Shown one piece after another: positions 1 through 64,000 of a DNA stretch of 64,000 nucleotides. Numbering within the stretch: position 1 is the stretch's first letter; every line of letters begins with the position of its first letter. A program made the position numbers and the translations under genes. The notes under the pieces were generated by a model. It saw only the letters and a list, made by a program, of their open reading frames with translations, made no database searches and was not told the DNA's origin. The DNA comes from an uncultured Acidobacteriota bacterium (lineage in GTDB: Bacteria; Acidobacteriota; Thermoanaerobaculia; Multivoradales; UBA5704), in assembly GCA_963770895.1 (NCBI GenBank), contig CAVYRF010000002.1:416001-480000 (forward strand), given 5' to 3'.

Positions 1-2881
1 CCGCACTTGCGCCGGCGCTCTGCACCCGCTGGCGGCGCTCGACCGGCGGCCAGAGCGGTGAGGGCGGAAAGCCCGGACCGACGCCGGCCGGCGCCGCGTC
101 GCCGGCGCTGGCGGGCGTCGATTTGCCCGAACCAGTGCCGGCGGGTGCCGTTGGCGACACGTCCACTATGTCCGCCGCCGGAACAGCCGCCGCCTGAACA
201 CCCGCCGCCTCCTGCCCGGCGGCCTGCTGCCTGGCCGCCTGTTGCCCGAAGCTGACCACGCGGTCCCACACCGCTCCCAGGTCGTCGCCAAAGATCACCA
301 GGAGGTCGCCGGCGGCGGCGGCCTGTAATGCTTTTTCGACCGCCTCCTTCTCGCGATAAACGTCCGGGGCGATGTGGTCGGCGGGGAAGCCGGCGGCGAT
401 CAGGCCGCTGCGGAGCAGCTCGCCGACCTCGCCGGGGCGGCGGCCGCGCAGGTGGTCGTCTTCGCGCAGCAGGATCAGGTCGAAGGCGGGGGCGGCGGCG
501 GCGGCCAGCTGGGCGATGTCTTCGTCGCGGCGGTCGCCGGGGGCGGCGATGACGCCGATGCGCTGGCCGTGGACGGTGAGGCTGCGGATCATGCGCGCCA
601 TGGCGGCCATGCCGTGGGCGTTGTGGGCGTAGTCGAGCAGGACGCGGAAGGGGAGCTCGTGGTAGAAGTTGAGGCGGCCGGGGGTTTGGAAGAAGTCCGC
701 GGTGAAGGTGCGCAGGCCCTGGCGGATGTTTTCGACGTCGATGCCCAGGCCGTGGGCGATGGCGGCGGCGAACATGGCGTTCTGCACGTTGTGCAGGGCC
801 AGGCCTTCCACGGTCGCGGGGATCTGTCGCGCCAGCAGCAGCGGCACCTGCTCGCCGTGCTGATAGAGCACCAGCATGCGGCCCGACAGGCCCTGCACCA
901 GCGATACCGCGGCGCCGCGGTCGTTGCGGACGTGCGAGGCGACGCGCTCGTTGAGCGGGTCCATGGTGACGTAGATGGGCTTGGCCGGGCTGTGGCTTGC
1001 CATGCGCACGACGCGGGGGTCGTCGGCGTTGAGCACGCAATAGTCGCGCGCCACTTCCACGATGACCTGCTTGACGCGGGCGAGGTCGTCCAGGTTTTCG
1101 ATGCCGCCCAGGCCCAGGTGATCGGAGGCGACGTTGAGCACCGCGCCGACGCCGCATTTGCGCCAGCCGAGGCCGGAGCGGACGATACCGCCGCGGGCGG
1201 TTTCGAGCACGGCCGCGTCGACGGTCGGATCGCGCAGGACCAGGTGACTGGCCCACGGCCCGGTCATGTCGCCTTTCACGGTCAGGACGCCATCGATGTA
1301 AACGCCGTCGCTGGTCGCCATGCCCACGGTGTGGCCGGACAGCTTGAGGATGTGGCCGACCATGCGGGTGGTGGTGGTCTTGCCGTTGGTGCCGGTGATG
1401 GCGGCGATCGGGATGCGGTAGGGAGTGCCGTGCGGAAAGAGCATGTCCAGCACCGGTCCCGCGACGTCGCGCGGGGTGCCCTCGGTGGGCGCCGTGTGCA
1501 TGCGGAAGCCCGGCGCCGCGTTGACTTCGACGACCGCGCCGCCGACCTCTTTATGGCTGCGCGAAATGTCGGGCGAGATGAAATCGACGCCGCCCACGTC
1601 CAGGCCGATGGCGCGCACGCCGCGCTCCGCCATGATGCGGTTGTCGTAATGGATCACGTCGGTCTTGTCGATCGAGGTGCCGCCGGTGCTCAGGTTGCCG
1701 GTCGAGCGCAGATAGAACAGCTGGCCCGCGGGCAGCACCGATTCGGGATCCAGGCCGGCCTCCTTGCACAAGCGCAGCGCCTGCTCGTCCAGCTCCAGGC
1801 GGGTCAGCACCTTTTCATGGCCGACGCCGCGCCGCGGGTCCTGGTTGACCAGCTCGACCAGCTGGGCGATCGTGTGCCGGCCGTCGCCGACGACGTGGCC
1901 GGGCACGCGCTGGGCGACCGCCACCAGCTTGCCGTTTACAATCAGGATGCGGTAGTCGTTGCCCTGTTGAAAGGTTTCGACGATCACCGTCGACGAATAG
2001 TATTCAGCTTCGGCGAACGCCGTCCGCACCTGGTCGGCGGTGGTCAGACCGATGGCGACGCCCTTGCCGTGATTGCCGTCCAGCGGCTTGATCACCACCG
2101 GGTAGCCCAGGCCCTCGGCCTCTTCCACCGCTTCTTCGGCGTCGTAGACCCGCACCTGGCGCGGCACCGGCAGGCCGAGATCGGCCAAAATCTGATTGGT
2201 CAGGCGCTTGTCAGAAGCGATTTCCACCGCGGTGTGGCGGGTTTCGCTGGTGATCGTCGCCTGGATGCGGCGCTGGAACTTGCCGTGTCCCAGCTGCACC
2301 AGCGACCGATCGTTCAAACGAATCCAGGGGATGTCGCGGTCGTCGGCGGCGCGCACCAGCGCCCCGGTCGAGGGGCCGAAGGCACGCCGCTGCGCCAGGC
2401 GCACCAGCGATTCGCACTCGGCGCGAAAATCGAACGGCGACGAGTCGTGGTCCGCCCGCTCGACGGGCAGCAGGTGGCGGAGGACTGCCAGCGCCAGCTC
2501 GCCCGCGGCGCGGCCCACCGCCTCTTCGGCGTAGCTGTACACCACGTGGTACTGCCCGGTCGGCAGCCCCTCGCTCCGCGTCTTGCCGTAGCTGACCGGC
2601 GTGCCGGCAAGACATTGCAGCTCGATCGCCACGTGCTCCAGCACGTGGCCCAGCCAGGTGCCCTCTTCTTCGCGCAGCCGCCGCACGAAGCCGCCGGGCT
2701 CGCCGTACGAGCAGCCGTGCTCCTCAAGGCTCGGGATGAGCGCCAGCAGGCGTTCGTTGAAGCCGGGGAGCTTCATCGTCGGATACGCCTCCAGCTCCCC
2801 CAGGTCGACGCGCAACCGGATCACCGGCGCCAGGGCGTACAGGTTCGGCCCGCGATAGACCCTGGATTCCAGGATTTTCAT
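1..2881 (-). CDS. cphA: Cyanophycin synthetase CphA1 (3' end runs off the window)
   Basis: Manual translation from ATG at 2881: MKILESRVYRGPNLYA...EHGCSYGEPGGF...GHVLEHVAIELQ; ATP-grasp segment (VVIKPLDGNHGKG), Mur-like P-loop ITGTNGKTTT, VLETARGG, DYAHN. Not in the ORF track because there is no stop inside the window. ATGA overlap with cphB. Confidence 0.96.
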   Translation of the reverse strand, partial: MKILESRVYRGPNLYALAPVIRLRVDLGELEAYPTMKLPGFNERLLALIPSLEEHGCSYGEPGGFVRRLREEEGTWLGHVLEHVAIELQCLAGTPVSYGKTRSEGLPTGQYHVVYSYAEEAVGRAAGELALAVLRHLLPVERADHDSSPFDFRAECESLVRLAQRRAFGPSTGALVRAADDRDIPWIRLNDRSLVQLGHGKFQRRIQATITSETRHTAVEIASDKRLTNQILADLGLPVPRQVRVYDAEEAVEEAEGLGYPVVIKPLDGNHGKGVAIGLTTADQVRTAFAEAEYYSSTVIVETFQQGNDYRILIVNGKLVAVAQRVPGHVVGDGRHTIAQLVELVNQDPRRGVGHEKVLTRLELDEQALRLCKEAGLDPESVLPAGQLFYLRSTGNLSTGGTSIDKTDVIHYDNRIMAERGVRAIGLDVGGVDFISPDISRSHKEVGGAVVEVNAAPGFRMHTAPTEGTPRDVAGPVLDMLFPHGTPYRIPIAAITGTNGKTTTTRMVGHILKLSGHTVGMATSDGVYIDGVLTVKGDMTGPWASHLVLRDPTVDAAVLETARGGIVRSGLGWRKCGVGAVLNVASDHLGLGGIENLDDLARVKQVIVEVARDYCVLNADDPRVVRMASHSPAKPIYVTMDPLNERVASHVRNDRGAAVSLVQGLSGRMLVLYQHGEQVPLLLARQIPATVEGLALHNVQNAMFAAAIAHGLGIDVENIRQGLRTFTADFFQTPGRLNFYHELPFRVLLDYAHNAHGMAAMARMIRSLTVHGQRIGVIAAPGDRRDEDIAQLAAAAAPAFDLILLREDDHLRGRRPGEVGELLRSGLIAAGFPADHIAPDVYREKEAVEKALQAAAAGDLLVIFGDDLGAVWDRVVSFGQQAARQQAAGQEAAGVQAAAVPAADIVDVSPTAPAGTGSGKSTPASAGDAAPAGVGPGFPPSPLWPPVERRQRVQSAGASA

Positions 2882-3918
2882 CGTCCGTTCATCTCCTCGG
2901 CCGTCGCGTCGTCCTCACCTTCGCCTTCACGTTCGCCGCCCTCGCCGCTCTCGCCGCCGTCACCGCGTTCGCCGCCACCCCCGCCGGCCCCGCCCCCGGC
3001 ACCGCCGACCCCACCGGCACCGGCACCGGCCACACCACCGATCGCCGACCCGCTGGCCAGCCCTGCCGCCGGCGCGCTGCCGGGCAGCACGACCGGCGGA
3101 TGCCCGGTGCGCTCCGCGAGGTCGTAGCTGCACCCGGCGGTCAGCACGTCGAGCTTGACACCGAGCATCGCCAGCGGCCGCCCGCGGCTGACCGCGTAGC
3201 TGTCCGTGTAGCGCATGCCGCGCGCGTCGACCACCGTCACCGCCCCCACCCCCAGCACCTGCAGCACGCCCGAGCCGTCGAGCACCGCGGCGGTGTCTTC
3301 GTCGACGCCGACGCCCAGCAGCCCAGGATGGTAGGACAGCGCGGTCAGCAGCCGGCCGAGCCGGTCGCGCCGCCGGAAGTGCTGATCGATGACCAGCTCG
3401 GGAGCCAGCCCCAGGCCCGGCGCCAGGTGCACCAGGCGGCGGCGCGGCGTGGCGCCGCTGTCGCCGATGGCGATCATGTGCTGCGACAGGTAGGCGGCGC
3501 CGGCGCTGGTGCCGGCCACCACCATCCCGGCGGCATGGCGGGCGCGGATCGTCGCCTCGACCGGCGTGCCGCCCAAGGCAGACGACAGCCGCAACTGGCT
3601 GCCGCCGGTGATGAACAGCCCGGTCGCGTACTCCAGCAGCTCGACCGCCACGTCGCCCGCGCCCAGCGCCTCCTCGCGCGTCGAGATGTGCAGCACCTCG
3701 ACGCTGTCGGCGTTCAGGCCATAGAAGAGGTCGGTGTAGCGCTCGCCCGTCGTCTGCACTTCGGAGGCGGTGGCGAGCACCACCACCGAGGCGTCCGCCC
3801 CGCCCGCCGCCTGCAGGAAATAGCGCAGGATGGTACGCTCGCGCACCTTGTCCTCGGCGCCACCGATCGCGATCAGAGTCCCCGCCTTCGCCGGGGCCTG
3901 CGCCGCCAGGTTGTCCAT
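2878..3918 (-). CDS. cphB: Cyanophycinase (peptidase S51) with a Gly/Glu-rich C-terminal tail
   Basis: LIAIGGAEDK, ITGGSQ, nucleophile motif GTSAG, IDQHF, GVDEDT; directly upstream of cphA. Start placed at MDNLAA (3918). Confidence 0.94.
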   Translation of the reverse strand: MDNLAAQAPAKAGTLIAIGGAEDKVRERTILRYFLQAAGGADASVVVLATASEVQTTGERYTDLFYGLNADSVEVLHISTREEALGAGDVAVELLEYATGLFITGGSQLRLSSALGGTPVEATIRARHAAGMVVAGTSAGAAYLSQHMIAIGDSGATPRRRLVHLAPGLGLAPELVIDQHFRRRDRLGRLLTALSYHPGLLGVGVDEDTAAVLDGSGVLQVLGVGAVTVVDARGMRYTDSYAVSRGRPLAMLGVKLDVLTAGCSYDLAERTGHPPVVLPGSAPAAGLASGSAIGGVAGAGAGGVGGAGGGAGGGGGERGDGGESGEGGEREGEGEDDATAEEMNGR

Positions 3919-4081
3919 GGTGGATGTCCCGCCTAGTCTTCGACCTGGCGCCCTTGCGGGTCCGGCTGCGCAGTCCCTTTCGCCCACCGTCCGTCCGTGC
4001 CGTTTGCCATGAGCGCGGATGCTAGCACGCGGGCGACGCCGGTCCGGCCTGCGGCCGGCCAAGCCCAAGGAGGCTGACCGC

Positions 4082-5884
4082 ATGCTGCTCGCGGACTCTC
4101 GGCGTCTCACCGGCCGCAACCTCCTGCTGCGCGAGCCGGGAGCGGTCATCGAAGTCGTGGCGGAGCCCGCCGAAGCCCACGCCCTGGCGGCGGCAACGGC
4201 GGAGTGGCAGCGGCAGGCACGCCGCATGCTGGACGCGGTGGGCTGGCGCGGCCAGCAGATCCACGTGCGCCCGTTCCGCGGTGGCATCAGCCTGGCGCTG
4301 AGCGCGCCGATCGACGCCCTCTACACCGCGACCGAGCTCAACGAATGGGCCTGGGAGGCCGCCGTCCTCGCCACCGGCGGCGCCGCCGCCGCAACCGCCG
4401 CGGCGCACGGCGCGGCCCCTGACGCGCGCGGAGCCGGCCCCACCAGCGCCGCCGTGGCGTCGGATCGCGCCGCCTTCGCCGCCGCCGCCGACCGGCTGCG
4501 CGCCGCCATCGCCCGCGAAAGCGACCCGGCGCTGCTCGACCTGCGCGACGCCGCGGCGCGCCACGGCGTCGCGTTCCTGGCCGACGACGACCGCGCCACC
4601 GTCGGCCTGGGCGCCGGCTCGCGCACCTGGCCGCGCGACCAGCTGCCGCCGCCGGCCGCCGTCGAGTGGCGGGCGGTGCACGACATCCCGGTGGCCCTGG
4701 TCACCGGCACCAACGGCAAGACCACCACCACGCGCGCCACCGCCGCCATCCTGGCCGCGGCCGGCCACCGCGTCGGCGTCACCTCCACCGACGGGATCGC
4801 GGTCGGCGGCGACACCCTGGACGTCGGCGACTACTCCGGCCCCGGCGGCGCCCGCACCCTGCTGCGCGACACCCGCGTCCAAGCCGCGGTCCTGGAAACC
4901 GCGCGCGGCGGCCTGCTGCGCCGCGGCCTGGCCCTCGAGCGCGCCACCGCCGCCGCGGTCACCAACATCGCCGACGACCACCTGGGCGCCTACGGCATCG
5001 ACGACCTGGCCGGCCTGGCAGAGGCCAAGCTCCTGGTCACCCAGGCCGTGGTCCCGGACGGCCGGGCGGTGCTCAACGCCGACGACCCCGAGCTGGCCGC
5101 GCGCGGCAGCCAGGGCCCGGCACCGGTCACCTGGTTCAGCCTCGACCCTCACCGCGCCGCGCAACGCGACCTCGCCGCGCACCGCGCCGCGGGCGGCGAC
5201 GCGGTGTTCCTGGAAGGCGGCCAGCTCCTCCTGGCCCGCGGCGGCCAGCCCCCGCAGCTGGTGGCGCCGGCAACCGCCGTGCCCATCGCCTTCGGCGGCG
5301 CGGCGCGCCACAACGTCGCCAACGCCCTGGCCGCGATCGGCCTCGCCGCCGCCATGGGCGCCCCCATCGCCGCCATGGCCCAAGGCCTGGCCTCCCTGCG
5401 CGGCGACGACGACACCGGCGGCGGCAATCCGGGACGCGGCCATCTGATCGAGATCGACGGCTTTCACGCCCTCCTCGACTACGCCCACAACCCGCACGGC
5501 CTGGCCGCCCTGGTCGACTTTGCCGCCACCATCCCCGCCACCCGCCGCCTCATCATCCTCGGTCAGGCCGGCGACCGCGACGACGAATCCCTCCGCCGCC
5601 TGGCCCAGACCGCCTGGACTCTGCACCCCGACCACGTCATCATCAAAGAGCTGACCGCCATGCTCCGCGGCCGCCTTCCCGGCGAGGTTCCCGCCCTCCT
5701 CGAAACCGAGCTGCTGCGCCTGGGCGCCCGCCGCGAAACCCTCACCCACGCCGCCAACGAAGTCGAAGCCGTCCGCCAAGCCCTGGCCTGGGCCCGCCCC
5801 GGCGACCTCCTGCTCCTCCTCATCCACAAGCAGCGCGATGAAGCCCTCGCCATCCTCAACGACCGCCGCCGCGGCTGGGCGTAG
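4082..5884 (+). CDS. CphA-like Mur-ligase family protein (N-domain-like region + M domain, no ATP-grasp domain)
   Basis: N-terminus DSRRLTGRNLL resembles CphA ESRVYRGPNL; VTGTNGKTTT, GDYSGPGGA, VLETARGGLLRRGL, TNIADDHLG, DYAHNPHG, GDRDD. AGGAGG RBS before ATG 4082. Confidence 0.85.
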   Translation: MLLADSRRLTGRNLLLREPGAVIEVVAEPAEAHALAAATAEWQRQARRMLDAVGWRGQQIHVRPFRGGISLALSAPIDALYTATELNEWAWEAAVLATGGAAAATAAAHGAAPDARGAGPTSAAVASDRAAFAAAADRLRAAIARESDPALLDLRDAAARHGVAFLADDDRATVGLGAGSRTWPRDQLPPPAAVEWRAVHDIPVALVTGTNGKTTTTRATAAILAAAGHRVGVTSTDGIAVGGDTLDVGDYSGPGGARTLLRDTRVQAAVLETARGGLLRRGLALERATAAAVTNIADDHLGAYGIDDLAGLAEAKLLVTQAVVPDGRAVLNADDPELAARGSQGPAPVTWFSLDPHRAAQRDLAAHRAAGGDAVFLEGGQLLLARGGQPPQLVAPATAVPIAFGGAARHNVANALAAIGLAAAMGAPIAAMAQGLASLRGDDDTGGGNPGRGHLIEIDGFHALLDYAHNPHGLAALVDFAATIPATRRLIILGQAGDRDDESLRRLAQTAWTLHPDHVIIKELTAMLRGRLPGEVPALLETELLRLGARRETLTHAANEVEAVRQALAWARPGDLLLLLIHKQRDEALAILNDRRRGWA

Positions 5885-6172
5885 GAATCCCGCCGGCCGC
5901 TCGCGCCTACGTCTCAGGACGTTGCCCCATCTCCGGCGCGGAGTGCATCCGCGCTTGGCTCCACTCCCCAACGCCAGCGCGAATCGGCGACGATTGCACA
6001 CGCTGATTCGTACATCAGGCAAGAAACATCGTAGAATCGCGGATACCCGCGGCACCTATCTGCGCTTTCGGGGGAAGGCAATGCCGGAAGTCACTTCTGG
6101 TCGGCCGAATTCCAGGCGCTTCCTGCTGCAGGTGGCGCGATTCAACTCGGCAAAAAGGAGTTGGCTGAAACC

Positions 6173-6973
6173 ATGAGACAAAGCGCTGTCGTCCTCATCA
6201 CCGGCCTCTATCTCGTCGGCGCCGGCTCGGCTCGCCTCGGCGCCGCCGATCCTGGAATCACCAGCGCAAGCAAGGACGCCATCCTCAAGACCCTGGCGGC
6301 GGATCCGGACGTGGTATGGATCGACGCCGCGAAGACACAGCCGATGTTCATTCCTGAGCGTCTGCTCAACACCACGGTGCCATTGGATCAGTTGCCCATT
6401 GGGTCCTCAGAGTTGCGAGACATCCACGTCATGCTCAATCCTCCGGCAAAAGCCGGCGGCTCCGGCGCTCCGATCTGCCGCTGGATGTCAATGCTGGGAA
6501 TCGGCCCTCTCAAGTACAGCGATACCCTCTCGATCGACGGCCACTTCGAAAAGAATGGCTTGCAGGTGATTGGCCGGGTGACGAATGTTGAAACCGGCTT
6601 GTTCTTCTGGCCGCAGAACGTCGCCTCGATGGTGCAAGTACAGGTCGAGGAGGTGGTGCGCGACGATTGGAAGCTCGCGCAAACTAGAACTGAGATGCGC
6701 TTTTACATTCTTGGCGGCTCGCTGAACATCGATGGATCGGTGATGTGCACCAGGAGCGCAGATCCGCCCTTCCATGCTATAGTGGGGCAGCGCCTATATA
6801 TCTTTGGGTTACCTTTTCCGTCAGACCCCCGCCTGATCGACGGAGCCGTCCCTTTCGTTGTGTCAGGCGATCAGTTGCTTGATGTCGGCTACGACCAGGT
6901 ACCCGCATTCAAGCCAATCACCCTGGAAGAAGCGCGGCAGCGCGCCCACAAGGCGGCTGCCAATGTTCACTAG
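6173..6973 (+). CDS. Secreted hypothetical protein with a possible TIMP/NTR-like OB-fold domain
   Basis: Signal-peptide-like N-terminus, AAGGAG upstream, visibly lower GC; pattern VIGRV..V...VQVQVEEVVR...FYILGG...PF..GQRLYIF. Overlaps the start of the next gene. Confidence 0.65.
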   Translation: MRQSAVVLITGLYLVGAGSARLGAADPGITSASKDAILKTLAADPDVVWIDAAKTQPMFIPERLLNTTVPLDQLPIGSSELRDIHVMLNPPAKAGGSGAPICRWMSMLGIGPLKYSDTLSIDGHFEKNGLQVIGRVTNVETGLFFWPQNVASMVQVQVEEVVRDDWKLAQTRTEMRFYILGGSLNIDGSVMCTRSADPPFHAIVGQRLYIFGLPFPSDPRLIDGAVPFVVSGDQLLDVGYDQVPAFKPITLEEARQRAHKAAANVH

Positions 6974-9245
6974 GAGGCTCCTTTCGCTAGCGGCCCTGTG
7001 GGTGTTTGCAGGTACACCCGCAGTTGGACAGACCTGCTCCGCTGGTCGAAATCCGGACACAGAATTCCCCTTCTTCGGCAATACGGACCCCAATCTCGGA
7101 CTGCCGACGTCTAGCGTTACGATCTTTCCAAATGCTGCGGCAGCGTCGAGCTCTGCCCTCCAGAGCACGACGACCAGCGCCGCTGCGGCCTGGAACCAGA
7201 GCTGCCCCCAGTCTTCCTATCCAAATATCCCTGCGTTCAACACCAATTGGGGAGCTCAGGCTCCGCCTTCTTCGTTCGCCGCGAGCCACAACGACCTTGA
7301 AATCGACTACCTTTCGACCACGCCGGCGGCTGCCAATGCGAACGGCACGTACACGACGGCGCTGTGGACGGGGGGCGGCTCGTCAAGCACCACTACGCCT
7401 TCAGTGATTCAGGTTTACGGTCTATGCCCACCAAAGTTGAGCATCCCGGGCCTGTGCACCAACGGCGGCCCCATCTCCTGGACCGGCCCCACCGCACTTG
7501 CCGTCCTTGAGCACGAGATCGGCCACGCGTTGGGGCTCGACCACGACCGGACGACCGACGGGTCGGGCAACACCTGCCCGACCAACGGCGTGATGGAGTC
7601 GTCACCCAGCGCCGGCGCCCTGATCCTGGCCTCGTACTGCATGCTGGCGAACCGCGAGAACAACGACAAGGATGTGTGCAACGACCGCAAGCCGACCTCC
7701 AACCAGACGAACCCGTGCGAGAGCGATCCACCGCCGAGCAGCCAAGGAGGCGGGCCGGGCAACCTGGGCCTGGGCTCGAACAAGGACTGGTGCGTCGCCT
7801 ACGCCTGGGACTGCACCATGAATTCGAGCCCGGATTGGACGCAGACCTGCGCCTACTACTGCACCACCACGACCGACTCCACCGGCGAGATCATCTCGTC
7901 CGGATGCACCTGGAACTGCGACAGTGATGAGGAAGAAGAGGCGAATACCGATCTGGCGGGGCCCACGCTTTCGGTCACCTCGCCCTCGTCCGACCAGACC
8001 GTCTCGGGCATCATCAACCTGACCGGTTGGGCCATGCAGTATTTCGCTCCCGCGACGATCACCCTGGGCGTGGACGGCAACCAGGTGAGCATCGGCAACC
8101 TGGTGCGCGGGCTCCCCTCACCCGCGGCGTGCACGGCGCCGGCCGGCGTGGAACACTACCTTTGCAACACGAACAGCGGTTTCACCGGTACCTTCGATAC
8201 CCGCACGCTGAGCAACGGCAGCCACACCCTGGACGTGCTGGCGGGCACGTCGATCGGCTGGTCCACCAGCATGGAGATCTCGCTGGTAACCGCCAACACC
8301 TGCTTCGACATGGTACCGCCGACGATTTCCTTATCGGCGCCGGCGGCGGGAGCGAGCGTCACCGGAACAGTATCGGTCACCGCGGCGGCGGCGGACAACG
8401 TGGCGGTGGGACAGGTGGCGTTCTACGTCGACGGCCAGATCGCCAAGGTGGTGACGGCCGCACCGTGGGTGTGGTCCTGGGATACCAGCGCGTATTCGCC
8501 GGGCACTCACATCCTGTATGCGGTGGCGACGGACACCTGCAACAACTCGACCGGCGCCAGGACGGTGGCAGTGAACGTGGTGCCGACGATCCGCATGTAC
8601 GTCGATCAGCCCACTTCCGGTTCGACGGTGACGGGCAACGCAGTCTACATGTTGGGTTGGGCGACGGATACCGCCGGCATCGCGTCGATCACCTTCACCG
8701 TGGACGGCATGGGCAGCCTGCCTGTCACCACTCCCTACACCTATGGCCTGAACCGCCCGGACGTCTGCGCCGCCTATCCGGGCAACCCTGCCTGTCCGTA
8801 CGTCGGCTGGGGCGTCGTCTTCGACTCGACACAGATGGCCAACGGCGCCCACACCCTCCGGGCCACCGCCACCGACCATGACGGGCAGACGATCACCTTT
8901 ACCCTTCCCATCGTGGTCTCGAACGCAATGCCGCCGGTGGTATCGATGGTGTGGATGGCGCCGGCGGCCGCTGCCGGCTTCGGTCCGGCCGGCAGCCTGG
9001 TTGTCGCCGGCGACGCTTCGGGAGCGCCCGCGGGCACCGGCGTCCAAGTCTACTGGCGGGATGTCACCGCGGGCGGCCCCTGGACGCTGCTCAGCTACAC
9101 GGCGCCAGTTACCAACGGCTCGTGGGCCAATTCGATCGCCAACGCCAACGACTCGCACGAGTACGCGGCCTACGCAACCTACGGCGGCAGCACCTCCTCC
9201 ACCTGCACCTATCCGGGATCCAACGCCACGTTCTGGTGCCCCTAG
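6963..9245 (+). CDS. Secreted metzincin zinc protease (matrixin-like) with a Cys-rich linker and several bacterial Ig-like domains
   Basis: Signal peptide MFTRRLLSLAALWVFAGTPAVG; HEIGHALGLDH followed by Met-turn GVMES; Ig-like repeats (DTRTLSNGSHTL, WDTSAYSPGTHILYAVATD, DSTQMANGAHTLRATATD). Confidence 0.85.
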   Translation: MFTRRLLSLAALWVFAGTPAVGQTCSAGRNPDTEFPFFGNTDPNLGLPTSSVTIFPNAAAASSSALQSTTTSAAAAWNQSCPQSSYPNIPAFNTNWGAQAPPSSFAASHNDLEIDYLSTTPAAANANGTYTTALWTGGGSSSTTTPSVIQVYGLCPPKLSIPGLCTNGGPISWTGPTALAVLEHEIGHALGLDHDRTTDGSGNTCPTNGVMESSPSAGALILASYCMLANRENNDKDVCNDRKPTSNQTNPCESDPPPSSQGGGPGNLGLGSNKDWCVAYAWDCTMNSSPDWTQTCAYYCTTTTDSTGEIISSGCTWNCDSDEEEEANTDLAGPTLSVTSPSSDQTVSGIINLTGWAMQYFAPATITLGVDGNQVSIGNLVRGLPSPAACTAPAGVEHYLCNTNSGFTGTFDTRTLSNGSHTLDVLAGTSIGWSTSMEISLVTANTCFDMVPPTISLSAPAAGASVTGTVSVTAAAADNVAVGQVAFYVDGQIAKVVTAAPWVWSWDTSAYSPGTHILYAVATDTCNNSTGARTVAVNVVPTIRMYVDQPTSGSTVTGNAVYMLGWATDTAGIASITFTVDGMGSLPVTTPYTYGLNRPDVCAAYPGNPACPYVGWGVVFDSTQMANGAHTLRATATDHDGQTITFTLPIVVSNAMPPVVSMVWMAPAAAAGFGPAGSLVVAGDASGAPAGTGVQVYWRDVTAGGPWTLLSYTAPVTNGSWANSIANANDSHEYAAYATYGGSTSSTCTYPGSNATFWCP

Positions 9246-9270
9246 ACAGACTAGATATCCCCGGTCCCCC

Positions 9271-11802
9271 ATGGGAGAATCCCCGGCTCGGCCGGGGTTC
9301 TCCCGGCAACGGGAGCCCGCCTTGCCGGGTTGGAAGCTCATCCTGTACTGCCTGACGGCGCTCGGTTGCATGCAGAGCGCCGTTTGGCTGTTGGCGAGGG
9401 GGCTCCGCCTCAGGCTGGAGCGGCGCGCCGTGCTGCTCGGTCTGGCGCTGCCGCTGGCGATGCTGGCACCGTGGCTTCCCGGCGGCGAAGTCCTGGCGCC
9501 GACCGGCGTGCTCGACGGCGCCCTGCCGGGATTGCAGGCCGACGCCGCGCATCGCACCCACCTGGTGCTGAGCGACGCGATCCTGCAATTCGTGCCGTGG
9601 GAGCTCGAAGTTCGCCGCGCCTTCGGCAGCTTTCGCCTGCCGCTCTGGTCCGACCGCCTCGACGGCGGCAGCTCGCCGTGGCTCAATCCGCAGGCCGCGG
9701 TGCTCTCGCCGATCGCGCTGCTGGCGCGGCCGGCGCCGATCGCCGGCTTCTTCCTCATCTGCCTGGCGCTCAAGATCCTTCTCAGCTGCGAGGGGACGTG
9801 GCTCCTGGCGCGGCGCCTGGGCAGGACGCGTTGGGCGAGCCTCCTGGCGGCGGCCAGCTTCGCCTTGGGCGGCGGGGTGATGTCCTGGGCGCTCTTCCCG
9901 CACAGCGCAACCGTGGCCTGGGTGCCCTGGCTCGCACTGGCGGCCATCGCTCTCACCCGCCACCCGTCGCGGCGCTCGATTGCCACCGGCGGCCTCATCG
10001 TGGCGGCGCTGCTGCTCTCCGGCCATCCCGAGACGGCGGCCGCGGGCGGCCTCTTCGCCGCGGTATGCGGCGTGGGGTTGCGGCGGCGCCGAACCGGTTG
10101 GACACGCAGCCTGTCCGCCGCCTCCGCCGCCGCGCTCCTCGGCCTGGGATTGGCGGCACCCCAAATCGTGCCCTTCGTCGAGGCACTGGCGGATTCGCAG
10201 CGGGCGCGCGACATGGCGGGAGCGCTCATACCGCCGCACGGCTTCCACCTGCTGCAACCCGCGAGCTGGTTCCTGCACGCGTGGTTTCCCTACTTGCGCG
10301 CGCCGATCAATCCACGCGCCTTTGGCCTGCCTTACGACGAGGCAACTTTTCGCGGGCCGCTCAACTGGGTGGATTCGTCGAGCGGCTACACCGGCCTGGT
10401 CGCCTTCGCCGGCGCCGCGGTCGCCCTGCTGGCGATTCGCGACCGCCGGGTGCGCCCGTTCCTCGGCTTCGCCGCGGTGGCGCTCCTCCTCACGGCGGGT
10501 TTTCTGCCGCTGGCGCACCTCCTCTTCCGCATCCCGCTCCTGCGCATCCCGGCCTGGTCACGGCTGGTGCCGGTGACCTGCCTCGCCCTCTCGGTCGCCG
10601 GCGCCTTCGGCTGCGATCTGCTGCTGCGCCCCGGCCGGCGCCGCCTGGGCGTGGCGCTGGCGCTTGGCGCCGCCGCCGCAATCAGCTTGAGCGCCGGCCC
10701 CGTGCCGCAGGTGTTCCTGCTTTGGGGCCTGGTGGCAGCGAGCGCGGCCATCGCCGCCAGCGCCAGCGCCGAAGCTCTCACCGCCAGCCCCAGCGCCAAA
10801 GCCGCCCTCGGACGCGCCGGCCGCGGCGGTGGCAGCCTGACCAATGCCACCGCGCGGCGGCGCTGGGGGGCGCTGCTCCTGCTGGCCGCGGTGGGGCTGG
10901 ACCTGGTTCCCTGGTCCCGGCGTCTGTTGCCGCGCGGACAGCCGGACCTTTTCTTTCCGCCGAACCTGCTGACCGCGCGGCTGCAGCACCTTGCGCCGGC
11001 TGCAACGTGGCGCACCGTGGGCGCGGATCTCCTGGTCTATCCATCGCTCCTGCCGGCCTACGGACTCGCCGACATACGGCCCAACAACGTCATGGCGCCG
11101 GCGCCGCAGCTGCGCGTGCTCGCCGCCGCTTTCGGCTTCGACCCGACCGCGACCAACTATTACGCGGCGTTCCCCCGTTTCGACCATCCCCTGCTGTCTT
11201 TCCTCAACGTGCGGTGCGTCGTGACCCGGCAGCAGCCGCAGGACCCGCGCGCCGCCCGCCTGGTGACGATTCCCGCGCCGAGGCTGCGGCCGTTCACGCT
11301 CCTGCTCAATCCGCGCGCGCTGCCGCGGTGGTTCCTGCCCACGGACGTGGACCTGGTCGAGCCCGCGGCCCTCGACGCCTGGATTGCCCGCATGTCGGAT
11401 CCCGCCCGCGTCGCGGTGTTCCCGGCGGAGGCCCGCGGGCTACGCCTGGCGCCGCGCACCGGACCGCCAGCAGCGGCCCGGTTGCTTCGCTGCGGCTCGG
11501 GCCATCTGGAGCTCGAGGTGCCGGGCCAGGGCGAGCGCCTGCTGGCCACGTCGCTGCCGCTGCCGGCAGGGTGGTCCGCCACGGCGACCGACGGCCGGCG
11601 GTTGCGGCCGCTCACCATCGACGGCGCATTTCTCGGCATCGTCGTCCCCGCCGGCAGCTCGCGCCTCACCCTCGACTTTGCGCCGCCCGGTTTTGGCGTG
11701 GGACTCGCCGGATTTGCCGCCGCCGTGGCCGCGCTCCTGGCCATGGCCGCCGCGCCACGACCTCACCTTGACGCGCCGCGCCCTCTTACAGTGGATACCT
11801 GA
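9271..11802 (+). CDS. YfhO-like polytopic membrane protein (putative GT-C glycosyltransferase)
   Basis: Many TM segments; PLWSDRLDGGSSPWLNPQ, LLSGHPE, and a C-terminal AGWSAT..DG...IDGAFLGIVVPAG..LTLDFAPP pattern typical of YfhO-like proteins. Confidence 0.75.
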   Translation: MGESPARPGFSRQREPALPGWKLILYCLTALGCMQSAVWLLARGLRLRLERRAVLLGLALPLAMLAPWLPGGEVLAPTGVLDGALPGLQADAAHRTHLVLSDAILQFVPWELEVRRAFGSFRLPLWSDRLDGGSSPWLNPQAAVLSPIALLARPAPIAGFFLICLALKILLSCEGTWLLARRLGRTRWASLLAAASFALGGGVMSWALFPHSATVAWVPWLALAAIALTRHPSRRSIATGGLIVAALLLSGHPETAAAGGLFAAVCGVGLRRRRTGWTRSLSAASAAALLGLGLAAPQIVPFVEALADSQRARDMAGALIPPHGFHLLQPASWFLHAWFPYLRAPINPRAFGLPYDEATFRGPLNWVDSSSGYTGLVAFAGAAVALLAIRDRRVRPFLGFAAVALLLTAGFLPLAHLLFRIPLLRIPAWSRLVPVTCLALSVAGAFGCDLLLRPGRRRLGVALALGAAAAISLSAGPVPQVFLLWGLVAASAAIAASASAEALTASPSAKAALGRAGRGGGSLTNATARRRWGALLLLAAVGLDLVPWSRRLLPRGQPDLFFPPNLLTARLQHLAPAATWRTVGADLLVYPSLLPAYGLADIRPNNVMAPAPQLRVLAAAFGFDPTATNYYAAFPRFDHPLLSFLNVRCVVTRQQPQDPRAARLVTIPAPRLRPFTLLLNPRALPRWFLPTDVDLVEPAALDAWIARMSDPARVAVFPAEARGLRLAPRTGPPAAARLLRCGSGHLELEVPGQGERLLATSLPLPAGWSATATDGRRLRPLTIDGAFLGIVVPAGSSRLTLDFAPPGFGVGLAGFAAAVAALLAMAAAPRPHLDAPRPLTVDT

Positions 11803-13135
11803 GCCCGACCTGCTCCCAGAGGAAGTGCCAGCTGGGGGGCTCCAGCCCCTGGTCGCGCGTCATGCTCTGGGTGTGGCGCTCGTAGTCCTTGAGCAGCTCC
11901 GTGACCTTCGCTCGGCCGGCGGCCGTGCGCACGGCCTGGCGCGGGGTGAGGCCGCCCAGGGCGGGCACGGGCTCGTCCGCCCAGTGACGGTAGAGCTCTT
12001 CGTGGACCTCCTGGGAAAGCTGGATCGGCGGCGAAGCCGGTTGCGCGGGTCCCGCCGCCGCCCGCCGCTCCAGGGCCGCCAGCGGATCGGTCAGCTCTCG
12101 CATCCGGTGCACCAGCGCATGGCCGGCGACGCGCTGCAGCCAGGCGGCTCCCTGGTCCGCCCCCTGGCGGGTGGTGGCAAACGCTTCGAGGCGATCGGCC
12201 GTCTTGCCGAGATTGAGGGCGAGCCGCGAGCGCCGCAACGCCGGCCTGCCAGGGCCGCCCTGCTCGAACCACACCCAACCGTGCTCGCGATCGCCCTGGA
12301 CGTCGGGCAGGAGGGCGAGGGCCGCCGCAAGCTGCTCCCAATCCGTGACGTCGTAATGGTCGGTGACCAGGAGCATCGGCTCGCCGGAACCGGCGTCGAC
12401 CATCCTGGGCAGCTCCGCCGGCGGGTCGGTCAGCCGATGCAGCCATGCGGCGATGACCGGCGCGCTCGGCCGGCCGCCGGCGCGCTCGACCTGGCGCACG
12501 GCCCGGCGAAGCGCCGGCAGCTTGTCGCGCTGGATCGAGTACACGGCGCCGCTCACCTGCAGTTCTTCGCCGACCGGGATGAGCCGCGCGCCGAGGATCT
12601 CCCAGCGGTCCAGGCTTTGCGACGCTGAGCGCTCGCGGACCCACAGCCGCGGCGACCTGGCGGCGAAGGCGTCCCGGACCCATAGCCCCTCACCGGGCAC
12701 CACGTCCTGCACCTCGTAAACCCGCAGTGGATGAGCGGCCAGGGCCTCGATCCATCGCCGCACCTCAGCCACGAACAGCGGCCCACCGGAACCCAGCACC
12801 AGGTCCACGATGCGCCGGGGCTCTCCGCGCGCCACCACCGTGCCCTCGGCAAGCAACCATTCGTTGAGATTGCTCTGGACCATGGCAAGCAGCTCCTCCG
12901 GCAGCTCCGCCAGGCGGCCCTTCCGCTCGTCGCTCTGATCGCCCTCGTCGATCGCGGCGAAAAATTCACCGACGGCACGCCCCAACGCCTTGCGGTGGCG
13001 CTGCCCGAGCCACTCGATCGCCACGGCGACCCCGTCGCCGCGCGATTGCGACCTGCGCTCTTCGTGCCGCAGGCAGCAGTGCTTGTACTTCTTGCCGCTG
13101 CCACAGGGGCAGGGTTCGTTGCGGCCGATCCTCAT
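11786..13135 (-). CDS. SEC-C motif protein with a C-terminal MbcA/ParS/Xre-like helical domain
   Basis: GRNEPCPCGSGKKYKHCC at the N-terminus; HWADEPVPALGGLTPRQAV...KVTELL at the C-terminus. Confidence 0.8.
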   Translation of the reverse strand: MRIGRNEPCPCGSGKKYKHCCLRHEERRSQSRGDGVAVAIEWLGQRHRKALGRAVGEFFAAIDEGDQSDERKGRLAELPEELLAMVQSNLNEWLLAEGTVVARGEPRRIVDLVLGSGGPLFVAEVRRWIEALAAHPLRVYEVQDVVPGEGLWVRDAFAARSPRLWVRERSASQSLDRWEILGARLIPVGEELQVSGAVYSIQRDKLPALRRAVRQVERAGGRPSAPVIAAWLHRLTDPPAELPRMVDAGSGEPMLLVTDHYDVTDWEQLAAALALLPDVQGDREHGWVWFEQGGPGRPALRRSRLALNLGKTADRLEAFATTRQGADQGAAWLQRVAGHALVHRMRELTDPLAALERRAAAGPAQPASPPIQLSQEVHEELYRHWADEPVPALGGLTPRQAVRTAAGRAKVTELLKDYERHTQSMTRDQGLEPPSWHFLWEQVGLRYPL

Positions 13136-13142
13136 GCGGGGG

Positions 13143-13490
13143 TTAGGAAGCCGAGGAGGCGGCCAGCGGCTCGACCTGGACCGCGGTGCCGTAGCACAGG
13201 ACTTCGGTGACGCCGTTCATGACTTCGTTGGCGTCGTAGCGCATGCCGATGATGGCGTTGGCGCCGTGGCGCTCGGCGTGCTGGACCATGAGGTCGTAGG
13301 CTTCGGCGCGCGTTTTTTCGCACAGCTCGATAAACAGGGTGATGTTGCCGCCGACCAGGGTCTGCAGGGTGCCGCCCAGAGTGCCCAGGATGGAGCGCGA
13401 GCGGACCGTGATGCCGCGGACGATGCCGATGGTGTGGACGGTTTTGTAGCCGTCGATCTGCAGGCCGGTGGTGACCATGCCGTGGTTCAT
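13143..13490 (-). CDS. YbjQ/UPF0145 family protein
   Basis: MVTTGLQIDGY...GIVRGITVRSR...GANAIIGMRYD...EVLCYGTAV; AGGAG RBS before ATG 13490. Confidence 0.9.
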   Translation of the reverse strand: MNHGMVTTGLQIDGYKTVHTIGIVRGITVRSRSILGTLGGTLQTLVGGNITLFIELCEKTRAEAYDLMVQHAERHGANAIIGMRYDANEVMNGVTEVLCYGTAVQVEPLAASSAS

Positions 13491-13528
13491 TGTGTGCTCC
13501 TGTCCCCCGCGCACTGGCGCGGCGGCGG

Positions 13529-13982
13529 TCAGACTTCGTTCGAGTCGCAGCCGGCCTCGGGCCGCGGCAGGTGAGCCTCGCGAGCGCGCGCCTGGTGCTC
13601 GACGCGATAGGCGTCCCGCTTGGGGCCGCCGTGGCTCTCGTCGTCCGAGGCGAGGTTGAATTTGTGCAGGAAGCGGTGGATCACAGGCGCGAACAGCACC
13701 CCCGCGAGCACCAGAAAGCCGATCCCCGAAAACAGCGCGTACGCCGACGCGAACAGCTTGCCGGCAACGGTATGCAGCTCGCCGACCGGTCCCATGCCGC
13801 CCAGGATCATCGACGCGTTGAGCAGCGAATCGAACGTAGGACATCCCTTCCAGCTGGCGGTAGCCGACCACCCCGACCAGCAGCGAGCCGGCGACAAAGG
13901 CCAGCGCGAACATCGTGTGCCGCAGCATCCGTCGCGCGAAAACTCGCCGCGACGCAAGTTCGTCCCATTTGCGCTCGAACAT
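13529..13982 (-). pseudogene. Small two-TM (ion-channel pore-like) membrane protein gene with a +1 frameshift at ~13833
   Basis: One frame reads MFERKW...GVVGYRQLEGMSY, another continues DSLLNASMILGGMGP...GKLFASAYALFSG...HRFLHKF. Removing one base at 13833/13834 gives EGMSYVDSLLNASM and a ~150-aa ORF. Could be a sequencing error. Confidence 0.75.
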
Positions 13983-14024
13983 GACCCGGTCATTGTATCC
14001 GGGTCCGCCAACCCCCAGGCGCCC

Positions 14025-14279
14025 CGTCGCAGCGGCACGACCCGGCACAGCGCCCCCGTCGCAGCGACACGACACAACACCCCTCACCGTCGTAGCGGCA
14101 CCACCCGGCACCACGCACCCGTCGCAGCGGCACCACCCGGCACCGCGCGCTCGTCATTGCGGCACGACTCGACACCACGCGCTCGTCGCAGCGGCACGAC
14201 CCGACACCACGCGCTCGTCGCAGCGGCACGACCCGACACCGCGCACCCATCGCAGCGACACCACTCGGCACCGCGCACC
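14025..14279. repeat. Tandem repeat, 8 x ~32 bp (consensus CGTCGCAGCGGCACGACCCGRCACCRCGCRCY)
   Basis: Units counted by eye: 32, 31, then six of 32 bp; contiguous with no spacers; intergenic. Confidence 0.9.
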
Positions 14280-14472
14280 CCTGCGACCCGCAAAGCCGGC
14301 GACCTGTCCCGCGACCGGGCCGTGCGCCCTTTTTTTGCCCACGACCGGTATTGCCCTCCACGGCGACCTTGCTTCGCGGAACCCGTCGAACCGCCATGCC
14401 ATCCGCAGCGACCCTGCGCCGGCCCGCCACCTTCACCCGGCGGCCAGTCACCACCGCCAGCCGCCACCGCTT

Positions 14473-14498
14473 GGAACTTCTGCCCGCAGCGGCACGTA
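14473..14498 (+). promoter_or_regulatory. ECF-sigma-type promoter GGAAC-N17-CGTA
   Basis: GGAAC at 14473-14477, 17-nt spacer, CGTA at 14495-14498, pointing toward the ABC/M1 operon. Confidence 0.5.
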
Positions 14499-14539
14499 AT
14501 GGTCCTGGGGGCCGCCCGCGACCGTTCGCGGTGGCAAGC

Positions 14540-15194
14540 GGCCTGTCCTGGAGAATTCGAGCGGCTGGCGCCGCCATTCGGCGGCGCGGGTCAGGCGCGC
14601 CGACGCACGCATCGTCGAAACAATGGCGAGCGGGCGGCCAGAGCCACCGCCTGGCTTGGCACTCCCGGCAGGCCGGCAGGGCTGCCGCCTGGCCCGACAC
14701 GTGCGACAGGTCGGCCGGGTCTGTCGCCGAGCCCGGCACTCCCTGCAGGGGAGCTGAGACTGCCCCTTGGCCCGGCAGGGGAGCAGGGGCTGCCGGCTGG
14801 CCCGGCACTCCCGGCAGGGAGGCAGGGGCCACCGCCTGGCCCGGCACGCCGGCAAGGAAATCGGGGCTGTCGCCTAGCCCGGCATTCCCGGCAGGGAAGC
14901 CGGGGCTGTCGCCGGTCACGGCACTCCCGGCAGGGAGGCAGGGGCCCACCGCCTGGCCCGGCACGCCCGGCAAGGAAATCGGGGCTGTCGCCTGGCCCAG
15001 CATTCCCGGCAGGGAAGCCGGGGTTGTCGCCTGGCCCGGCACTCCCGGCAGGGAAGTCGCGGCTGTCGCCGGTCCCGGCATTCCCGGCAGGGAGGCCGCG
15101 GCTGTCGCCGGTCCCGGCACGCCCGGCAGGGCGCAAGCCGCACCCGCCGTCGGGGGCGAGCCAGGAGCTTTCGATGCGAGCAGGACAGGCCACT
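14540..15194 (+). mobile_element. MITE/REP-like element copy 1, interrupted by a 39-bp tandem array
   Basis: Ends GGCCTGTCCTG (14540-14550) and CAGGACAGGCC (15181-15191); 14540-14637 and 15130-15194 align with the reverse complement of 54908-55075. Confidence 0.75.
14658..15130. repeat. Tandem repeat, ~12.5 x 39 bp (consensus GGCACTCCCGGCAGGGAAGCCGGGGCTGTCGCCTGGCCC)
   Basis: Unit lengths 38,39,39,30,39,38,39,40,39,39,39,39 plus a partial unit; units 5-7 recur as units 8-10. Confidence 0.9.
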
Positions 15195-15209
15195 GACGAG
15201 GAGCTGGGC

Positions 15210-16169
15210 ATGCTGAGCATCCGCGAGTTGGTGAAGATCCATCCGGGGCCGGTCACGGCGCTGGCGGGCGTCGACCTGGACGTGGGCGGGGGGATGTTCG
15301 GCCTGCTGGGGCCCAACGGGGCGGGCAAGACGACGCTGATGCGCATCCTGGCCGGGCTGCTGCAGCCGACGTCGGGCCGCGTCACCCTGGATGGCCAGGA
15401 CGTGGTCGCCGACCCCCGCCGCATGCGCGAACAGCTGGGTTACCTGCCGCAGGAGTTCGGCTTCTATCCCCACCTGAGCGGCGAAAAGATGCTGCTCTAC
15501 CTGCTGCGCCTGAAAGGGGTCGAGGCGCCCGGCGGTCTGCCGCGCCTGGCCGGCGAGCTCCTCGAGCGGGTCAACCTGACGGCCGCCGCCAAACGCAAGG
15601 TCAAGACCTATTCGGGCGGCATGCGGCAGCGGCTGGGCATCGCCCAGGCGATCGCCGGCGATCCGCACGTGGTGATCGTCGACGAACCCACCGCCGGCCT
15701 CGACCCCGAAGAGCGCATGCGCTTCTACCGGCTGCTCACCGAGCTGGCCGCCGACCGCATCGTGCTGCTTTCGACCCACATCGTCGAGGACGTGGCGGTG
15801 CTCTGCCCGCGCTTCGCCATCCTCCGCCGCGGCCGGGTGGTCGCCGAGACGACGCCCAGCGCCGCCCGCGCCGCGATCGAAGGCAGCATCTTCGAGGGCA
15901 CCGTGGCAAGCAGCGACCTGGCGGCCCTGCACCGCCAGCACCACGTCATCCAGGCCGTGCTGGTCGAAGGCGAAAATCGCGTGCGCATCCACGTCCCGCC
16001 CGGCGCCGGCCGGGAGCTGCCGGCAACGGCGGGCCGGGAAACCACCGCGGCCGGCCAGCCGGGAGCGCCACAACGGCCGCCAGCCCCCACCGCGGACCTA
16101 GCGGGCTTCCGGCCCGCGCCGGCGACGCTGGAGGACGCCTACCTGCTGCAGATGGGCGCCGCGCAATGA
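15210..16169 (+). CDS. ABC transporter ATP-binding protein
   Basis: GPNGAGKTT, YSGGMRQR, IVDEPTAGLD, LSTH; GAGGAG RBS before ATG 15210. Confidence 0.93.
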   Translation: MLSIRELVKIHPGPVTALAGVDLDVGGGMFGLLGPNGAGKTTLMRILAGLLQPTSGRVTLDGQDVVADPRRMREQLGYLPQEFGFYPHLSGEKMLLYLLRLKGVEAPGGLPRLAGELLERVNLTAAAKRKVKTYSGGMRQRLGIAQAIAGDPHVVIVDEPTAGLDPEERMRFYRLLTELAADRIVLLSTHIVEDVAVLCPRFAILRRGRVVAETTPSAARAAIEGSIFEGTVASSDLAALHRQHHVIQAVLVEGENRVRIHVPPGAGRELPATAGRETTAAGQPGAPQRPPAPTADLAGFRPAPATLEDAYLLQMGAAQ

Positions 16170-19100
16170 ACGGCGCAACGGACCTCGGAAGCCGTTCCGC
16201 GCCGCCGGGCGCGGAGGCGGCCCCCGCTCAGCCACCAGCGCCCGGCGAGCACGGCGGCCGCCATCGACGGCCTGCGGCAGCCGGCGACAGGAGCGACAGC
16301 GGCGGCGGCGGCCTTCGCCGCTTTCGGCTGGTCGCCGGCCTGGAGCTGGCGGAGGCAGCGCGGCGGCCGATGTTCTGGCTGTGGGCGGCGCTGATGGCGG
16401 GCAACGCGTGGCTGATGTCGCGCGGCATCTGGATCTACCGCTCGGTCGATACCTCGCTCGGCAGCCCCCGCGCCTGGGCCGATTCGGAGTTCCAGGTGGC
16501 GTTCGTGCTGCCGCTGCTGTCGTTCCTCATGGTTTCGTTCTTCGTCGCGGTGGCGGCGGGGTTGCCGGTCCTGCGCGACAACGAGCGCAAGGTGGGGGCG
16601 TTGCTGGCGGCGACGCCGCTGTCGGCCGGCGAATACATCTGGGGCAAGTTCGCCGGCGTCCTGGGCGCCTGCCTGGCGGCGGTCGCGACACTGCTGGGCT
16701 TCCTGCTGCTGTTCATGTACGCGCTGCCCGACGCCGCGACGCCCGAGATCTACGGCCCCTTCACCCTGGCGGCCACCCTGCGGCCGCTCGTGTTGCTGAT
16801 GCTGCCGGGGCTGATCTTCCTGGCCGGCGCCGCCTTCCTGCTGGGCCAGGCGACCGGCAAACCGATCGTCGTGTTCCTGCTGCCGGTCGCGCTGGTGCCG
16901 TTTCTGCAGAGCTTCGTGTGGGCCTGGTTCCCGGCCGATCTCAGCCCCGCGGCCGCGGCGGCGCTGCGCTACCTCGATCCTTCGGGCTTCCGCTGGCTGA
17001 AGGAGACCTGGCTGCGGGTCGATCGCGGCATCGCCTTTTACAACACCCATCCGATCGCCTACGACCTGCCCTTTGTCGCCAGCCGCATCGCCTTCGTCGC
17101 CGCCGGTCTGCTCCTGGTCGACGTCGCGCGCCGCCACTTCAGCCGCCAGGGCGCGGACCGCGCCCGCCGCAGGGGGCCGCTGGCACGCGGCTCTTCGCTG
17201 GCGCACGGCGCCCCGCCGGCGGTGCTGGCGACGCTGGTGGAGGTGCCAATGCCGCTGCTGGCGCCGGCGCGCGATCTATCCGGCGCGGTCGACGCCACGC
17301 TGGCCGGCCTGGCGATGCGCAGCCGGCCCACCGGCGTGCTGCGCGGCATCGCCGCGGTGGCGCGCTTCGAGCTGGCGGAGCTGGTCGCCCAGCCGGGGCT
17401 GTACATCTTCCTGCCCGCGGTGCTGCTGTTTCTGGGCATCGACTTCGCGAGCACCCACCCGCCGATCGACACCCGCACCCTGCTGACCCCCGGCACCGCC
17501 GCGGTCGGCGCCCTCGCCGTGCTGGCGCCCTGGATCTGCCTCCTGCTGCTCTTCTCCACCGTCGAGTCGCTGCAACGCGAGCGCAGCACGCGGCTGGCGC
17601 CGATCCTGTACGCGACGCCGGTGCCGACGGCGGCGATCCTTGCCGGCAAGGCGCTGGCCGAGGGCGCCATGGTGGCGGCCTGCCTGGCGGCGAGCTTCCT
17701 GCTGTGCGCCTGGATCATGCTGGCGCAGGGGCAGGTGCACATCCAGCTGTGGCCGTTCGTGCTGGTGTGGGGGCTGCTGCTCACGCCCACCCTGCTGGCC
17801 TTCACCGCCTTCGTCATCGCCGTCTTCGCCGTCACCGACAGCCGCTATCTAACCTACGGCATCGGCCTTACCGTGCTGATCGCCACCTTTGCCGCCTACC
17901 TGTACGGCCACCTCAACTGGGTGTGCAACTGGCTCCTGATCGACGCCTTGCGCTGGAGCGACATGGGGACGTTCGAGCTGGACCGCCGCGCCCTGTGGCT
18001 GAACCGCCTCGAGGTCCTGGCCCTGGTGCCCCCGCTCGCCCTGGCGGCGGAACGGTGGTTTCGCCGCCGCGAAGCCGACCGCCTTGCCGGCAGCGGCGCC
18101 CCGCCGGCGGCTGCGGACACGCCGCCCGCGGCCGTCGCCCCATCCGCCCCCGGCGATGGCAGCGCCCAGCCGGCGCTCCGCTCCCAACCCCGGTCCCGGA
18201 CCCGGCCCGGCATCCGGCCCAGCCGTCCCCTGCCGCTGCTCGCCGCGGCCACGGTGCCCGCGGTCGCGCTCGGCCTGGCCCTGCTGGTCGCGGTCGAGCA
18301 GGGTTTCGACGGCGGCATCGCCCGCCGCCGCCACAAGGACTACTGGCGCCAGAACGTGGCGACGTGGATGGACGCACCGCTGCCCTACGTCACCCACGTC
18401 GACCTGGACCTGGAGATGGAGCCGGCGCGGCGCTGGTTCCGCGTGCGCGGCGCCTACGACCTCACCAACCGCAAGGCGGCGCCCATCCCCTGGTTTCCGG
18501 TGACCGGCGGCATCGCCTGGAAACACCTGTCGTGGACCCTGGACGGGCGACCCTATCAACCGTACCAGCGCGACCCGGCCGACCCGACCGGCATGTTCGA
18601 GGTGCGCCAGCCGATCGCCCCAGGGGCGACGCGGCGCCTGGGCTTCCAGTACGAAGCGACCTTCCTGCCTGGCGTCTCCCGCGCCGGCGGCGCGCTGCCG
18701 CTGGGCGAGTTCATGCTGCCTTCGGGGGTGCTGGTCACCGGCCGCAACCCCGACTTCGTGCCGATCCTCGGTTTCAAGAAGGACGTCGGCATCGACGACG
18801 ACAACCGTTTCGAACCGCGCCGCTACCCGCCCGACTTCTGGCGCTCCGACCTGGATGCGTCGCTCGACCGCTCCGCCTTCACCAGCCGCCTGCGCATCAC
18901 CGCGCCGGCGGAATACACCGTCAACTCGACCGGCATCCTGACCGGCCAGACCCTGCACGACGGCCGCCGCACCTGGCAGTGGGACAGCGACTATCCGCTG
19001 CGCGTATTCAACGTCGCCGCGGGCCGCTGGGCGGTGGCGCGCGGCCAGGGCACGGCGGTGTACTACCATCCCGGCCACCCCTGGAACGTCCCCAGCCTGC

Positions 19101-20068
19101 TCGAAGCCCTGGACGGCGCGCGCCGCTACTATGCCGCCTGGTTCGGGCCCTATCCGTGGCGCGACCTGCGGCTCAACGAGTTCCCCGCCGTCGCCGACTA
19201 CGCCCGCGGCAACGCCACCAACATTTTCTTTTCGGAGTCGGTGGGCTTCACCGAGGTGCCCGGCACCTTCCCCGACGCGGCCTTCGAGATCGCCGCCCAC
19301 GAAGCCGCCCACCAGTGGTGGGGCCACATCATGTCCCCCGGCGAAGGTCCGGGCGGCATCATCCTCGCCGAGGGCGCCGCCAACTTCAGCACCATGATGC
19401 TGCTCGAACAGGTGCGCGGCACCGCCGCGCGCATCGCCTTCGCCACCCGCTCCGAAGCCGTCTACGGCGAGTCGCGCGCCCCCTCGACCGAGCTGCCGCT
19501 GGCCCAGACCACGCCCTTCCGCCCCGCCGACGACACCGTCATCTACGACCGCGGCGGCTGGGCCCTGTGGATGCTCCTCCAGCACATGGGCCGCGACCGC
19601 TTCCTGGCCGGCGCCCGCCAGTTCATCGCCTATTACCACGCCGCCCCCGGCCACCCGGTGATCCAGCACTTCCTTGCCACCATGCGCCCCTACGCCGCCA
19701 ACCCCCAGGCCTTCGACGACCTCACCGGCCAGCTGTTCTTCCAAGTCGTGGTGCCGGAATACCGCATCGTCGAAGTCCACAAGCAGCGCCTCCCCGGCGC
19801 CGCCGCCTGGCAGGTCGTGGCCCGCATCGCCAACGCCGGCAACGCCCGCTTCGCGGTCGCCGTCGCCGCCGCCAACCAGCCCGACCGCTTCTCCGACAAG
19901 GGGCAGCCGGTGCCCACCTATCGCGACGCCCGCGCCACCCTCACCCTCGCCCCCGGCGAGGAGCGCGAAGTCCGCATCCTCTGCCCCTTCGACCCCCACC
20001 GCCTGGTCGTCGATCCCGACGCCAACGTCCTGCAGCTGCAGCGCAAAGCCGCCTCCGCCCGCCTCTGA
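16166..20068 (+). CDS. Tandem ABC-2 permease domains fused to a C-terminal M1-family zinc aminopeptidase
   Basis: Two hydrophobic ABC-2-like halves (LLAATPLS..EYIWGKF; ILYATPVP..AILAGK), then HEAAHQWWG...LAEG and the YDRGG motif. Confidence 0.88.
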   Translation: MNGATDLGSRSAPPGAEAAPAQPPAPGEHGGRHRRPAAAGDRSDSGGGGLRRFRLVAGLELAEAARRPMFWLWAALMAGNAWLMSRGIWIYRSVDTSLGSPRAWADSEFQVAFVLPLLSFLMVSFFVAVAAGLPVLRDNERKVGALLAATPLSAGEYIWGKFAGVLGACLAAVATLLGFLLLFMYALPDAATPEIYGPFTLAATLRPLVLLMLPGLIFLAGAAFLLGQATGKPIVVFLLPVALVPFLQSFVWAWFPADLSPAAAAALRYLDPSGFRWLKETWLRVDRGIAFYNTHPIAYDLPFVASRIAFVAAGLLLVDVARRHFSRQGADRARRRGPLARGSSLAHGAPPAVLATLVEVPMPLLAPARDLSGAVDATLAGLAMRSRPTGVLRGIAAVARFELAELVAQPGLYIFLPAVLLFLGIDFASTHPPIDTRTLLTPGTAAVGALAVLAPWICLLLLFSTVESLQRERSTRLAPILYATPVPTAAILAGKALAEGAMVAACLAASFLLCAWIMLAQGQVHIQLWPFVLVWGLLLTPTLLAFTAFVIAVFAVTDSRYLTYGIGLTVLIATFAAYLYGHLNWVCNWLLIDALRWSDMGTFELDRRALWLNRLEVLALVPPLALAAERWFRRREADRLAGSGAPPAAADTPPAAVAPSAPGDGSAQPALRSQPRSRTRPGIRPSRPLPLLAAATVPAVALGLALLVAVEQGFDGGIARRRHKDYWRQNVATWMDAPLPYVTHVDLDLEMEPARRWFRVRGAYDLTNRKAAPIPWFPVTGGIAWKHLSWTLDGRPYQPYQRDPADPTGMFEVRQPIAPGATRRLGFQYEATFLPGVSRAGGALPLGEFMLPSGVLVTGRNPDFVPILGFKKDVGIDDDNRFEPRRYPPDFWRSDLDASLDRSAFTSRLRITAPAEYTVNSTGILTGQTLHDGRRTWQWDSDYPLRVFNVAAGRWAVARGQGTAVYYHPGHPWNVPSLLEALDGARRYYAAWFGPYPWRDLRLNEFPAVADYARGNATNIFFSESVGFTEVPGTFPDAAFEIAAHEAAHQWWGHIMSPGEGPGGIILAEGAANFSTMMLLEQVRGTAARIAFATRSEAVYGESRAPSTELPLAQTTPFRPADDTVIYDRGGWALWMLLQHMGRDRFLAGARQFIAYYHAAPGHPVIQHFLATMRPYAANPQAFDDLTGQLFFQVVVPEYRIVEVHKQRLPGAAAWQVVARIANAGNARFAVAVAAANQPDRFSDKGQPVPTYRDARATLTLAPGEEREVRILCPFDPHRLVVDPDANVLQLQRKAASARL

Positions 20069-20094
20069 CCCCCATCCCCGCGACACGCCGGGGC

Positions 20095-20123
20095 TTGACA
20101 GAGCAGCGCGCTCCGCGAATAAT
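20095..20123 (+). promoter_or_regulatory. Sigma-70-type promoter TTGACA-N17-AATAAT
   Basis: TTGACA at 20095-20100 and AATAAT at 20118-20123, upstream of the regulator gene. Confidence 0.7.
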
Positions 20124-20157
20124 CCAAGCATGATCTTTGAAAACAGGAATCGGACCG

Positions 20158-21036
20158 ATGAATAGGAAAAGAGGCGAGGGAGGGCGCGGCAAGGACCTGC
20201 CGGCCGGCGCGGCGCTCGCCCAGGCCGGCGATCCCGCCGACGCCGTACCCGGCGTCGCGGCAGAAGACGGGGCGCAGCGCGCCACCGGCGACCGGCTGCT
20301 GCTGCTGCTCAAGACGCGCGGGCCGCTCCTGGCGGCGGACCTGGCGGCGATCGTGGGCATCAGCGGCGAAGGGGTGCGGCAGCAGCTGGGGCGGCTGGCG
20401 GAAGCTGGGCTGGTGGAGGCGACGTCGGCGCCGCGCAGGGTGGGGAGGCCGGCGCAGCTGTGGGCGCTCACGGCGGCGGCACACGCCCGGTTTCCGGACA
20501 CCCACGCGGAGCTCACCGCGCAGCTGCTGCGGGCTGTCCGCAGCGAGCTGGGCGAAGCGGCGCTCGACCGCTTGATCGACCGGCGCGCGGCAGAATCCAA
20601 GGAGATCTACGACACCGCGCTGGCCGGCGCCGCCGACCTGGGCGAGCGCGTGGCGCGCCTGGCCGCGGCGCGGACCCGCGAGGGCTACATGGCGGAGTGC
20701 CGCGCCGACGGCGACGGCTACCTGCTGATCGAGAACCACTGCCCCATCTGCGTCGCCGCCACCGAATGCCAGGGCTTCTGCCGCGCCGAGCGCGACATCT
20801 TCCGCCAGGTGCTGGGCCGCAACATCTCGGTGCACCGAACCGAACACATTCTGGGCGGCGACCGCCGCTGCGCCTACCGCATCGCGCCGCAAGCGCCCGC
20901 CTTGCCGGCGCCATCGCAGCCGGCAACGCGCGGCGCCACCCGGCGCGTGCCCGCGCCAGGAGCGGGCCGGCGCGGCGCCGCGAGCGGTGGCGGCCCGCTC
21001 GCGCGGCGCGCACTCCCCAGGAGGACTGCATCATGA
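20158..21036 (+). CDS. Winged-HTH transcriptional regulator with a Cys-containing C-terminal sensor domain (COG2345/SufR-like)
   Basis: LLKTRGP..AADLA..VGISGEGVRQQL..L...GLV, VGRP, ENHCPIC, CQGFCRAE, RRCAY. Confidence 0.85.
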   Translation: MNRKRGEGGRGKDLPAGAALAQAGDPADAVPGVAAEDGAQRATGDRLLLLLKTRGPLLAADLAAIVGISGEGVRQQLGRLAEAGLVEATSAPRRVGRPAQLWALTAAAHARFPDTHAELTAQLLRAVRSELGEAALDRLIDRRAAESKEIYDTALAGAADLGERVARLAAARTREGYMAECRADGDGYLLIENHCPICVAATECQGFCRAERDIFRQVLGRNISVHRTEHILGGDRRCAYRIAPQAPALPAPSQPATRGATRRVPAPGAGRRGAASGGGPLARRALPRRTAS

Positions 21037-21887
21037 AACGTGAACATTCCGACACCGACACCATCACCGACAGCTCGACTCGCGACCGGCAGCCGCGGAA
21101 CCCGCTTGCCGGACTGCGGGTCGCCGTGACGGGCGGCACCTCGGGACTGGGCCTGGCGCTGGTGCACCAGCTGCTCGCCCAGGGCGCCCATGTCGCGCTG
21201 GTCGCCCGCCACCGCCAGGGCATCGACCGCGTGCTGCGCGACCATCCCGAAGTGCACGGCATCGCCGGCGACGTCTCCCGCAAGGACGACATCTATCCCA
21301 TCGCCATGCAGATCCTGGGCGACCTGGGCGGCCTCGACGTGCTGATCAACAACGCCTCCAGCCTGGGCCCGGCACCGCTCGCGCTGCTCGGCGACACCGC
21401 CTGCGAAGACCTCGAGCAGGCCCTTGCCACCAACCTGCTGGGACCCTTCCGCCTCACCAAGGCGCTGCTCGGCGCCCTCACCGCCGCCGCCCGCGAGCAC
21501 GGCGCCGCCGTGGTGATCAACATCAGCAGCGACGCCGCGCTCAACCCCTACCCACGCTGGGGCGCCTACGGCGCCAGCAAGGCAGCGCTGCACCACCTGA
21601 GCCGCATCTGGCATGAAGAGCTGGCAGCAGAAGGCCTGCGCTTCCTCTCGCTCGATCCCGGCGACATGGACACCCCCCTACACACCCTGGCAGTTCCGGA
21701 CGCCGATCCCGCAACACTCAAAACCCCAGCAGCCGCAGCGCGGGAGGTGATCGCCGCCCTCGCCGCCGCACTGCCGCAGACGCCGCCACGCGCCAGGTCC
21801 GCGCCCGGCGTCGTGAGAGCCACGGCGGATCAACGGGCTGACCGTAGGGCAGCGGCGCAATCTGCCTCCGCGGAGGCGCCGCGGTGA
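21033..21887 (+). CDS. SDR family oxidoreductase
   Basis: VTGGTSGLG, INNAS, NISS, YGASK, DPGDMDT; AGGAGG RBS. Confidence 0.92.
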   Translation: MKREHSDTDTITDSSTRDRQPRNPLAGLRVAVTGGTSGLGLALVHQLLAQGAHVALVARHRQGIDRVLRDHPEVHGIAGDVSRKDDIYPIAMQILGDLGGLDVLINNASSLGPAPLALLGDTACEDLEQALATNLLGPFRLTKALLGALTAAAREHGAAVVINISSDAALNPYPRWGAYGASKAALHHLSRIWHEELAAEGLRFLSLDPGDMDTPLHTLAVPDADPATLKTPAAAAREVIAALAAALPQTPPRARSAPGVVRATADQRADRRAAAQSASAEAPR

Positions 21888-23260
21888 TCGCCGCCGACCA
21901 GCCGGTGCAGCGCCCGCCGTGGGCCAAGATGTTGGTGATCGATGGCGCGGGACGTATGCAGCACGTGATGCGCGCTTCCTTTGTCGACCTGCTGGCGCCC
22001 GGCGACCTGGTGATCGCCAATGACGCGGCGACGCTGCCGGCCAGCCTGTCCGGAGTCCACGAGCCCACTGGCGCCCGGATCGAGGTGCGATTGGCGGGTC
22101 TGCCTCCGTACGCTCTAGCCCGCGACAATCGCGGCGACCTGGTGCGGCAAACAGGCCCGTTCGCGAGCAACCGGGAGAGCGGCGGCCGGCGACCGGCCGG
22201 GTCGCAACCGGAACCACCGCGGCACGGGAGAAATCAACAGGCGTCGGCGCTTGCCCGCATCGCCACCGGCAGCCCGCCGGCCACTGCCGGCCCTGTTGGC
22301 CCCGTCGACTCCGTCGACCCCGTAGCGGCGGGTGGCTCCTTCGCCACCCTCGGATTGTTTGCGCCCGCCGGTGCCTTCGTCGCCGTCGTGTTTGGCGGCG
22401 GCGACTACCGGGTTCGCACCGAAGAGCGCCCGCTGCCGCCGGCGCTGCGGCCGGGCGACCGCCTGATCCTGGGGCCGCTGACGGCGCGGGTGGAGCGGCT
22501 GCTGGGGCACCCACGCCTGGTGGTGCTGCGCTTTGCCGGCGCGCCCGACGCGATCTGGGCTGGACTTGCGCGGCATGGGCGGCCGATCCAGTACGCGCAC
22601 GTGCCGGCGCCGCTGGCGCTGTGGGACGTGTGGACGACGGTCGCCGGCCACCCGGTGGCGTTCGAGCCGCCTTCGGCCGGATTCCTTCTGGACTGGCAGA
22701 CGCTGGGCGCCCTGCGCCGGCGCGGCATCGCGTTCGCCACCCTGACGCACGCGGCGGGAATCTCGTCGACCGGCGACCCGGAGCTGGACCGCCGGCTGCC
22801 CTTCGACGAGCCGTACCACATCCCGCAGGACACGGCCGAAAAGATTCGCGCGGTCCGCCGCGCCGGCCGCGTCATCGCCATCGGCACGACCGTCGTGCGC
22901 GCCCTGGAGCACGCCGCGATCGGACGCGGCCAGGTCAGGCCTGGCGCGGGCGTGGCCGACCAGCGCATCGGCCCCGGCACCCGGCTGCGGGTGGTGGACG
23001 CCATCGTGTCCGGCACGCACGAGCCAGGCAGCAGCCACTACCAGCTGCTGCGCGCCTTCGCCGGCGCGGCAATGCTCCACCGCGCCGACCGTGAGCTGGC
23101 CGCCCACGGCTATCGCACGCACGAGTTTGGCGATTCGGTGTGGATCGAAAGGCAGACACCGCGCCCGGGCGGCGGCCGCGGCCCGCGCCGCGGCCGCGAC
23201 CGGAGCGATCAGAACGCGTTGTTGTCCAGCCCGCCGCAGAGCGTGCCGGCGGTGCCCTGA
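21884..23260 (+). CDS. Divergent QueA-like (SAM:tRNA ribosyltransferase-isomerase fold) protein
   Basis: GDLVIANDAATLPA, EPPSAG, IAIGTTVVRALE, HEPGSSH, YRTHEFGDS; the canonical QueA motifs are altered; contains a long low-complexity insertion. Confidence 0.8.
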   Translation: MIAADQPVQRPPWAKMLVIDGAGRMQHVMRASFVDLLAPGDLVIANDAATLPASLSGVHEPTGARIEVRLAGLPPYALARDNRGDLVRQTGPFASNRESGGRRPAGSQPEPPRHGRNQQASALARIATGSPPATAGPVGPVDSVDPVAAGGSFATLGLFAPAGAFVAVVFGGGDYRVRTEERPLPPALRPGDRLILGPLTARVERLLGHPRLVVLRFAGAPDAIWAGLARHGRPIQYAHVPAPLALWDVWTTVAGHPVAFEPPSAGFLLDWQTLGALRRRGIAFATLTHAAGISSTGDPELDRRLPFDEPYHIPQDTAEKIRAVRRAGRVIAIGTTVVRALEHAAIGRGQVRPGAGVADQRIGPGTRLRVVDAIVSGTHEPGSSHYQLLRAFAGAAMLHRADRELAAHGYRTHEFGDSVWIERQTPRPGGGRGPRRGRDRSDQNALLSSPPQSVPAVP

Positions 23261-25257
23261 TAGGTCTTCGACTTGCCCGTCGCGGTGTCGGTCACCGTGA
23301 TGGTATACGGGAAGTCGGTGAGCGCGCCCCAATAGAACGCGATGCGGTCGGAGAATTGGATCAGCTTGGTCATCAGCTCGACGTCGGTGGGATCGGTGAA
23401 GACGAAGGTCCCGACCTCGTTGGAAAAGAGCTTGCCCAGGGCGTTGCCGCCGGTGTTGTTGGCGGGGTTGGCCCAGGTGACGGACACCGCGAAGCGATTG
23501 CCCAGCAGGCAGAGGTTGGTCGCGGTCTGCCTGCAGGCGCTCTGCAGGCTGATCTGGTTGCTGCCCGCCGCGGCGGGGAAGGCGCTTTCGTCGATGCCGC
23601 CGCAGTTGCCGGCGGTGTTCGAATAGGTGTGCGCCTCGTTGTTGGCAAGATCGCGGATGGTGACGTTGAATTCAAGGTTGGTCAGCTCGCCGTAGAAAAC
23701 CTTGAAGACGCCGTTGATGTTGAGCACCTTGAACATCAGCTCGACGTTGCCGGGGTCGCTGAAATAGAAGTAGCCGGCGGCGTCGGTGCCCTTGATCGCA
23801 CCGGCCTGGCCGGAAGTGTTGTTGAACTGGTTGGTCCAGTTGGCGGTGACCTGGAACTGGCCGCCGTTCAGGCAGAGGGTCTGCGCATTGGCGGTGCAGG
23901 TCGCCGGCGGCGGCGGCGGCGCCGTCTGGTTGGAGTAGAGCAGCGCCACCGCGGCCTTGTCGTCGGCGCCCAGGCGGGCGCCGCGGTTGTCGGTGTGCAC
24001 CAGGGTGCGCATGATGGCGTCGTTGTACACCGCGCTGGAGCATGACGGGCTGATGGCGTCGCCGCACGAGTGCGCCAACCCGATGCAGTGGCCCAGCTCG
24101 TGGGTGAGCATCGACTGGGCGATCTCGGAGGCGGTGGCGCCGCCGGTGCCCAGCTTGAAAAAGCAGCTGAGGTTTTGCGCCGTGACGCTGTGCGCTCCGA
24201 CCATGGGGTTGTACTGCACGCCCTTGAAGGTTTCGGGCGTATCGTAGAAAAAGGTTTCGGTGTAGGCGACGATGCCGCCGGTGGCACAGTTGAACGGCGT
24301 GATTTCGCCCGCGGGGTCGTTGAAGGTGACCTCGTTGACGGCGTTGTAGGCAGCCAGGGTGCCCGCGGTCGCCGTCGTGCCGCCGTAGGCCAGGTTGATA
24401 AAGGTGCCGGGGTTGGTGTCCCACGCCTGCATCGACGTCTGGTACTCGGCAAAGCCGCCGCCGGCAAGACCGGGCTGCCCGGCCTGGTTGGCATAGAACA
24501 CGATCGGAGTGCCGGTGTCGAACTGAAACCAGCGTTCGTTGTAGCCGTCCACCTCCAGCAGCGTGTACTTCTCCGCCAGGGCCGCCTGCTCGCCCGCATC
24601 CAGGTCGACCAAGTAGTCCGCCGGCGCGTCGCCGCCGCCGGCCGCCCGCTCCGCCACCCAATTGGCAAAATGTGAGGCGTCGCGCGGCCGATCCAGGCCG
24701 GCTTCGCCCGCCTGCTTGCCGCCCATCGCCACCTGCGTCGCGCCCGCCAGGCTGCGCAGCGCCAGCGTCTGGGCGCCCTGGGCCGCGGCGCGATCGACCA
24801 GGTGGAAGGCGCCCAGAAACAGCTGCAGCACGCGGTACGTGCCGTCCGGCCGCGGTTCGAGGAACAGCAGCAGCCGCTCCTGCGGCGTGAACCGGGGCGC
24901 CCCGGCGACCGCCGCGGAAATGCCGTTCGACCGCCGGCCGCCCGGCACCCGCACCGTCAAGGTGCCATCGCCGGCGGCTCCCTTGAGGAGCCGGTCGACC
25001 TGCACGCGATAGTCGGTCGACGGCGCCGCCAACGCCGCCGCCGGCGCATCGATCGCCATCGAAAGAACCGTCACCTGGGCGATCAGCGGCGCCTGATCGG
25101 CCAAAGCGCCGTCCGCGACCATCACGAACGTTGCGGCGGCGAGCGGAGCGGCACGGAACGATACGAGGAAGAGGGCCAAGGCGCACATCCCGACCGCGCC
25201 CCAGGAGCGGCCAGAACGGCCGCGGCCAGTGTGACAAAGATCACAGTACACGAGCAC
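23209..25257 (-). CDS. Secreted metzincin protease: N-terminal TIMP/NTR-like domain, HExGHxxGLxH domain, two C-terminal repeats
   Basis: HELGHCIGLAH...AIMR; repeats TLCLNGGQFQVTANW...YFSDPGNVELMFKVL and NLCLLGNRFAVSVTW...FTDPTDVELMTKLI; AAGGAG before GTG. Confidence 0.82.
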   Translation of the reverse strand: MLVYCDLCHTGRGRSGRSWGAVGMCALALFLVSFRAAPLAAATFVMVADGALADQAPLIAQVTVLSMAIDAPAAALAAPSTDYRVQVDRLLKGAAGDGTLTVRVPGGRRSNGISAAVAGAPRFTPQERLLLFLEPRPDGTYRVLQLFLGAFHLVDRAAAQGAQTLALRSLAGATQVAMGGKQAGEAGLDRPRDASHFANWVAERAAGGGDAPADYLVDLDAGEQAALAEKYTLLEVDGYNERWFQFDTGTPIVFYANQAGQPGLAGGGFAEYQTSMQAWDTNPGTFINLAYGGTTATAGTLAAYNAVNEVTFNDPAGEITPFNCATGGIVAYTETFFYDTPETFKGVQYNPMVGAHSVTAQNLSCFFKLGTGGATASEIAQSMLTHELGHCIGLAHSCGDAISPSCSSAVYNDAIMRTLVHTDNRGARLGADDKAAVALLYSNQTAPPPPPATCTANAQTLCLNGGQFQVTANWTNQFNNTSGQAGAIKGTDAAGYFYFSDPGNVELMFKVLNINGVFKVFYGELTNLEFNVTIRDLANNEAHTYSNTAGNCGGIDESAFPAAAGSNQISLQSACRQTATNLCLLGNRFAVSVTWANPANNTGGNALGKLFSNEVGTFVFTDPTDVELMTKLIQFSDRIAFYWGALTDFPYTITVTDTATGKSKTYQGTAGTLCGGLDNNAF

Positions 25258-25360
25258 CGAACGTCTCCTTCACGTCACATTTTCGTCATCCCGCTGGCCC
25301 GCGCGGAACCGGCACAAACCCGGTAATTTCCAATCAATCTCCCACGGCCCCATGCCGCCG

Positions 25361-27058
25361 TCAAGCCCGCCCCGCCCGGTCGGTCGGGCCGGCCAGGCCG
25401 AGCATGCGGTAGACGGCGGCCAGGTCCAGGTGCCGGCGGAAGTGATCGGCCAGCCGATCCAGCGAGTCCACGCCTGCCGGCGGCGGCGGCGGCGGCGGCA
25501 GGTGCACCAGGCGGCGCAGATGATCGAGCAGCCGCTGCGCCGCCGCCGGCGCATCGAACAGGCCGTGCAGATAGGTGCCCAGGATGCGTCCGTCAGCGCT
25601 CACGGCGCCGTCGTCGCGCGCCTCGCCGTCGCCGGCGCGGACCAGGCGGAAGAGCGGCCGCACGCCGGGACCCAGCCGCGTGTCGCCGACGTGGATCTCG
25701 TACCCCACGGCTTCACACTCGTCGTCGTCGGACGAGCCACCGGCGCCGTCGCTGCCATCGCCGCCCTGGTCGCGAGCGGCGCCAGCGGTGCGAGCACCGG
25801 CCACGGCGGCCGCCCCATTCGCGCCGCCCCCACCTCCGGTCGCTGCGCCCGACGCCGCCAGGATGCCGTCGTAGAAGCGGGCGCGCGCCTGGCGCGTCAC
25901 CTTGGCCCGCGCCATCACCGTCGTCGCGTCCAGCAGGTCCAGACCGCGGCACACCCGCTCCGCGCTTTCGACGCCCCAGGGATCTTCGATCGTCCTGCCC
26001 ATCATCTGGAAACCGCCGCAGATGCCGACCACCGGCCGGCCCGCGGCCAGGTGCTCGCGGATTGCCCCTTCGAAGCCGGCGCGCCGCAGCCAGGCCAGGT
26101 CGGCCACCGTGCTCTTGGTACCCGGCAGGATCAGCACGTGCGCCGCCGCCGCGTCCGCGGCCCGCGACAGATAGATCAGGTCGACGTCGGGCCGCGCCGC
26201 CAGCGGCCTGAAATCGGTGTAGTTCGAAACGTAGGGCAACGCCACGACGCCCACCCGCAGACGCGCCCCGCCCGCGCCCGTGCCTCCTGTGCCTCCCGCG
26301 CCGCCGCCGGAGGCGAACACCCGCGGCAGCTCGGCCGCCGTCACCCCGTCCTCTTCGTCGACGCCGTGCCCCGCCAGGTACGGCACCACCCCCAAACACG
26401 GCTGCCCCGAGCGCTCCTCCAGCCACCCCACCCCCGGCGCGAACAGCTCCGGGTCACCGCGGAACTTGTTGACCAGGAAGCCGCCGAAGCGCCGGCGCTC
26501 GCCCGGCGTGAGCAGGTCGAAGGTCCCCAGCACCGACGCGAAGACGCCGCCGCGGTCGATGTCGGCCACCAGGATGCACCGCGCATCCGCCACCTCCGCC
26601 ATGCTCAGGTTCACCATGTCGACGGCCTTCAAGTTCATCTCGACCGGCGACCCCGCCCCCTCCAGCACGATCACCCGGTGCCGCGCCGCCAGCCGCTCGT
26701 ACGCGGCGTGAATCGCCGCCGCCAGCTGCGGCTTGCGCGCATACAGCTCGGCCCCCGACAGGCTGGCCAGGACCTTGCCCTCCAACACCACCTGCGAGGA
26801 CGTGTCCGAAGTCGGCTTGAGCAGCAACGGATTCATGTCCACGTGCGGCTCGACCCCCGCCGCCATCGCCTGCACCGCCTGCGCCCGCCCGATCTCGCCG
26901 CCCCCCGCGGTGGCAAACGAATTGAGCGCCATGTTCTGCGCCTTGAACGGCGCCACGTCGCAACCGTCCTGCCGCAGAATCCGGCACAGCGCCGCCACCG
27001 TGAGCGACTTGCCCACGTGCGACGCCGTCCCCAAAACCATCAACGCCCGCGCCCGCAT
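25361..27058 (-). CDS. cobQ: Cobyric acid synthase
   Basis: MVLGTASHVGKS, PFKAQNMALNS, EIGRAQ, EGAGSPVEMNL, DIDRGG, NKFRGD, PGTK, GICGGFQM, GTYLHGLFD. Confidence 0.95.
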   Translation of the reverse strand: MRARALMVLGTASHVGKSLTVAALCRILRQDGCDVAPFKAQNMALNSFATAGGGEIGRAQAVQAMAAGVEPHVDMNPLLLKPTSDTSSQVVLEGKVLASLSGAELYARKPQLAAAIHAAYERLAARHRVIVLEGAGSPVEMNLKAVDMVNLSMAEVADARCILVADIDRGGVFASVLGTFDLLTPGERRRFGGFLVNKFRGDPELFAPGVGWLEERSGQPCLGVVPYLAGHGVDEEDGVTAAELPRVFASGGGAGGTGGTGAGGARLRVGVVALPYVSNYTDFRPLAARPDVDLIYLSRAADAAAAHVLILPGTKSTVADLAWLRRAGFEGAIREHLAAGRPVVGICGGFQMMGRTIEDPWGVESAERVCRGLDLLDATTVMARAKVTRQARARFYDGILAASGAATGGGGGANGAAAVAGARTAGAARDQGGDGSDGAGGSSDDDECEAVGYEIHVGDTRLGPGVRPLFRLVRAGDGEARDDGAVSADGRILGTYLHGLFDAPAAAQRLLDHLRRLVHLPPPPPPPAGVDSLDRLADHFRRHLDLAAVYRMLGLAGPTDRAGRA

Positions 27059-27472
27059 CGCTGGTATCGACACTATCGATCTAGTCACAGCTTATGCCGG
27101 AACCGCGAAAGCGGAGGACGAATGTGGCGCTGGGCCAAACCCCAAGCCCTCTCGCCGGCGCGCAGCGCCTCTTGTCGGAGACAGGCCGGGTCGAGGAGCA
27201 GCGATCCGCCCCTTGCCCAGTGCCTTGCCACAATGCCGTTCTGTCCGTAAAATCTCTCTGCTCTTTTGCGAGAACCCAGAAGAAGCTGAACGGATTGCCT
27301 TAAAAGCTAGGCAGTATCTCGATAGTCAATCCTGAGCCCTACCTTCCGGTCCTGTCCCAGGCTTGACCACGGCCTACAGGGGGCGACTTCGTCGCGGAGG
27401 CCGTGATTCCCGCCAGGGAAAACGCGCCCGCTCGACCGCCGGCCCGGCGCGCGGTACAGTTTGGCTCGCCCC

Positions 27473-28756
27473 GTGCCCGCCTCCCCATCCGACGCAGCCA
27501 CCGCAGCCCCGCCGCCCGCCGCCGATGCGCATCCGCGGCGGTGGCGGATGCTGGGCCTGCTGGCGGTCGCCGAGCTGCTGGGGATGTCGGTGTGGTTCGC
27601 GGCCAGCGCCGTGGCGCCGCAGCTGGCGGCGGCGTGGGGGCTGAGCGCTTCCCAGGCGGCCTGGCTGACCACCGTGGTGCAGCTGGGCTTTGTCGCCGGC
27701 ACCGCCGCGACGGCGCTGCTCAACCTGGCCGACATCGTGGCGTCGCGCCGGCTGTTCGCCGCCTGCGCGGCGATGGCGGCGCTGGTCAATGCCGCGCTGC
27801 TGACCGCTCACGGCTTCACCGCCGCGCTGGCCTGGCGGTTTGCGACCGGGTTCTTCCTGGCCGGCGTCTACCCGCCGGCGATGAAGATGGTCGCCACCTG
27901 GTTCCGCTCCCGGCGCGGCCTGGCGATCGGCGTCATCGTCGGCGCGCTGACCGTCGGCAAGGCGACCCCGTACCTGGTGCACGCCCTGCCGCACGCGAGC
28001 GTCGCCGCGGTGGTGCTGGCCGCCTCGGCCGGAGCCGCCGTCGCCGCCGTCCTGGTGCTGAGCGCCTACCGCGACGGCCCGTACCCCTTTGCGCCGCGGC
28101 CGTTCGCCTGGGGCCTGGCGGGCGAAGTGGCGCGCCTGCGGCGCTTCCGGCTGGCCACCGCCGGCTACCTGGGGCACATGTTCGAGCTCTACTCCTTCTG
28201 GACCTGGATCCCGGTCTACCTGGCCGCCAGCGCCGCCCGCCACGGCGGCTCCAGCCCGACCGCGGTCTCGCTTGCCGCCTTCGGCACCATCGCGGTGGGC
28301 GGCGCGGGCTGCGTCTGGGGCGGCCTGGTGGCCGACCGCACCGGCCGCGAGCGGCTGACGATCGTGGCGCTCGCCGCCAGCGGCAGCTGCTCGCTCGCCA
28401 TCGGGCTGCTGTTCGGCGCCAGCCTGCCGGCGGTCGCCCTGCTCGCCTGGGTGTGGGGATTCTTCGTCATCGCCGACAGCGCCCAATTCAGCGCCCTGGT
28501 GACCGAAGCGGTGCCGCCGCACGCGGTGGGCACGGCGCTGACCGTGCAGACCGCGCTGGGCTTCCTGCTCACCACGGTTTCCATCCAGCTGCTGCCGCCG
28601 CTCGCCGCCCGCGCCGGCTGGCGCTGGTCGTTCGCGGTCCTGGCGCTCGGCCCGGCCTGCGGCATCGCCGCCATGGCGCGGCTGCTGCGCCTGCGCCGGC
28701 GGCCGCAAGGCGATGCTGGCGGCCCGGCCGCGCCGGGCTATACTCGGCAGGCGTAA
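27473..28756 (+). CDS. MFS transporter
   Basis: About 12 TM segments; VQLGFVAGT, LAGVYPPAMK, GHMFELY, IADSAQFSAL. Start uncertain (27461, 27473 or 27548). Confidence 0.88.
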   Translation: MPASPSDAATAAPPPAADAHPRRWRMLGLLAVAELLGMSVWFAASAVAPQLAAAWGLSASQAAWLTTVVQLGFVAGTAATALLNLADIVASRRLFAACAAMAALVNAALLTAHGFTAALAWRFATGFFLAGVYPPAMKMVATWFRSRRGLAIGVIVGALTVGKATPYLVHALPHASVAAVVLAASAGAAVAAVLVLSAYRDGPYPFAPRPFAWGLAGEVARLRRFRLATAGYLGHMFELYSFWTWIPVYLAASAARHGGSSPTAVSLAAFGTIAVGGAGCVWGGLVADRTGRERLTIVALAASGSCSLAIGLLFGASLPAVALLAWVWGFFVIADSAQFSALVTEAVPPHAVGTALTVQTALGFLLTTVSIQLLPPLAARAGWRWSFAVLALGPACGIAAMARLLRLRRRPQGDAGGPAAPGYTRQA

Positions 28757-28773
28757 CACTGGAGAGCAACGCC

Positions 28774-30435
28774 ATGCAGGCGCTTTTGCGGCGCGCTGCC
28801 GCCGGCCCGCGGCTGGCGGCGCGGGATCGATCCACCGCGCTTCCCGTGCGCAAGGTGCGCAGCTTGCGCGTGCGGTTCGTGATCGCCATCTCGGCCCTGG
28901 TCGCCCTGGTGCTGATGGCCAACGGGCTGGTCGTGGCGTTTGCCAGCCGCGACCACATCCGCCAGGACATCGAGACCCGCGCGCTGGCCTTCGCACGCCT
29001 CGCCGCCGGCCCCATCTGCAACGCCTACGCGACGTATTACTCCAGCGGCTACAGCAAGTTCCGCGAGCTGCTGCGGGAGACCAAGGACCTCGATCCCGAC
29101 CTGGCCCGGCTGTCGATCTACGACACCGGCGGCCGCGTACTGTTCGACACCAATGAGCTGGAAGCCACCCCTGACGAACCGGCGGCGCGCGCCGCCGAGG
29201 TCCCGCAGGGCGATCCCCTGCTGCGGGCGGTCAAGGGCATGGCGCAGAGCGCCTGGCGCACCACCACCCCGGCCCACCGCGGCGCCCCCAGCGAACCGGT
29301 CTTCGTCGTCGTCGCGCCCTTCGTCGAGGAGTGGGGAGGGCACCGCTACTCGGTCGTCTTCTACGTCGTCTACGACAGCCTGCAGGCGGCGGTCAAGGCG
29401 GCCGGGTGGCGCATCGTCGCGCTGTCGGCCGGTTCGCTCGCCCTGGGCGTCCTGTTCGCCGTGCTGCTCTCCCGGCAGAGCGCGCGGCCGCTCGACGTGC
29501 TGACCCGCGGCGCCCAGGACCTGGCGGATGGCCACCTCACGCGGCGCATCGAGCTGCACACCGGCGACGAGTTCGGCGTCCTGGCCGGGACCTTCAACCA
29601 GATGGCCGAGCGCCTGCAGCACACTGTCTCCGACCTCGAATCGAGCAACCAGACGCTGGAGGCGCTGAACCTGGAGCTGCAGCAGCTGGACCGCATGAAG
29701 AGCGACCTGCTGGCCAACGTCAGCCACGAGCTGCGCACGCCGCTCACCGCCATCCAGGGGTACACCGAGGCGATGGACGAAGGGCTGCTCGGCCTGGTCA
29801 ACGCGCCGCAACGCGACGCCCTGCAGGTGGTCCGCCGCAACAGCCGGCGGCTGATGACGATGATCGAGCAGCTCCTGGGCTTCTCGCGCCTGGAGGCGGG
29901 CGCCGCCCGGCTCGACCTCGCGGCGTTCGACCTGGCCGAGATCGCGGGCCACGTGGCGAGCAGCGTCCGCGCCGCCGTCGCCCCGGGGCTCAACCTGCGT
30001 CTCGACGTCCAACCCGGCCTGCCTCCCGTCTGGGGCGACCCGGCCAAGATCGCGCAGGTGATCGACAACCTGCTCACCAACGCCGTCAAGTTCACACCGC
30101 TGGGCAACGAGATCCGCCTGGGAGTCCGCCGCCGCGGCGCCGACGTCGAAGTGACGGTGACCGACCGCGGCATCGGCATCCCGGCGGCAGCGCGCGCCCG
30201 TATCTTCGAGCGGTTCTACCAGGTGGACGCGTCGTCGACCCGGCGCTACGGCGGCATGGGGCTGGGGCTCGCCATCACCCGCGAGCTGCTGACCGCGCAC
30301 GGGCGTGACATCCTGGTCGACAGCGAGGTGGGCGTGGGCACCACGTTCCGGTTCAGCCTGCCGGTCGCCGGCGCGAATGCCGGCGCCGGCGCGGCGTCCG
30401 CGCCCTTGGCCGCACAGCGGGGTACCTGGGGATGA
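28774..30435 (+). CDS. Membrane sensor histidine kinase (periplasmic domain, HAMP, HisKA, HATPase)
   Basis: DEFGVLAGTFNQM, VSHELRTPL, NLLTNAVKFT, DRGIGI, GGMGLGL. Confidence 0.93.
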   Translation: MQALLRRAAAGPRLAARDRSTALPVRKVRSLRVRFVIAISALVALVLMANGLVVAFASRDHIRQDIETRALAFARLAAGPICNAYATYYSSGYSKFRELLRETKDLDPDLARLSIYDTGGRVLFDTNELEATPDEPAARAAEVPQGDPLLRAVKGMAQSAWRTTTPAHRGAPSEPVFVVVAPFVEEWGGHRYSVVFYVVYDSLQAAVKAAGWRIVALSAGSLALGVLFAVLLSRQSARPLDVLTRGAQDLADGHLTRRIELHTGDEFGVLAGTFNQMAERLQHTVSDLESSNQTLEALNLELQQLDRMKSDLLANVSHELRTPLTAIQGYTEAMDEGLLGLVNAPQRDALQVVRRNSRRLMTMIEQLLGFSRLEAGAARLDLAAFDLAEIAGHVASSVRAAVAPGLNLRLDVQPGLPPVWGDPAKIAQVIDNLLTNAVKFTPLGNEIRLGVRRRGADVEVTVTDRGIGIPAAARARIFERFYQVDASSTRRYGGMGLGLAITRELLTAHGRDILVDSEVGVGTTFRFSLPVAGANAGAGAASAPLAAQRGTWG

Positions 30436-30812
30436 AAAAGATCCTGGTGGTCGACGACGAGCACGACGTGGCCGAGCTGCTGCAGCTGGTGCTCACCGGG
30501 CACGGCTACGCGGTGATCCTGGCGCCGTCGGGGATGGACGGGCTGGCGCTGGCGCAAAGCGAGCTGCCCGACGTCATCCTGCTCGACATCATGATGCACC
30601 GCATGGACGGCTGGGAGGTGCTCAAGCTGCTCAAGCTGGACGACCGCACCCGCGCCATCCCGGTGGTGATCCTGTCGGCGCGCGCCGAACCCAAGGACAA
30701 GATCCGCGGCCTCCAGGAGGGCGCCGTGGACTACGTGACCAAACCCTTCGGCGTCCAGGAGATGCTGCGCACGGTCGAAGCCGTGCTGAACCTGCCGGGA
30801 GCCGGCCGATGA
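30432..30812 (+). CDS. Single-domain response regulator
   Basis: ILVVDDE, LLDIMM, LSA, YVTKPF. Confidence 0.93.
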   Translation: MKKILVVDDEHDVAELLQLVLTGHGYAVILAPSGMDGLALAQSELPDVILLDIMMHRMDGWEVLKLLKLDDRTRAIPVVILSARAEPKDKIRGLQEGAVDYVTKPFGVQEMLRTVEAVLNLPGAGR

Positions 30813-32188
30813 CCGATCAGAACTACTGGGAGCTGCGCGCCGAGTGGCTGCAGCTGCGCGGCTGCCTGTTCGATCCCAACACCGGCCTGCCCGCCCTGCC
30901 GGCGGTGATCGAAGACGTCCGCCGCCGCCTGGAAGCGGGCGAGACCATGGGGCTCATCTACCTGGACCTGGCGAGCGGCGAGCGCCTGGAATCGCTCTAC
31001 GGCTGGCAGACCTACGACCGCCTGCTGCGGCGCGCGACGGCGGCCCTGCTGGAGTTCCGCGACCGCCTGCTGGCGCCGGGCGACCTGGTGGCGCTGACCG
31101 CGGTGCGCGGCGACGAGTTCCTGATCTTCACCGGCGCCGCGGCGGCGGGCCCCGGCGCCGCCGCCGGCGACTTCGCCGACGCCGGCAGGCTCGCCGAACG
31201 CCGCCTGACCCGCCTTGGCGAACAGCTGGCGGCGGAGCTCGACGGGCGGCTGCGGCCGGATGCGGGGGCCGAGGTGCCGCAGGGGATCTCGGTCTCCTAC
31301 GGCTGCGCCCTGGTGCGCCCCGATCCGGCGGTGCGCATCGAGCGCTCGATCTATCAATCGATCGACGCCGTGCGCGCCATCTGCCGCCGGCAGCGCGAGC
31401 GCCAGCACGGCTTGCGCCGCAACGAGCTGCGCCGCATCCTGGCGACGCGCAACGTGCTGATCCGCTATCAGCCGATCGTGCGCCTGGACGACGGCCATAT
31501 CCACGGCTTCGAGGCGCTGTCGTCGGGCCCCTCGGGCGACATCTTCGAAAATCCGGAAATGATGTTTGCCTTCGCCGAGGAGACCGAGCAGATCGTCGAG
31601 CTGGAGCGCCTGTGCCGCCTGCAGGCCATCCGCGGCGCCACCTCGCTCAGCTCGCCGCAAAAGCTGTTCATCAACTGTTCGGCGCACGGCTTCGTCGATC
31701 CCGACCTGACCTCGGCGACGATCCTCGAAGAGGTGCGCAAGGCGGGCCGCGAGCCGAGCGACATCGTGTTCGAAGTCACCGAGCGGGTGGCGATCACCGA
31801 ATGGACGCAGTTCCGCTCCATCCTTGCCGGCCTGCGCAAGATGGGCTTTTCGATCGCCATCGACGACATGGGGGCGGGCTATTCGTCGCTGCAGGCGGTG
31901 GCCGAAGTGGAGCCCGACTATCTCAAGTTCGACGTCTCGCTGGTGCGCGACATCCACCTGTCGCCGATCAAGCGCAACCTGCTCGAAACCCTTGTCGTCC
32001 TGGCGCAGAAGATCAAGGCGCGGGTGATCGCCGAAGGCGTGGAGAGCATGCAGGAGTTCGAAGCCCTGCGCGCCATGGACGTCACCTTCGCCCAGGGCTT
32101 CTATTTCGCCGTCCCCTCGGTGCTCAGCGGCCCCACCCCGCTCCACCTGCGCGAGCGCTTCGCCGCCGCCGAGCCCGAAGCCCACTAG
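30809..32188 (+). CDS. Degenerate GGDEF + EAL domain protein (c-di-GMP phosphodiesterase)
   Basis: DPNTGLP, RGDEF; YQPIV, FEAL, FINCS, FEVTE, IDDMGAGYSS, KFD, IAEGVE, AQGFYF. Confidence 0.88.
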   Translation: MTDQNYWELRAEWLQLRGCLFDPNTGLPALPAVIEDVRRRLEAGETMGLIYLDLASGERLESLYGWQTYDRLLRRATAALLEFRDRLLAPGDLVALTAVRGDEFLIFTGAAAAGPGAAAGDFADAGRLAERRLTRLGEQLAAELDGRLRPDAGAEVPQGISVSYGCALVRPDPAVRIERSIYQSIDAVRAICRRQRERQHGLRRNELRRILATRNVLIRYQPIVRLDDGHIHGFEALSSGPSGDIFENPEMMFAFAEETEQIVELERLCRLQAIRGATSLSSPQKLFINCSAHGFVDPDLTSATILEEVRKAGREPSDIVFEVTERVAITEWTQFRSILAGLRKMGFSIAIDDMGAGYSSLQAVAEVEPDYLKFDVSLVRDIHLSPIKRNLLETLVVLAQKIKARVIAEGVESMQEFEALRAMDVTFAQGFYFAVPSVLSGPTPLHLRERFAAAEPEAH

Positions 32189-32221
32189 CGCTGGCGCCGG
32201 CGCTCGCCGCGGGCGGCAGGA

Positions 32222-33760
32222 TCAGCCCGGCGCGGGCGTGCGGCGGATGGTGTCGGCGAGGATGAGGCCGTCGCGGCGCGGCTGCCATTCGACGTTGTCG
32301 CGGGCGCCGAAGATGACGGACGGAGAATAGAGCGGCACAAAAGCCAGGTCGTCCATCAGCACGCGCATCGAGCGCTCCAGCTGGGTCCGGCGGGCCAGCA
32401 GGTCCAAGGTGCTGCCGCTCTCCTCGATCATGGTGTCGAGCGCCGGGTTGGCGTAGTGGTTGAAGTTGTTGGCGCCGTATCCGCGCCGCGGATCGCGGCT
32501 GTGCACCATCGAATCGAAAAAATCGCTGGCGTCCCCCGACAGGCAGAACCAGCCGCCAAAGTAGAACTCCACGTCGCCGGCCAGGATGCGCGGGAACAGC
32601 CGCACCCACTGCTGCTCTTCGGGGTGCAGGCGGATGCCGGCGGCGCGCAGCTGGCGCTCGACGGCGGCAACCTCGCCGGCGCGCCCCTGGCGGAAGGTGA
32701 CCAGCAGGTCGATGCCATCCGGATGGCCGGCCGCGCTCAGCAGCGCGCGCGCCGCCGCCGCGTCGGCGGCGGGGGGCAGGATGTCCGGCGCGAACCCGAA
32801 TACGTTGCGCCCCACCATCTGGCCCACCGGCACCCCCTCGCCGTAGAGCGCGGCGCCCACCAGGGCGCGGCGGTCCAGCGCCAGGTAGATCGCCCGCCGC
32901 ACGCGCACGTCGGAAAACGGCGGCAGATCGCGGCGCAGCACGAAGAACGTGACGCCCAGGCTGTCCTGGCGGATGACCCGGCAGCCGCGGCCGGCGACGA
33001 TGCGCCGCACGTTTTCGGGGCCGGGCTCCTGCACGATGTCGACGTCGCCGGCGAGCAGCCGCTGGATGCGGACGCCGACGTCGGCGACCGGCAGGAAGTC
33101 CACCTGCGGTTCGAACGGGGCGCCGCCCCAATAGCCGGGATTGGCCACCATGCTGAGACGCTTGCCGGGCTGGTAGGCGGCCAGGCGATACGGCCCGGTA
33201 CCCACCGGCTGGCGGATCTCGCTGGGCGCTCCCGCCGGCACGATGAAGATGAACGCCAGCTTGTTGAGCAGGATGGGATAGGGGCGCCGGGTCGTGATCT
33301 GGACGGTATGGGCGTCCAGGGCGGTGATGCGGTCGATGGCGACCAGGTAGCCGCCGACGTTGCTGCGCTGCGCGTCGCGGGCGCAGTCGAAGCTGAACAG
33401 CACGTCGCGGGCGGTGAACTCGCTGCCGTCGTGGAAGTGGACGCCGCGCCGCAGGTGGAAGATCCAGGTCAGCTCGTTGGGGTTCTCCCAGCTCTCCGCC
33501 AGGGCCGGCCCGACCTTGGTGCCGGCGTCGAAGGCGGTCAGCGCCTCATAGATGTTGCGCAGGACGGAAAAGGTGAGCAGCTCGTTGCGCAGGTACGGGT
33601 CCAGCGTCAACGGATCGGCATACAGCGCGATGCGCAGCGGCCGCCGCGGCGCCGCGGGCACGCTCGGCGACGGCTTGGCGCAGCCGCCCGCCAGCGCTAT
33701 CAGCGCCGCTATCGCCGCCATCGCCACTTTTGGCGCCATCGCGAGTCGTCGCCTCATCAC
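32222..33760 (-). CDS. Family-5 (peptide/nickel) ABC substrate-binding lipoprotein
   Basis: Lipobox-like LAGGC; LDP, PALAESW, LRRGVHFHDG, PVGTGPY, DVRVRRAI. Confidence 0.9.
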   Translation of the reverse strand: MMRRRLAMAPKVAMAAIAALIALAGGCAKPSPSVPAAPRRPLRIALYADPLTLDPYLRNELLTFSVLRNIYEALTAFDAGTKVGPALAESWENPNELTWIFHLRRGVHFHDGSEFTARDVLFSFDCARDAQRSNVGGYLVAIDRITALDAHTVQITTRRPYPILLNKLAFIFIVPAGAPSEIRQPVGTGPYRLAAYQPGKRLSMVANPGYWGGAPFEPQVDFLPVADVGVRIQRLLAGDVDIVQEPGPENVRRIVAGRGCRVIRQDSLGVTFFVLRRDLPPFSDVRVRRAIYLALDRRALVGAALYGEGVPVGQMVGRNVFGFAPDILPPAADAAAARALLSAAGHPDGIDLLVTFRQGRAGEVAAVERQLRAAGIRLHPEEQQWVRLFPRILAGDVEFYFGGWFCLSGDASDFFDSMVHSRDPRRGYGANNFNHYANPALDTMIEESGSTLDLLARRTQLERSMRVLMDDLAFVPLYSPSVIFGARDNVEWQPRRDGLILADTIRRTPAPG

Positions 33761-33845
33761 CGCTCCGGGGGGGTTGCTGCCGGCAGTCTACACCCGCCGA
33801 GGCGGCGGGCGGCGCGAGGCGGGCGCCGGCCCGGCGGCGGGTGCG

Positions 33846-35426
33846 TCAGCCGTGGTCGATCAGCGCCATGACGATGCGGTCCTGCGCCTGGCGGGCTTCG
33901 CCCGTCGAGCGGGTGCGGTTGAGCAGGACCGAAAAGGCGTAGGTCTTGCCCGACACGGCGCGGGCGTAGCCGGAGAGAGCCGAAACGCCGTCGATCGTGC
34001 CGGTCTTGGCGAACACGTTGCCGCGGTAGGGCGGCAGCGTCATGCGTCCGTGCAGCGACCCATCCTCGTCTCCTGAGCCGGGCAGCGACTGCACGAACTC
34101 CGCCCCCCACTGGTGGTAGTACATGTGGCGCAGCAGCTGGGTGGTGGCGCGCGGCGTGAAGCGGTTCTGGCGGCTGAGCCCCGAGCCGTCGACCATGTGG
34201 AAGGCGCCGGCCGGCACGCCCAGGCCGACCAGAAATTCGCCCACCGCCCGCACGCCCTCGCTCCACGACCCTTCGCCGCAGCGGCGGGCGCCGACCAGCT
34301 TGAGCAGGCTCTCGGCATAGTAGTTCTGGCTGCGCTTGTTGGCGGTGCGCACGCTGTCGAGCAGGCTGCTGCGGTAGGCCGCGACGCGCTCCCACACCGG
34401 CCCCGGCAGGCGCTCGACCGGCCGCAGCTGGCCGCGCACCTCGATGCCCTCTTCGGCCAGCGCCTGCACCAGGCCGAGCCCGAAGTAGCGCACCGCGTCG
34501 GGCACGGTGACCCACTCTTCGAGCGGCCCCGAGTTGCGGAAGATGCTGCCGGTGACGACCAGCACGTCGTCGCGGCGCACGATGGTCAGGTGGTTGTTGC
34601 GCGGCGACGCGGAGGTGCGGGCGCTGGATTCGACGTGCAGCACCGGCACCGGCGGCACGATCTCGACGCGCGCCGCGCCGCCGCGCTGGCTGGGCCAGAC
34701 CCGCACCAGCACGCAGCTGTCGTTGAACGACAGCGCGGCGATCGGCGCCTCGTACCAGCTGGCGAGCTGGCCGCGCGGCCAGTCGGGGTGGACCTGGCGG
34801 GCCTCGAACAGCCCGTCGTCCAGGTAGAGGTCGCCCGCGATGCGGCGCACGCCGCGCGCCGCCAGGTCGTGCGCCCAGCCGCGAAAGACGGCAAACGAAT
34901 CGCCGTCGAAGGCGCGGCCTGAAATGTTGGGATCGCCCGCGCCGACGACGCCCAGGTCGCCGTGCAGCTCGCCGTCCTGCACCACGCCGCGCAGCAGCAG
35001 GCGGGTTTCATACAGATACCCGGGGCCGAACGCGTCCAGCGCGGCGGCGGTGGTGAACAGCTTGGTGTTCGAAGCGGTGACCCGCTCCTCGTCGCCGTTG
35101 TAGGTGTAGACGGTGTCGCCGCTCGCCAGGTCCACCACATTCACTCCGAGCGCCGAGGTGTCGCGCATCGCCCTGCCCACCTCCAGGCCGACCGCCTGCT
35201 GCAGCGGCGTGGCGCCCACCGCCGGCACACCGACCGCCTGTGCCGGCGCGTCCTGGTGCCGCGGATGGCGCGGGCGCGCGGCGGCAGCGGCGGCGCTGGC
35301 GGCGGCCGGCCCGCCGCCGGGCAGCAGGGCGGCGACCAGCCAGGCGGCGACCCACGCCGCCAGCGGCCGCCGCGCGCCGGCGAGCCCGGTGGTGGCGAGC
35401 CGGATGGCGGCGGCGAGGCGCCTCAT
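33846..35426 (-). CDS. dacB: D-alanyl-D-alanine carboxypeptidase/endopeptidase (PBP4, peptidase S13)
   Basis: ASNTKL (SxxK), GAGDP, SQN, DGSGLSRQN, AKTGT. Confidence 0.92.
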   Translation of the reverse strand: MRRLAAAIRLATTGLAGARRPLAAWVAAWLVAALLPGGGPAAASAAAAAARPRHPRHQDAPAQAVGVPAVGATPLQQAVGLEVGRAMRDTSALGVNVVDLASGDTVYTYNGDEERVTASNTKLFTTAAALDAFGPGYLYETRLLLRGVVQDGELHGDLGVVGAGDPNISGRAFDGDSFAVFRGWAHDLAARGVRRIAGDLYLDDGLFEARQVHPDWPRGQLASWYEAPIAALSFNDSCVLVRVWPSQRGGAARVEIVPPVPVLHVESSARTSASPRNNHLTIVRRDDVLVVTGSIFRNSGPLEEWVTVPDAVRYFGLGLVQALAEEGIEVRGQLRPVERLPGPVWERVAAYRSSLLDSVRTANKRSQNYYAESLLKLVGARRCGEGSWSEGVRAVGEFLVGLGVPAGAFHMVDGSGLSRQNRFTPRATTQLLRHMYYHQWGAEFVQSLPGSGDEDGSLHGRMTLPPYRGNVFAKTGTIDGVSALSGYARAVSGKTYAFSVLLNRTRSTGEARQAQDRIVMALIDHG

Positions 35427-37471
35427 GGGTGCGCCGCCGGCGGCGCGACCGCGGGCGTGGCGCCGGCGCCGCGCACCAGGTAGGTGTCGAACCAGCGGGT
35501 GATGGCCGCGGCGGAGCGGATGCGATTGGCGGTCTTGCGGAAGCCGTGCCCTTCGTCCGCGAACAGCACGTACTCGACCGGCACGCCGCGTCGCTTGAGC
35601 GCGTCGACCACCTGCTCGGCTTCGACGACCGGCACGTTGGTGTCGTTGGCGCCGTGCAGCACCAGGGTGGGAGCGATGACGCGATCCAGCTTGTAGATCG
35701 GCGACAGCGACCGCAGCAGCTCGCGCTGCGTGTCGGGATCGCCATACTCCACCTTGGACACCGCCGCCATCCACGGCTCGGTGTGGGCAAAAAAGGTTTC
35801 GAAGTTGACGATGCCGTACAGGTCGGCGCCGGCGGCGAACAGGTCGGGGAACTCGGTCAGCCCCGCCATGGTCATGTAGCCGCCGTAGGAGCCGCCCATG
35901 ATGCCCAACCGGTGCGGGTCGGCGATCCGTTCGCGCACCAGGTATTCGGCGGCGGCGCGGATGTCGGCCACCGCGCCGGTGCGCAGGGCGCCGTTGTCCA
36001 GGTTGACGAAGCGCTTGCCGAAACCCGACGAGCCGCGCACGTTGGGGGCGAGGACGCCGATGCCGCGCGCCAGGAGCGCCTGGTAGAGGGGGTTGAAACC
36101 GGGGCGCTCCTGGCTTTCCGGCCCGCCATGAAAGCTGAGCACGAACGCTCCCGGCGGCGGCGCCGCCGCCATCGCCCCGCGTCCGCCGCCGCGCACCGGC
36201 GCCACCTGAGGTCGATAGAGCCAACCGGTCAGCGGCAGGCCGTCGAGCGCCGCAAAGCGCACCAGCTCGGGCGCCACCAGCGCCGCCGGATCGACGCCGG
36301 GATGCGGCGCGTGGGTGAGCTGGCGCAGGTGCCCCGAGGCACGGTCCAGGATCCACACGTCGCGCGGCTGGCGCGAACCGACCAGGGTGAGCGCCAGCAG
36401 GCGGCCGTTGTGCGAAAAGGCCATGCCGTCGACGATTTCAGCCGGGAGCGCCGGCGCCGGCTCCTGGGCGAGCGTCGCCAGGTCCAGGAAGGCGAGCTGC
36501 GAGCGGCCGGCGACGTTCCACAGCAGCGCCGCGGTGTGGCCGTCCTCGGTGACGCGGAAGCTGTCCAGCTCGGCGTCGTCGCGCGCCGCGATCGGCTCGA
36601 CGGCGGACGCCGCCACGGCGCCGCCGGCGTCGCGGCTCAAGCGCACGCGGGCCAGCACGGAGCGGTCGCTGTCCTTGTTGGAGGTGAGATAGACCGTCGC
36701 GCCGTCGGGCGCAAAGACCGCGCCGCCGAACGAGGCGGGCGGCGTGTGAGGGGTGAGCAGGGTTTCGCGGCCGCTCGCCAGCTCGACCAGCGAGACGTCT
36801 TCGTCTCCCCGCTGCCGCACCCGCGAGATCAACGCGTAGCGGCCGTCGCGGCTGACGTCCCCGAGCGACCCGACGCCGCCGCCGGCGGCGAGCCGGCGCC
36901 AGCCGCCGCTGGCCGGGTCGTAGGTGTAGGGGTCGAGCGACGCGGCACCGGCGCGCGTCGAGCTGAGCAGCAGCAGACGCCCGTCGTGACTGAAACCGTC
37001 CAGCGTGTTGTTGACCTTGCCGCCGTCGGTCACCCGCGCCAGCTGCCTGCCGTCGGGGCGCATCAGGTAGACCTGCGTGTTCATGCCGCCCCCCGGAGCC
37101 ACGCTGAGCGCCAGCGAGCCGCCTTCCGGCGACCACTCCACCCCGCCCACCGGGTCGGCGAAGCCGGTCAGCTGCTCGGGCCAGCCGCCGTCCACCGGCA
37201 CCGTCCACACTTCCGGCACACCGCTCAAGTTGGACACGAACGCCAGGCGCAGCCCGTCCGGCGAAAAGCTGGGCGACCAGCAGCCCCCCACCCCGGCCAG
37301 GCGCGCCACCTCCCGCTCCAGCTCGCCGTCGCCGTCCGGCGCGGCGATGACGGCAGCCGCGGCGGTGCCGGCCGCGGGCGCCGGTGCCGCCGCCAGGCCG
37401 GGCCGCAGCGCCAGCAGAGGGAGCGCGGCCGTCCAGGCCAGGGTGCGCAGAAGCGGAAAGGGGAAGGTCAT
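35423..37471 (-). CDS. S9 family (prolyl oligopeptidase/acylaminoacyl) peptidase with beta-propeller, secreted
   Basis: HGGPE, NVRGSSGFG, GGSYGG, HGANDTNV, DEGHG; WSPEG/FSPDG propeller repeats; AGGAG RBS. Confidence 0.92.
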   Translation of the reverse strand: MTFPFPLLRTLAWTAALPLLALRPGLAAAPAPAAGTAAAAVIAAPDGDGELEREVARLAGVGGCWSPSFSPDGLRLAFVSNLSGVPEVWTVPVDGGWPEQLTGFADPVGGVEWSPEGGSLALSVAPGGGMNTQVYLMRPDGRQLARVTDGGKVNNTLDGFSHDGRLLLLSSTRAGAASLDPYTYDPASGGWRRLAAGGGVGSLGDVSRDGRYALISRVRQRGDEDVSLVELASGRETLLTPHTPPASFGGAVFAPDGATVYLTSNKDSDRSVLARVRLSRDAGGAVAASAVEPIAARDDAELDSFRVTEDGHTAALLWNVAGRSQLAFLDLATLAQEPAPALPAEIVDGMAFSHNGRLLALTLVGSRQPRDVWILDRASGHLRQLTHAPHPGVDPAALVAPELVRFAALDGLPLTGWLYRPQVAPVRGGGRGAMAAAPPPGAFVLSFHGGPESQERPGFNPLYQALLARGIGVLAPNVRGSSGFGKRFVNLDNGALRTGAVADIRAAAEYLVRERIADPHRLGIMGGSYGGYMTMAGLTEFPDLFAAGADLYGIVNFETFFAHTEPWMAAVSKVEYGDPDTQRELLRSLSPIYKLDRVIAPTLVLHGANDTNVPVVEAEQVVDALKRRGVPVEYVLFADEGHGFRKTANRIRSAAAITRWFDTYLVRGAGATPAVAPPAAHP

Positions 37472-37627
37472 GGTGCAGCTCCTCAAGGAATCGCCGAATC
37501 GCCGCGGGCGCCGTAGCCGCGCCGGCACAGTGTAGTGGCCCGTATGCGAGAAATCGAGAGCGGACGCGGATCGCGGCCGCGCCGGCGGCCCCCGCCGAGG
37601 CCACGGAGTTGTAGTAGCCTGCCGCGC

Positions 37628-38071
37628 ATGCCGGCCTCCTTGGCGTCCATCGCGGCGCGCTCGGTCCTGGGAGCGGCCCTGGCCTGGGCGGCCATCGGCT
37701 TCGGCGACGAGGTCCGGGCGCACGCGCGGGCCTGTGCGGCGGCCGCCCCTCGACAGGCGCCGGCGCTCGCATGGCGGTTCGGCACGCCCCCGGTCGAGCG
37801 TCTGCGCGCTCTCCTCGACGCGGCCCATCGCTCGCTGCCGCCCGGCGCCCTGGTCGGCTTTGCGCCGGCGCCAGGCTGCCGCGGCGAAGAGGCCTTCTTC
37901 CAGCGCCTTTGGGCTGCCTACCTGGCACCGGACCTCAACGTCGTCGCTGAGGACCAGGCCCACGCCTACACCCGCTATCTCATCGCCGACGGCGCGCTCC
38001 TGGACCGGCCCGAGACCCGGCTGCTGCTGCCGCTGCCAGGCGGGGCGCTCTATCGGATCGGTCCGCCGTGA
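37628..38071 (+). CDS. Hypothetical protein, probably membrane-anchored
   Basis: Hydrophobic N-terminus, WAAYLAP motif, GTGA overlap with the next gene. Confidence 0.6.
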   Translation: MPASLASIAARSVLGAALAWAAIGFGDEVRAHARACAAAAPRQAPALAWRFGTPPVERLRALLDAAHRSLPPGALVGFAPAPGCRGEEAFFQRLWAAYLAPDLNVVAEDQAHAYTRYLIADGALLDRPETRLLLPLPGGALYRIGPP

Positions 38072-39435
38072 CCTGGTGGAGCGGCGCCCCCTACGCAGCC
38101 GTCGCGCTCCTGGCGTCGCTCCTGATCCTCCTCGGCAGCCGGGCCGACGGCCTTGCCGGCGAACGCGACAGCGCGGCGTTCCGCCTGGTGCTGTGGTGTC
38201 TCGCCGGCGCGGCCGGCTTCCAGGTCATCCTGCTGGTTCTCCAGGCGGCGCGCATCCCCTGGCATCCGCTGATCCTCGTGGGCGCCCTGGGCGTCGCGAT
38301 CGGGATCGGCCATCGATACCTCCACGGGACGCCGGCGCGGGCGCCGGCTGCCGCGGCGCACCGCTGGGGGCCTGGCGACGCCGTCGCCGGCCTGGCGCTG
38401 GGCGCCTACGCGTGGTTCGCCTTTTCGCTCTGCATCACCCTGCCTGATTTCGTCTTCCATTGGGGCGTCGAGGGGGAGCGCTTCGCCCTCCGCCGCGGCA
38501 TCGACTTCGCCTTCCTGCAGATGCCGTGGAACGTCGTCCCCCTCCATCCGGACTACCCCACGCTCTTGCCGAGCCTCTACGCTGCCGCCGCGCTCCTGGC
38601 CGGCCGCTACGACACCCGGTCCATGATGGCCTGGTCGGTCGGCTGCTTCGCCCTGCTCCTGCTCGCCGCTCGCGAAGCGCTGCGGCAGGCGGGAGTCGAA
38701 CGCCTGGTGGCGCAGGCCGCGCTGGCGCTCCTGGCGCTCACCGTGGCCGCCGCCGGGATGCGGGGCACGATGGCCGGCGGCGCCGACTGGATGGTGGCGC
38801 TGGCCACCGTCGCGGCACTGCCGGCGCTGCTGCGTCCGGCCGACCGGCTGGGCAGCTGGCAGATGGGCGTCGCCGGCGCCTTCGCCGCCGCCGCCAAGCT
38901 CGAAGGCATCACTCTGGCCGGGGTCTTCATCCTGGTGCAGTCTGTCCGCCTGGCTGCCGGCACCCGGCGCGGCCAGCCGTTCGACGGCCGGGCTCTGGCA
39001 GGGCTCCTGGCGCCCGTCGCCGCGGTCACCCTGCCCTGGCAGGCGGCAGTGCATCACTATCACCTGTCGGACCCGCTGCTCGGCGGCATCCATTTCCAGA
39101 ACGGCAGGGCGATCTGGACGGCGTTGCGCTACGAGCTGGCGGCGAGCCCTGCCTGGCATGGATTCGCCTGGAGCCTGCTGGTTCTGCCGCTGCTTGCCCT
39201 GTGGCGCAGGCTGCGGCCGATCGCGGCGGTCACGGCTTTGCAACTGCTGTGCTTTCTCTGCATCTACTTCTCCTTTCTCTCCGACCCCACGCCGCTGATC
39301 GTCGAAAGCTTCGACCGCCTGGAGCTCGACCTCCTGCCCGCCATCCTGATCGCCTCGGCGATCGCGCTCGACTCCCTGGGAAAGCCGAAACCCAACTTGC
39401 AGGCACGCTCGCCGGGCATCTTCGTTTCTAGTTAA
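38068..39435 (+). CDS. Polytopic membrane protein, putative GT-C glycosyltransferase
   Basis: DFVFHWG...HPDYPTLLP, GADW, AKLEG; many TM segments; next to a GT2 gene. Confidence 0.6.
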   Translation: MTWWSGAPYAAVALLASLLILLGSRADGLAGERDSAAFRLVLWCLAGAAGFQVILLVLQAARIPWHPLILVGALGVAIGIGHRYLHGTPARAPAAAAHRWGPGDAVAGLALGAYAWFAFSLCITLPDFVFHWGVEGERFALRRGIDFAFLQMPWNVVPLHPDYPTLLPSLYAAAALLAGRYDTRSMMAWSVGCFALLLLAAREALRQAGVERLVAQAALALLALTVAAAGMRGTMAGGADWMVALATVAALPALLRPADRLGSWQMGVAGAFAAAAKLEGITLAGVFILVQSVRLAAGTRRGQPFDGRALAGLLAPVAAVTLPWQAAVHHYHLSDPLLGGIHFQNGRAIWTALRYELAASPAWHGFAWSLLVLPLLALWRRLRPIAAVTALQLLCFLCIYFSFLSDPTPLIVESFDRLELDLLPAILIASAIALDSLGKPKPNLQARSPGIFVSS

Positions 39436-39438
39436 ACT

Positions 39439-40230
39439 ATGGTCGTGCCCTGCGATCCGAGCGTTGCGCCCTCCGATCCGATCTTCGTCGGCATTCCGAT
39501 CCTCAATCGGGCCGACCTGCTGGAGCGCTGCCTGGACTCGATCGACCAGCCGGCGCACGTGCTGGTGGTGAACAACAACACGGTGGACGAGCGCTTCAAC
39601 GACCAGCTCTGGAAGCTCGCGTCGGCGCGCGGCCTGGAGGTCGCCGACCAGGCCCGCAACCTGGGCATCGCCGCTTCCTGGAACCTCATCCTCGAAACCG
39701 GGATGGCGCGCGGTTTCGACCTGATCATGATCGGATCGAACGACGTCCTGCTGTCGCCGGGCTCCCTGGCAAGGGTCCAGTCGTACCCGAAGGAGGAGCG
39801 GGAGGTCATCTGGCACGTCCATGCCTGGAACTTCTTCGCCATCCACCGCCGCGCCGTCGCCCAGGTCGGCTGGTTCGACGAAAACTTCTACCCCGCCTAC
39901 AAGGAAGACCAGGACTATATGTACCGTTGCCAGCTGGCCGGCGCCGAGCGCGTCTCGACCGATGAGATCGGCGGCGGCAGCGAGCACCTGGGCTCGCAGA
40001 CCATCCACAGCGACCCCCATTACTACGCCTGCAACGAGGACACCCACCTGCGGTGGAACCTGTCGTACTACCTGGACAAGTGGGGCGGCGATTTTGGCGC
40101 CGAGCGCTACACCACGCCGTTTGGGGATGCCCGCCGTGACTGGCGGTGGTGGCCGCCGCCCGGTCCGTCCATCGCCGAGCGCGACTGGGACCGCGACCGC
40201 CGCCGGAGCCACAACCCGGCCGCCCGGTAG
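39439..40230 (+). CDS. Glycosyltransferase family 2
   Basis: VGIPILNR..LLERCLDSI, VVNN, NLGIAASWN, GWFDENFYPAYKEDQDY. Confidence 0.85.
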   Translation: MVVPCDPSVAPSDPIFVGIPILNRADLLERCLDSIDQPAHVLVVNNNTVDERFNDQLWKLASARGLEVADQARNLGIAASWNLILETGMARGFDLIMIGSNDVLLSPGSLARVQSYPKEEREVIWHVHAWNFFAIHRRAVAQVGWFDENFYPAYKEDQDYMYRCQLAGAERVSTDEIGGGSEHLGSQTIHSDPHYYACNEDTHLRWNLSYYLDKWGGDFGAERYTTPFGDARRDWRWWPPPGPSIAERDWDRDRRRSHNPAAR

Positions 40231-40291
40231 CGGGATGGCATCCGGCTGCCGCCATAGGCCACACCGCCGGCGGCCGGAAGCCGGAGCCGCC

Positions 40292-41161
40292 TCAGTCGTA
40301 CGCTGGCGGACGGCCCAGGGCGCGCGGCGGCCGCGACGTGCCGATGAAACCGGCCAGCACCACCAGGGTCAGCACGTAGGGGATCGTCTGGATGAGCTGC
40401 ACCGGGACGTGGGCGACGCCCTGCAGCTGGATGGCGACCGCCTCGGCAAGGCCGAAGAGCAGGCACGCGACGGCGGTGCGCAGCGGCCGCCAGCCGCCGA
40501 AGATCAGCGCCGCCAGCGCGATGAAGCCGCGGCCGGCGGTCATGTTGCGGGTGAACAGCGACGACTGGCCGATCGACAGGTAGGCGCCCCCCAGCGCCGC
40601 CAGCACCCCGGACAGCACCACCGCCGCATAGCGCAGCCGGGCCACGTCGATGCCGGCGGTGGCGGCGGCTTCGGGGTTCTCGCCGGCGGCGCGCAGGTGC
40701 AGCCCGAAACGGGTGCTGCGCAGCACCCAGGCGGTGATCGGCACCAGCGCGTAGGCGGCCACGACCGGCGCCCGCGGCAGCAGCTGCGCCCGCGGCAGCG
40801 GCGGCGTGGCGCCGTTGGTGCCGAACAGCGCGCCGGACAAAAGCGGCGGCAGCCCCAGGAACACGATGTTGATCGCCGTGCCGCTCACCACCTGGTTGGC
40901 GCCGAAGCGGATCGACGCCACGGCGTGGACCCAGGCCGCCGCGCCGCCCGCGGCCAGCGCCGCCAGCAGCCCCAGCCAGGGATCGCCGGTGGCCCAGGTG
41001 ACCGCCGCCGCGGTGAAGGCGCCGGCCAGCATCAGCCCCTCCAGCGCGATGTTCATGACCCCCGACCGCTCGGCGTACAAACCGCCCAGCGCCGCCAGCA
41101 GCAGCGGCGTCGCCATGCGCACCGTCGACAGCGCCAGAAATCCGGCCAGCCCCGAGGTCAT
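40292..41161 (-). CDS. Nucleoside/sugar ABC permease (NupC-like)
   Basis: ERSGVMNIALEGLML, AAGENPEAA, AGRGFIALAALIFGGW. Confidence 0.9.
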   Translation of the reverse strand: MTSGLAGFLALSTVRMATPLLLAALGGLYAERSGVMNIALEGLMLAGAFTAAAVTWATGDPWLGLLAALAAGGAAAWVHAVASIRFGANQVVSGTAINIVFLGLPPLLSGALFGTNGATPPLPRAQLLPRAPVVAAYALVPITAWVLRSTRFGLHLRAAGENPEAAATAGIDVARLRYAAVVLSGVLAALGGAYLSIGQSSLFTRNMTAGRGFIALAALIFGGWRPLRTAVACLLFGLAEAVAIQLQGVAHVPVQLIQTIPYVLTLVVLAGFIGTSRPPRALGRPPAYD

Positions 41162-42465
41162 GGCGGAGCGCCTCCCCCTGTCGCAACGGTTCCCGCCCGG
41201 CCACCATCGGCGCGACCAGCACGACCGGCGGGACCGGCGCCATCGACGCGATCGGTGCGATCGGCGCGCCTGCCTCCGACGTCGCCGGCATCGCGTGCTT
41301 TGCCTGCATCGCCTGCGTTGCCGGCGGCGTTGGCGTCGGCGGCGCCGGCCCGCCGGCGCCAGACCAGACGCCCGCCGGCCAGACAGAGGATCGCCACCCC
41401 TTCGAGCACCACCACCACGTCGCGCGAGACGTGGTCGGAGAAGATGCCGACAAAGAGCCCGCCGCGCGTCAGGGCGCCGAACAGCAGCGCCGCCAGCACG
41501 ATGCCGGCCGGATGGTTGCGCCCCAGCAAAGCGACGGCGATGCCGGTGAATCCCAGGCCCGGCGAAAAGCCGTCGTAGTACCGGTGGCGATAGCCCAGCA
41601 CCTCGTTGATCCCCACCATGCCGGCGAGCGCGCCGGACAGCGCCATCGCCGCCACCAGCTGGCGGCCGGTGTCGATGCCGCCATAGGCCGCCGCGGCGCC
41701 GTTGGCGCCGGTCATGCGCAGCTCGTAGCCCCAGCGCGTGCGCCACAGCAGCAGGTAGACCAGCCAGCAGGCGCCCAGGGCGGCGACGAACGCCAGGTTG
41801 AGCGGGATGCGCTCCGGCAGCAGCGGCGATCCCGCCGCTCCGCCCGAGCGGTGCAGCCGCGGCAGCAGGCTGCCCAGCCGCGCCCAGCCGGCGGCAGGAT
41901 CGACCGGCCGCGTCTCCAGGATCGCGTCGCCCTCCGCCTTGAGGTGGTCCGCGACCAGCCACGCGGCCAGGGCGGCGGCGATGAAGTTGAGCATGATGGT
42001 GGTGACCACCTCGTGGGCGCCAAAGCGGGCCTTGAGCCATCCCGCCAGCGCCCCCCAGGCGCCGCCGGCCGCGAGCGCCGCCAGGGCGGCGAGCGGCGCC
42101 AGCAGCCAGGCCGGCAGCCCGGCGCCCGCGATCCCCGCCCACGCGGCGGCAAGGGCGCCGGCAACCAGCTGGCCCTCGGCGCCGATGTTGAACAACCCGG
42201 CGTGAAACGCGACCGCGACGGCCAGCCCGGTGAACATCAGCGGCGTGGCATAAAACAGCGTGTAGCCGATCCCGTCGGGCCACGACAGAGCGCTGCCGAA
42301 CAGCAGCCCGTACACCGCGACCGGATCGTCACCCACCGCCGCGATCACCACCGCGCCCGCCGCCAGCGCCACGCCCAGCGCCCCCAGCGGCGCCAGCCAC
42401 CCCGGCAGCGCCCGCCCCGGCACCGGCCGCCCGGCCACCCGGGGCGGCGACGCACCGCCGCTCAT
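41158..42465 (-). CDS. Nucleoside/sugar ABC permease (NupB-like)
   Basis: GLFNIGAEGQ, HEVVTTIMLNF, GFTGIAVALLGRNHP. Confidence 0.9.
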   Translation of the reverse strand: MSGGASPPRVAGRPVPGRALPGWLAPLGALGVALAAGAVVIAAVGDDPVAVYGLLFGSALSWPDGIGYTLFYATPLMFTGLAVAVAFHAGLFNIGAEGQLVAGALAAAWAGIAGAGLPAWLLAPLAALAALAAGGAWGALAGWLKARFGAHEVVTTIMLNFIAAALAAWLVADHLKAEGDAILETRPVDPAAGWARLGSLLPRLHRSGGAAGSPLLPERIPLNLAFVAALGACWLVYLLLWRTRWGYELRMTGANGAAAAYGGIDTGRQLVAAMALSGALAGMVGINEVLGYRHRYYDGFSPGLGFTGIAVALLGRNHPAGIVLAALLFGALTRGGLFVGIFSDHVSRDVVVVLEGVAILCLAGGRLVWRRRAGAADANAAGNAGDAGKARDAGDVGGRRADRTDRVDGAGPAGRAGRADGGRAGTVATGGGAPP

Positions 42466-44174
42466 ACCAGGTCTCCGGCAGGTGCATGCGGCACACCCGC
42501 GGCGGCGGCCGGCGCGCCAGCCGCGCCAACTCCGCCGGTCGTGCAGGCTGAGCTGGCCCAAGCGGCTGAGCTTACAGAGCTGGCGGAGGCGGCGCCGCCG
42601 CCGCTCATCAGCAGGCCCAACTGTTGCTGCGCGGTGGCGCCGGCCGGGTCCACTTCCCCGGCGATCCGGCCGCGATACAGCACCAGCAGGCGATCGGACA
42701 GCGCCAGCAGCTCGTCCAGGTCGGACGACACCAGCAGCACGGCGCAGCCGCCGGCGCGCAGGGCGAGCAGCTCGCGGTGCACCAGGCGGGTGCTCGCGAG
42801 ATCCAGGCCGCGGGTGGGCTGCGCGGCAAGCAGCAGGCGCGGCGGCGGCGTCATCTCCCGGCCCAACACCAGCTTCTGCTGATTGCCTCCCGACAGGGCG
42901 CGCGCCGGCAGGCCGCAATCCGCCGGACGCACCGCGAAGCGCTCCAGCAGGGCGCCGGTGCGCCGCGCGACGGCGGCGCGATCCAGCCACTGACGCCACG
43001 GTCCGACCGCCACCGGCGCGCGGTCGTGGACGCCCAGGATGGCGTTTTCGGCCACGCTCAGGTCGAGCGCCAGACCGCGGCCCTGGCGGTCCTCGGGCAC
43101 GTGCGCGATCCTCAATTGCCGCCGCCGCCGCACGCTGGCGTCCACGATCTCGGCCCCGTCCAGCCGCACGCTGCCGGCGACGGCGCCACGCTCCGCCAGG
43201 CCGGCGACCGCCTCCACCAGCTCACGCTGGCCGTTGCCCTCGACGCCCGCGATCCCCACCACCTCGCCGCCGGCGACCGCAAACGACACACCGTCGAGCC
43301 GCCGCCTGCCGCCCTCGCCGCGCACCGCCAGCTCGCTGACGACCAGCACCGGCGCGGCGCCAGGCGGGACCCGACGACGCTCTGGCCCCGCCGGCCGGGG
43401 GAGCACCAGCGAAGCGTCGTCGGCACCCACGATCAGGCGCGCCAGCTCGCCGGCGGCCAGTTCTCCTGCATCGCCGGCGCCGGCAGTGGCGCGGCTGGCG
43501 ACGACGCGGCCGGCGCGCAGCACCGTCACCGTGTCCGCCAGGTCCAGCACCTCCGTCAGCTTGTGGGTGATCAGCACGACGGCCAGCCCCTGGTCGCGCA
43601 TGCGGCGCAGCACCGCGAACAGCCGCATCACTTCGGCCGGGGCCAAAACCGCGGTGGGCTCGTCCAGGATGAGGACGTCTGCCCGCCGGTGGAGCGCTTT
43701 GAGCAGCTCGACGCGCTGCCGCTCGCCGACCGACAGGTCGCCCACCTGGGCGGCGGGATCGACGTCCAGCCCCATCTGTCCCGCGAGCGCGGCGACGCGC
43801 GCCGCGGCGCCGGCGCGATCGATCCGCCAGCGGCTGCCGGGCTCGGCGCCCAGCACCACGTTTTCGCCGACCGTCATCGCTTCGACCAGCAGGAAGTGCT
43901 GGTGCACCATGGCGATGCCGCAGCGGGTGGCATCCTGCGGGCCGGCAAAGCGGCGCTCCTGCCCGCGCACCACGACCGACCCGCCATCGGGGGCGTAGAA
44001 CCCACTTGCAATGCGCATCGCCGTCGACTTGCCGGCGCCATTTTCCCCCACCAGCGCATGGATGGCGCCGGCGGCGACCGCCATGTCGATCCCGTCGTTG
44101 ACCAGGACCCCGCCAAAGCGCTTGCTGACGCCGCGCAGCTCCAGCGCCGGCACGGGCAGCGGCATCCCGCTCAT
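42462..44174 (-). CDS. Nucleoside/sugar ABC ATP-binding protein with two ATPase modules (NupA-like)
   Basis: GENGAGKST, VHQHF, LDEPTAVL, PEDR, LSGGNQQK, QPTRGLD. Confidence 0.92.
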   Translation of the reverse strand: MSGMPLPVPALELRGVSKRFGGVLVNDGIDMAVAAGAIHALVGENGAGKSTAMRIASGFYAPDGGSVVVRGQERRFAGPQDATRCGIAMVHQHFLLVEAMTVGENVVLGAEPGSRWRIDRAGAAARVAALAGQMGLDVDPAAQVGDLSVGERQRVELLKALHRRADVLILDEPTAVLAPAEVMRLFAVLRRMRDQGLAVVLITHKLTEVLDLADTVTVLRAGRVVASRATAGAGDAGELAAGELARLIVGADDASLVLPRPAGPERRRVPPGAAPVLVVSELAVRGEGGRRRLDGVSFAVAGGEVVGIAGVEGNGQRELVEAVAGLAERGAVAGSVRLDGAEIVDASVRRRRQLRIAHVPEDRQGRGLALDLSVAENAILGVHDRAPVAVGPWRQWLDRAAVARRTGALLERFAVRPADCGLPARALSGGNQQKLVLGREMTPPPRLLLAAQPTRGLDLASTRLVHRELLALRAGGCAVLLVSSDLDELLALSDRLLVLYRGRIAGEVDPAGATAQQQLGLLMSGGGAASASSVSSAAWASSACTTGGVGAAGAPAAAAGVPHAPAGDLV

Positions 44175-45439
44175 GATCCGGCGCGCCCTCCGCGGCCCGC
44201 CGCTGTCCCGGCGCCCGGGGCGGGAGCGGCGATGGTGACGGGAGCGGCGCCGGGCTTGGCTGCGGCGCCGGAGGGGACTCCGGCTGTGCCAGGGCCGGCG
44301 GCGGCTGCGCCAGGCACGGCGGGGGCGGTCGCGGCGGGCGGGGTGCCAGCGGCCGCAGGGGCCGGAGCGGCTGGAGCCATGGCGTCAGTCACCTGCAGCT
44401 GGCCGCGCACGATGCGGTCGCGGGCGGCATCGACGTCGCGCAGCACGGCCGGCGGGATCAGGCCGCGGTTGTAGCGGTCCAGGGCGTAGCCGATGCCGCC
44501 GTCCGCCAGGCCGTAGGAATGGAGGCCGCCGCGGAAGCGCCCGCTGACCTGCTCGGCGATCAGCTGGTAGACCGCGCGATCGACCCGCTTGACCATGCTG
44601 GTGAGCACGCGGCCGGGTTTGATCCAGTTCTGGTTTGAATCGCAGCCGATGACGTAGACGCCGTACTGCTCGGCGGCGTCGAAGGCGCCCAGCCCCGAGT
44701 TGCCGGCGGCGGCGAACACCACGTCGGCGCCGCGGCTGATCTGCGCCGCGGCCAGCTCCTTGCCGCGCGCCGGGTTGTTCCAGGCCGAATCGGTGACGCC
44801 GACGTAGTTGGGGATCACGCGCACGCCGGCGACCGCCGCCCGCGCCCCCTCTTCGTAGCCGACCTCGAAGCGGTGGATGAGCGGGATGTCCATGCCGCCG
44901 ACGAAGCCGACGACGCCGGTCCTGGACACCCGCGCCGCGATCATGCCCACCAGGTAGGCGCCCTCCTGCTCGCGGAAGACCACCGAGGCGACGTTGGGCG
45001 CCGCCGCCACGCCGTCGATCACCACGAAGCGCAGGCGCGGATAGTCGCGCGCCACCTCCTGGATGATCGGCGCCTGGGCGAAGCCCACGCCGATGACCAG
45101 GCCGTAGCCGCGCTCGGCAAACGCCCGCAGCGCCGGCTCGATCGACGCCGGGTCGCCCGGCTCGGCGCTGCGCAGCACGATCGGCAGCTCGCGCGCCGCC
45201 CGCCGGCAGCCCTCCCAGGCCGCGGCGTTGAACGACCGGTCGTCCTTGCCGGCGGTGTCGAACACCAGCCCGACATGCAGCTTGTGGCGGTCGTCCCCGG
45301 CGGCGCCGCCGGCAAGCCCCCGGCAACCCAGGGCAGCGCCACCCATCCCCGCCAGCGCCAGGACCAGGAGCAGCCGCGCCCACCGCCGCCGGCCGCGCAC
45401 CCTCGGCCGCAAGGTGGCCAGGTGTCCCGTCCAGTTCAT
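44171..45439 (-). CDS. BMP family substrate-binding lipoprotein
   Basis: AALGC lipobox; DDRSFN, FREQEGAYLVG, GADVVFAAAG, TSMVKRVD. Confidence 0.92.
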   Translation of the reverse strand: MNWTGHLATLRPRVRGRRRWARLLLVLALAGMGGAALGCRGLAGGAAGDDRHKLHVGLVFDTAGKDDRSFNAAAWEGCRRAARELPIVLRSAEPGDPASIEPALRAFAERGYGLVIGVGFAQAPIIQEVARDYPRLRFVVIDGVAAAPNVASVVFREQEGAYLVGMIAARVSRTGVVGFVGGMDIPLIHRFEVGYEEGARAAVAGVRVIPNYVGVTDSAWNNPARGKELAAAQISRGADVVFAAAGNSGLGAFDAAEQYGVYVIGCDSNQNWIKPGRVLTSMVKRVDRAVYQLIAEQVSGRFRGGLHSYGLADGGIGYALDRYNRGLIPPAVLRDVDAARDRIVRGQLQVTDAMAPAAPAPAAAGTPPAATAPAVPGAAAAGPGTAGVPSGAAAKPGAAPVTIAAPAPGAGTAAGRGGRAGS

Positions 45440-45736
45440 TCGCTTGCCATTCGCGTGCTCTCCGGACGGGCGGAGCACCAGCCGCCCGAGGAAGGAGCCT
45501 CCGAGTCGTCGCCTCCGACTTTCCGATCGCGCTCGAAGCCTACAGTACGTGCAGGCGCGAAAAGCGCTCCGCCTCCGGCCGCGCCGCGCGGATGCACGAA
45601 AGGGCAGCCTTTCCCCGTCTGGTTGAGATGAGGGTGCGGCGCGCGCGGCCCGGCCTGTCCCGGCTCACCCCCGGCCGGCCTGGCAGCGGTTTGGACGCCG
45701 CGCGCAACTCTCGTCATGTCTTATACTTCGACGGTC

Positions 45737-48292
45737 ATGGCGGCGCGCTTCGACGGTGAGGCCCTGACCCTGGATCTCGGGGTCGCGGACCTGCTGGACA
45801 CTTCGCTCTTGCGCAGCATCGGTTTCGCCAATCGCGGCGGCTACGAGCGGCTGTGGCTGGGCCAGGCGATCCACAGCCGATACCAGGAGAGCAAGCTGGC
45901 CCAGGACGGCACCTACCGGCGGGAAGTCGTCATCAGCAAGCGGTTCCAGCACCGGGGCTGGCAGGTCACCGTGGCGGGGCGCATGGACGGGGTGCGCAAG
46001 GACCCTGACGGCTCGCTGGTCGTCGAAGAGATCAAGTCGGTGCGGCGCGGCGGCGCGCTGCCGCCGGCGGTGCGCGAGATCTACCAGCGCCAGGCGCTGC
46101 TCTACGCCTGGATGCTGGCCGGCGCCGGCGCCGCCGCCGACCCCAGCCCCGACCCCGACCCCGACACCGCCGGCCCCGGCGCCACCGCGGATGAAGCCGG
46201 CGCCCAGATCCCGCGCGGCGCACCGCCGCCGCGGCCGGAAGCGCCCCAGGTGCGGGCGGAGCTGGTGCTGATCGCGATCGGCAGCGGCGAAGTGGAACGC
46301 GAACAGCTCCCCGTGCACCTGGACGCCATCGAAGCGTCGGTGCGGCGGCGGGTCAACGGCCTGCTGCGCCTGTTCGAAGCCGAGCGCGAGCACCGGGCGG
46401 CGCTGCGCCGCGCGGCGGAACGCCTGGAGTTCCCGTTCGGCTCGCTCCGCCCAGGCCAGGAGCTGATCCTGGCGGCGGTCGAAACCGCGGTCGCCAACCG
46501 CGAGCACCTGCTGCTGCAGGCGCCGACCGGCATCGGCAAGACCGTGGCGGCGCTGCTGCCGGCGCTGCGCTACTGCCTGGCGCACGGCAAGCGGCTGTTC
46601 GTGCTCACCGCCAAGACGCTGCAGCAGGACATGGCGACGGCGGTGCTGCAGCGCCTCAACAAGGACGCCGCCTTCCGCTCGCTGCGGCTGCGCGCCAAGG
46701 CCAAGATGTGCGCCAACGACCAGGTGGTGTGCCACGAAGAGTACTGCCGCTTCGCCAAGGACTACGCGCTCAAGCTGCAGACCTCGGGGGTCCTGTCGGA
46801 GATCTGGGAGCGCTTTCCCGCCATCGAGCCGGACGACGTGTTCCGCGCCGCGCGCGCCGCCGAAGTCTGCCCCTTCGAAGTCAGCCTGGAGCTGGCGCAC
46901 CGCGCGGAGGTCACCATCTGCGACTACAACTACGCCTTCGACCCCTACGTGTCGCTGCCCGACTTCTCCGCCGACCAGGACCTGTCCGACGCCGTGCTGG
47001 TCATCGACGAAGTGCACAACCTGGTCGAGCGCGGGCGCGGCTACTACAGCCCTGAGCTGTCCGCCGGCGCCGCGCGCCAGGCGGCGGCCGCCATCGGCCA
47101 GCTGGGCGAACCCATCCACGGCCGCATCGCCGGCCTCTGCATGCGGCTCGCCGCCATCATCGAAGAGGCGGTGCTCGACTGCCTCTTCGACCAGGGCGGC
47201 GACCTCGAGGCGGCCGAAGTGGGGCGCGCCGACCGCGCCGTCGAAGCGCCGCTGCCCGAAGACCGCTTCTGGCGGCTGCGTCCCGAGCTGGACGCCGCCT
47301 TCGTGGACTACCTGGAGCACCAGCGCACCAGCCGCACCGTGCGCGCCGACGATCCGTTCATCAAGCTGTACTTCGACGTCCTGCGCTTCCTCAACGGCCT
47401 GGCGGTGGCCGACGACGCCTTCAGCCAGCTGGTCGAGATCTGCCGCGGCGACTTCCGGGTCAAGGTGCTGTGCAAGGATCCCAGCCGCTTCCTGGGCGCC
47501 GTGGTCAACCGCGCCCACTCGACGATCGGGCTGTCCGCCACCCTCTCGCCGCCGGACTTCTACACCGGCCTGCTGGGCTTCGCCGCCGGGCGCACGGCGT
47601 TCGTCGAGATCCCCAACCCCTTCCCCGCCGCCAACCGCCGGGTGGTCATCGACGACTCGGTCGCCACCACCTTCAAACGGCGCCCCAACAACTACGATCG
47701 CATCGCCCAGCGCCTGGCCGACTTCGCCCAGGCGGTGCCGGGCAACTGCCTGGCGCTGTTCCCCAGCTACGCCTTCCTGGCCGAAGTGACCGGCCGCATG
47801 CGCCTGCAAACCAAGCGGATCTTCGTCCAGCGCCAGACCGACAACGACCGCGAGCGCGACATGCTGCTGCAAACGCTGCGGGCGGCGGTCTTGGGCGACG
47901 TGCTGCTGGCCGCGGTGGCCGGCGGCGCCTTCGCCGAGGGCGTCGACTACCCCGGCGACATGCTGCGCGCGGTGGCGGTGGTGGGCCCCTGCCTGCCCGC
48001 GCTCACGCTGGAACGCGAGCTGCTCAAGGCCTACTACCAGGAGCGCTTCGAGCGCGGCTTCGAATACGCCTTCGTGGTGCCCGGCATGACCCGCGTGGTG
48101 CAGGCCGCCGGCCGCCTCATCCGCTCGCCGCACGACACCGGCGTCATCGCTCTGTTCGACGAACGCTTCCTGGACAACCCCTACCGGCGCCACCTGCCCG
48201 CCGACTGGCTGCCCGACGAAGGGGCCGGCGCCCTGGTCGGCGATCCGGCGGCCGTGGCCGGCCAATTCTTTGCCGTCGCCAAACCCCGCTGA
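45737..48292 (+). CDS. Rad3/DinG-family Fe-S DNA helicase with an N-terminal PD-(D/E)XK nuclease-like domain
   Basis: GQAIH...GRMDG...VEEIKS...QALLY; APTGIGKT; Cys cluster KMC..VC...YC...VCPF; DYNY, DEVHNL, SATL, EGVD, QAAGRLIR. Confidence 0.9.
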   Translation: MAARFDGEALTLDLGVADLLDTSLLRSIGFANRGGYERLWLGQAIHSRYQESKLAQDGTYRREVVISKRFQHRGWQVTVAGRMDGVRKDPDGSLVVEEIKSVRRGGALPPAVREIYQRQALLYAWMLAGAGAAADPSPDPDPDTAGPGATADEAGAQIPRGAPPPRPEAPQVRAELVLIAIGSGEVEREQLPVHLDAIEASVRRRVNGLLRLFEAEREHRAALRRAAERLEFPFGSLRPGQELILAAVETAVANREHLLLQAPTGIGKTVAALLPALRYCLAHGKRLFVLTAKTLQQDMATAVLQRLNKDAAFRSLRLRAKAKMCANDQVVCHEEYCRFAKDYALKLQTSGVLSEIWERFPAIEPDDVFRAARAAEVCPFEVSLELAHRAEVTICDYNYAFDPYVSLPDFSADQDLSDAVLVIDEVHNLVERGRGYYSPELSAGAARQAAAAIGQLGEPIHGRIAGLCMRLAAIIEEAVLDCLFDQGGDLEAAEVGRADRAVEAPLPEDRFWRLRPELDAAFVDYLEHQRTSRTVRADDPFIKLYFDVLRFLNGLAVADDAFSQLVEICRGDFRVKVLCKDPSRFLGAVVNRAHSTIGLSATLSPPDFYTGLLGFAAGRTAFVEIPNPFPAANRRVVIDDSVATTFKRRPNNYDRIAQRLADFAQAVPGNCLALFPSYAFLAEVTGRMRLQTKRIFVQRQTDNDRERDMLLQTLRAAVLGDVLLAAVAGGAFAEGVDYPGDMLRAVAVVGPCLPALTLERELLKAYYQERFERGFEYAFVVPGMTRVVQAAGRLIRSPHDTGVIALFDERFLDNPYRRHLPADWLPDEGAGALVGDPAAVAGQFFAVAKPR

Positions 48293-48455
48293 CCCCACCG
48301 ACCCTGCCGACCCCTAGCCGGCCCCCCCGGCGAACCCGCGCGGGAATCTGCTAGTGTCCCGCCCGGTTACCTGCCGTGGCGGCCGCGCTCAACGCGCCAG
48401 GCCGCCCCGCCGTCCCTGAACCGACCGACCGAGCAAGCGCAGCCCGAACCGACCG

Positions 48456-50057
<1,602 letters not shown>

Positions 50058-50322
50058 GCGGCGGCCGACACCTCCGCCGGGCAGCGCCGCCCCGGCGCGC
50101 CGCGAGCGCGGGAGCCGGCGTCGCCGCGCGGGGTCGTGGGAACAAATTCCGCTGCTCTCGCACGTATCTATGCAGGGTGATTCGCACGGACCAGATGAGG
50201 CAGAATCGGCGACAGAGTGGATACGAAAATGCCCCGCGTTGGTATCTTTACAGCATGAATGGGCTGTCTAAATTGACACAAAATGGACATTTATCGACCA
50301 AGGCTCTGACCATTTTTGGCGC

Positions 50323-50352
50323 CGAACAGTGTCAGTCCGCTGACACAGTTCG
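50323..50352. promoter_or_regulatory. Inverted repeat CGAACAGTGTCAG-TCCG-CTGACACAGTTCG (candidate regulator binding site)
   Basis: 13-bp arms with one mismatch, in an AT-enriched intergenic region upstream of the protease gene. Confidence 0.5.
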
Positions 50353-50672
50353 CCAGGCGGTTGCGGGCCGACCCCGTTAAGTCATTCTGCTTGTTCGTTT
50401 TAACGCCGGCGCTCGGCATCCGCCGGTACCCCCGCGGGGGACCACGGAAGCTGGCGCGCACCATGCAGTAGTCGCCGCCGGGCTGCACATTGGTCAGTCA
50501 CCCCGGCAAGGGATCGGCGGCGCTGTCGCGCGAAGCAACGACGCGACAGCGCGCTCAGGGGAGCCGGGTGATTGCCTCCCGGCACTTCGCAGGGGCCACG
50601 CATAGATATTGGCGCATAACGCCAAATGTGAACAGAACTATGCTTGGCGCTTTTTCACTTAGGAGCTTTTCG

Positions 50673-52556
50673 ATGCATGAGTCCGCTCACCGACTCGGCG
50701 AGACCGCGGCCCACACCGGGCAGGCGCGCCCCGCTCTCCTCCTCGTCCTCTTCACCATGTTTTACGCCTTCACGCTCGGCGCTGCCGTGCGCCCTGCCCA
50801 GGCCGCCTCGGCCGCGGAAACCGACGCCCAGCCGGCGCTGCCGCTGGCGCAGGCGGCGCCCGCCGGCCAGATGGTCAAGGCGCCTGACATGGTGAGCGAC
50901 GCCGAGGTGCTGCGCTTCACCGACGATCTGGTCCCCACCCTGCTCAAGGTCGCCGCGGGCAAGAAAGTGCGCATCGCCGACTGGCCGGTGGCGCCGGGGG
51001 TCCGCCAGGACGTGCTGATCACCCGCCACCAGATCTACGCTCCCGGCGCCCACATCCTGCTGGTCGACGCCGCCGGCACCCACGAGGTGCCGCGCTCGCG
51101 CCTGGCCTTCTTCTGGGGGGTCGAGGCGGACAACGGCACGGTCGGCCTGTCGGTGGCGGTCGATCCCGCGACCGGCACGATCGAGGGCCTGACGCAGACC
51201 GGCTCCGGCATGTTCCAGCTGCGCCAGGTGGAGGGGCGGCCGGGCACCTACCTGCTGGCCGGCACCGAGGCGACGCGCGTCGGCGCCGGGCTGCCGGCCA
51301 GGCCGGCATGGCACTGCGGCGAAGAAACCCTGGTGCCGCTGCCGCGGCCGCCGGTGACGACCGAGGACCGGGATGCCGCGACGGCCCGCAACGCCCAGGC
51401 GCTGCAGGCCGCGGCAGCCATGCCCGGCGCCACCGTCCAGGGCGGCGCCAGCTACAACATGGCGACCGTCGCCTTCGACACCGACAACGAATTCATGGCC
51501 AAGTTCAGCAACAACACCACGACCACCGCCAACTACATCGCCAGCCTGGTGGCCGCCACCAACGTCATGTACGAGCGCGACCTGGGCGTCGAGCTGCTGG
51601 TCGGCACCACCTACCTGCGCACCACCTCCGACCCCTACTCCGCGGAGCCCGACCCGGACGCCAACGCCGCCCAGCTGAGCGAATTCACCAACTACTGGAG
51701 CAGCAACTACGGCACCGTCGCGCGCACCGTCGCGGCCCTCCTCTCCGGCAAGGAGACCGACGGCGCCCTGTCCGGCATCGCCTGGATCTCGGGGCTGTGC
51801 AGCACCTCCTACGGCTACAGCGTCAACGACCTGATGGGCACCGGCTACATCGATTACGACCAGCTGATCCTGGGCCACGAGCTGGGCCACAACTTCGGCA
51901 CCAATCACACCCACTGCTACAACCCGCCGATCGACACCTGCTACAACCAGCAGAGCGGCTGCTACGACGGAGCCGCCACCAGCTGTCCCGCGGTGACCAC
52001 GCTCAACGGCGTCACCGGCGTCACCGGCACGATGATGAGCTACTGCGACCTGCTGGGCAGCTGCGGCGTATCGATGGTCTTCCATCCGCGCGTGGTGGCG
52101 GTGATCAAGCCCGAGGTCACCTCGGCGCTCGGCGTCTGCATGACCGCCGGCAGCGGCGGCACCACCGGCAGCGGCAGCGGCACCGCTTTCTACACCGCCA
52201 CCCCCTGCCGGATCGTCGATACCCGCACCGCCACCGGACCCGAAGGCGGACCGAACCTGTCCGCCGGCCAGCAGCGGGTGTTCCAGATCACCGGCCAGTG
52301 CGGCATTCCCACCGGCGCGACCGCCGTGTCGGTCAACGCCACGGTGATCGGCGGCACGACCGGCGGTTCGATCAATCTCTTCGCCGGCAACGGCAGCTCG
52401 ACCGGCACCAACACCGTCAGCTTCGGCGCCGGCCAGGTGCGCGCCAACAACGCCGTCGTGCAGCTGGCAAGCGACGGCTCGGGCACCCTGGCGGTGCTCA
52501 ATTCCGCCAGCGCCACGACCCAGTTCGTGCTGGACGTGAACGGCTACTTCAAATAG
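50673..52556 (+). CDS. Secreted reprolysin/M12-like metzincin protease with a C-terminal FYTxTPCRIVDTR domain
   Basis: Hydrophobic leader; prodomain ending in WHCG (cysteine-switch-like); DTDNEF, GIAWISGLC, HELGHNFGTNH, TMMSYC; ends LDVNGYFK; AGGAG RBS. Confidence 0.87.
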   Translation: MHESAHRLGETAAHTGQARPALLLVLFTMFYAFTLGAAVRPAQAASAAETDAQPALPLAQAAPAGQMVKAPDMVSDAEVLRFTDDLVPTLLKVAAGKKVRIADWPVAPGVRQDVLITRHQIYAPGAHILLVDAAGTHEVPRSRLAFFWGVEADNGTVGLSVAVDPATGTIEGLTQTGSGMFQLRQVEGRPGTYLLAGTEATRVGAGLPARPAWHCGEETLVPLPRPPVTTEDRDAATARNAQALQAAAAMPGATVQGGASYNMATVAFDTDNEFMAKFSNNTTTTANYIASLVAATNVMYERDLGVELLVGTTYLRTTSDPYSAEPDPDANAAQLSEFTNYWSSNYGTVARTVAALLSGKETDGALSGIAWISGLCSTSYGYSVNDLMGTGYIDYDQLILGHELGHNFGTNHTHCYNPPIDTCYNQQSGCYDGAATSCPAVTTLNGVTGVTGTMMSYCDLLGSCGVSMVFHPRVVAVIKPEVTSALGVCMTAGSGGTTGSGSGTAFYTATPCRIVDTRTATGPEGGPNLSAGQQRVFQITGQCGIPTGATAVSVNATVIGGTTGGSINLFAGNGSSTGTNTVSFGAGQVRANNAVVQLASDGSGTLAVLNSASATTQFVLDVNGYFK

Positions 52557-52561
52557 CCAGC

Positions 52562-52596
52562 CTGCTGCCCGGCTGGCGCCCCCGGCCGGGCAGCAG
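52562..52596 (+). terminator. GC-rich hairpin just after the protease stop codon
   Basis: 12-bp perfect stem CTGCTGCCCGGC...GCCGGGCAGCAG; no clear U tract. Confidence 0.45.
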
Positions 52597-52799
52597 TGTG
52601 TCGCCATTCAGGCACCTGGACGGAGCGGTGGGTTCGCCCTCCTGGAGACTGGCACGCCGGCGCCATGCCGGCCACGGCAAACTGTGTTAATTTTCGGGCC
52701 GTGAGCGCTGGCAGTCGCCGGCGCTCACCCGCACCGCCAAACGATTTCCGGTACTCCGATCCAACGCTCTTCTCCCTACCCCTGCCTGCTTCGATCGCA

Positions 52800-53795
52800 A
52801 TGCCCGATCCGGTTCCCGCCCTCGCCGTGTCCGGCCCTGCCACCGCGCCGCTCACCGGCGCGCCGCACGCCGGCACCGTCGCCGTGCGCTGCCGCAACCT
52901 GGTCAAGCGTTACGAAGACGTGGTGGCGGTGGCGGGCCTGGACCTCGAAGTGCAGAGCGGCGAATGCTTCGGCCTGCTCGGTCCCAACGGCGCCGGCAAG
53001 ACCACGACGCTGGAGATCCTGGAAGGGCTCACCACCCCCGACGACGGTCAGGTGGAGGTCCTGGGCACCAGCTGGACAAAGGGCAACGGCCACGCTTTGC
53101 GCCAGCGGCTGGGGCTCGCTTTGCAGGAAACCCAGCTGAGCACCAAGCTGACGGTGATCGAAACGCTGCGCCTGTTCCGCTCCTTCTATAGCCGCGGCAA
53201 GGCGCCCGAAGACGTGATGGACCGCCTGTCGCTGCGCGAAAAGCGCGACGCGCCGGTGGGCAAGCTCTCCGGCGGCCAGAAGCAGCGCCTGGCGGTGGCA
53301 TGCGCCCTGGTGGGCGACCCCGAGCTGCTGTTTCTCGACGAGCCCACGACCGGCCTCGACCCGCAAAGCCGCCTCGAGCTGTGGGAGCAGATCAGCCAGT
53401 TCCGCGCCGGCGGCGGCACCGTCGTCCTGACCACTCACTACATGGACGAAGCCGAACGTCTGTGCGACCGGGTGGCGATCGTCGACCACGGCAGGGTCAT
53501 CGCCCAGGACACGCCGCAGGAGCTGATCGCTTCTCTCAAGGCCGCCAACGTGGTGGAATTTGCCGCCACGCCCGAGCTGCCGCGCGAAACCCTGGCGCAG
53601 ATCGAGGGCGTCGGCGAGATCCACCGCCACGGCGCGGTCTGGGCGCTCTCCGTCGTGTCGCTCGCCGCCAGCGTGCCGGCGCTGCTCGCCGCCGTGGAGC
53701 GAGCGGGCGCCCGCCTCGAACAGCTTTCGACCCACCGCGCGACGCTCGAAGACGTCTTCGTCGCGCTGACCGGCCGCGCCCTGCGCGAGGAGTGA
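52800..53795 (+). CDS. ABC-2 exporter ATP-binding protein
   Basis: GPNGAGKTT, LSGGQKQR, LDEPTTGLD, TTHYMDEAE. Start uncertain (GTG at 52701 also possible). Confidence 0.92.
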   Translation: MPDPVPALAVSGPATAPLTGAPHAGTVAVRCRNLVKRYEDVVAVAGLDLEVQSGECFGLLGPNGAGKTTTLEILEGLTTPDDGQVEVLGTSWTKGNGHALRQRLGLALQETQLSTKLTVIETLRLFRSFYSRGKAPEDVMDRLSLREKRDAPVGKLSGGQKQRLAVACALVGDPELLFLDEPTTGLDPQSRLELWEQISQFRAGGGTVVLTTHYMDEAERLCDRVAIVDHGRVIAQDTPQELIASLKAANVVEFAATPELPRETLAQIEGVGEIHRHGAVWALSVVSLAASVPALLAAVERAGARLEQLSTHRATLEDVFVALTGRALREE

Positions 53796-53822
53796 CGCGG
53801 CGCCAGCGCGAGCCACATCGCC

Positions 53823-54911
53823 ATGTCCAGCGATCGTCCCAACCCCCTGTGGCAGCTCACCCTCACCCGGGTGCGCGAATTCATCCGCGAGCCCGAGGCG
53901 CTGTTCTGGGTCTTCGCCTTCCCGATCCTGCTCGCCGTGGCGCTCGGCCTGGCGTTCCGCGAAAAGCCTCCCGACCGCATCCCGGTGGGCGTCGTAGAGA
54001 CCGGCGGGGCCGCCGCTGCCGGGGGTGGTGCCGGCGCCTCCGACCCCGCCGCCGCTGCCGTCGCGGCGCTCGCGCGGTCCCCCGTGCTGCTGCCGCGCCT
54101 GCTGGCGAGCGGCGAAGCGCAAGAGGCGCTGCGCACCGGCAGGATCTCGCTGCTGATCCAGCCCGGCGCCGCCGGCCAGCCGCCGGTCTTTCGCTTCGAC
54201 GAGACGCGCCCCGAATCGCGCATCGCGCGGCTGGAAGCCGACGACGCGCTGGAGCGTGCCGCCGGCCGCGGCGACCGGCTGGCCATCCGCACCGAGCGCC
54301 TGACCGCCAAGGGATCGCGCTACATCGACTTCCTGATCCCCGGCCTGCTCGGCATGAACCTCATGGGCACCGGCATCTGGAGCCTGGCGTTCAACATCTC
54401 CATCGCGCGGCAAAAGCAGCTGCTCAAACGGCTGATCGCGACGCCGATGCGGCGCACCCACTACCTGCTGGCGCAGATCCTGGGGCGGCTGGTGTTCCTG
54501 CTGCCCGAAATGGTCTTCCTGGTCGGCTGCGGCTGGGTGCTCTTCGGCGTCGGCGTGCGCGGCCCTCTGTGGCTGCTGTTTCTGACCTGCCTGCTGGGGG
54601 CGATGACCTTCTGCGGCCTGGGGCTGCTGGTGGCGTCGCGGGTGCGCACCCCCGAGGGAGCCAGCGGCTGGGCAAACCTGGTGATGATCCCGATGTGGCT
54701 GGCTTCGGGAGTGTTCTTTTCGTCCGAGCGCTTCCCCGACCGGCTGCAGCCGTTGATCAAGGCGCTGCCGCTGACCGCTCTCAACGATGCGCTGCGCGGC
54801 ATCATGAACGAGGGGTGGGGGCTGTCGCAGGTTGCATCCCGGCTGGCGATCCTTGCCGCCTGGGGCGTGGCCACCTACCTGGTGGCGCTCGGGGTGTTTC
54901 GCTGGCGCTAG
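53823..54911 (+). CDS. ABC-2 exporter permease
   Basis: REPEALFWVFAFP, RYIDFLIPG, LKRLIATP, SGVFF, LPLTALNDALR. Confidence 0.9.
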   Translation: MSSDRPNPLWQLTLTRVREFIREPEALFWVFAFPILLAVALGLAFREKPPDRIPVGVVETGGAAAAGGGAGASDPAAAAVAALARSPVLLPRLLASGEAQEALRTGRISLLIQPGAAGQPPVFRFDETRPESRIARLEADDALERAAGRGDRLAIRTERLTAKGSRYIDFLIPGLLGMNLMGTGIWSLAFNISIARQKQLLKRLIATPMRRTHYLLAQILGRLVFLLPEMVFLVGCGWVLFGVGVRGPLWLLFLTCLLGAMTFCGLGLLVASRVRTPEGASGWANLVMIPMWLASGVFFSSERFPDRLQPLIKALPLTALNDALRGIMNEGWGLSQVASRLAILAAWGVATYLVALGVFRWR

Positions 54912-55075
54912 TGGCCTGTCCTGTTCGAATCGAAAGCGCCTGGCTTGCCCTCGACGGCGGGGGCTTCGTTCCGCCTCCTCGACATAGTTCCGACTATGCC
55001 TGCGTCGGCGCGCTTGGCCCCCGCCGCCGAATGGCGGCGCCATCCGCTTTCGATTTCTCCAGGACAGGCCACTAG
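54908..55075 (-). mobile_element. MITE/REP-like element copy 2 (intact, ~168 bp, CTAG at both ends)
   Basis: Perfect 20-bp inverted repeat 54904-54923/55060-55079 (GGCGCTAGTGGCCTGTCCTG); inner pair AATCGAAAGCG/CGCTTTCGATT; the left CTAG contains the permease TAG stop. Confidence 0.8.
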
Positions 55076-55153
55076 CGCCCCGTTCGCTTCCTTCACCTGC
55101 TTTTCGCCAAAAAGGGCTGGATTGCCAGACCCGTTGCAATGTAGAATAGAACT

Positions 55154-55732
55154 ATGGCCTCTGACCAAGGTGATCGCATCATCTCGTTGTTGCGGAACGC
55201 GATTCGGCTGTCGAGTCGTACCTATCGGGATGTGGAACGCCAGCTGGGCTGGCGGGCGGGTACCATCACGCGCCTGATGCGCGGCGGGCTCGGGCTGAAG
55301 ATCGAGCATCTGCTTAGCATTCTGCGCGCGATCAAGCTCTCCCCGGCCCGCTTCTTCGCCGTGGCGTACCCCAGCGCGGACGGCGTGCCGTCGGCTGAAG
55401 AGCGTCTATACCGCATCCTGGAACAGATGTACTCGCGCGGCGGCAGCGGCGGCGGCAACGCCATCGCCCCGGGCGTGATCAGCGCCATCGCCGCTCTGGG
55501 CGCCAGCGGGGCTAACGGCTCGCACGGCGCCGGCGGCGAAGAGCTGCCGCGCGCGGCGCTGCAACAGGCCCTGCCGGCCATGCCTCAGGCATCGTCCAGC
55601 GTGGAACACGCCGCGACGACGCAGGATGAGATCGATGAGATGGTAAGGATCTCACTGCGCAAGCTGCTCGGCACCAGCAGCCCGGACCTGCGCGTGTCGC
55701 GCGCCCGGCCCGGCGGCGCGACGGCCGAATAA
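55154..55732 (+). CDS. XRE-like HTH DNA-binding protein, probably leaderless
   Basis: LLRNAIRLSSRTYRDVERQLGWRAGTITRLMRG..GLKIEHLLSIL.AI.LSPARFF; TAGAAT (55142-55147) lies 6 nt before the ATG and there is no RBS. Confidence 0.78.
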   Translation: MASDQGDRIISLLRNAIRLSSRTYRDVERQLGWRAGTITRLMRGGLGLKIEHLLSILRAIKLSPARFFAVAYPSADGVPSAEERLYRILEQMYSRGGSGGGNAIAPGVISAIAALGASGANGSHGAGGEELPRAALQQALPAMPQASSSVEHAATTQDEIDEMVRISLRKLLGTSSPDLRVSRARPGGATAE

Positions 55733-55750
55733 CCGGCGCGCTCTTTCAGC

Positions 55751-57418
55751 TCACGCTGAGCGGGCGGAGCGCCCGAGCTGCTCGTCGGGCGCTGCCGAGG
55801 TGAGCAGCTGCTGGATCGCGTCGACCAGCTGCACCGTGCCCAACGACGACCGCTGCAAGGTCGTTTCCAACACTTCCATGGCGTCCAGCGCCTCGGCGGT
55901 CACGTCCAGGGCGCGGAACAGCTGCGACACCTCGAGCGCCAGGGCCCGCGCCTGGTCTTCCTGACCGCGCCGCAGCTCCAGCTGTGCCAGGTCCATGGTG
56001 GCGCGCGCGTAGCACTTCCTGTCGCCCGCTTCCTTCAGTTGCTGGCGCACGTCCGCGAAGGCCCGCTCGGCGCGCGCGAAATCAGCCAGGCCTGAATAGA
56101 TCTGGGCCTGCAGCCAGCGCAGCTTCAGGCGGTCCTGGCGGCCGCCGTGCTGCTCGTACAGCCCCAGATGGCGCCACAGCAGCGACCGCGCCTCCCGGTG
56201 GCGGCCGCCCGCCATCAGGCACCAGGCGGTGTTGTGGACGGCGGCGATGGTCAGCTCGGGGTCGTGATCGGGGCCGACCATTTCGAGCCCTTCGTTGAGC
56301 AGCTCGGCGGCCTCCTGGTGGCGCCCCTCGAACGAGGTGTACAACCCCTTCTTGATCAGGCAGCGCCCCGCCAGGTACGGATCGCCGTAGCGGCGGTAGA
56401 TGCGCAGCGCGATCTCCAGCGACGCGAAGGCGGCGCCGGTGTGATGGCGGTCGAAGCACAGGTTGGCTTCCACCTCCAGGAAGCGGGCTCCCAGCAGGCG
56501 GTCGTGACCGGCCTCGCGGAAGTGTCCCCGCACCAGGTCCATGCAGGCTTCGGCGTCCTTCAGGCGGTCGACCACGCGCAGGGCGTTGGCCAGCTCGATC
56601 GTCGCCCTGGCCCGGAAATCGCGCACCTGGCCGGCGCTGAAGCCCTGGTCTCCCAGCGACGCGGCGACCGCGGCAGCGATCTCGGCCAGCTTGACCATCT
56701 GCCTGGGATTGCGGCGGCGCAAGGCCCAGCTCTGCTCCAGCAGCAGCTCGAACCCGGCCAGCGACTGCAGCTCGGGCGGCGGCTCCTGGAGGTCTTCCAC
56801 GCCGCTCGCGATCAGCTGATCGAGCAGACTGCGCGCCTTGCCGATGTCCCGCGCCGCGTTCTCGCCATGCCGCACTACCGCGGCGAAGGCGCGGTCGATG
56901 GCCTGGTCGTAGGCGCTGTCGGAGAACGTGACGCCGGGATGGAGCGGCGCGCGGGCAGCGCGCTTGCGGCGCCGCCGCGCCGTCTCGCCGGCGGGGCCGG
57001 CCGGGACGGCACCCGTCGCCGCAGCCCCGGCGGCGTCCCCAGATCCATCGCCCGACGACCCATCCGACATCGTCGCATCCGCGGCCCGCACCGGCCTTGC
57101 CGATCGCGCAACCGGTCCGCCGGCGGGGGGGCCGGCCGCGTCGCCAGCGGCAGGCGGAGCATCGTGCCTGCCCGACGCGGCAGCCACCAGTGCGGCAAAG
57201 GCCGCGATGTCGTCGCCAGGATCGAGCTCCAGCGTCAGGTCGGACGCGAGCGGCGCGAGGACGGGGCCGTCCAGCAGCGTTGCCGCGTAGGGGGCGACCC
57301 GCGCCACGCAGGTCGGGCAGCCGCGCAACAGGTGACGCACGACCGCTTTCGCCTGCTCACGGCTGAGGGTGCCGCACACCAGCCCCTCGAGGTCGGCGGC
57401 GGTTGGATGCTCCATCAT
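55751..57418 (-). CDS. Protein with N-terminal anti-sigma-like zinc-finger (H..HxxxxCxxC) and C-terminal TPR-like repeats
   Basis: HPTAADLEGLVCGTLSREQAKAVVRHLLRGCPTC; helical repeats ELANALRV..RLKDAE, IKKGLY..EGRHQEAAELL, HNTAWCL..GRHREA; GGAGG RBS before ATG 57418. Confidence 0.8.
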   Translation of the reverse strand: MMEHPTAADLEGLVCGTLSREQAKAVVRHLLRGCPTCVARVAPYAATLLDGPVLAPLASDLTLELDPGDDIAAFAALVAAASGRHDAPPAAGDAAGPPAGGPVARSARPVRAADATMSDGSSGDGSGDAAGAAATGAVPAGPAGETARRRRKRAARAPLHPGVTFSDSAYDQAIDRAFAAVVRHGENAARDIGKARSLLDQLIASGVEDLQEPPPELQSLAGFELLLEQSWALRRRNPRQMVKLAEIAAAVAASLGDQGFSAGQVRDFRARATIELANALRVVDRLKDAEACMDLVRGHFREAGHDRLLGARFLEVEANLCFDRHHTGAAFASLEIALRIYRRYGDPYLAGRCLIKKGLYTSFEGRHQEAAELLNEGLEMVGPDHDPELTIAAVHNTAWCLMAGGRHREARSLLWRHLGLYEQHGGRQDRLKLRWLQAQIYSGLADFARAERAFADVRQQLKEAGDRKCYARATMDLAQLELRRGQEDQARALALEVSQLFRALDVTAEALDAMEVLETTLQRSSLGTVQLVDAIQQLLTSAAPDEQLGRSARSA

Positions 57419-57473
57419 TTTGGCGTCCTCCGCTGTCACAAGCCTACATCAATCGCGCCCAAAGCGGTACCTG

Positions 57474-57496
57474 TAGTGGGTCAACCTGACCCACTA
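57474..57496. promoter_or_regulatory. Perfect palindrome TAGTGGGTCA-ACC-TGACCCACTA (candidate operator)
   Basis: 10-bp perfect arms with a 3-nt spacer, ~55 bp upstream of the TPR gene start. Confidence 0.7.
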
Positions 57497-57629
57497 TCCG
57501 GACATTCCCGCGCATTTTCAGCACATTCATCCCCGCTGCCACGCCAGCGCCATCGCCGCCCGCCACCCGGCGCGGCGGCAGCGGCCGGCGCAACGCCAGC
57601 AGGCCCCTGCGGGAAGAAAGGAAGAATAT

Positions 57630-57932
57630 CTAGCCGTCAGGATTGATGGTCGAGCTGTCGGACGGTCCGGAGGTCGAACCGCTGTCCGCGGTGCTTTGAC
57701 CCGCGGTCACCACACCGTGATGTCCGGACGCCGGCGCCGCCGGCCGCGCGCCGCCGCTGCCCAGGATGAGGTCCACCATCCGGTGCCACAGCGATGACGC
57801 CCACGACCGGCCGTCTTCGTGCACCGCCGCCGGCGCCCCTGCCGCGGCATGCGCCCCGACCGGAGCGGCGAACGACAGCATCGCAACCAGGGCAAGCGCC
57901 GCCACGATTCGCACAACCATGCACTGCTTCAT
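57630..57932 (-). CDS. Small secreted protein (100 aa) ending ...DSSTINPDG; candidate signalling pre-peptide
   Basis: Strong RBS GAGGAGAGGA before ATG 57932; Sec signal MKQCMVVRIVAALALVAMLSFAAPVGAHA; amphipathic SWASSLWHRMVDLILG; polar C-terminal tail. Confidence 0.75.
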   Translation of the reverse strand: MKQCMVVRIVAALALVAMLSFAAPVGAHAAAGAPAAVHEDGRSWASSLWHRMVDLILGSGGARPAAPASGHHGVVTAGQSTADSGSTSGPSDSSTINPDG

Positions 57933-58091
57933 GCGCAATCCTCTCCTCGGGCCGACGCTCTGCCGCAAGCTGACCGCACCGGCACATGGATAATCCCTTG
58001 GCCCAATAGACGCAGTGCGGCGGCGGGCCGCTTTCGAGCCACCGGCTGCAACGCAGACTGGATGGGTTGCGGAGTTGGCCGGTGCCGATCG

Positions 58092-58700
58092 CTACAGCGA
58101 ACGCACCATGGCGACGATGCCGGCGCGAATCATCGACACGGAGATGGCCGCGAGGAACAGGCTGGCGACCTTGGCGACGCCGCGGTTGACCGAAGGGCCG
58201 ATGATCTTCGCCACCAGCGGACCCGAAACGAAGACCAGGAAGACCAGGCTCATGTTGAGGATGAGCGAAACCAGCGTGGGCACGTAGCCGAAGGCCTCGC
58301 GCGATACCAGGATCGAGGTGATCGCGGCCGGTCCCATGATCAGCGGGATACCCAGCGGCACCACCCCGACGCTGTCCGCGGCGTCGCCGTCGCCGGCGGC
58401 GGGGTCGCGGCGCCGGTAGTCGCCGAAGATGAGGTTGGAGATGCTCAGCACCAGCAGGATGAGCCCGCCGCCGACGCGCAGGTCGTTCACCGTGATGCCC
58501 AGCAGGGAAAAGATGAGCTGGCCGGCAAACAGGATCAGCACCGCCACCAGAAAGGCAGTGGCCACCGCCTGCAAGGTCAAGCGTCGCCGCTCGGCATTGG
58601 ACAGCACCTCGGTGATGCCCAGGTACAGCGGCAGGATGCCGGGCGCGTTGATCGCCACGAACAGGGGCACGAAGCTTTCGATGTAGTCGCGCGAGATCAT
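58092..58700 (-). CDS. MarC family membrane protein
   Basis: FVPLFVAINAPG, LRVGGGLILL, VVPLGIPLIMGPAAI. Confidence 0.9.
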   Translation of the reverse strand: MISRDYIESFVPLFVAINAPGILPLYLGITEVLSNAERRRLTLQAVATAFLVAVLILFAGQLIFSLLGITVNDLRVGGGLILLVLSISNLIFGDYRRRDPAAGDGDAADSVGVVPLGIPLIMGPAAITSILVSREAFGYVPTLVSLILNMSLVFLVFVSGPLVAKIIGPSVNRGVAKVASLFLAAISVSMIRAGIVAMVRSL

Positions 58701-58871
58701 GGACGCAGGCAGGCGGGCGGGCGCGGGAAGCATAGCGCGCTTCGGGCGCCATCGCGCGTGCTCGGCGCTCGGCATGGACGGGTCGACCGCCGCCGGGCGG
58801 CTCACCGCCCGGCGACGCAGCGGGTCAGCTGACTCGCCGAATGACGCCACCTTCAGACTTGGGAGACGAGC

Positions 58872-59357
58872 CTAGCCAACCGGGCCAACGGCCAGGTCGT
58901 TGACGACGCCGTTCACGCCGCTGGTGCGGCGGGCGATGCGTTCGGCTTCCTGCCGGTTGCGCTCCGAGCTCACGGTGCCGGACAGCGTCACCTGGCCGTC
59001 GCGCGAGTTGACATGGACGCGGATGCCGCCCAGGTCAGGAGCCGCGATCAGACGCGCTTTGACCTTGGTGGTGAGCGCCGCGTCGGCGACCGACTCGCGC
59101 GTCGAGGGGCCCACCTTGGTATCCAGGTCGTGGGCGCCGTCGCGGATCGCCTGGCCCAGCTGATGGGCGCCTTGCTTCAGCTCCTGGCCGGCCTGGTGGA
59201 GGTTGTCGTGGATCACCTGGTTGTTCACATGAATCTGTTCGTTGCCCTGCGCGTCGCGCTGGACCTGGACCGCCGAGTCCTGACATCCGGCCGCCAGCAG
59301 CAGCAGCGACAGCCCGAGGCCGGCAAGGCCCGCCTTGAGAAGCGCTGTTGAGTTCAT
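58872..59357 (-). CDS. BON-domain lipoprotein (OsmY-like)
   Basis: LLAAGC lipobox; DAALTTKVKARL...GQVTLSGTV...GVNGVVNDL. Confidence 0.88.
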   Translation of the reverse strand: MNSTALLKAGLAGLGLSLLLLAAGCQDSAVQVQRDAQGNEQIHVNNQVIHDNLHQAGQELKQGAHQLGQAIRDGAHDLDTKVGPSTRESVADAALTTKVKARLIAAPDLGGIRVHVNSRDGQVTLSGTVSSERNRQEAERIARRTSGVNGVVNDLAVGPVG

Positions 59358-59461
59358 GAGAGATCCTCCCCTGGGGAGGGTCGCTGGCGCGCACCCTGCG
59401 CGCCTCGCCCCGCAGGAGTACCAGCAAGAACCGGACCCGCCGTCTCAGATGGGGCGGCGCC

Positions 59462-59956
59462 TCAGGCCGGCGGCGCCGCGTCGTCGCTCTTGATCAGGTT
59501 GGTGACGCCCGCGACGCCGGGCGTGCGGCGCACCAACTGCTCGACGGCGGCGCGATCCTGGGCGCGGCCGACGTGCCCCCACAGGGTCACCCGGCCGCCT
59601 TCCGCATCCACTTCGATCTGCAAGGCGCGCAGCTGCGGGTCGCCGGTCAGACGCGCCCGCACCCGCCCCGCAAGTCCCGCGTCGCCCGCTTCGATGCCGG
59701 TCTTGACCGGGTCCTCCGCAATGTCGACCGCCTTGGGGGCCGCCGGCTGGTTGCGCGCGGACGCAGCGCCGGCGCCGCCCGCTGGGTTGCCCCTGCCGCA
59801 GCCCAGGAGCGCTGCCGCAAGCAGCGCCGCCGGCAGGAGAACCGCCAGCGCCGAAGCACCGGCGCGGCCGCGCGGACGGGCGCGCCGTCGCGGGCGCCGG
59901 GGCGCCTGCAAGCCTTGACCAGGCCGGCGCCGGAGGTGAGGGCGGGGGTGGATCAT
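59462..59956 (-). CDS. BON-domain lipoprotein
   Basis: ALLGC lipobox; DAGLAGRVRARL...GRVTLWGHV...PGVAGVTNLI. Confidence 0.82.
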   Translation of the reverse strand: MIHPRPHLRRRPGQGLQAPRRPRRRARPRGRAGASALAVLLPAALLAAALLGCGRGNPAGGAGAASARNQPAAPKAVDIAEDPVKTGIEAGDAGLAGRVRARLTGDPQLRALQIEVDAEGGRVTLWGHVGRAQDRAAVEQLVRRTPGVAGVTNLIKSDDAAPPA

Positions 59957-59979
59957 GGCCTGTCCAGCGCTCGCCTGCC

Positions 59980-61038
59980 CTAGCCGCTGCGGTGGACGGC
60001 GGCCTGCCGCCGCCGGCCGCCGCCGAGGGTGACGATGCGGGCGGCGGGTGGATCGGCCGGTGGGCCCGCGGGCACGGCCACCGCGGCGGCGGCGCCGGCG
60101 ATGCGCTCGATCCCGCTGTAGACGTTGCAACGGTTGCCGCGCAGGAAGCCGACCAGCGTGATGCCGAAGCGGCGCGCCAGGTCGACCGCCAGGCTGCTGG
60201 GTGCCGACACGGAGCACACCAGGGCAAGGCCGGCGACGGCGCTCTTTTGCAGGATCTCGTAGCTGGTGCGGCCGCTCACCAGCAGCACGTGGTCGAACAG
60301 CGGCAGGCGGCCGCCGAGCAGCGCCCACCCCACCAGCTTGTCGAGCGCGTTGTGGCGCCCGACGTCTTCGCGCACCTCCAGCAGGTTGCCCTCGCGGTCG
60401 AACAGCGCCGCCGCATGCAGACCGCCGGTGGCGTCGAACAGCCCCTGGCTGCTGCGCAGCTTGGCCGGCAGCGACCGCAGCAGCGCCGGCGCCACGCGCG
60501 GTCCCGCCGGCAGCGCGCGCGGCATGCGCACGCTGAGAGTTTCCAGGCCCGCCTTGCCGCAGACACCGCAGGCGCTGGTGGCAAAGAAATGGCGTTCGAG
60601 CGACGCCAGCTCGGGCTCCCGGTCGCCGGTCAACGCAACTTCCAGGACGTTGCAAGGCAGGGCGTCGGCATCGCTTGCGTCGCCAGCGGGACCAGCGTCG
60701 GTAGCGGGGCCGGAGGGGCCGGAGGGGCCAGCATGGCCGAGATCGCCCAAGCCGCCGAGGTCCCCGAGATCGCCGAGATCGCCGGTGCCGCCGGCAAATC
60801 CGGCGAGGTCGCTGCGCTGGGCGATCACACCTTCCGCGTACAGGAAGCCCGCGGCAAGCTCCGCGTCGGCGCCGGGGGTGCGCATGGTCACCGCCACCGT
60901 CCGGCTGCCGCCCGTCCCCCAGCGCAGGCGGATCTCCAGCGGCTCTTCGGTGGCCAGCTGGTCGGGCGAGCCGGCGATGTCGTCGCCGTCGATCCGCCAC
61001 AACGTGGTCGCTGTCTTGCTAAGCTGGCGGCTGCTCAC
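59980..61038 (-). CDS. fdhD: Formate dehydrogenase accessory sulfurtransferase
   Basis: EEPLEI, TMRTPG, SACGVCG, TGGLHAAA, EDVGRHNALDK, VSGR, VSAPSSLAV. Confidence 0.93.
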   Translation of the reverse strand: MSSRQLSKTATTLWRIDGDDIAGSPDQLATEEPLEIRLRWGTGGSRTVAVTMRTPGADAELAAGFLYAEGVIAQRSDLAGFAGGTGDLGDLGDLGGLGDLGHAGPSGPSGPATDAGPAGDASDADALPCNVLEVALTGDREPELASLERHFFATSACGVCGKAGLETLSVRMPRALPAGPRVAPALLRSLPAKLRSSQGLFDATGGLHAAALFDREGNLLEVREDVGRHNALDKLVGWALLGGRLPLFDHVLLVSGRTSYEILQKSAVAGLALVCSVSAPSSLAVDLARRFGITLVGFLRGNRCNVYSGIERIAGAAAAVAVPAGPPADPPAARIVTLGGGRRRQAAVHRSG

Positions 61039-61092
61039 GCGCGCGCACCTCCGAGTGCCAGCTTCTCACATCGCGGCGGCCGGCGCGAGGCG

Positions 61093-64000
61093 TGCATGCT
61101 GGAGTCACTGCCATGGGCCTGGAGCAATACCGCAAGAAGCGCGATTTCTCCCGCACCCCCGAACCCGCCGGCGCGCCCGGACGGAAGCAGGTCACCGCCG
61201 CCAAGGTGCAGGGCCTCGGCTTCGTGGTGCAGAAGCACGCCGCCAGCCGCCTGCACTACGACTTCCGCCTGGAGCTGGACGGCGTGCTCAAGAGCTGGGC
61301 GGTGCCCAAGGGTCCCAGCCTGGATCCGCACGAAAAGCGCCTGGCCGTCCAGGTCGAAGACCATCCGATCGAATACGGCGACTTCGAGGGCATCATCCCC
61401 ACCGGCCAGTACGGCGGCGGCACCGTGCTGCTGTGGGACCGCGGCCTGTGGGCCTCGTTCGAGGGCGACGCGGCCGAATCCTTCGCCAAGGGCAAGCTCA
61501 AGCTGGTGCTGATGGGAGAAAAGCTGCGCGGCGGTTGGACCCTGGTGCGCATGCACGGTCCGCGCGCCGGCGAGCGCGGCGAAAACTGGCTGCTGATCAA
61601 GGAGAACGACGACACCGCGCAACCCGGCAGCGGCGACGCCCTGGTGCGCGACCGCGCAGCCAGCGTCTTGAGCGGCCAGACCATCGAGCAGATCGCCGCC
61701 GACCCACCGCGCGTGTGGCAATCCAAGGGCGGCGACGACGCCGACGCGACAAAGCATGCCGCCACCAAGCATAAGGACGAGGCACCCGCCGAGCGCGCCG
61801 CGCGAGCCTCGGCCAGGACGGCAAGCGCCAAGCGCACCACGGCAGGCAAGGCCGGCGGCAAGGCGAAGCGCTCCACCGGCAAAGCCGCCGCGGACGCCGG
61901 CAAGGACGCCCCCCGGGCGGACCTTGCGGAGCTGGCGGCGGCGGTGCCGGGAGCGCGCCGGGCGGCGATGCCGGCGGCGATCGAGCCGCAGCTGGCGACG
62001 CTGGCGAGCGAGCCGCCGGAGGGCGACAGCTGGTTGCACGAGATCAAATTGGACGGCTACCGCGCGCTCTGCGAGCTGCGGCGCGGCAAGGTGCGTCTGC
62101 TCACCCGGCGCGGCAAGGACTGGAGCGACCGCTTCGCCGCGGTGGCGGCGGCGGCGGCAAACTTGCCGGTGGAATCGGCGATCCTGGACGGCGAGGTCAC
62201 CGTGCTGCAGGCGGACGGCACCACCAGCTTCCAGGCGCTGCAGGACGCGCTGAGCGACGGCGGCGGCCAGCCCGGTTCCGGCCTGGTCTATTTTGTCTTC
62301 GACCTGCTCTACCTGGACGGCTGGGACCTGCGGGCGGCGCCGCTGCTGGCGCGCAAGGACCTGCTGCGGCAGCTGCTCGCGGCCGGCGGTGCGGCAGCGC
62401 CGGCGGTCGAGGCCGGAGGCCCCCCGGCCGGCGGCCGGGGAGAACCTGCGGCACACGACACCCTCCGCTTCAGCGATCACGTCGCCGGCCAGGGCCAGGA
62501 CGTCTTTCGCGCCGCCTGCCGCCACCACCTGGAGGGCATCGTGTCGAAGCGCGCCGACCGGGCCTGGCACGCCGGCCGCGGTCCCGACTGGCTGAAGGTG
62601 AAGTGTCACCAGCGCCAGGAGGTGGTGATCGGCGGCTTCACCGACCCGCAGGGCACGCGCGCCGGCCTGGGCGCCCTGCTGATGGGGGTCTTCGACGGCA
62701 GCAAGCTCCTGTACTGCGGCAAGGTCGGCACCGGCTTCAGCGCGTCGACCCTGCTCCATCTGCACCGGCAGCTCAAGCGCCTCGAACGCGCCAGCCCACC
62801 CTTCGACAACCCGCCGCGCGGCGCCGAAGCGCGCGGCGCGCATTGGATCGAGCCCAAGCTGGTGGCCGAAGTCGCCTTCGCCGAGTGGACCCGCGACGGC
62901 CACCTGCGCCAACCGTCCTTTCTGGGCCTGCGCGAAGACAAGCCGGCGCAGCAGGTCGTGCGCGAGCGGCCGGCGGCGGCGCCGGCCGGCGATCCCGACG
63001 ACCAGGCGGCCGCGACCGGCAGCCGCAAATCGGCAGACGCCAAAGCCGCCGCCGGCAAGGCCACGCCTCAGGGCACCGGCGGCGGTGCCAGCGGCGGCGG
63101 TGCCAGCGGCGGCGGTGCCGGCGGCGGCAGGCGGGCGAGCACCGGCAAGGCGGCGGCGGTGGAGGTCGCCGGCGTCAAGCTCACCCATCCCGAGCGGGTG
63201 CTGTATCCCGGCATCGGGCTCACCAAGCGCGACCTGGCCCTGTTCTACGAGCGCATTGCCGACTGGGCCCTGCCCCATCTGACCGGCAGGCCGCTGTCGC
63301 TGGTGCGGTGCCCCGACGGGCAGGCCGGCCAGTGTTTCTACCAGAAGCACATCTCCGACCAGTTTCCGGCGTCGGTCAACCGCGTGCCGATCGAAGAGGG
63401 GGGCAAGACCGTCCTCTACCCGATGGTCGACTCGCCCGCCGGCCTGGTGGCGCTGGTGCAGATGGGAGTGCTCGAAACGCACGTGTGGGGCGCCCATGCC
63501 GACCAGGTCGAGCGCCCCGACTATGCCGTCTTCGACCTGGACCCCGACGAGGGGCTGCCCTGGGAACCCATCGCCGAGGCCGCCCTGGAGCTGCGCGACC
63601 TGCTGGCCGCCGGCGGCCTCACCAGCTTCCTCAAGACCACCGGCGGCAAGGGCCTGCACGTGGTGCTGCCGCTCGCCCGCCGGCAGGAATGGGACGACCT
63701 GAAACTGTTCTGCCGCACCGTCGCCGAAGCGCTCGCCACCGCGCGGCCCGACCGCTACACCGCCAACCCGCTCAAGGCCCGCCGCAAAGGGCGCATCTAC
63801 GTCGACTACCTGCGCAACGGCCGCGGTTCCACCTCGATCGCCGCCTACTCCGGCCGCGCGCGGCCGGGTGCGCCGGTGTCGACGCCGCTCGCCTGGGAGG
63901 AGCTCGAAGGCCCGGTGCGCGCCAACACCTACACGGTCGAAAACCTCCCCCAACGGCTGGAAAAGCTGGCCGCCGACCCCTGGCAGGACATCGCCACCGT
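61093..64000 (+). CDS. ligD: NHEJ DNA ligase D (phosphoesterase, ligase and polymerase domains; 3' end beyond the window)
   Basis: MGLEQYRKKRDFSRTPEP, VQKHAASRLHYDFRLE, KSWAVPKGPS; EIKLDGYR, EGIVSKR, WLKVK; THPERVLYP, FDLDP, KTTGGKGLH, DYLRNG. Confidence 0.96.

Follow-up and report, generated by a model that had tools for sequence, protein, structure and literature searches.

Known peptide-responsive TPR systems and a proposed analogue

Systems of the RRNPP or RRNPPA type (Rap–Phr, NprR–NprX, PlcR–PapR, PrgX, Rgg–SHP, ComR–XIP and AimR–AimP) belong to the Bacillota and their mobile elements, and pair a gene for a Sec-exported propeptide with a neighboring gene for a TPR receptor in the cytoplasm. 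What is conserved in the peptide is found at its C-terminus or close to it, a single genome can contain many divergent pairs of paralogs, and all members except Rap carry an N-terminal XRE-type HTH. Tandemly duplicated propeptides of this type are described in one report (PMC11343458), and two others treat the systems as Gram-positive (PMC10075063, PMC9765709). The Rap protein of plasmid pLS20 is a TPR receptor that lacks a DNA-binding domain; it acts on a separate transcription factor and is under the control of an imported peptide, and two reports present it as a peptide-responsive anti-repressor whose target is the repressor Rco (PMC7430634, PMC7641744).

The locus described here resembles the RRNPP systems in its Sec propeptide gene beside a gene for a predicted cytoplasmic TPR receptor, in the position of the conserved peptide part, in the many diverged paralogous pairs of its host genome, and in precursors that carry several cores, comparable to the tandemly duplicated propeptides. 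Furthermore, about 16 of the 39 TPR paralogs in the host genome show the classical RRNPP architecture, with this TPR domain joined to an XRE HTH in one protein. In contrast, the cassette families have no detectable sequence relationship to RRNPP families, the host is a diderm member of the Acidobacteriota, in which re-import would lead across two membranes, and where those receptors have the HTH, the focal one carries a zinc three-helix domain. The receptor gave no RRNPP-family match in Pfam or NCBIfam, and a PDB profile search returned only KLC1 and RapF (E about 0.008), RapF over about 95 residues. In function, pLS20 Rap comes closest to the proposed combination of a zinc–TPR protein and a stand-alone HTH protein; its structure (6t3h) scored a VIA Z of 18.2 against the receptor. 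However, pLS20 Rap has an N-terminal helix bundle rather than an HHCC three-helix domain, it differs in family and phylum, and the contact with the HTH protein is in our case a proposed one.

Organization of the locus

The window, a 64,000-nucleotide stretch of DNA, comes from the 8.16 Mb genome of a soil member of the Acidobacteriota, class Thermoanaerobaculia. Every element that a preliminary description had claimed for the locus was recovered at its coordinates by ORF and sequence inspection. The precursor peptide gene (57630..57932, minus strand) encodes 100 residues, comprising a predicted signal peptide, a W-motif, a variable linker and a C-terminal core. It is followed on the same strand by the receptor gene (55751..57439), encoding a zinc-ribbon-like N-terminal domain, a disordered linker and a TPR solenoid. 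A stand-alone XRE-type HTH gene (55154..55732, plus strand; 192 residues) converges on the receptor gene, with 18 nt separating the two stop codons.

The receptor ORF is 562 residues long when read from a GTG at 57439. Translation probably begins instead at 57418, at an ATG that is preceded by GGAGGA and agrees with a 555-residue database entry (P0004). The stretch that separates the precursor stop codon from the receptor start (57419..57629) is a candidate regulatory region; no sigma-70-like promoter or terminator was detected in it by consensus scanning, a result compatible with co-transcription of precursor and receptor as well as with separate transcription.

The precursor and its peptide family

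The precursor starts with an ATG, 7 nt downstream of a Shine–Dalgarno-like sequence (GGAGAGGA, 57939–57946). The strong ribosome-binding site, Sec signal and low-complexity middle previously ascribed to this ORF are all recognizable in the sequence. By sequence reading and hydropathy, residues 1–29 (57846..57932, minus strand) form a predicted Sec-type signal peptide, with K2 and R8 in the n-region, a hydrophobic core and then A27-H28-A29, where the signal-peptidase site is predicted. The Kyte–Doolittle 19-residue maximum of 2.39 resembles that of membrane-protein controls. The protein ends in ...DSGSTSGPSDSSTINPDG, that is, in STINPDG, and its GC3 is 0.82, compared to 0.53–0.67 in overlapping spurious frames.

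Orthologues of the precursor were found in six genomes of the same genus, and genomes of other genera gave weaker matches. When the orthologues are aligned (A2), A27 and A29 of the presumptive cleavage site are invariant, as are I96, P98 and G100 of the core, with N97 and D99 at least 90% conserved. The core is conserved among precursors in which the linker is hypervariable in both length and sequence. The amphipathic W-motif (W44-A-S-S-L-W49-H-R-M; 57777..57803, minus strand) is conserved as well: W49 is invariant, W44 is at least 90% conserved, and the motif is present in 57 of 71 precursors. It is assigned no part in the signaling model proposed below.

Neither the focal precursor nor any of the 18 peptide genes curated beside TPR paralogs in the host genome matches a family in Pfam or NCBIfam, and the peptides, defined by G-x-x-I-[DN]-P-[ND]-G and the W-motif, constitute a family new to both databases. 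A profile of 39 precursors retrieved 2364 representative proteins at E ≤ 1e-3, and the core was present in 145 of the best 150 of these matches. When 98 cores, taken from 71 precursors, were combined in a logo, G stood at position −4 in 79 and I at position −1 in 61, neither position being part of the search pattern. The motif conservation that the preliminary description had asked for was borne out among homologues, while its C-terminal placement held only in part: in some precursors the core lies elsewhere, and it is often repeated, with 2–4 cores in 20 of the 71. Some of the 18 curated peptides (class 2) have 2–4 Cys-flanked cores and are located between two HTH-fused TPR genes. The suggestion that small secreted ORFs of this kind recur in Thermoanaerobaculia is borne out by database record titles.

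Linkage of peptide and TPR genes

Of 11 frames in the host genome that end in [ILMV][DN]P[DNW]G, nine have a member of the set of 39 paralogous TPR ORFs at a distance of no more than 1 kb, although the reach of these ORFs covers about 1.74% of the genome (binomial P = 8e-15). With a relaxed motif, 18 of 77 frames did (P = 1e-15), compared to a total of 1 in 32 for five scrambled or substituted control motifs (0/2, 0/3, 0/8, 1/12 and 0/7). The arrangement is far beyond chance. Viewed from the receptor side, a curated peptide gene lies within 1 kb of 26 of the 39 TPR ORFs.

The linkage expected from the preliminary description involves 18 peptide genes beside TPR paralogs in the host genome, and it extends to related MAGs: among 71 loci with at least 600 bp of upstream sequence, 59 have a precursor upstream on the same strand, 34 found automatically and 25 by eye. 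The order peptide–TPR–HTH is retained in a different genus (G022, contig C714). Counting against the signaling reading given below, the paralog most similar to the focal receptor is accompanied by an HTH gene but by no peptide gene, as are its orthologues, and peptide and HTH genes occur together in only 7 of 68 loci with both flanks, an automatic count from which the 25 peptide genes found by eye are missing.

The receptor

Pfam TPR_12 matched the receptor in three stretches with 42.7 bits (cut-off 30.1), and the TPR superhelix, residues about 175–550 (55790..56917, minus strand), was modeled with pLDDT above 90 and contains the predicted peptide groove. No transmembrane segment or signal peptide was detected (Kyte–Doolittle maximum 1.15), and the receptor reads as a soluble, cytoplasmic protein. 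Judged by the models, its nearest bacterial structural analogues are the Rap and NprR pheromone receptors: RapI gave a VIA Z of 21.8 (rmsd 3.5, 290 residues aligned), Phi3T Rap and RapJ–PhrC 20.7 each, and NprR 20.1, the Rap and NprR alignments spanning 276–290 residues; with RapF included, these neighbors fall between 19.9 and 21.8. The best matches overall were LGN/Pins (Z 22.7–25.2), with KLC1 at about 19. LGN and KLC wrap extended peptides in their inner groove, but these are eukaryotic scaffolds that are functionally unrelated, and the match is one of fold type only. Since LGN, at 25.2, scores higher than Rap and NprR, their likeness to the receptor is also one of fold type and not of descent. 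A weak match of the TPR region to NsdA-family TPR-like regulators (NF053720; E 2.8e-9) reached 37 bits, far below the 75-bit cut-off, and we know of no peptide partner for that family.

The N-terminal domain (57272..57415, minus strand) was modeled as three helices with a pLDDT of 75 and is anti-sigma-domain-like, with H11, H36, C41 and C44 invariant in 39 of 39 aligned N-termini. The anti-sigma-like H..HxxxxCxxC motif of the preliminary description is thus present, but its spacing is Hx4CxxC and the domain does not qualify as Pfam zf-HC2 (PF13490), which matched one of six N-termini at E 0.088 and 13.4 bits (cut-off 22.2). In a Foldseek search with the isolated domain, the top nine rows were the ZAS proteins ChrR (2q1z, 2z2s) and RslA (3hug), at non-significant E values of 0.6–2.6, TMq of 0.55–0.60 and 28–30% identity. 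As modeled, the domain resembles ZAS proteins (ChrR, RslA, RsrA) in being an N-terminal three-helix domain with a distant His and an H...C-x-x-C cluster. It differs in the spacing of that cluster, which is H-x3-C-x2-C in ZAS proteins, whereas the focal protein, like most of the paralogs, has H-x4-C-x2-C; in its neighbor, which is an XRE HTH gene and not a sigma gene; and in the sensor, which would be a C-terminal cytoplasmic TPR domain rather than a cupin or periplasmic domain.

A predicted complex between peptide and receptor

When the peptide and the TPR protein were modeled together, the complex reached an ipSAE of 0.91 in three of three runs, while the best of three controls, none of them a scrambled or non-cognate peptide, gave 0.00. 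Confident contacts were restricted to residues 88–100 of the peptide (SGPSDSSTINPDG; 57633..57671, minus strand), a predicted receptor-binding end that includes the core INPDG and was placed in the TPR groove. At least 55% of contacts were common to the runs, with a partner pLDDT of 45–48, under 50. Among 157 solved complexes, 116 attain this ipSAE mark, and among 215 mismatched pairs 2 do, a rough calibration, as our own alignments were used here. ipSAE is the model's self-assessed confidence, and part of the pass may reflect model memory of solved TPR–peptide complexes (LGN, KLC, Rap–Phr).

The groove residues predicted to contact the peptide are N285, R288, K363, H402, N403, W442 and L443. 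N285 and R288 are retained in 62 of 62 receptor/peptide pairs, and of 36 paralogs, 34 have R288, 32 have W442 and 31 have N285. Conservation of the interface as a whole was not significantly raised among orthologues (15/39 versus 91/354; odds ratio 1.8, p = 0.13), and a modest difference was found among paralogs (Mann–Whitney p = 0.023). Absence of linkage, of motif conservation and of predicted binding had been named beforehand as grounds for giving up the idea of a peptide–receptor pair; all three were found, the binding as a prediction.

Proposed HTH and sigma factor output

The focal HTH protein matched HTH_31 at E 0.002 with 18.7 bits (cut-off 27), and at E ≤ 0.01, 15 of 18 members of its family matched HTH_31 and 14 matched HTH_3 (best 6e-7). 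Its C-terminal helix (about 55619–55669, plus strand) is conserved. In the host genome, paralogous XRE HTH genes adjoin eight TPR ORFs at seven loci, and 27 of 73 related loci have a convergent HTH gene no more than 600 bp away. An ECF sigma gene adjoins three zinc–TPR cassettes. None of these is the focal one, where ORF inspection and Pfam revealed no ECF sigma gene. As in ZAS systems, one of the paralogs (L152) adjoins an ECF sigma ORF, lying directly downstream with a 4-bp overlap.

These neighbors agree with the suggestion that a separate HTH protein or ECF sigma factor serves as output. In the paralogs with a fused HTH, of which all five tested had HTH_3 or HTH_31 above cut-off, the HTH is part of the TPR protein itself. 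At the focal locus, output is probably through the separate HTH protein, held by the anti-sigma-like zinc domain.

Proposed mechanism

Our favored reading, to which we give a probability of roughly 55%, is that the locus is a cognate propeptide/receptor cassette in a diderm host, RRNPP-like in function but made of unrelated families. Gene anatomy, motif conservation, linkage, fused HTH–TPR paralogs and the lack of a transmembrane segment are seen directly, and peptide contact with the TPR groove is predicted by the model; from these we infer export, cleavage, re-import, contact between the zinc domain and the HTH protein, and the sign and targets of regulation. The 100-residue precursor would leave the cytoplasm through Sec and be cut after A29, and trimming outside the cytoplasm would yield a short peptide holding the ...G-x-x-I-[ND]-P-[DN]-G end. 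This peptide would then be taken back into the cell, perhaps by an importer of the Opp/Dpp type (the host genome has two OppA-like SBP_bac_5 genes), and dock in the cytoplasm in the concave groove of the TPR solenoid. As the receptor has no DNA-binding domain, its HHCC three-helix domain would hold the neighboring XRE HTH protein, or an ECF sigma factor in the case of a few paralogs, and peptide binding would alter this hold and thereby switch transcription. Such a scheme would take a peptide of about 1 kDa across the outer membrane twice, which counts against the signaling reading.

More tentatively, at slightly less than even odds, soil Thermoanaerobaculia may possess a large peptide-pheromone system with one to several dozen orthogonal Sec-peptide/TPR cassettes per genome, some with precursors that release several copies or variants of the peptide, and three interchangeable modes of coupling: a fused XRE HTH, a captured stand-alone HTH and a captured ECF sigma factor. 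Such a system, if real, would bring RRNPP-type cell-to-cell signaling, in which the peptide is imported and the receptor is internal, to a diderm phylum for the first time, and its origin would be independent of the Firmicute systems.

Alternative explanations

Linkage by itself cannot separate a ligand from a target, and linkage of regulators to their targets is common. The TPR/HTH or TPR/sigma pair might therefore regulate the adjacent gene, whose product would act outside the cell (antimicrobial, adhesive, Ca-binding or in kin recognition) and never bind the TPR protein. Two large secreted proteins, P0115 and P0196, carry a DPNG/DPDG core in about 40 tandem units, which resembles a structural or metal-binding repeat; the core could therefore be structural, and this favors the regulated-product explanation, as do MacB-type exporter permeases close to three cassettes and the lack of an importer linked to the cassettes. 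However, it is precisely the conserved core that occupies the groove in the complex model, the controls scoring 0.00, and the two groove residues retained in every pair stand alongside an invariant core. Furthermore, there is one precursor per receptor or receptor pair in some 18 diverged cassettes, as in Rap–Phr-type pairs, and the precursors lack a folded domain, only about 10 residues and a short helix being conserved. We consider this explanation unlikely, if still deserving of weight. In comparisons of the 18 cassette neighborhoods, no further gene family was recurrent, which fits a two-gene module relying on the general machinery for export and import, as in the cognate-cassette reading; that no dedicated transporter or protease was linked to them counts against that reading.

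A second possibility is that recognition takes place inside the cell, with the TPR protein binding the C-terminal end of unexported precursor as a secretion-feedback sensor or chaperone, and with no cell-to-cell signal. The predicted cytoplasmic receptor is made in the same compartment as the precursor, the modeled contact requires only the C-terminal 13 residues, already present in the full-length precursor, and the problem of outer-membrane crossing and re-import would disappear. This is nevertheless improbable. Strong Sec signal peptides are predicted in 18 of 18 precursors, and the multi-core precursors and the R or K that directly follows 88 of 306 cores point to extracellular cutting into several peptides. 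In addition, 26 of 70 precursors have 6–51 residues beyond the last core, so that a free C-terminal core could arise from these only after processing.

Still more improbable is that the peptides are RiPP-like natural-product precursors, with the TPR proteins as pathway regulators or recognition factors. The layout of a leader followed by one or more cores and the repeated Cys-flanked cores of class 2 would suit such a role, and one precursor gave a faint NCBIfam match to the Cys-rich RiPP family CefA (E 0.093). At 12.6 bits, however, this match is far below the 30-bit cut-off, no modifying enzyme recurs around the 18 cassettes, and the precursors carry Sec signal peptides, which are atypical of RiPP leaders.

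Finally, high-GC genomes hold many long spurious ORFs, several of which overlap the locus, but a reading of this small ORF as an open frame that arose by chance in DNA of 71% GC, with a coincidental motif, is effectively refuted by the linkage statistics, which exclude coincidence, by cross-genome conservation with a purifying pattern on the core, by an ATG, a Shine–Dalgarno-like site and a predicted signal peptide in all 18 curated genes, by a GC content that peaks at the third codon position (GC3) in 15 of these, and by the number of homologues retrieved with the profile.

The Three Genes of the Focal Locus

The preliminary description had reported a precursor peptide gene, a TPR gene with a zinc-binding motif and an XRE-like HTH gene side by side and had proposed that they form a peptide-signalling system. 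All three genes were read at the locus, confirming that observation, and the signalling reading is supported by computation, as set out below. The peptide gene (57630–57932, minus strand) encodes 100 aa from an ATG start with GGAGAGGA 7 nt upstream. Read from the sequence, the N-terminus contains K2 and R8, followed by a hydrophobic core and then A27-H28-A29, the likely signal-peptidase site. Beyond the signal peptide come W44ASSLW49, a linker rich in Gly, Ser, Pro and Ala, and the terminus ...SDSSTINPDG. The receptor gene (55751–57439, minus strand) encodes 562 aa when counted from a GTG, and this numbering is used throughout; the ATG at 57418 is the likelier start, having GGAGGA upstream and agreeing with a 555-aa database entry (P0004). 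The HTH gene (55154–55732, plus strand) encodes 192 aa, and its stop codon lies 18 nt from that of the receptor gene.

The receptor matched Pfam TPR_12 at 42.7 bits (cut-off 30.1 bits), and its sole NCBIfam match, to the NsdA family, was below threshold. The HTH protein scored weakly against HTH_31 (E 0.002); in an alignment of 18 members of its family, 15 matched HTH_31 and 14 matched HTH_3 at E ≤ 0.01. The window spans positions 416001–480000 of contig C2 in the source genome (G000), which comprises 8.16 Mb in 3 contigs with 71% GC, and the nearest receptor homologues come from MAGs labelled "Thermoanaerobaculia bacterium" or "Acidobacteria bacterium". A promoter and terminator scan of 54900–58150 gave no promoter-like site and two terminator-like sites (1.1 expected), neither of which separates the peptide and receptor genes.

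The HTH gene is immediately preceded, at 50490–54911 on the plus strand, by genes for an ABC-2 exporter pair and for a secreted metallopeptidase of M12B/reprolysin-like type (688 aa). These were rejected as parts of the module, their synteny being limited to orthologous loci of the genus: the ATPase, permease and M12B genes were found in 8, 6 and 2 of 77 related loci, respectively, and did not recur among the 18 cassettes of the source genome.

The stretch carrying the cassette is present in soil metagenomes. Metatranscriptome contigs from two soil libraries of two studies, assembled contigs for which DNA carry-over is possible, covered the HTH gene (55176–55519 and 55234–55384), the stretch where its 3' end meets that of the receptor gene (55523–55986, about 92% identical) and the receptor gene (56484–56702). 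No contig in those two libraries fell on the peptide gene, and nothing is concluded on its expression.

Peptide Genes and Receptor Paralogs in the Source Genome

Querying the source genome with the 100-aa peptide gave, beyond the peptide's own gene, a single match at C2:4323259, which was weak (E 8e-4; 0.006 in a second search), and a word-indexed database search returned three proteins, one of them its own entry. Since homology searching fails on these peptides, we used a motif-first scan instead, taking all stop-to-stop frames of at least 30 aa with [ILMV][DN]P[DNW]G within the last 20 residues. This strict motif occurred in 11 frames, and 9 of these have a TPR paralog no more than 1 kb away. 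Relaxing the pattern to [DN]P[DNSW]G gave 18 of 77, and five control patterns gave 0/2, 0/3, 0/8, 1/12 and 0/7. As about 1.74% of the genome lies that near a TPR ORF, the corresponding probabilities are 8e-15 (strict) and 1e-15 (relaxed), in line with the suggestion that small secreted ORFs with [IM][DN]P[DN]G ends recur beside TPR genes.

All 18 curated peptide genes start with ATG, are preceded by an SD-like site (GGAG/AGGA) and encode a signal peptide, with GC3 of 0.66–0.88. Pfam and NCBIfam searches placed none of the 18 peptides in a family and returned just chance low-complexity matches (Collagen; CefA, E 0.093). The nearest ESM Atlas clusters, taken as a lead only, are unnamed Acidobacteriota proteins of 90–96 aa. 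The peptides fall into two classes. Class 1 peptides have a single core near the C-terminus, G-x-[ILM]-[DN]-P-[DN]-G followed by 0–4 residues, and their genes are usually on the same strand as, and upstream of, a Zn-type receptor, i.e., one with an HHCC N-terminal domain. Class 2 peptides (loci L063–L070) have 2–4 tandem KPQNxC-x-x-DP[NDS]G-x(1-3)-C units, each a Cys-flanked DPNG loop; examples outside the window are C2:3839137–3839592, C2:5556236–5556703 and C2:1901571–1901996. In 7 of 8 cases the class 2 gene is on the opposite strand and flanked by two tandem HTH-fused receptor genes, a layout that looks like a single multi-core signal common to two receptors.

The TPR domain of the receptor was found by phmmer in 39 ORFs of the source genome (42 matches in another search). 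Eighteen of these have an N-terminal H-x(3,4)-C-x2-C motif, 16 a fused XRE HTH, and 5 are fragments or have no assigned type; HTH_3 or HTH_31 scored above cut-off in all five fused paralogs that were checked. Homologues of the stand-alone HTH gene adjoin 8 TPR ORFs in 7 loci and are convergent in all except one, and ECF sigma genes adjoin three Zn-type cassettes. One of the latter (L152, G000:C2:5716538–5719471) contains, in coordinates of that stretch and all on the minus strand, a Zn-TPR ORF (1–2016), an ECF sigma ORF (2013–2549) and a peptide gene upstream of sigma (2731–2934); the first two share a 4-bp overlap, like sigma/anti-sigma operons. Two further ECF sigma genes are found just upstream of this locus, at C2:5720392 and 5721106. 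The three N-terminal and neighbour arrangements suggest that one sensor domain is coupled to transcription in three ways, and the fused HTH-TPR paralogs argue, by Rosetta-stone logic, for joint action of the Zn-TPR protein and the stand-alone HTH.

For 26 of the 39 TPR ORFs, a member of the curated set of 18 peptide genes lies no more than 1 kb away. Some receptors have no such neighbour, including the closest paralog of the focal receptor (C1_581289, with C1_580065), whose locus at G000:C1:579420–582812 consists of two tandem TPR genes and a convergent HTH gene; the peptide gene is absent from its orthologues as well. Such receptors may be orphans that sense peptides produced elsewhere. A Zn-type paralog with an in-frame TAG (G000:C1:659208–660668) is probably a pseudogene. 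MacB_PCD and FtsX permease genes adjoin three cassettes (C1:1913517–1914758, C1:518845–521286 and C2:3743783–3746983), an adjacency that may be due to chance since such permeases are possibly numerous in this genome.

Conservation across Related Genomes

The peptide-receptor-HTH order is kept in four genomes of the same genus (G001, G003, G004 and G008) and on contig C714 of G022, which belongs to a different genus. Alignment of the peptide homologues showed that the signal peptide and a W-x-W-[IL]-x-x-L-W stretch are conserved, as is the I-[ND]-P-[DN]-G end, at times followed by a QPPT-like tail; the linker ranges from 0 to about 40 residues.

A scan with the receptor alignment, using one genome per species, yielded 77 loci, labelled Thermoanaerobaculia, Thermoanaerobaculaceae, Thermoanaerobaculum sp., Acidobacteriota/Acidobacteria or Holophagales. 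Among the 71 loci having at least 600 bp upstream, 59 have an upstream peptide gene, 34 detected by a first automatic rule and 25 recovered by inspection of 37 loci; the rule had missed these 25 because of an overlooked start codon or a core farther from the C-terminus. The remaining 12 loci are without a peptide gene (L076–L079, L082, L105, L109, L130, L136, L138, L144 and L146), and among them L076–L079 and L082 are orthologous to the paralog that has no peptide gene. Another automatic rule placed a peptide gene at 54 of 77 loci. The conserved C-terminal motif and the linkage of peptide and TPR genes, both proposed from the focal locus, thus recur elsewhere. Of 73 loci, 27 have a convergent HTH gene no more than 600 bp away; peptide and HTH genes co-occurred in 7 of 68 loci in an automatic count that predates the recovery of the 25 peptide genes by eye.

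The conserved core, G-x-x-I-[DN]-P-[ND]-G, was derived from 98 cores in 71 precursors, the P and the last G being fixed by the search pattern. Counting from the D/N as position 0, G was found at −4 in 79 of 98 cores and I at −1 in 61; position 0 was D in 79 and N in 19, and position +2 was N in 59, D in 35 and S in 4. Fifty precursors have one core, 14 have two, 4 have three and 2 have four, with one having none under a stricter pattern, and 44 of 70 end 0–4 residues beyond the last core. The amphipathic W-x-W-[IL]-x-x-L-W stretch (57777–57803 in the window, minus strand) is present in 57 of 71 precursors, 10–25 residues past the signal-peptidase site.

A precursor profile was built from 39 of 72 sequences, those of class 1 without over-extended starts, and searched against 1.84 billion representative proteins. 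It gave at least 2364 matches at E ≤ 1e-3 (clusters at 50% identity, public data), 220 of them at E ≤ 1e-10. Of the best 150 matches, 145 contain the core, with G at −4 in 296 of 306 cores, and 140 are no longer than 135 aa. In two large secreted proteins, P0115 (783 aa) and P0196 (731 aa), about 40 tandem G-x-x-[ILMV]-DP[ND]G-[KR] units are flanked on either side by another domain. They could be precursors with many cores, or the units could form a structural, metal-binding repeat.

The receptor domain was found in all 24 genomes searched from the same taxonomic family (at least 14–48 matches each) and at a level of at least 0–21 matches per genome in other families of the order. In a strict first look at 301 sampled Acidobacteriota genomes, at least 5 had the domain at E ≤ 1e-20, all within this order, and no genome of another order in that sample gave a match.

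Predicted Structure of the Receptor

The receptor model drew on 32 sequences: the protein encoded in the window and 31 of 50 matches, leaving out an identical entry, short sequences and some others. The mean pLDDT was 78.8, with about 80 for residues 10–55, very low values for a linker at 56–172 and more than 90 for residues 175–550, which form some 8–9 helix pairs. The TPR domain matched LGN/Pins (Foldseek E 9e-7, VIA-align Z 25.2–22.7) and RapI (E 2.6e-4, Z 21.8, rmsd 3.5 with 290 residues aligned), and Foldseek also listed RapJ-PhrC (Z 20.7) and KLC1 (Z about 19). VIA-align further gave Z-scores of 20.7 for Phi3T Rap with its pheromone, 20.1 for NprR, 19.9 for RapF and 18.2 for Rap of pLS20, all of these targets exceeding the Z of about 13 scored by unrelated helical repeats. 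For the modelled domain, the matches show a peptide-binding type of superhelix, not common descent.

The N-terminal motif had been described as an anti-sigma-like zinc finger. When modelled in isolation from 39 sequences, the domain forms a predicted three-helix unit (pLDDT 75), and the top nine Foldseek rows were the zinc anti-sigma factors ChrR and RslA, at non-significant E-values of 0.6–2.6; the RslA structure includes sigma region 4, which is an HTH. Membership in Pfam zf-HC2 was rejected on Pfam's own cut-off. On these two results the likeness to anti-sigma factors is a lead and not a membership.

A membrane-anchored anti-sigma factor with a periplasmic TPR sensor would dispense with peptide import. 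We rejected this arrangement, as Kyte–Doolittle maxima were 1.15 for the focal receptor and at most 1.66 in 31 homologues, against 2.2–2.6 in membrane controls. No transmembrane segment was detected by this measure in any of the 32 proteins, and the receptor is therefore cytoplasmic.

Predicted Contact between Peptide and Receptor

The proposal that the peptide end binds the TPR domain was put to complex prediction, using receptor residues 170–562 and peptide residues 61–100 with their respective alignments; the W-motif lies outside the modelled stretch. The model predicts such a contact, with an ipSAE of 0.91 in three of three runs and 0.00 for the best of three controls. Of 157 solved complexes, 116 attain the tool's ipSAE mark, as do 2 of 215 mismatched pairs; these counts apply here only approximately, since our own alignments were used. 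The runs had at least 55% of contacts in common, with a partner pLDDT of 45–48, and confident contacts were limited to peptide residues 88–100. In the model, I96 packs on residues 398–403 and 439, and D99 is placed beside N285 and V289.

N285 and R288 are kept in all 62 receptor/peptide pairs. Among 36 paralogs (the 39 minus 3 fragments), 34 retain R288, 32 retain W442 and 31 retain N285, and interface positions are modestly more conserved than the rest (p = 0.023); among orthologues the difference was not significant (15/39 vs. 91/354, p = 0.13). Receptors with the variant groove residues M363/F367/Q402/S403 are paired solely with N-type cores (INPNG, INPDG, VNPDG), at six loci (L098, L103, L111, L116, L119 and L132). 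This association may reflect co-variation or a single clade, and no claim is drawn from these sequences.

Discussion

The most economical reading of these computational results is that the focal system is a cassette resembling the RRNPP peptide/TPR-receptor systems of Firmicutes. The precursor would leave the cell by Sec export and be trimmed extracellularly, and the trimmed peptide would be re-imported to bind in the TPR groove, with output through a partner transcription factor. In the focal Zn-type receptor, the HHCC domain would hold the stand-alone HTH protein, and the peptide would change that hold. We infer export, the cleavage sites, outer-membrane crossing, import, the contact between the Zn domain and the HTH protein, and the direction and targets of control.

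Several observations fit the RRNPP-like reading: the minimal module has two genes, no other gene family recurring around the cassettes; there are many diverged pairs per genome, multi-core precursors and fused HTH-TPR paralogs; and the receptor is cytoplasmic in a genome with OppA-like genes. It is poorly matched by the conserved W-motif, the peptide-less receptors, the 7/68 count for peptide plus HTH, and the two giant secreted proteins with about 40 cores.

RRNPP systems are framed as a Gram-positive or Firmicutes trait in passages of two papers (PMC10075063; PMC9765709). The focal system would work alike, yet it has neither the sequence homology nor the taxonomic range of the RRNPP family. 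Among described systems, Rap of pLS20 and its repressor come closest to a Zn-TPR protein paired with a stand-alone HTH protein. In the full-text literature, with subscription journals largely outside its scope, we found no report of an RRNPP-like system in Acidobacteriota, in other diderms, or beyond Gram-positives and mobile elements, and no paper pairing "RRNPP" with "Acidobacteria". If the RRNPP-like reading holds, RRNPP logic evolved convergently, and the cassettes offer a testable handle on communication in an abundant, almost uncultured soil phylum. They would also provide a set of short orthogonal peptide/receptor pairs whose modular outputs (fused HTH, separate HTH or ECF sigma) could be useful in synthetic circuits.

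A candidate peptide-uptake factor is encoded in the window about 22 kb from the cassette (32222–33760, minus strand). It is a solute-binding protein of OppA/DppA type (SBP_bac_5, E 9e-76), and the genome encodes just one other. Its gene adjoins one of the S13 D-Ala-D-Ala carboxypeptidase family (33846–36356, minus strand).
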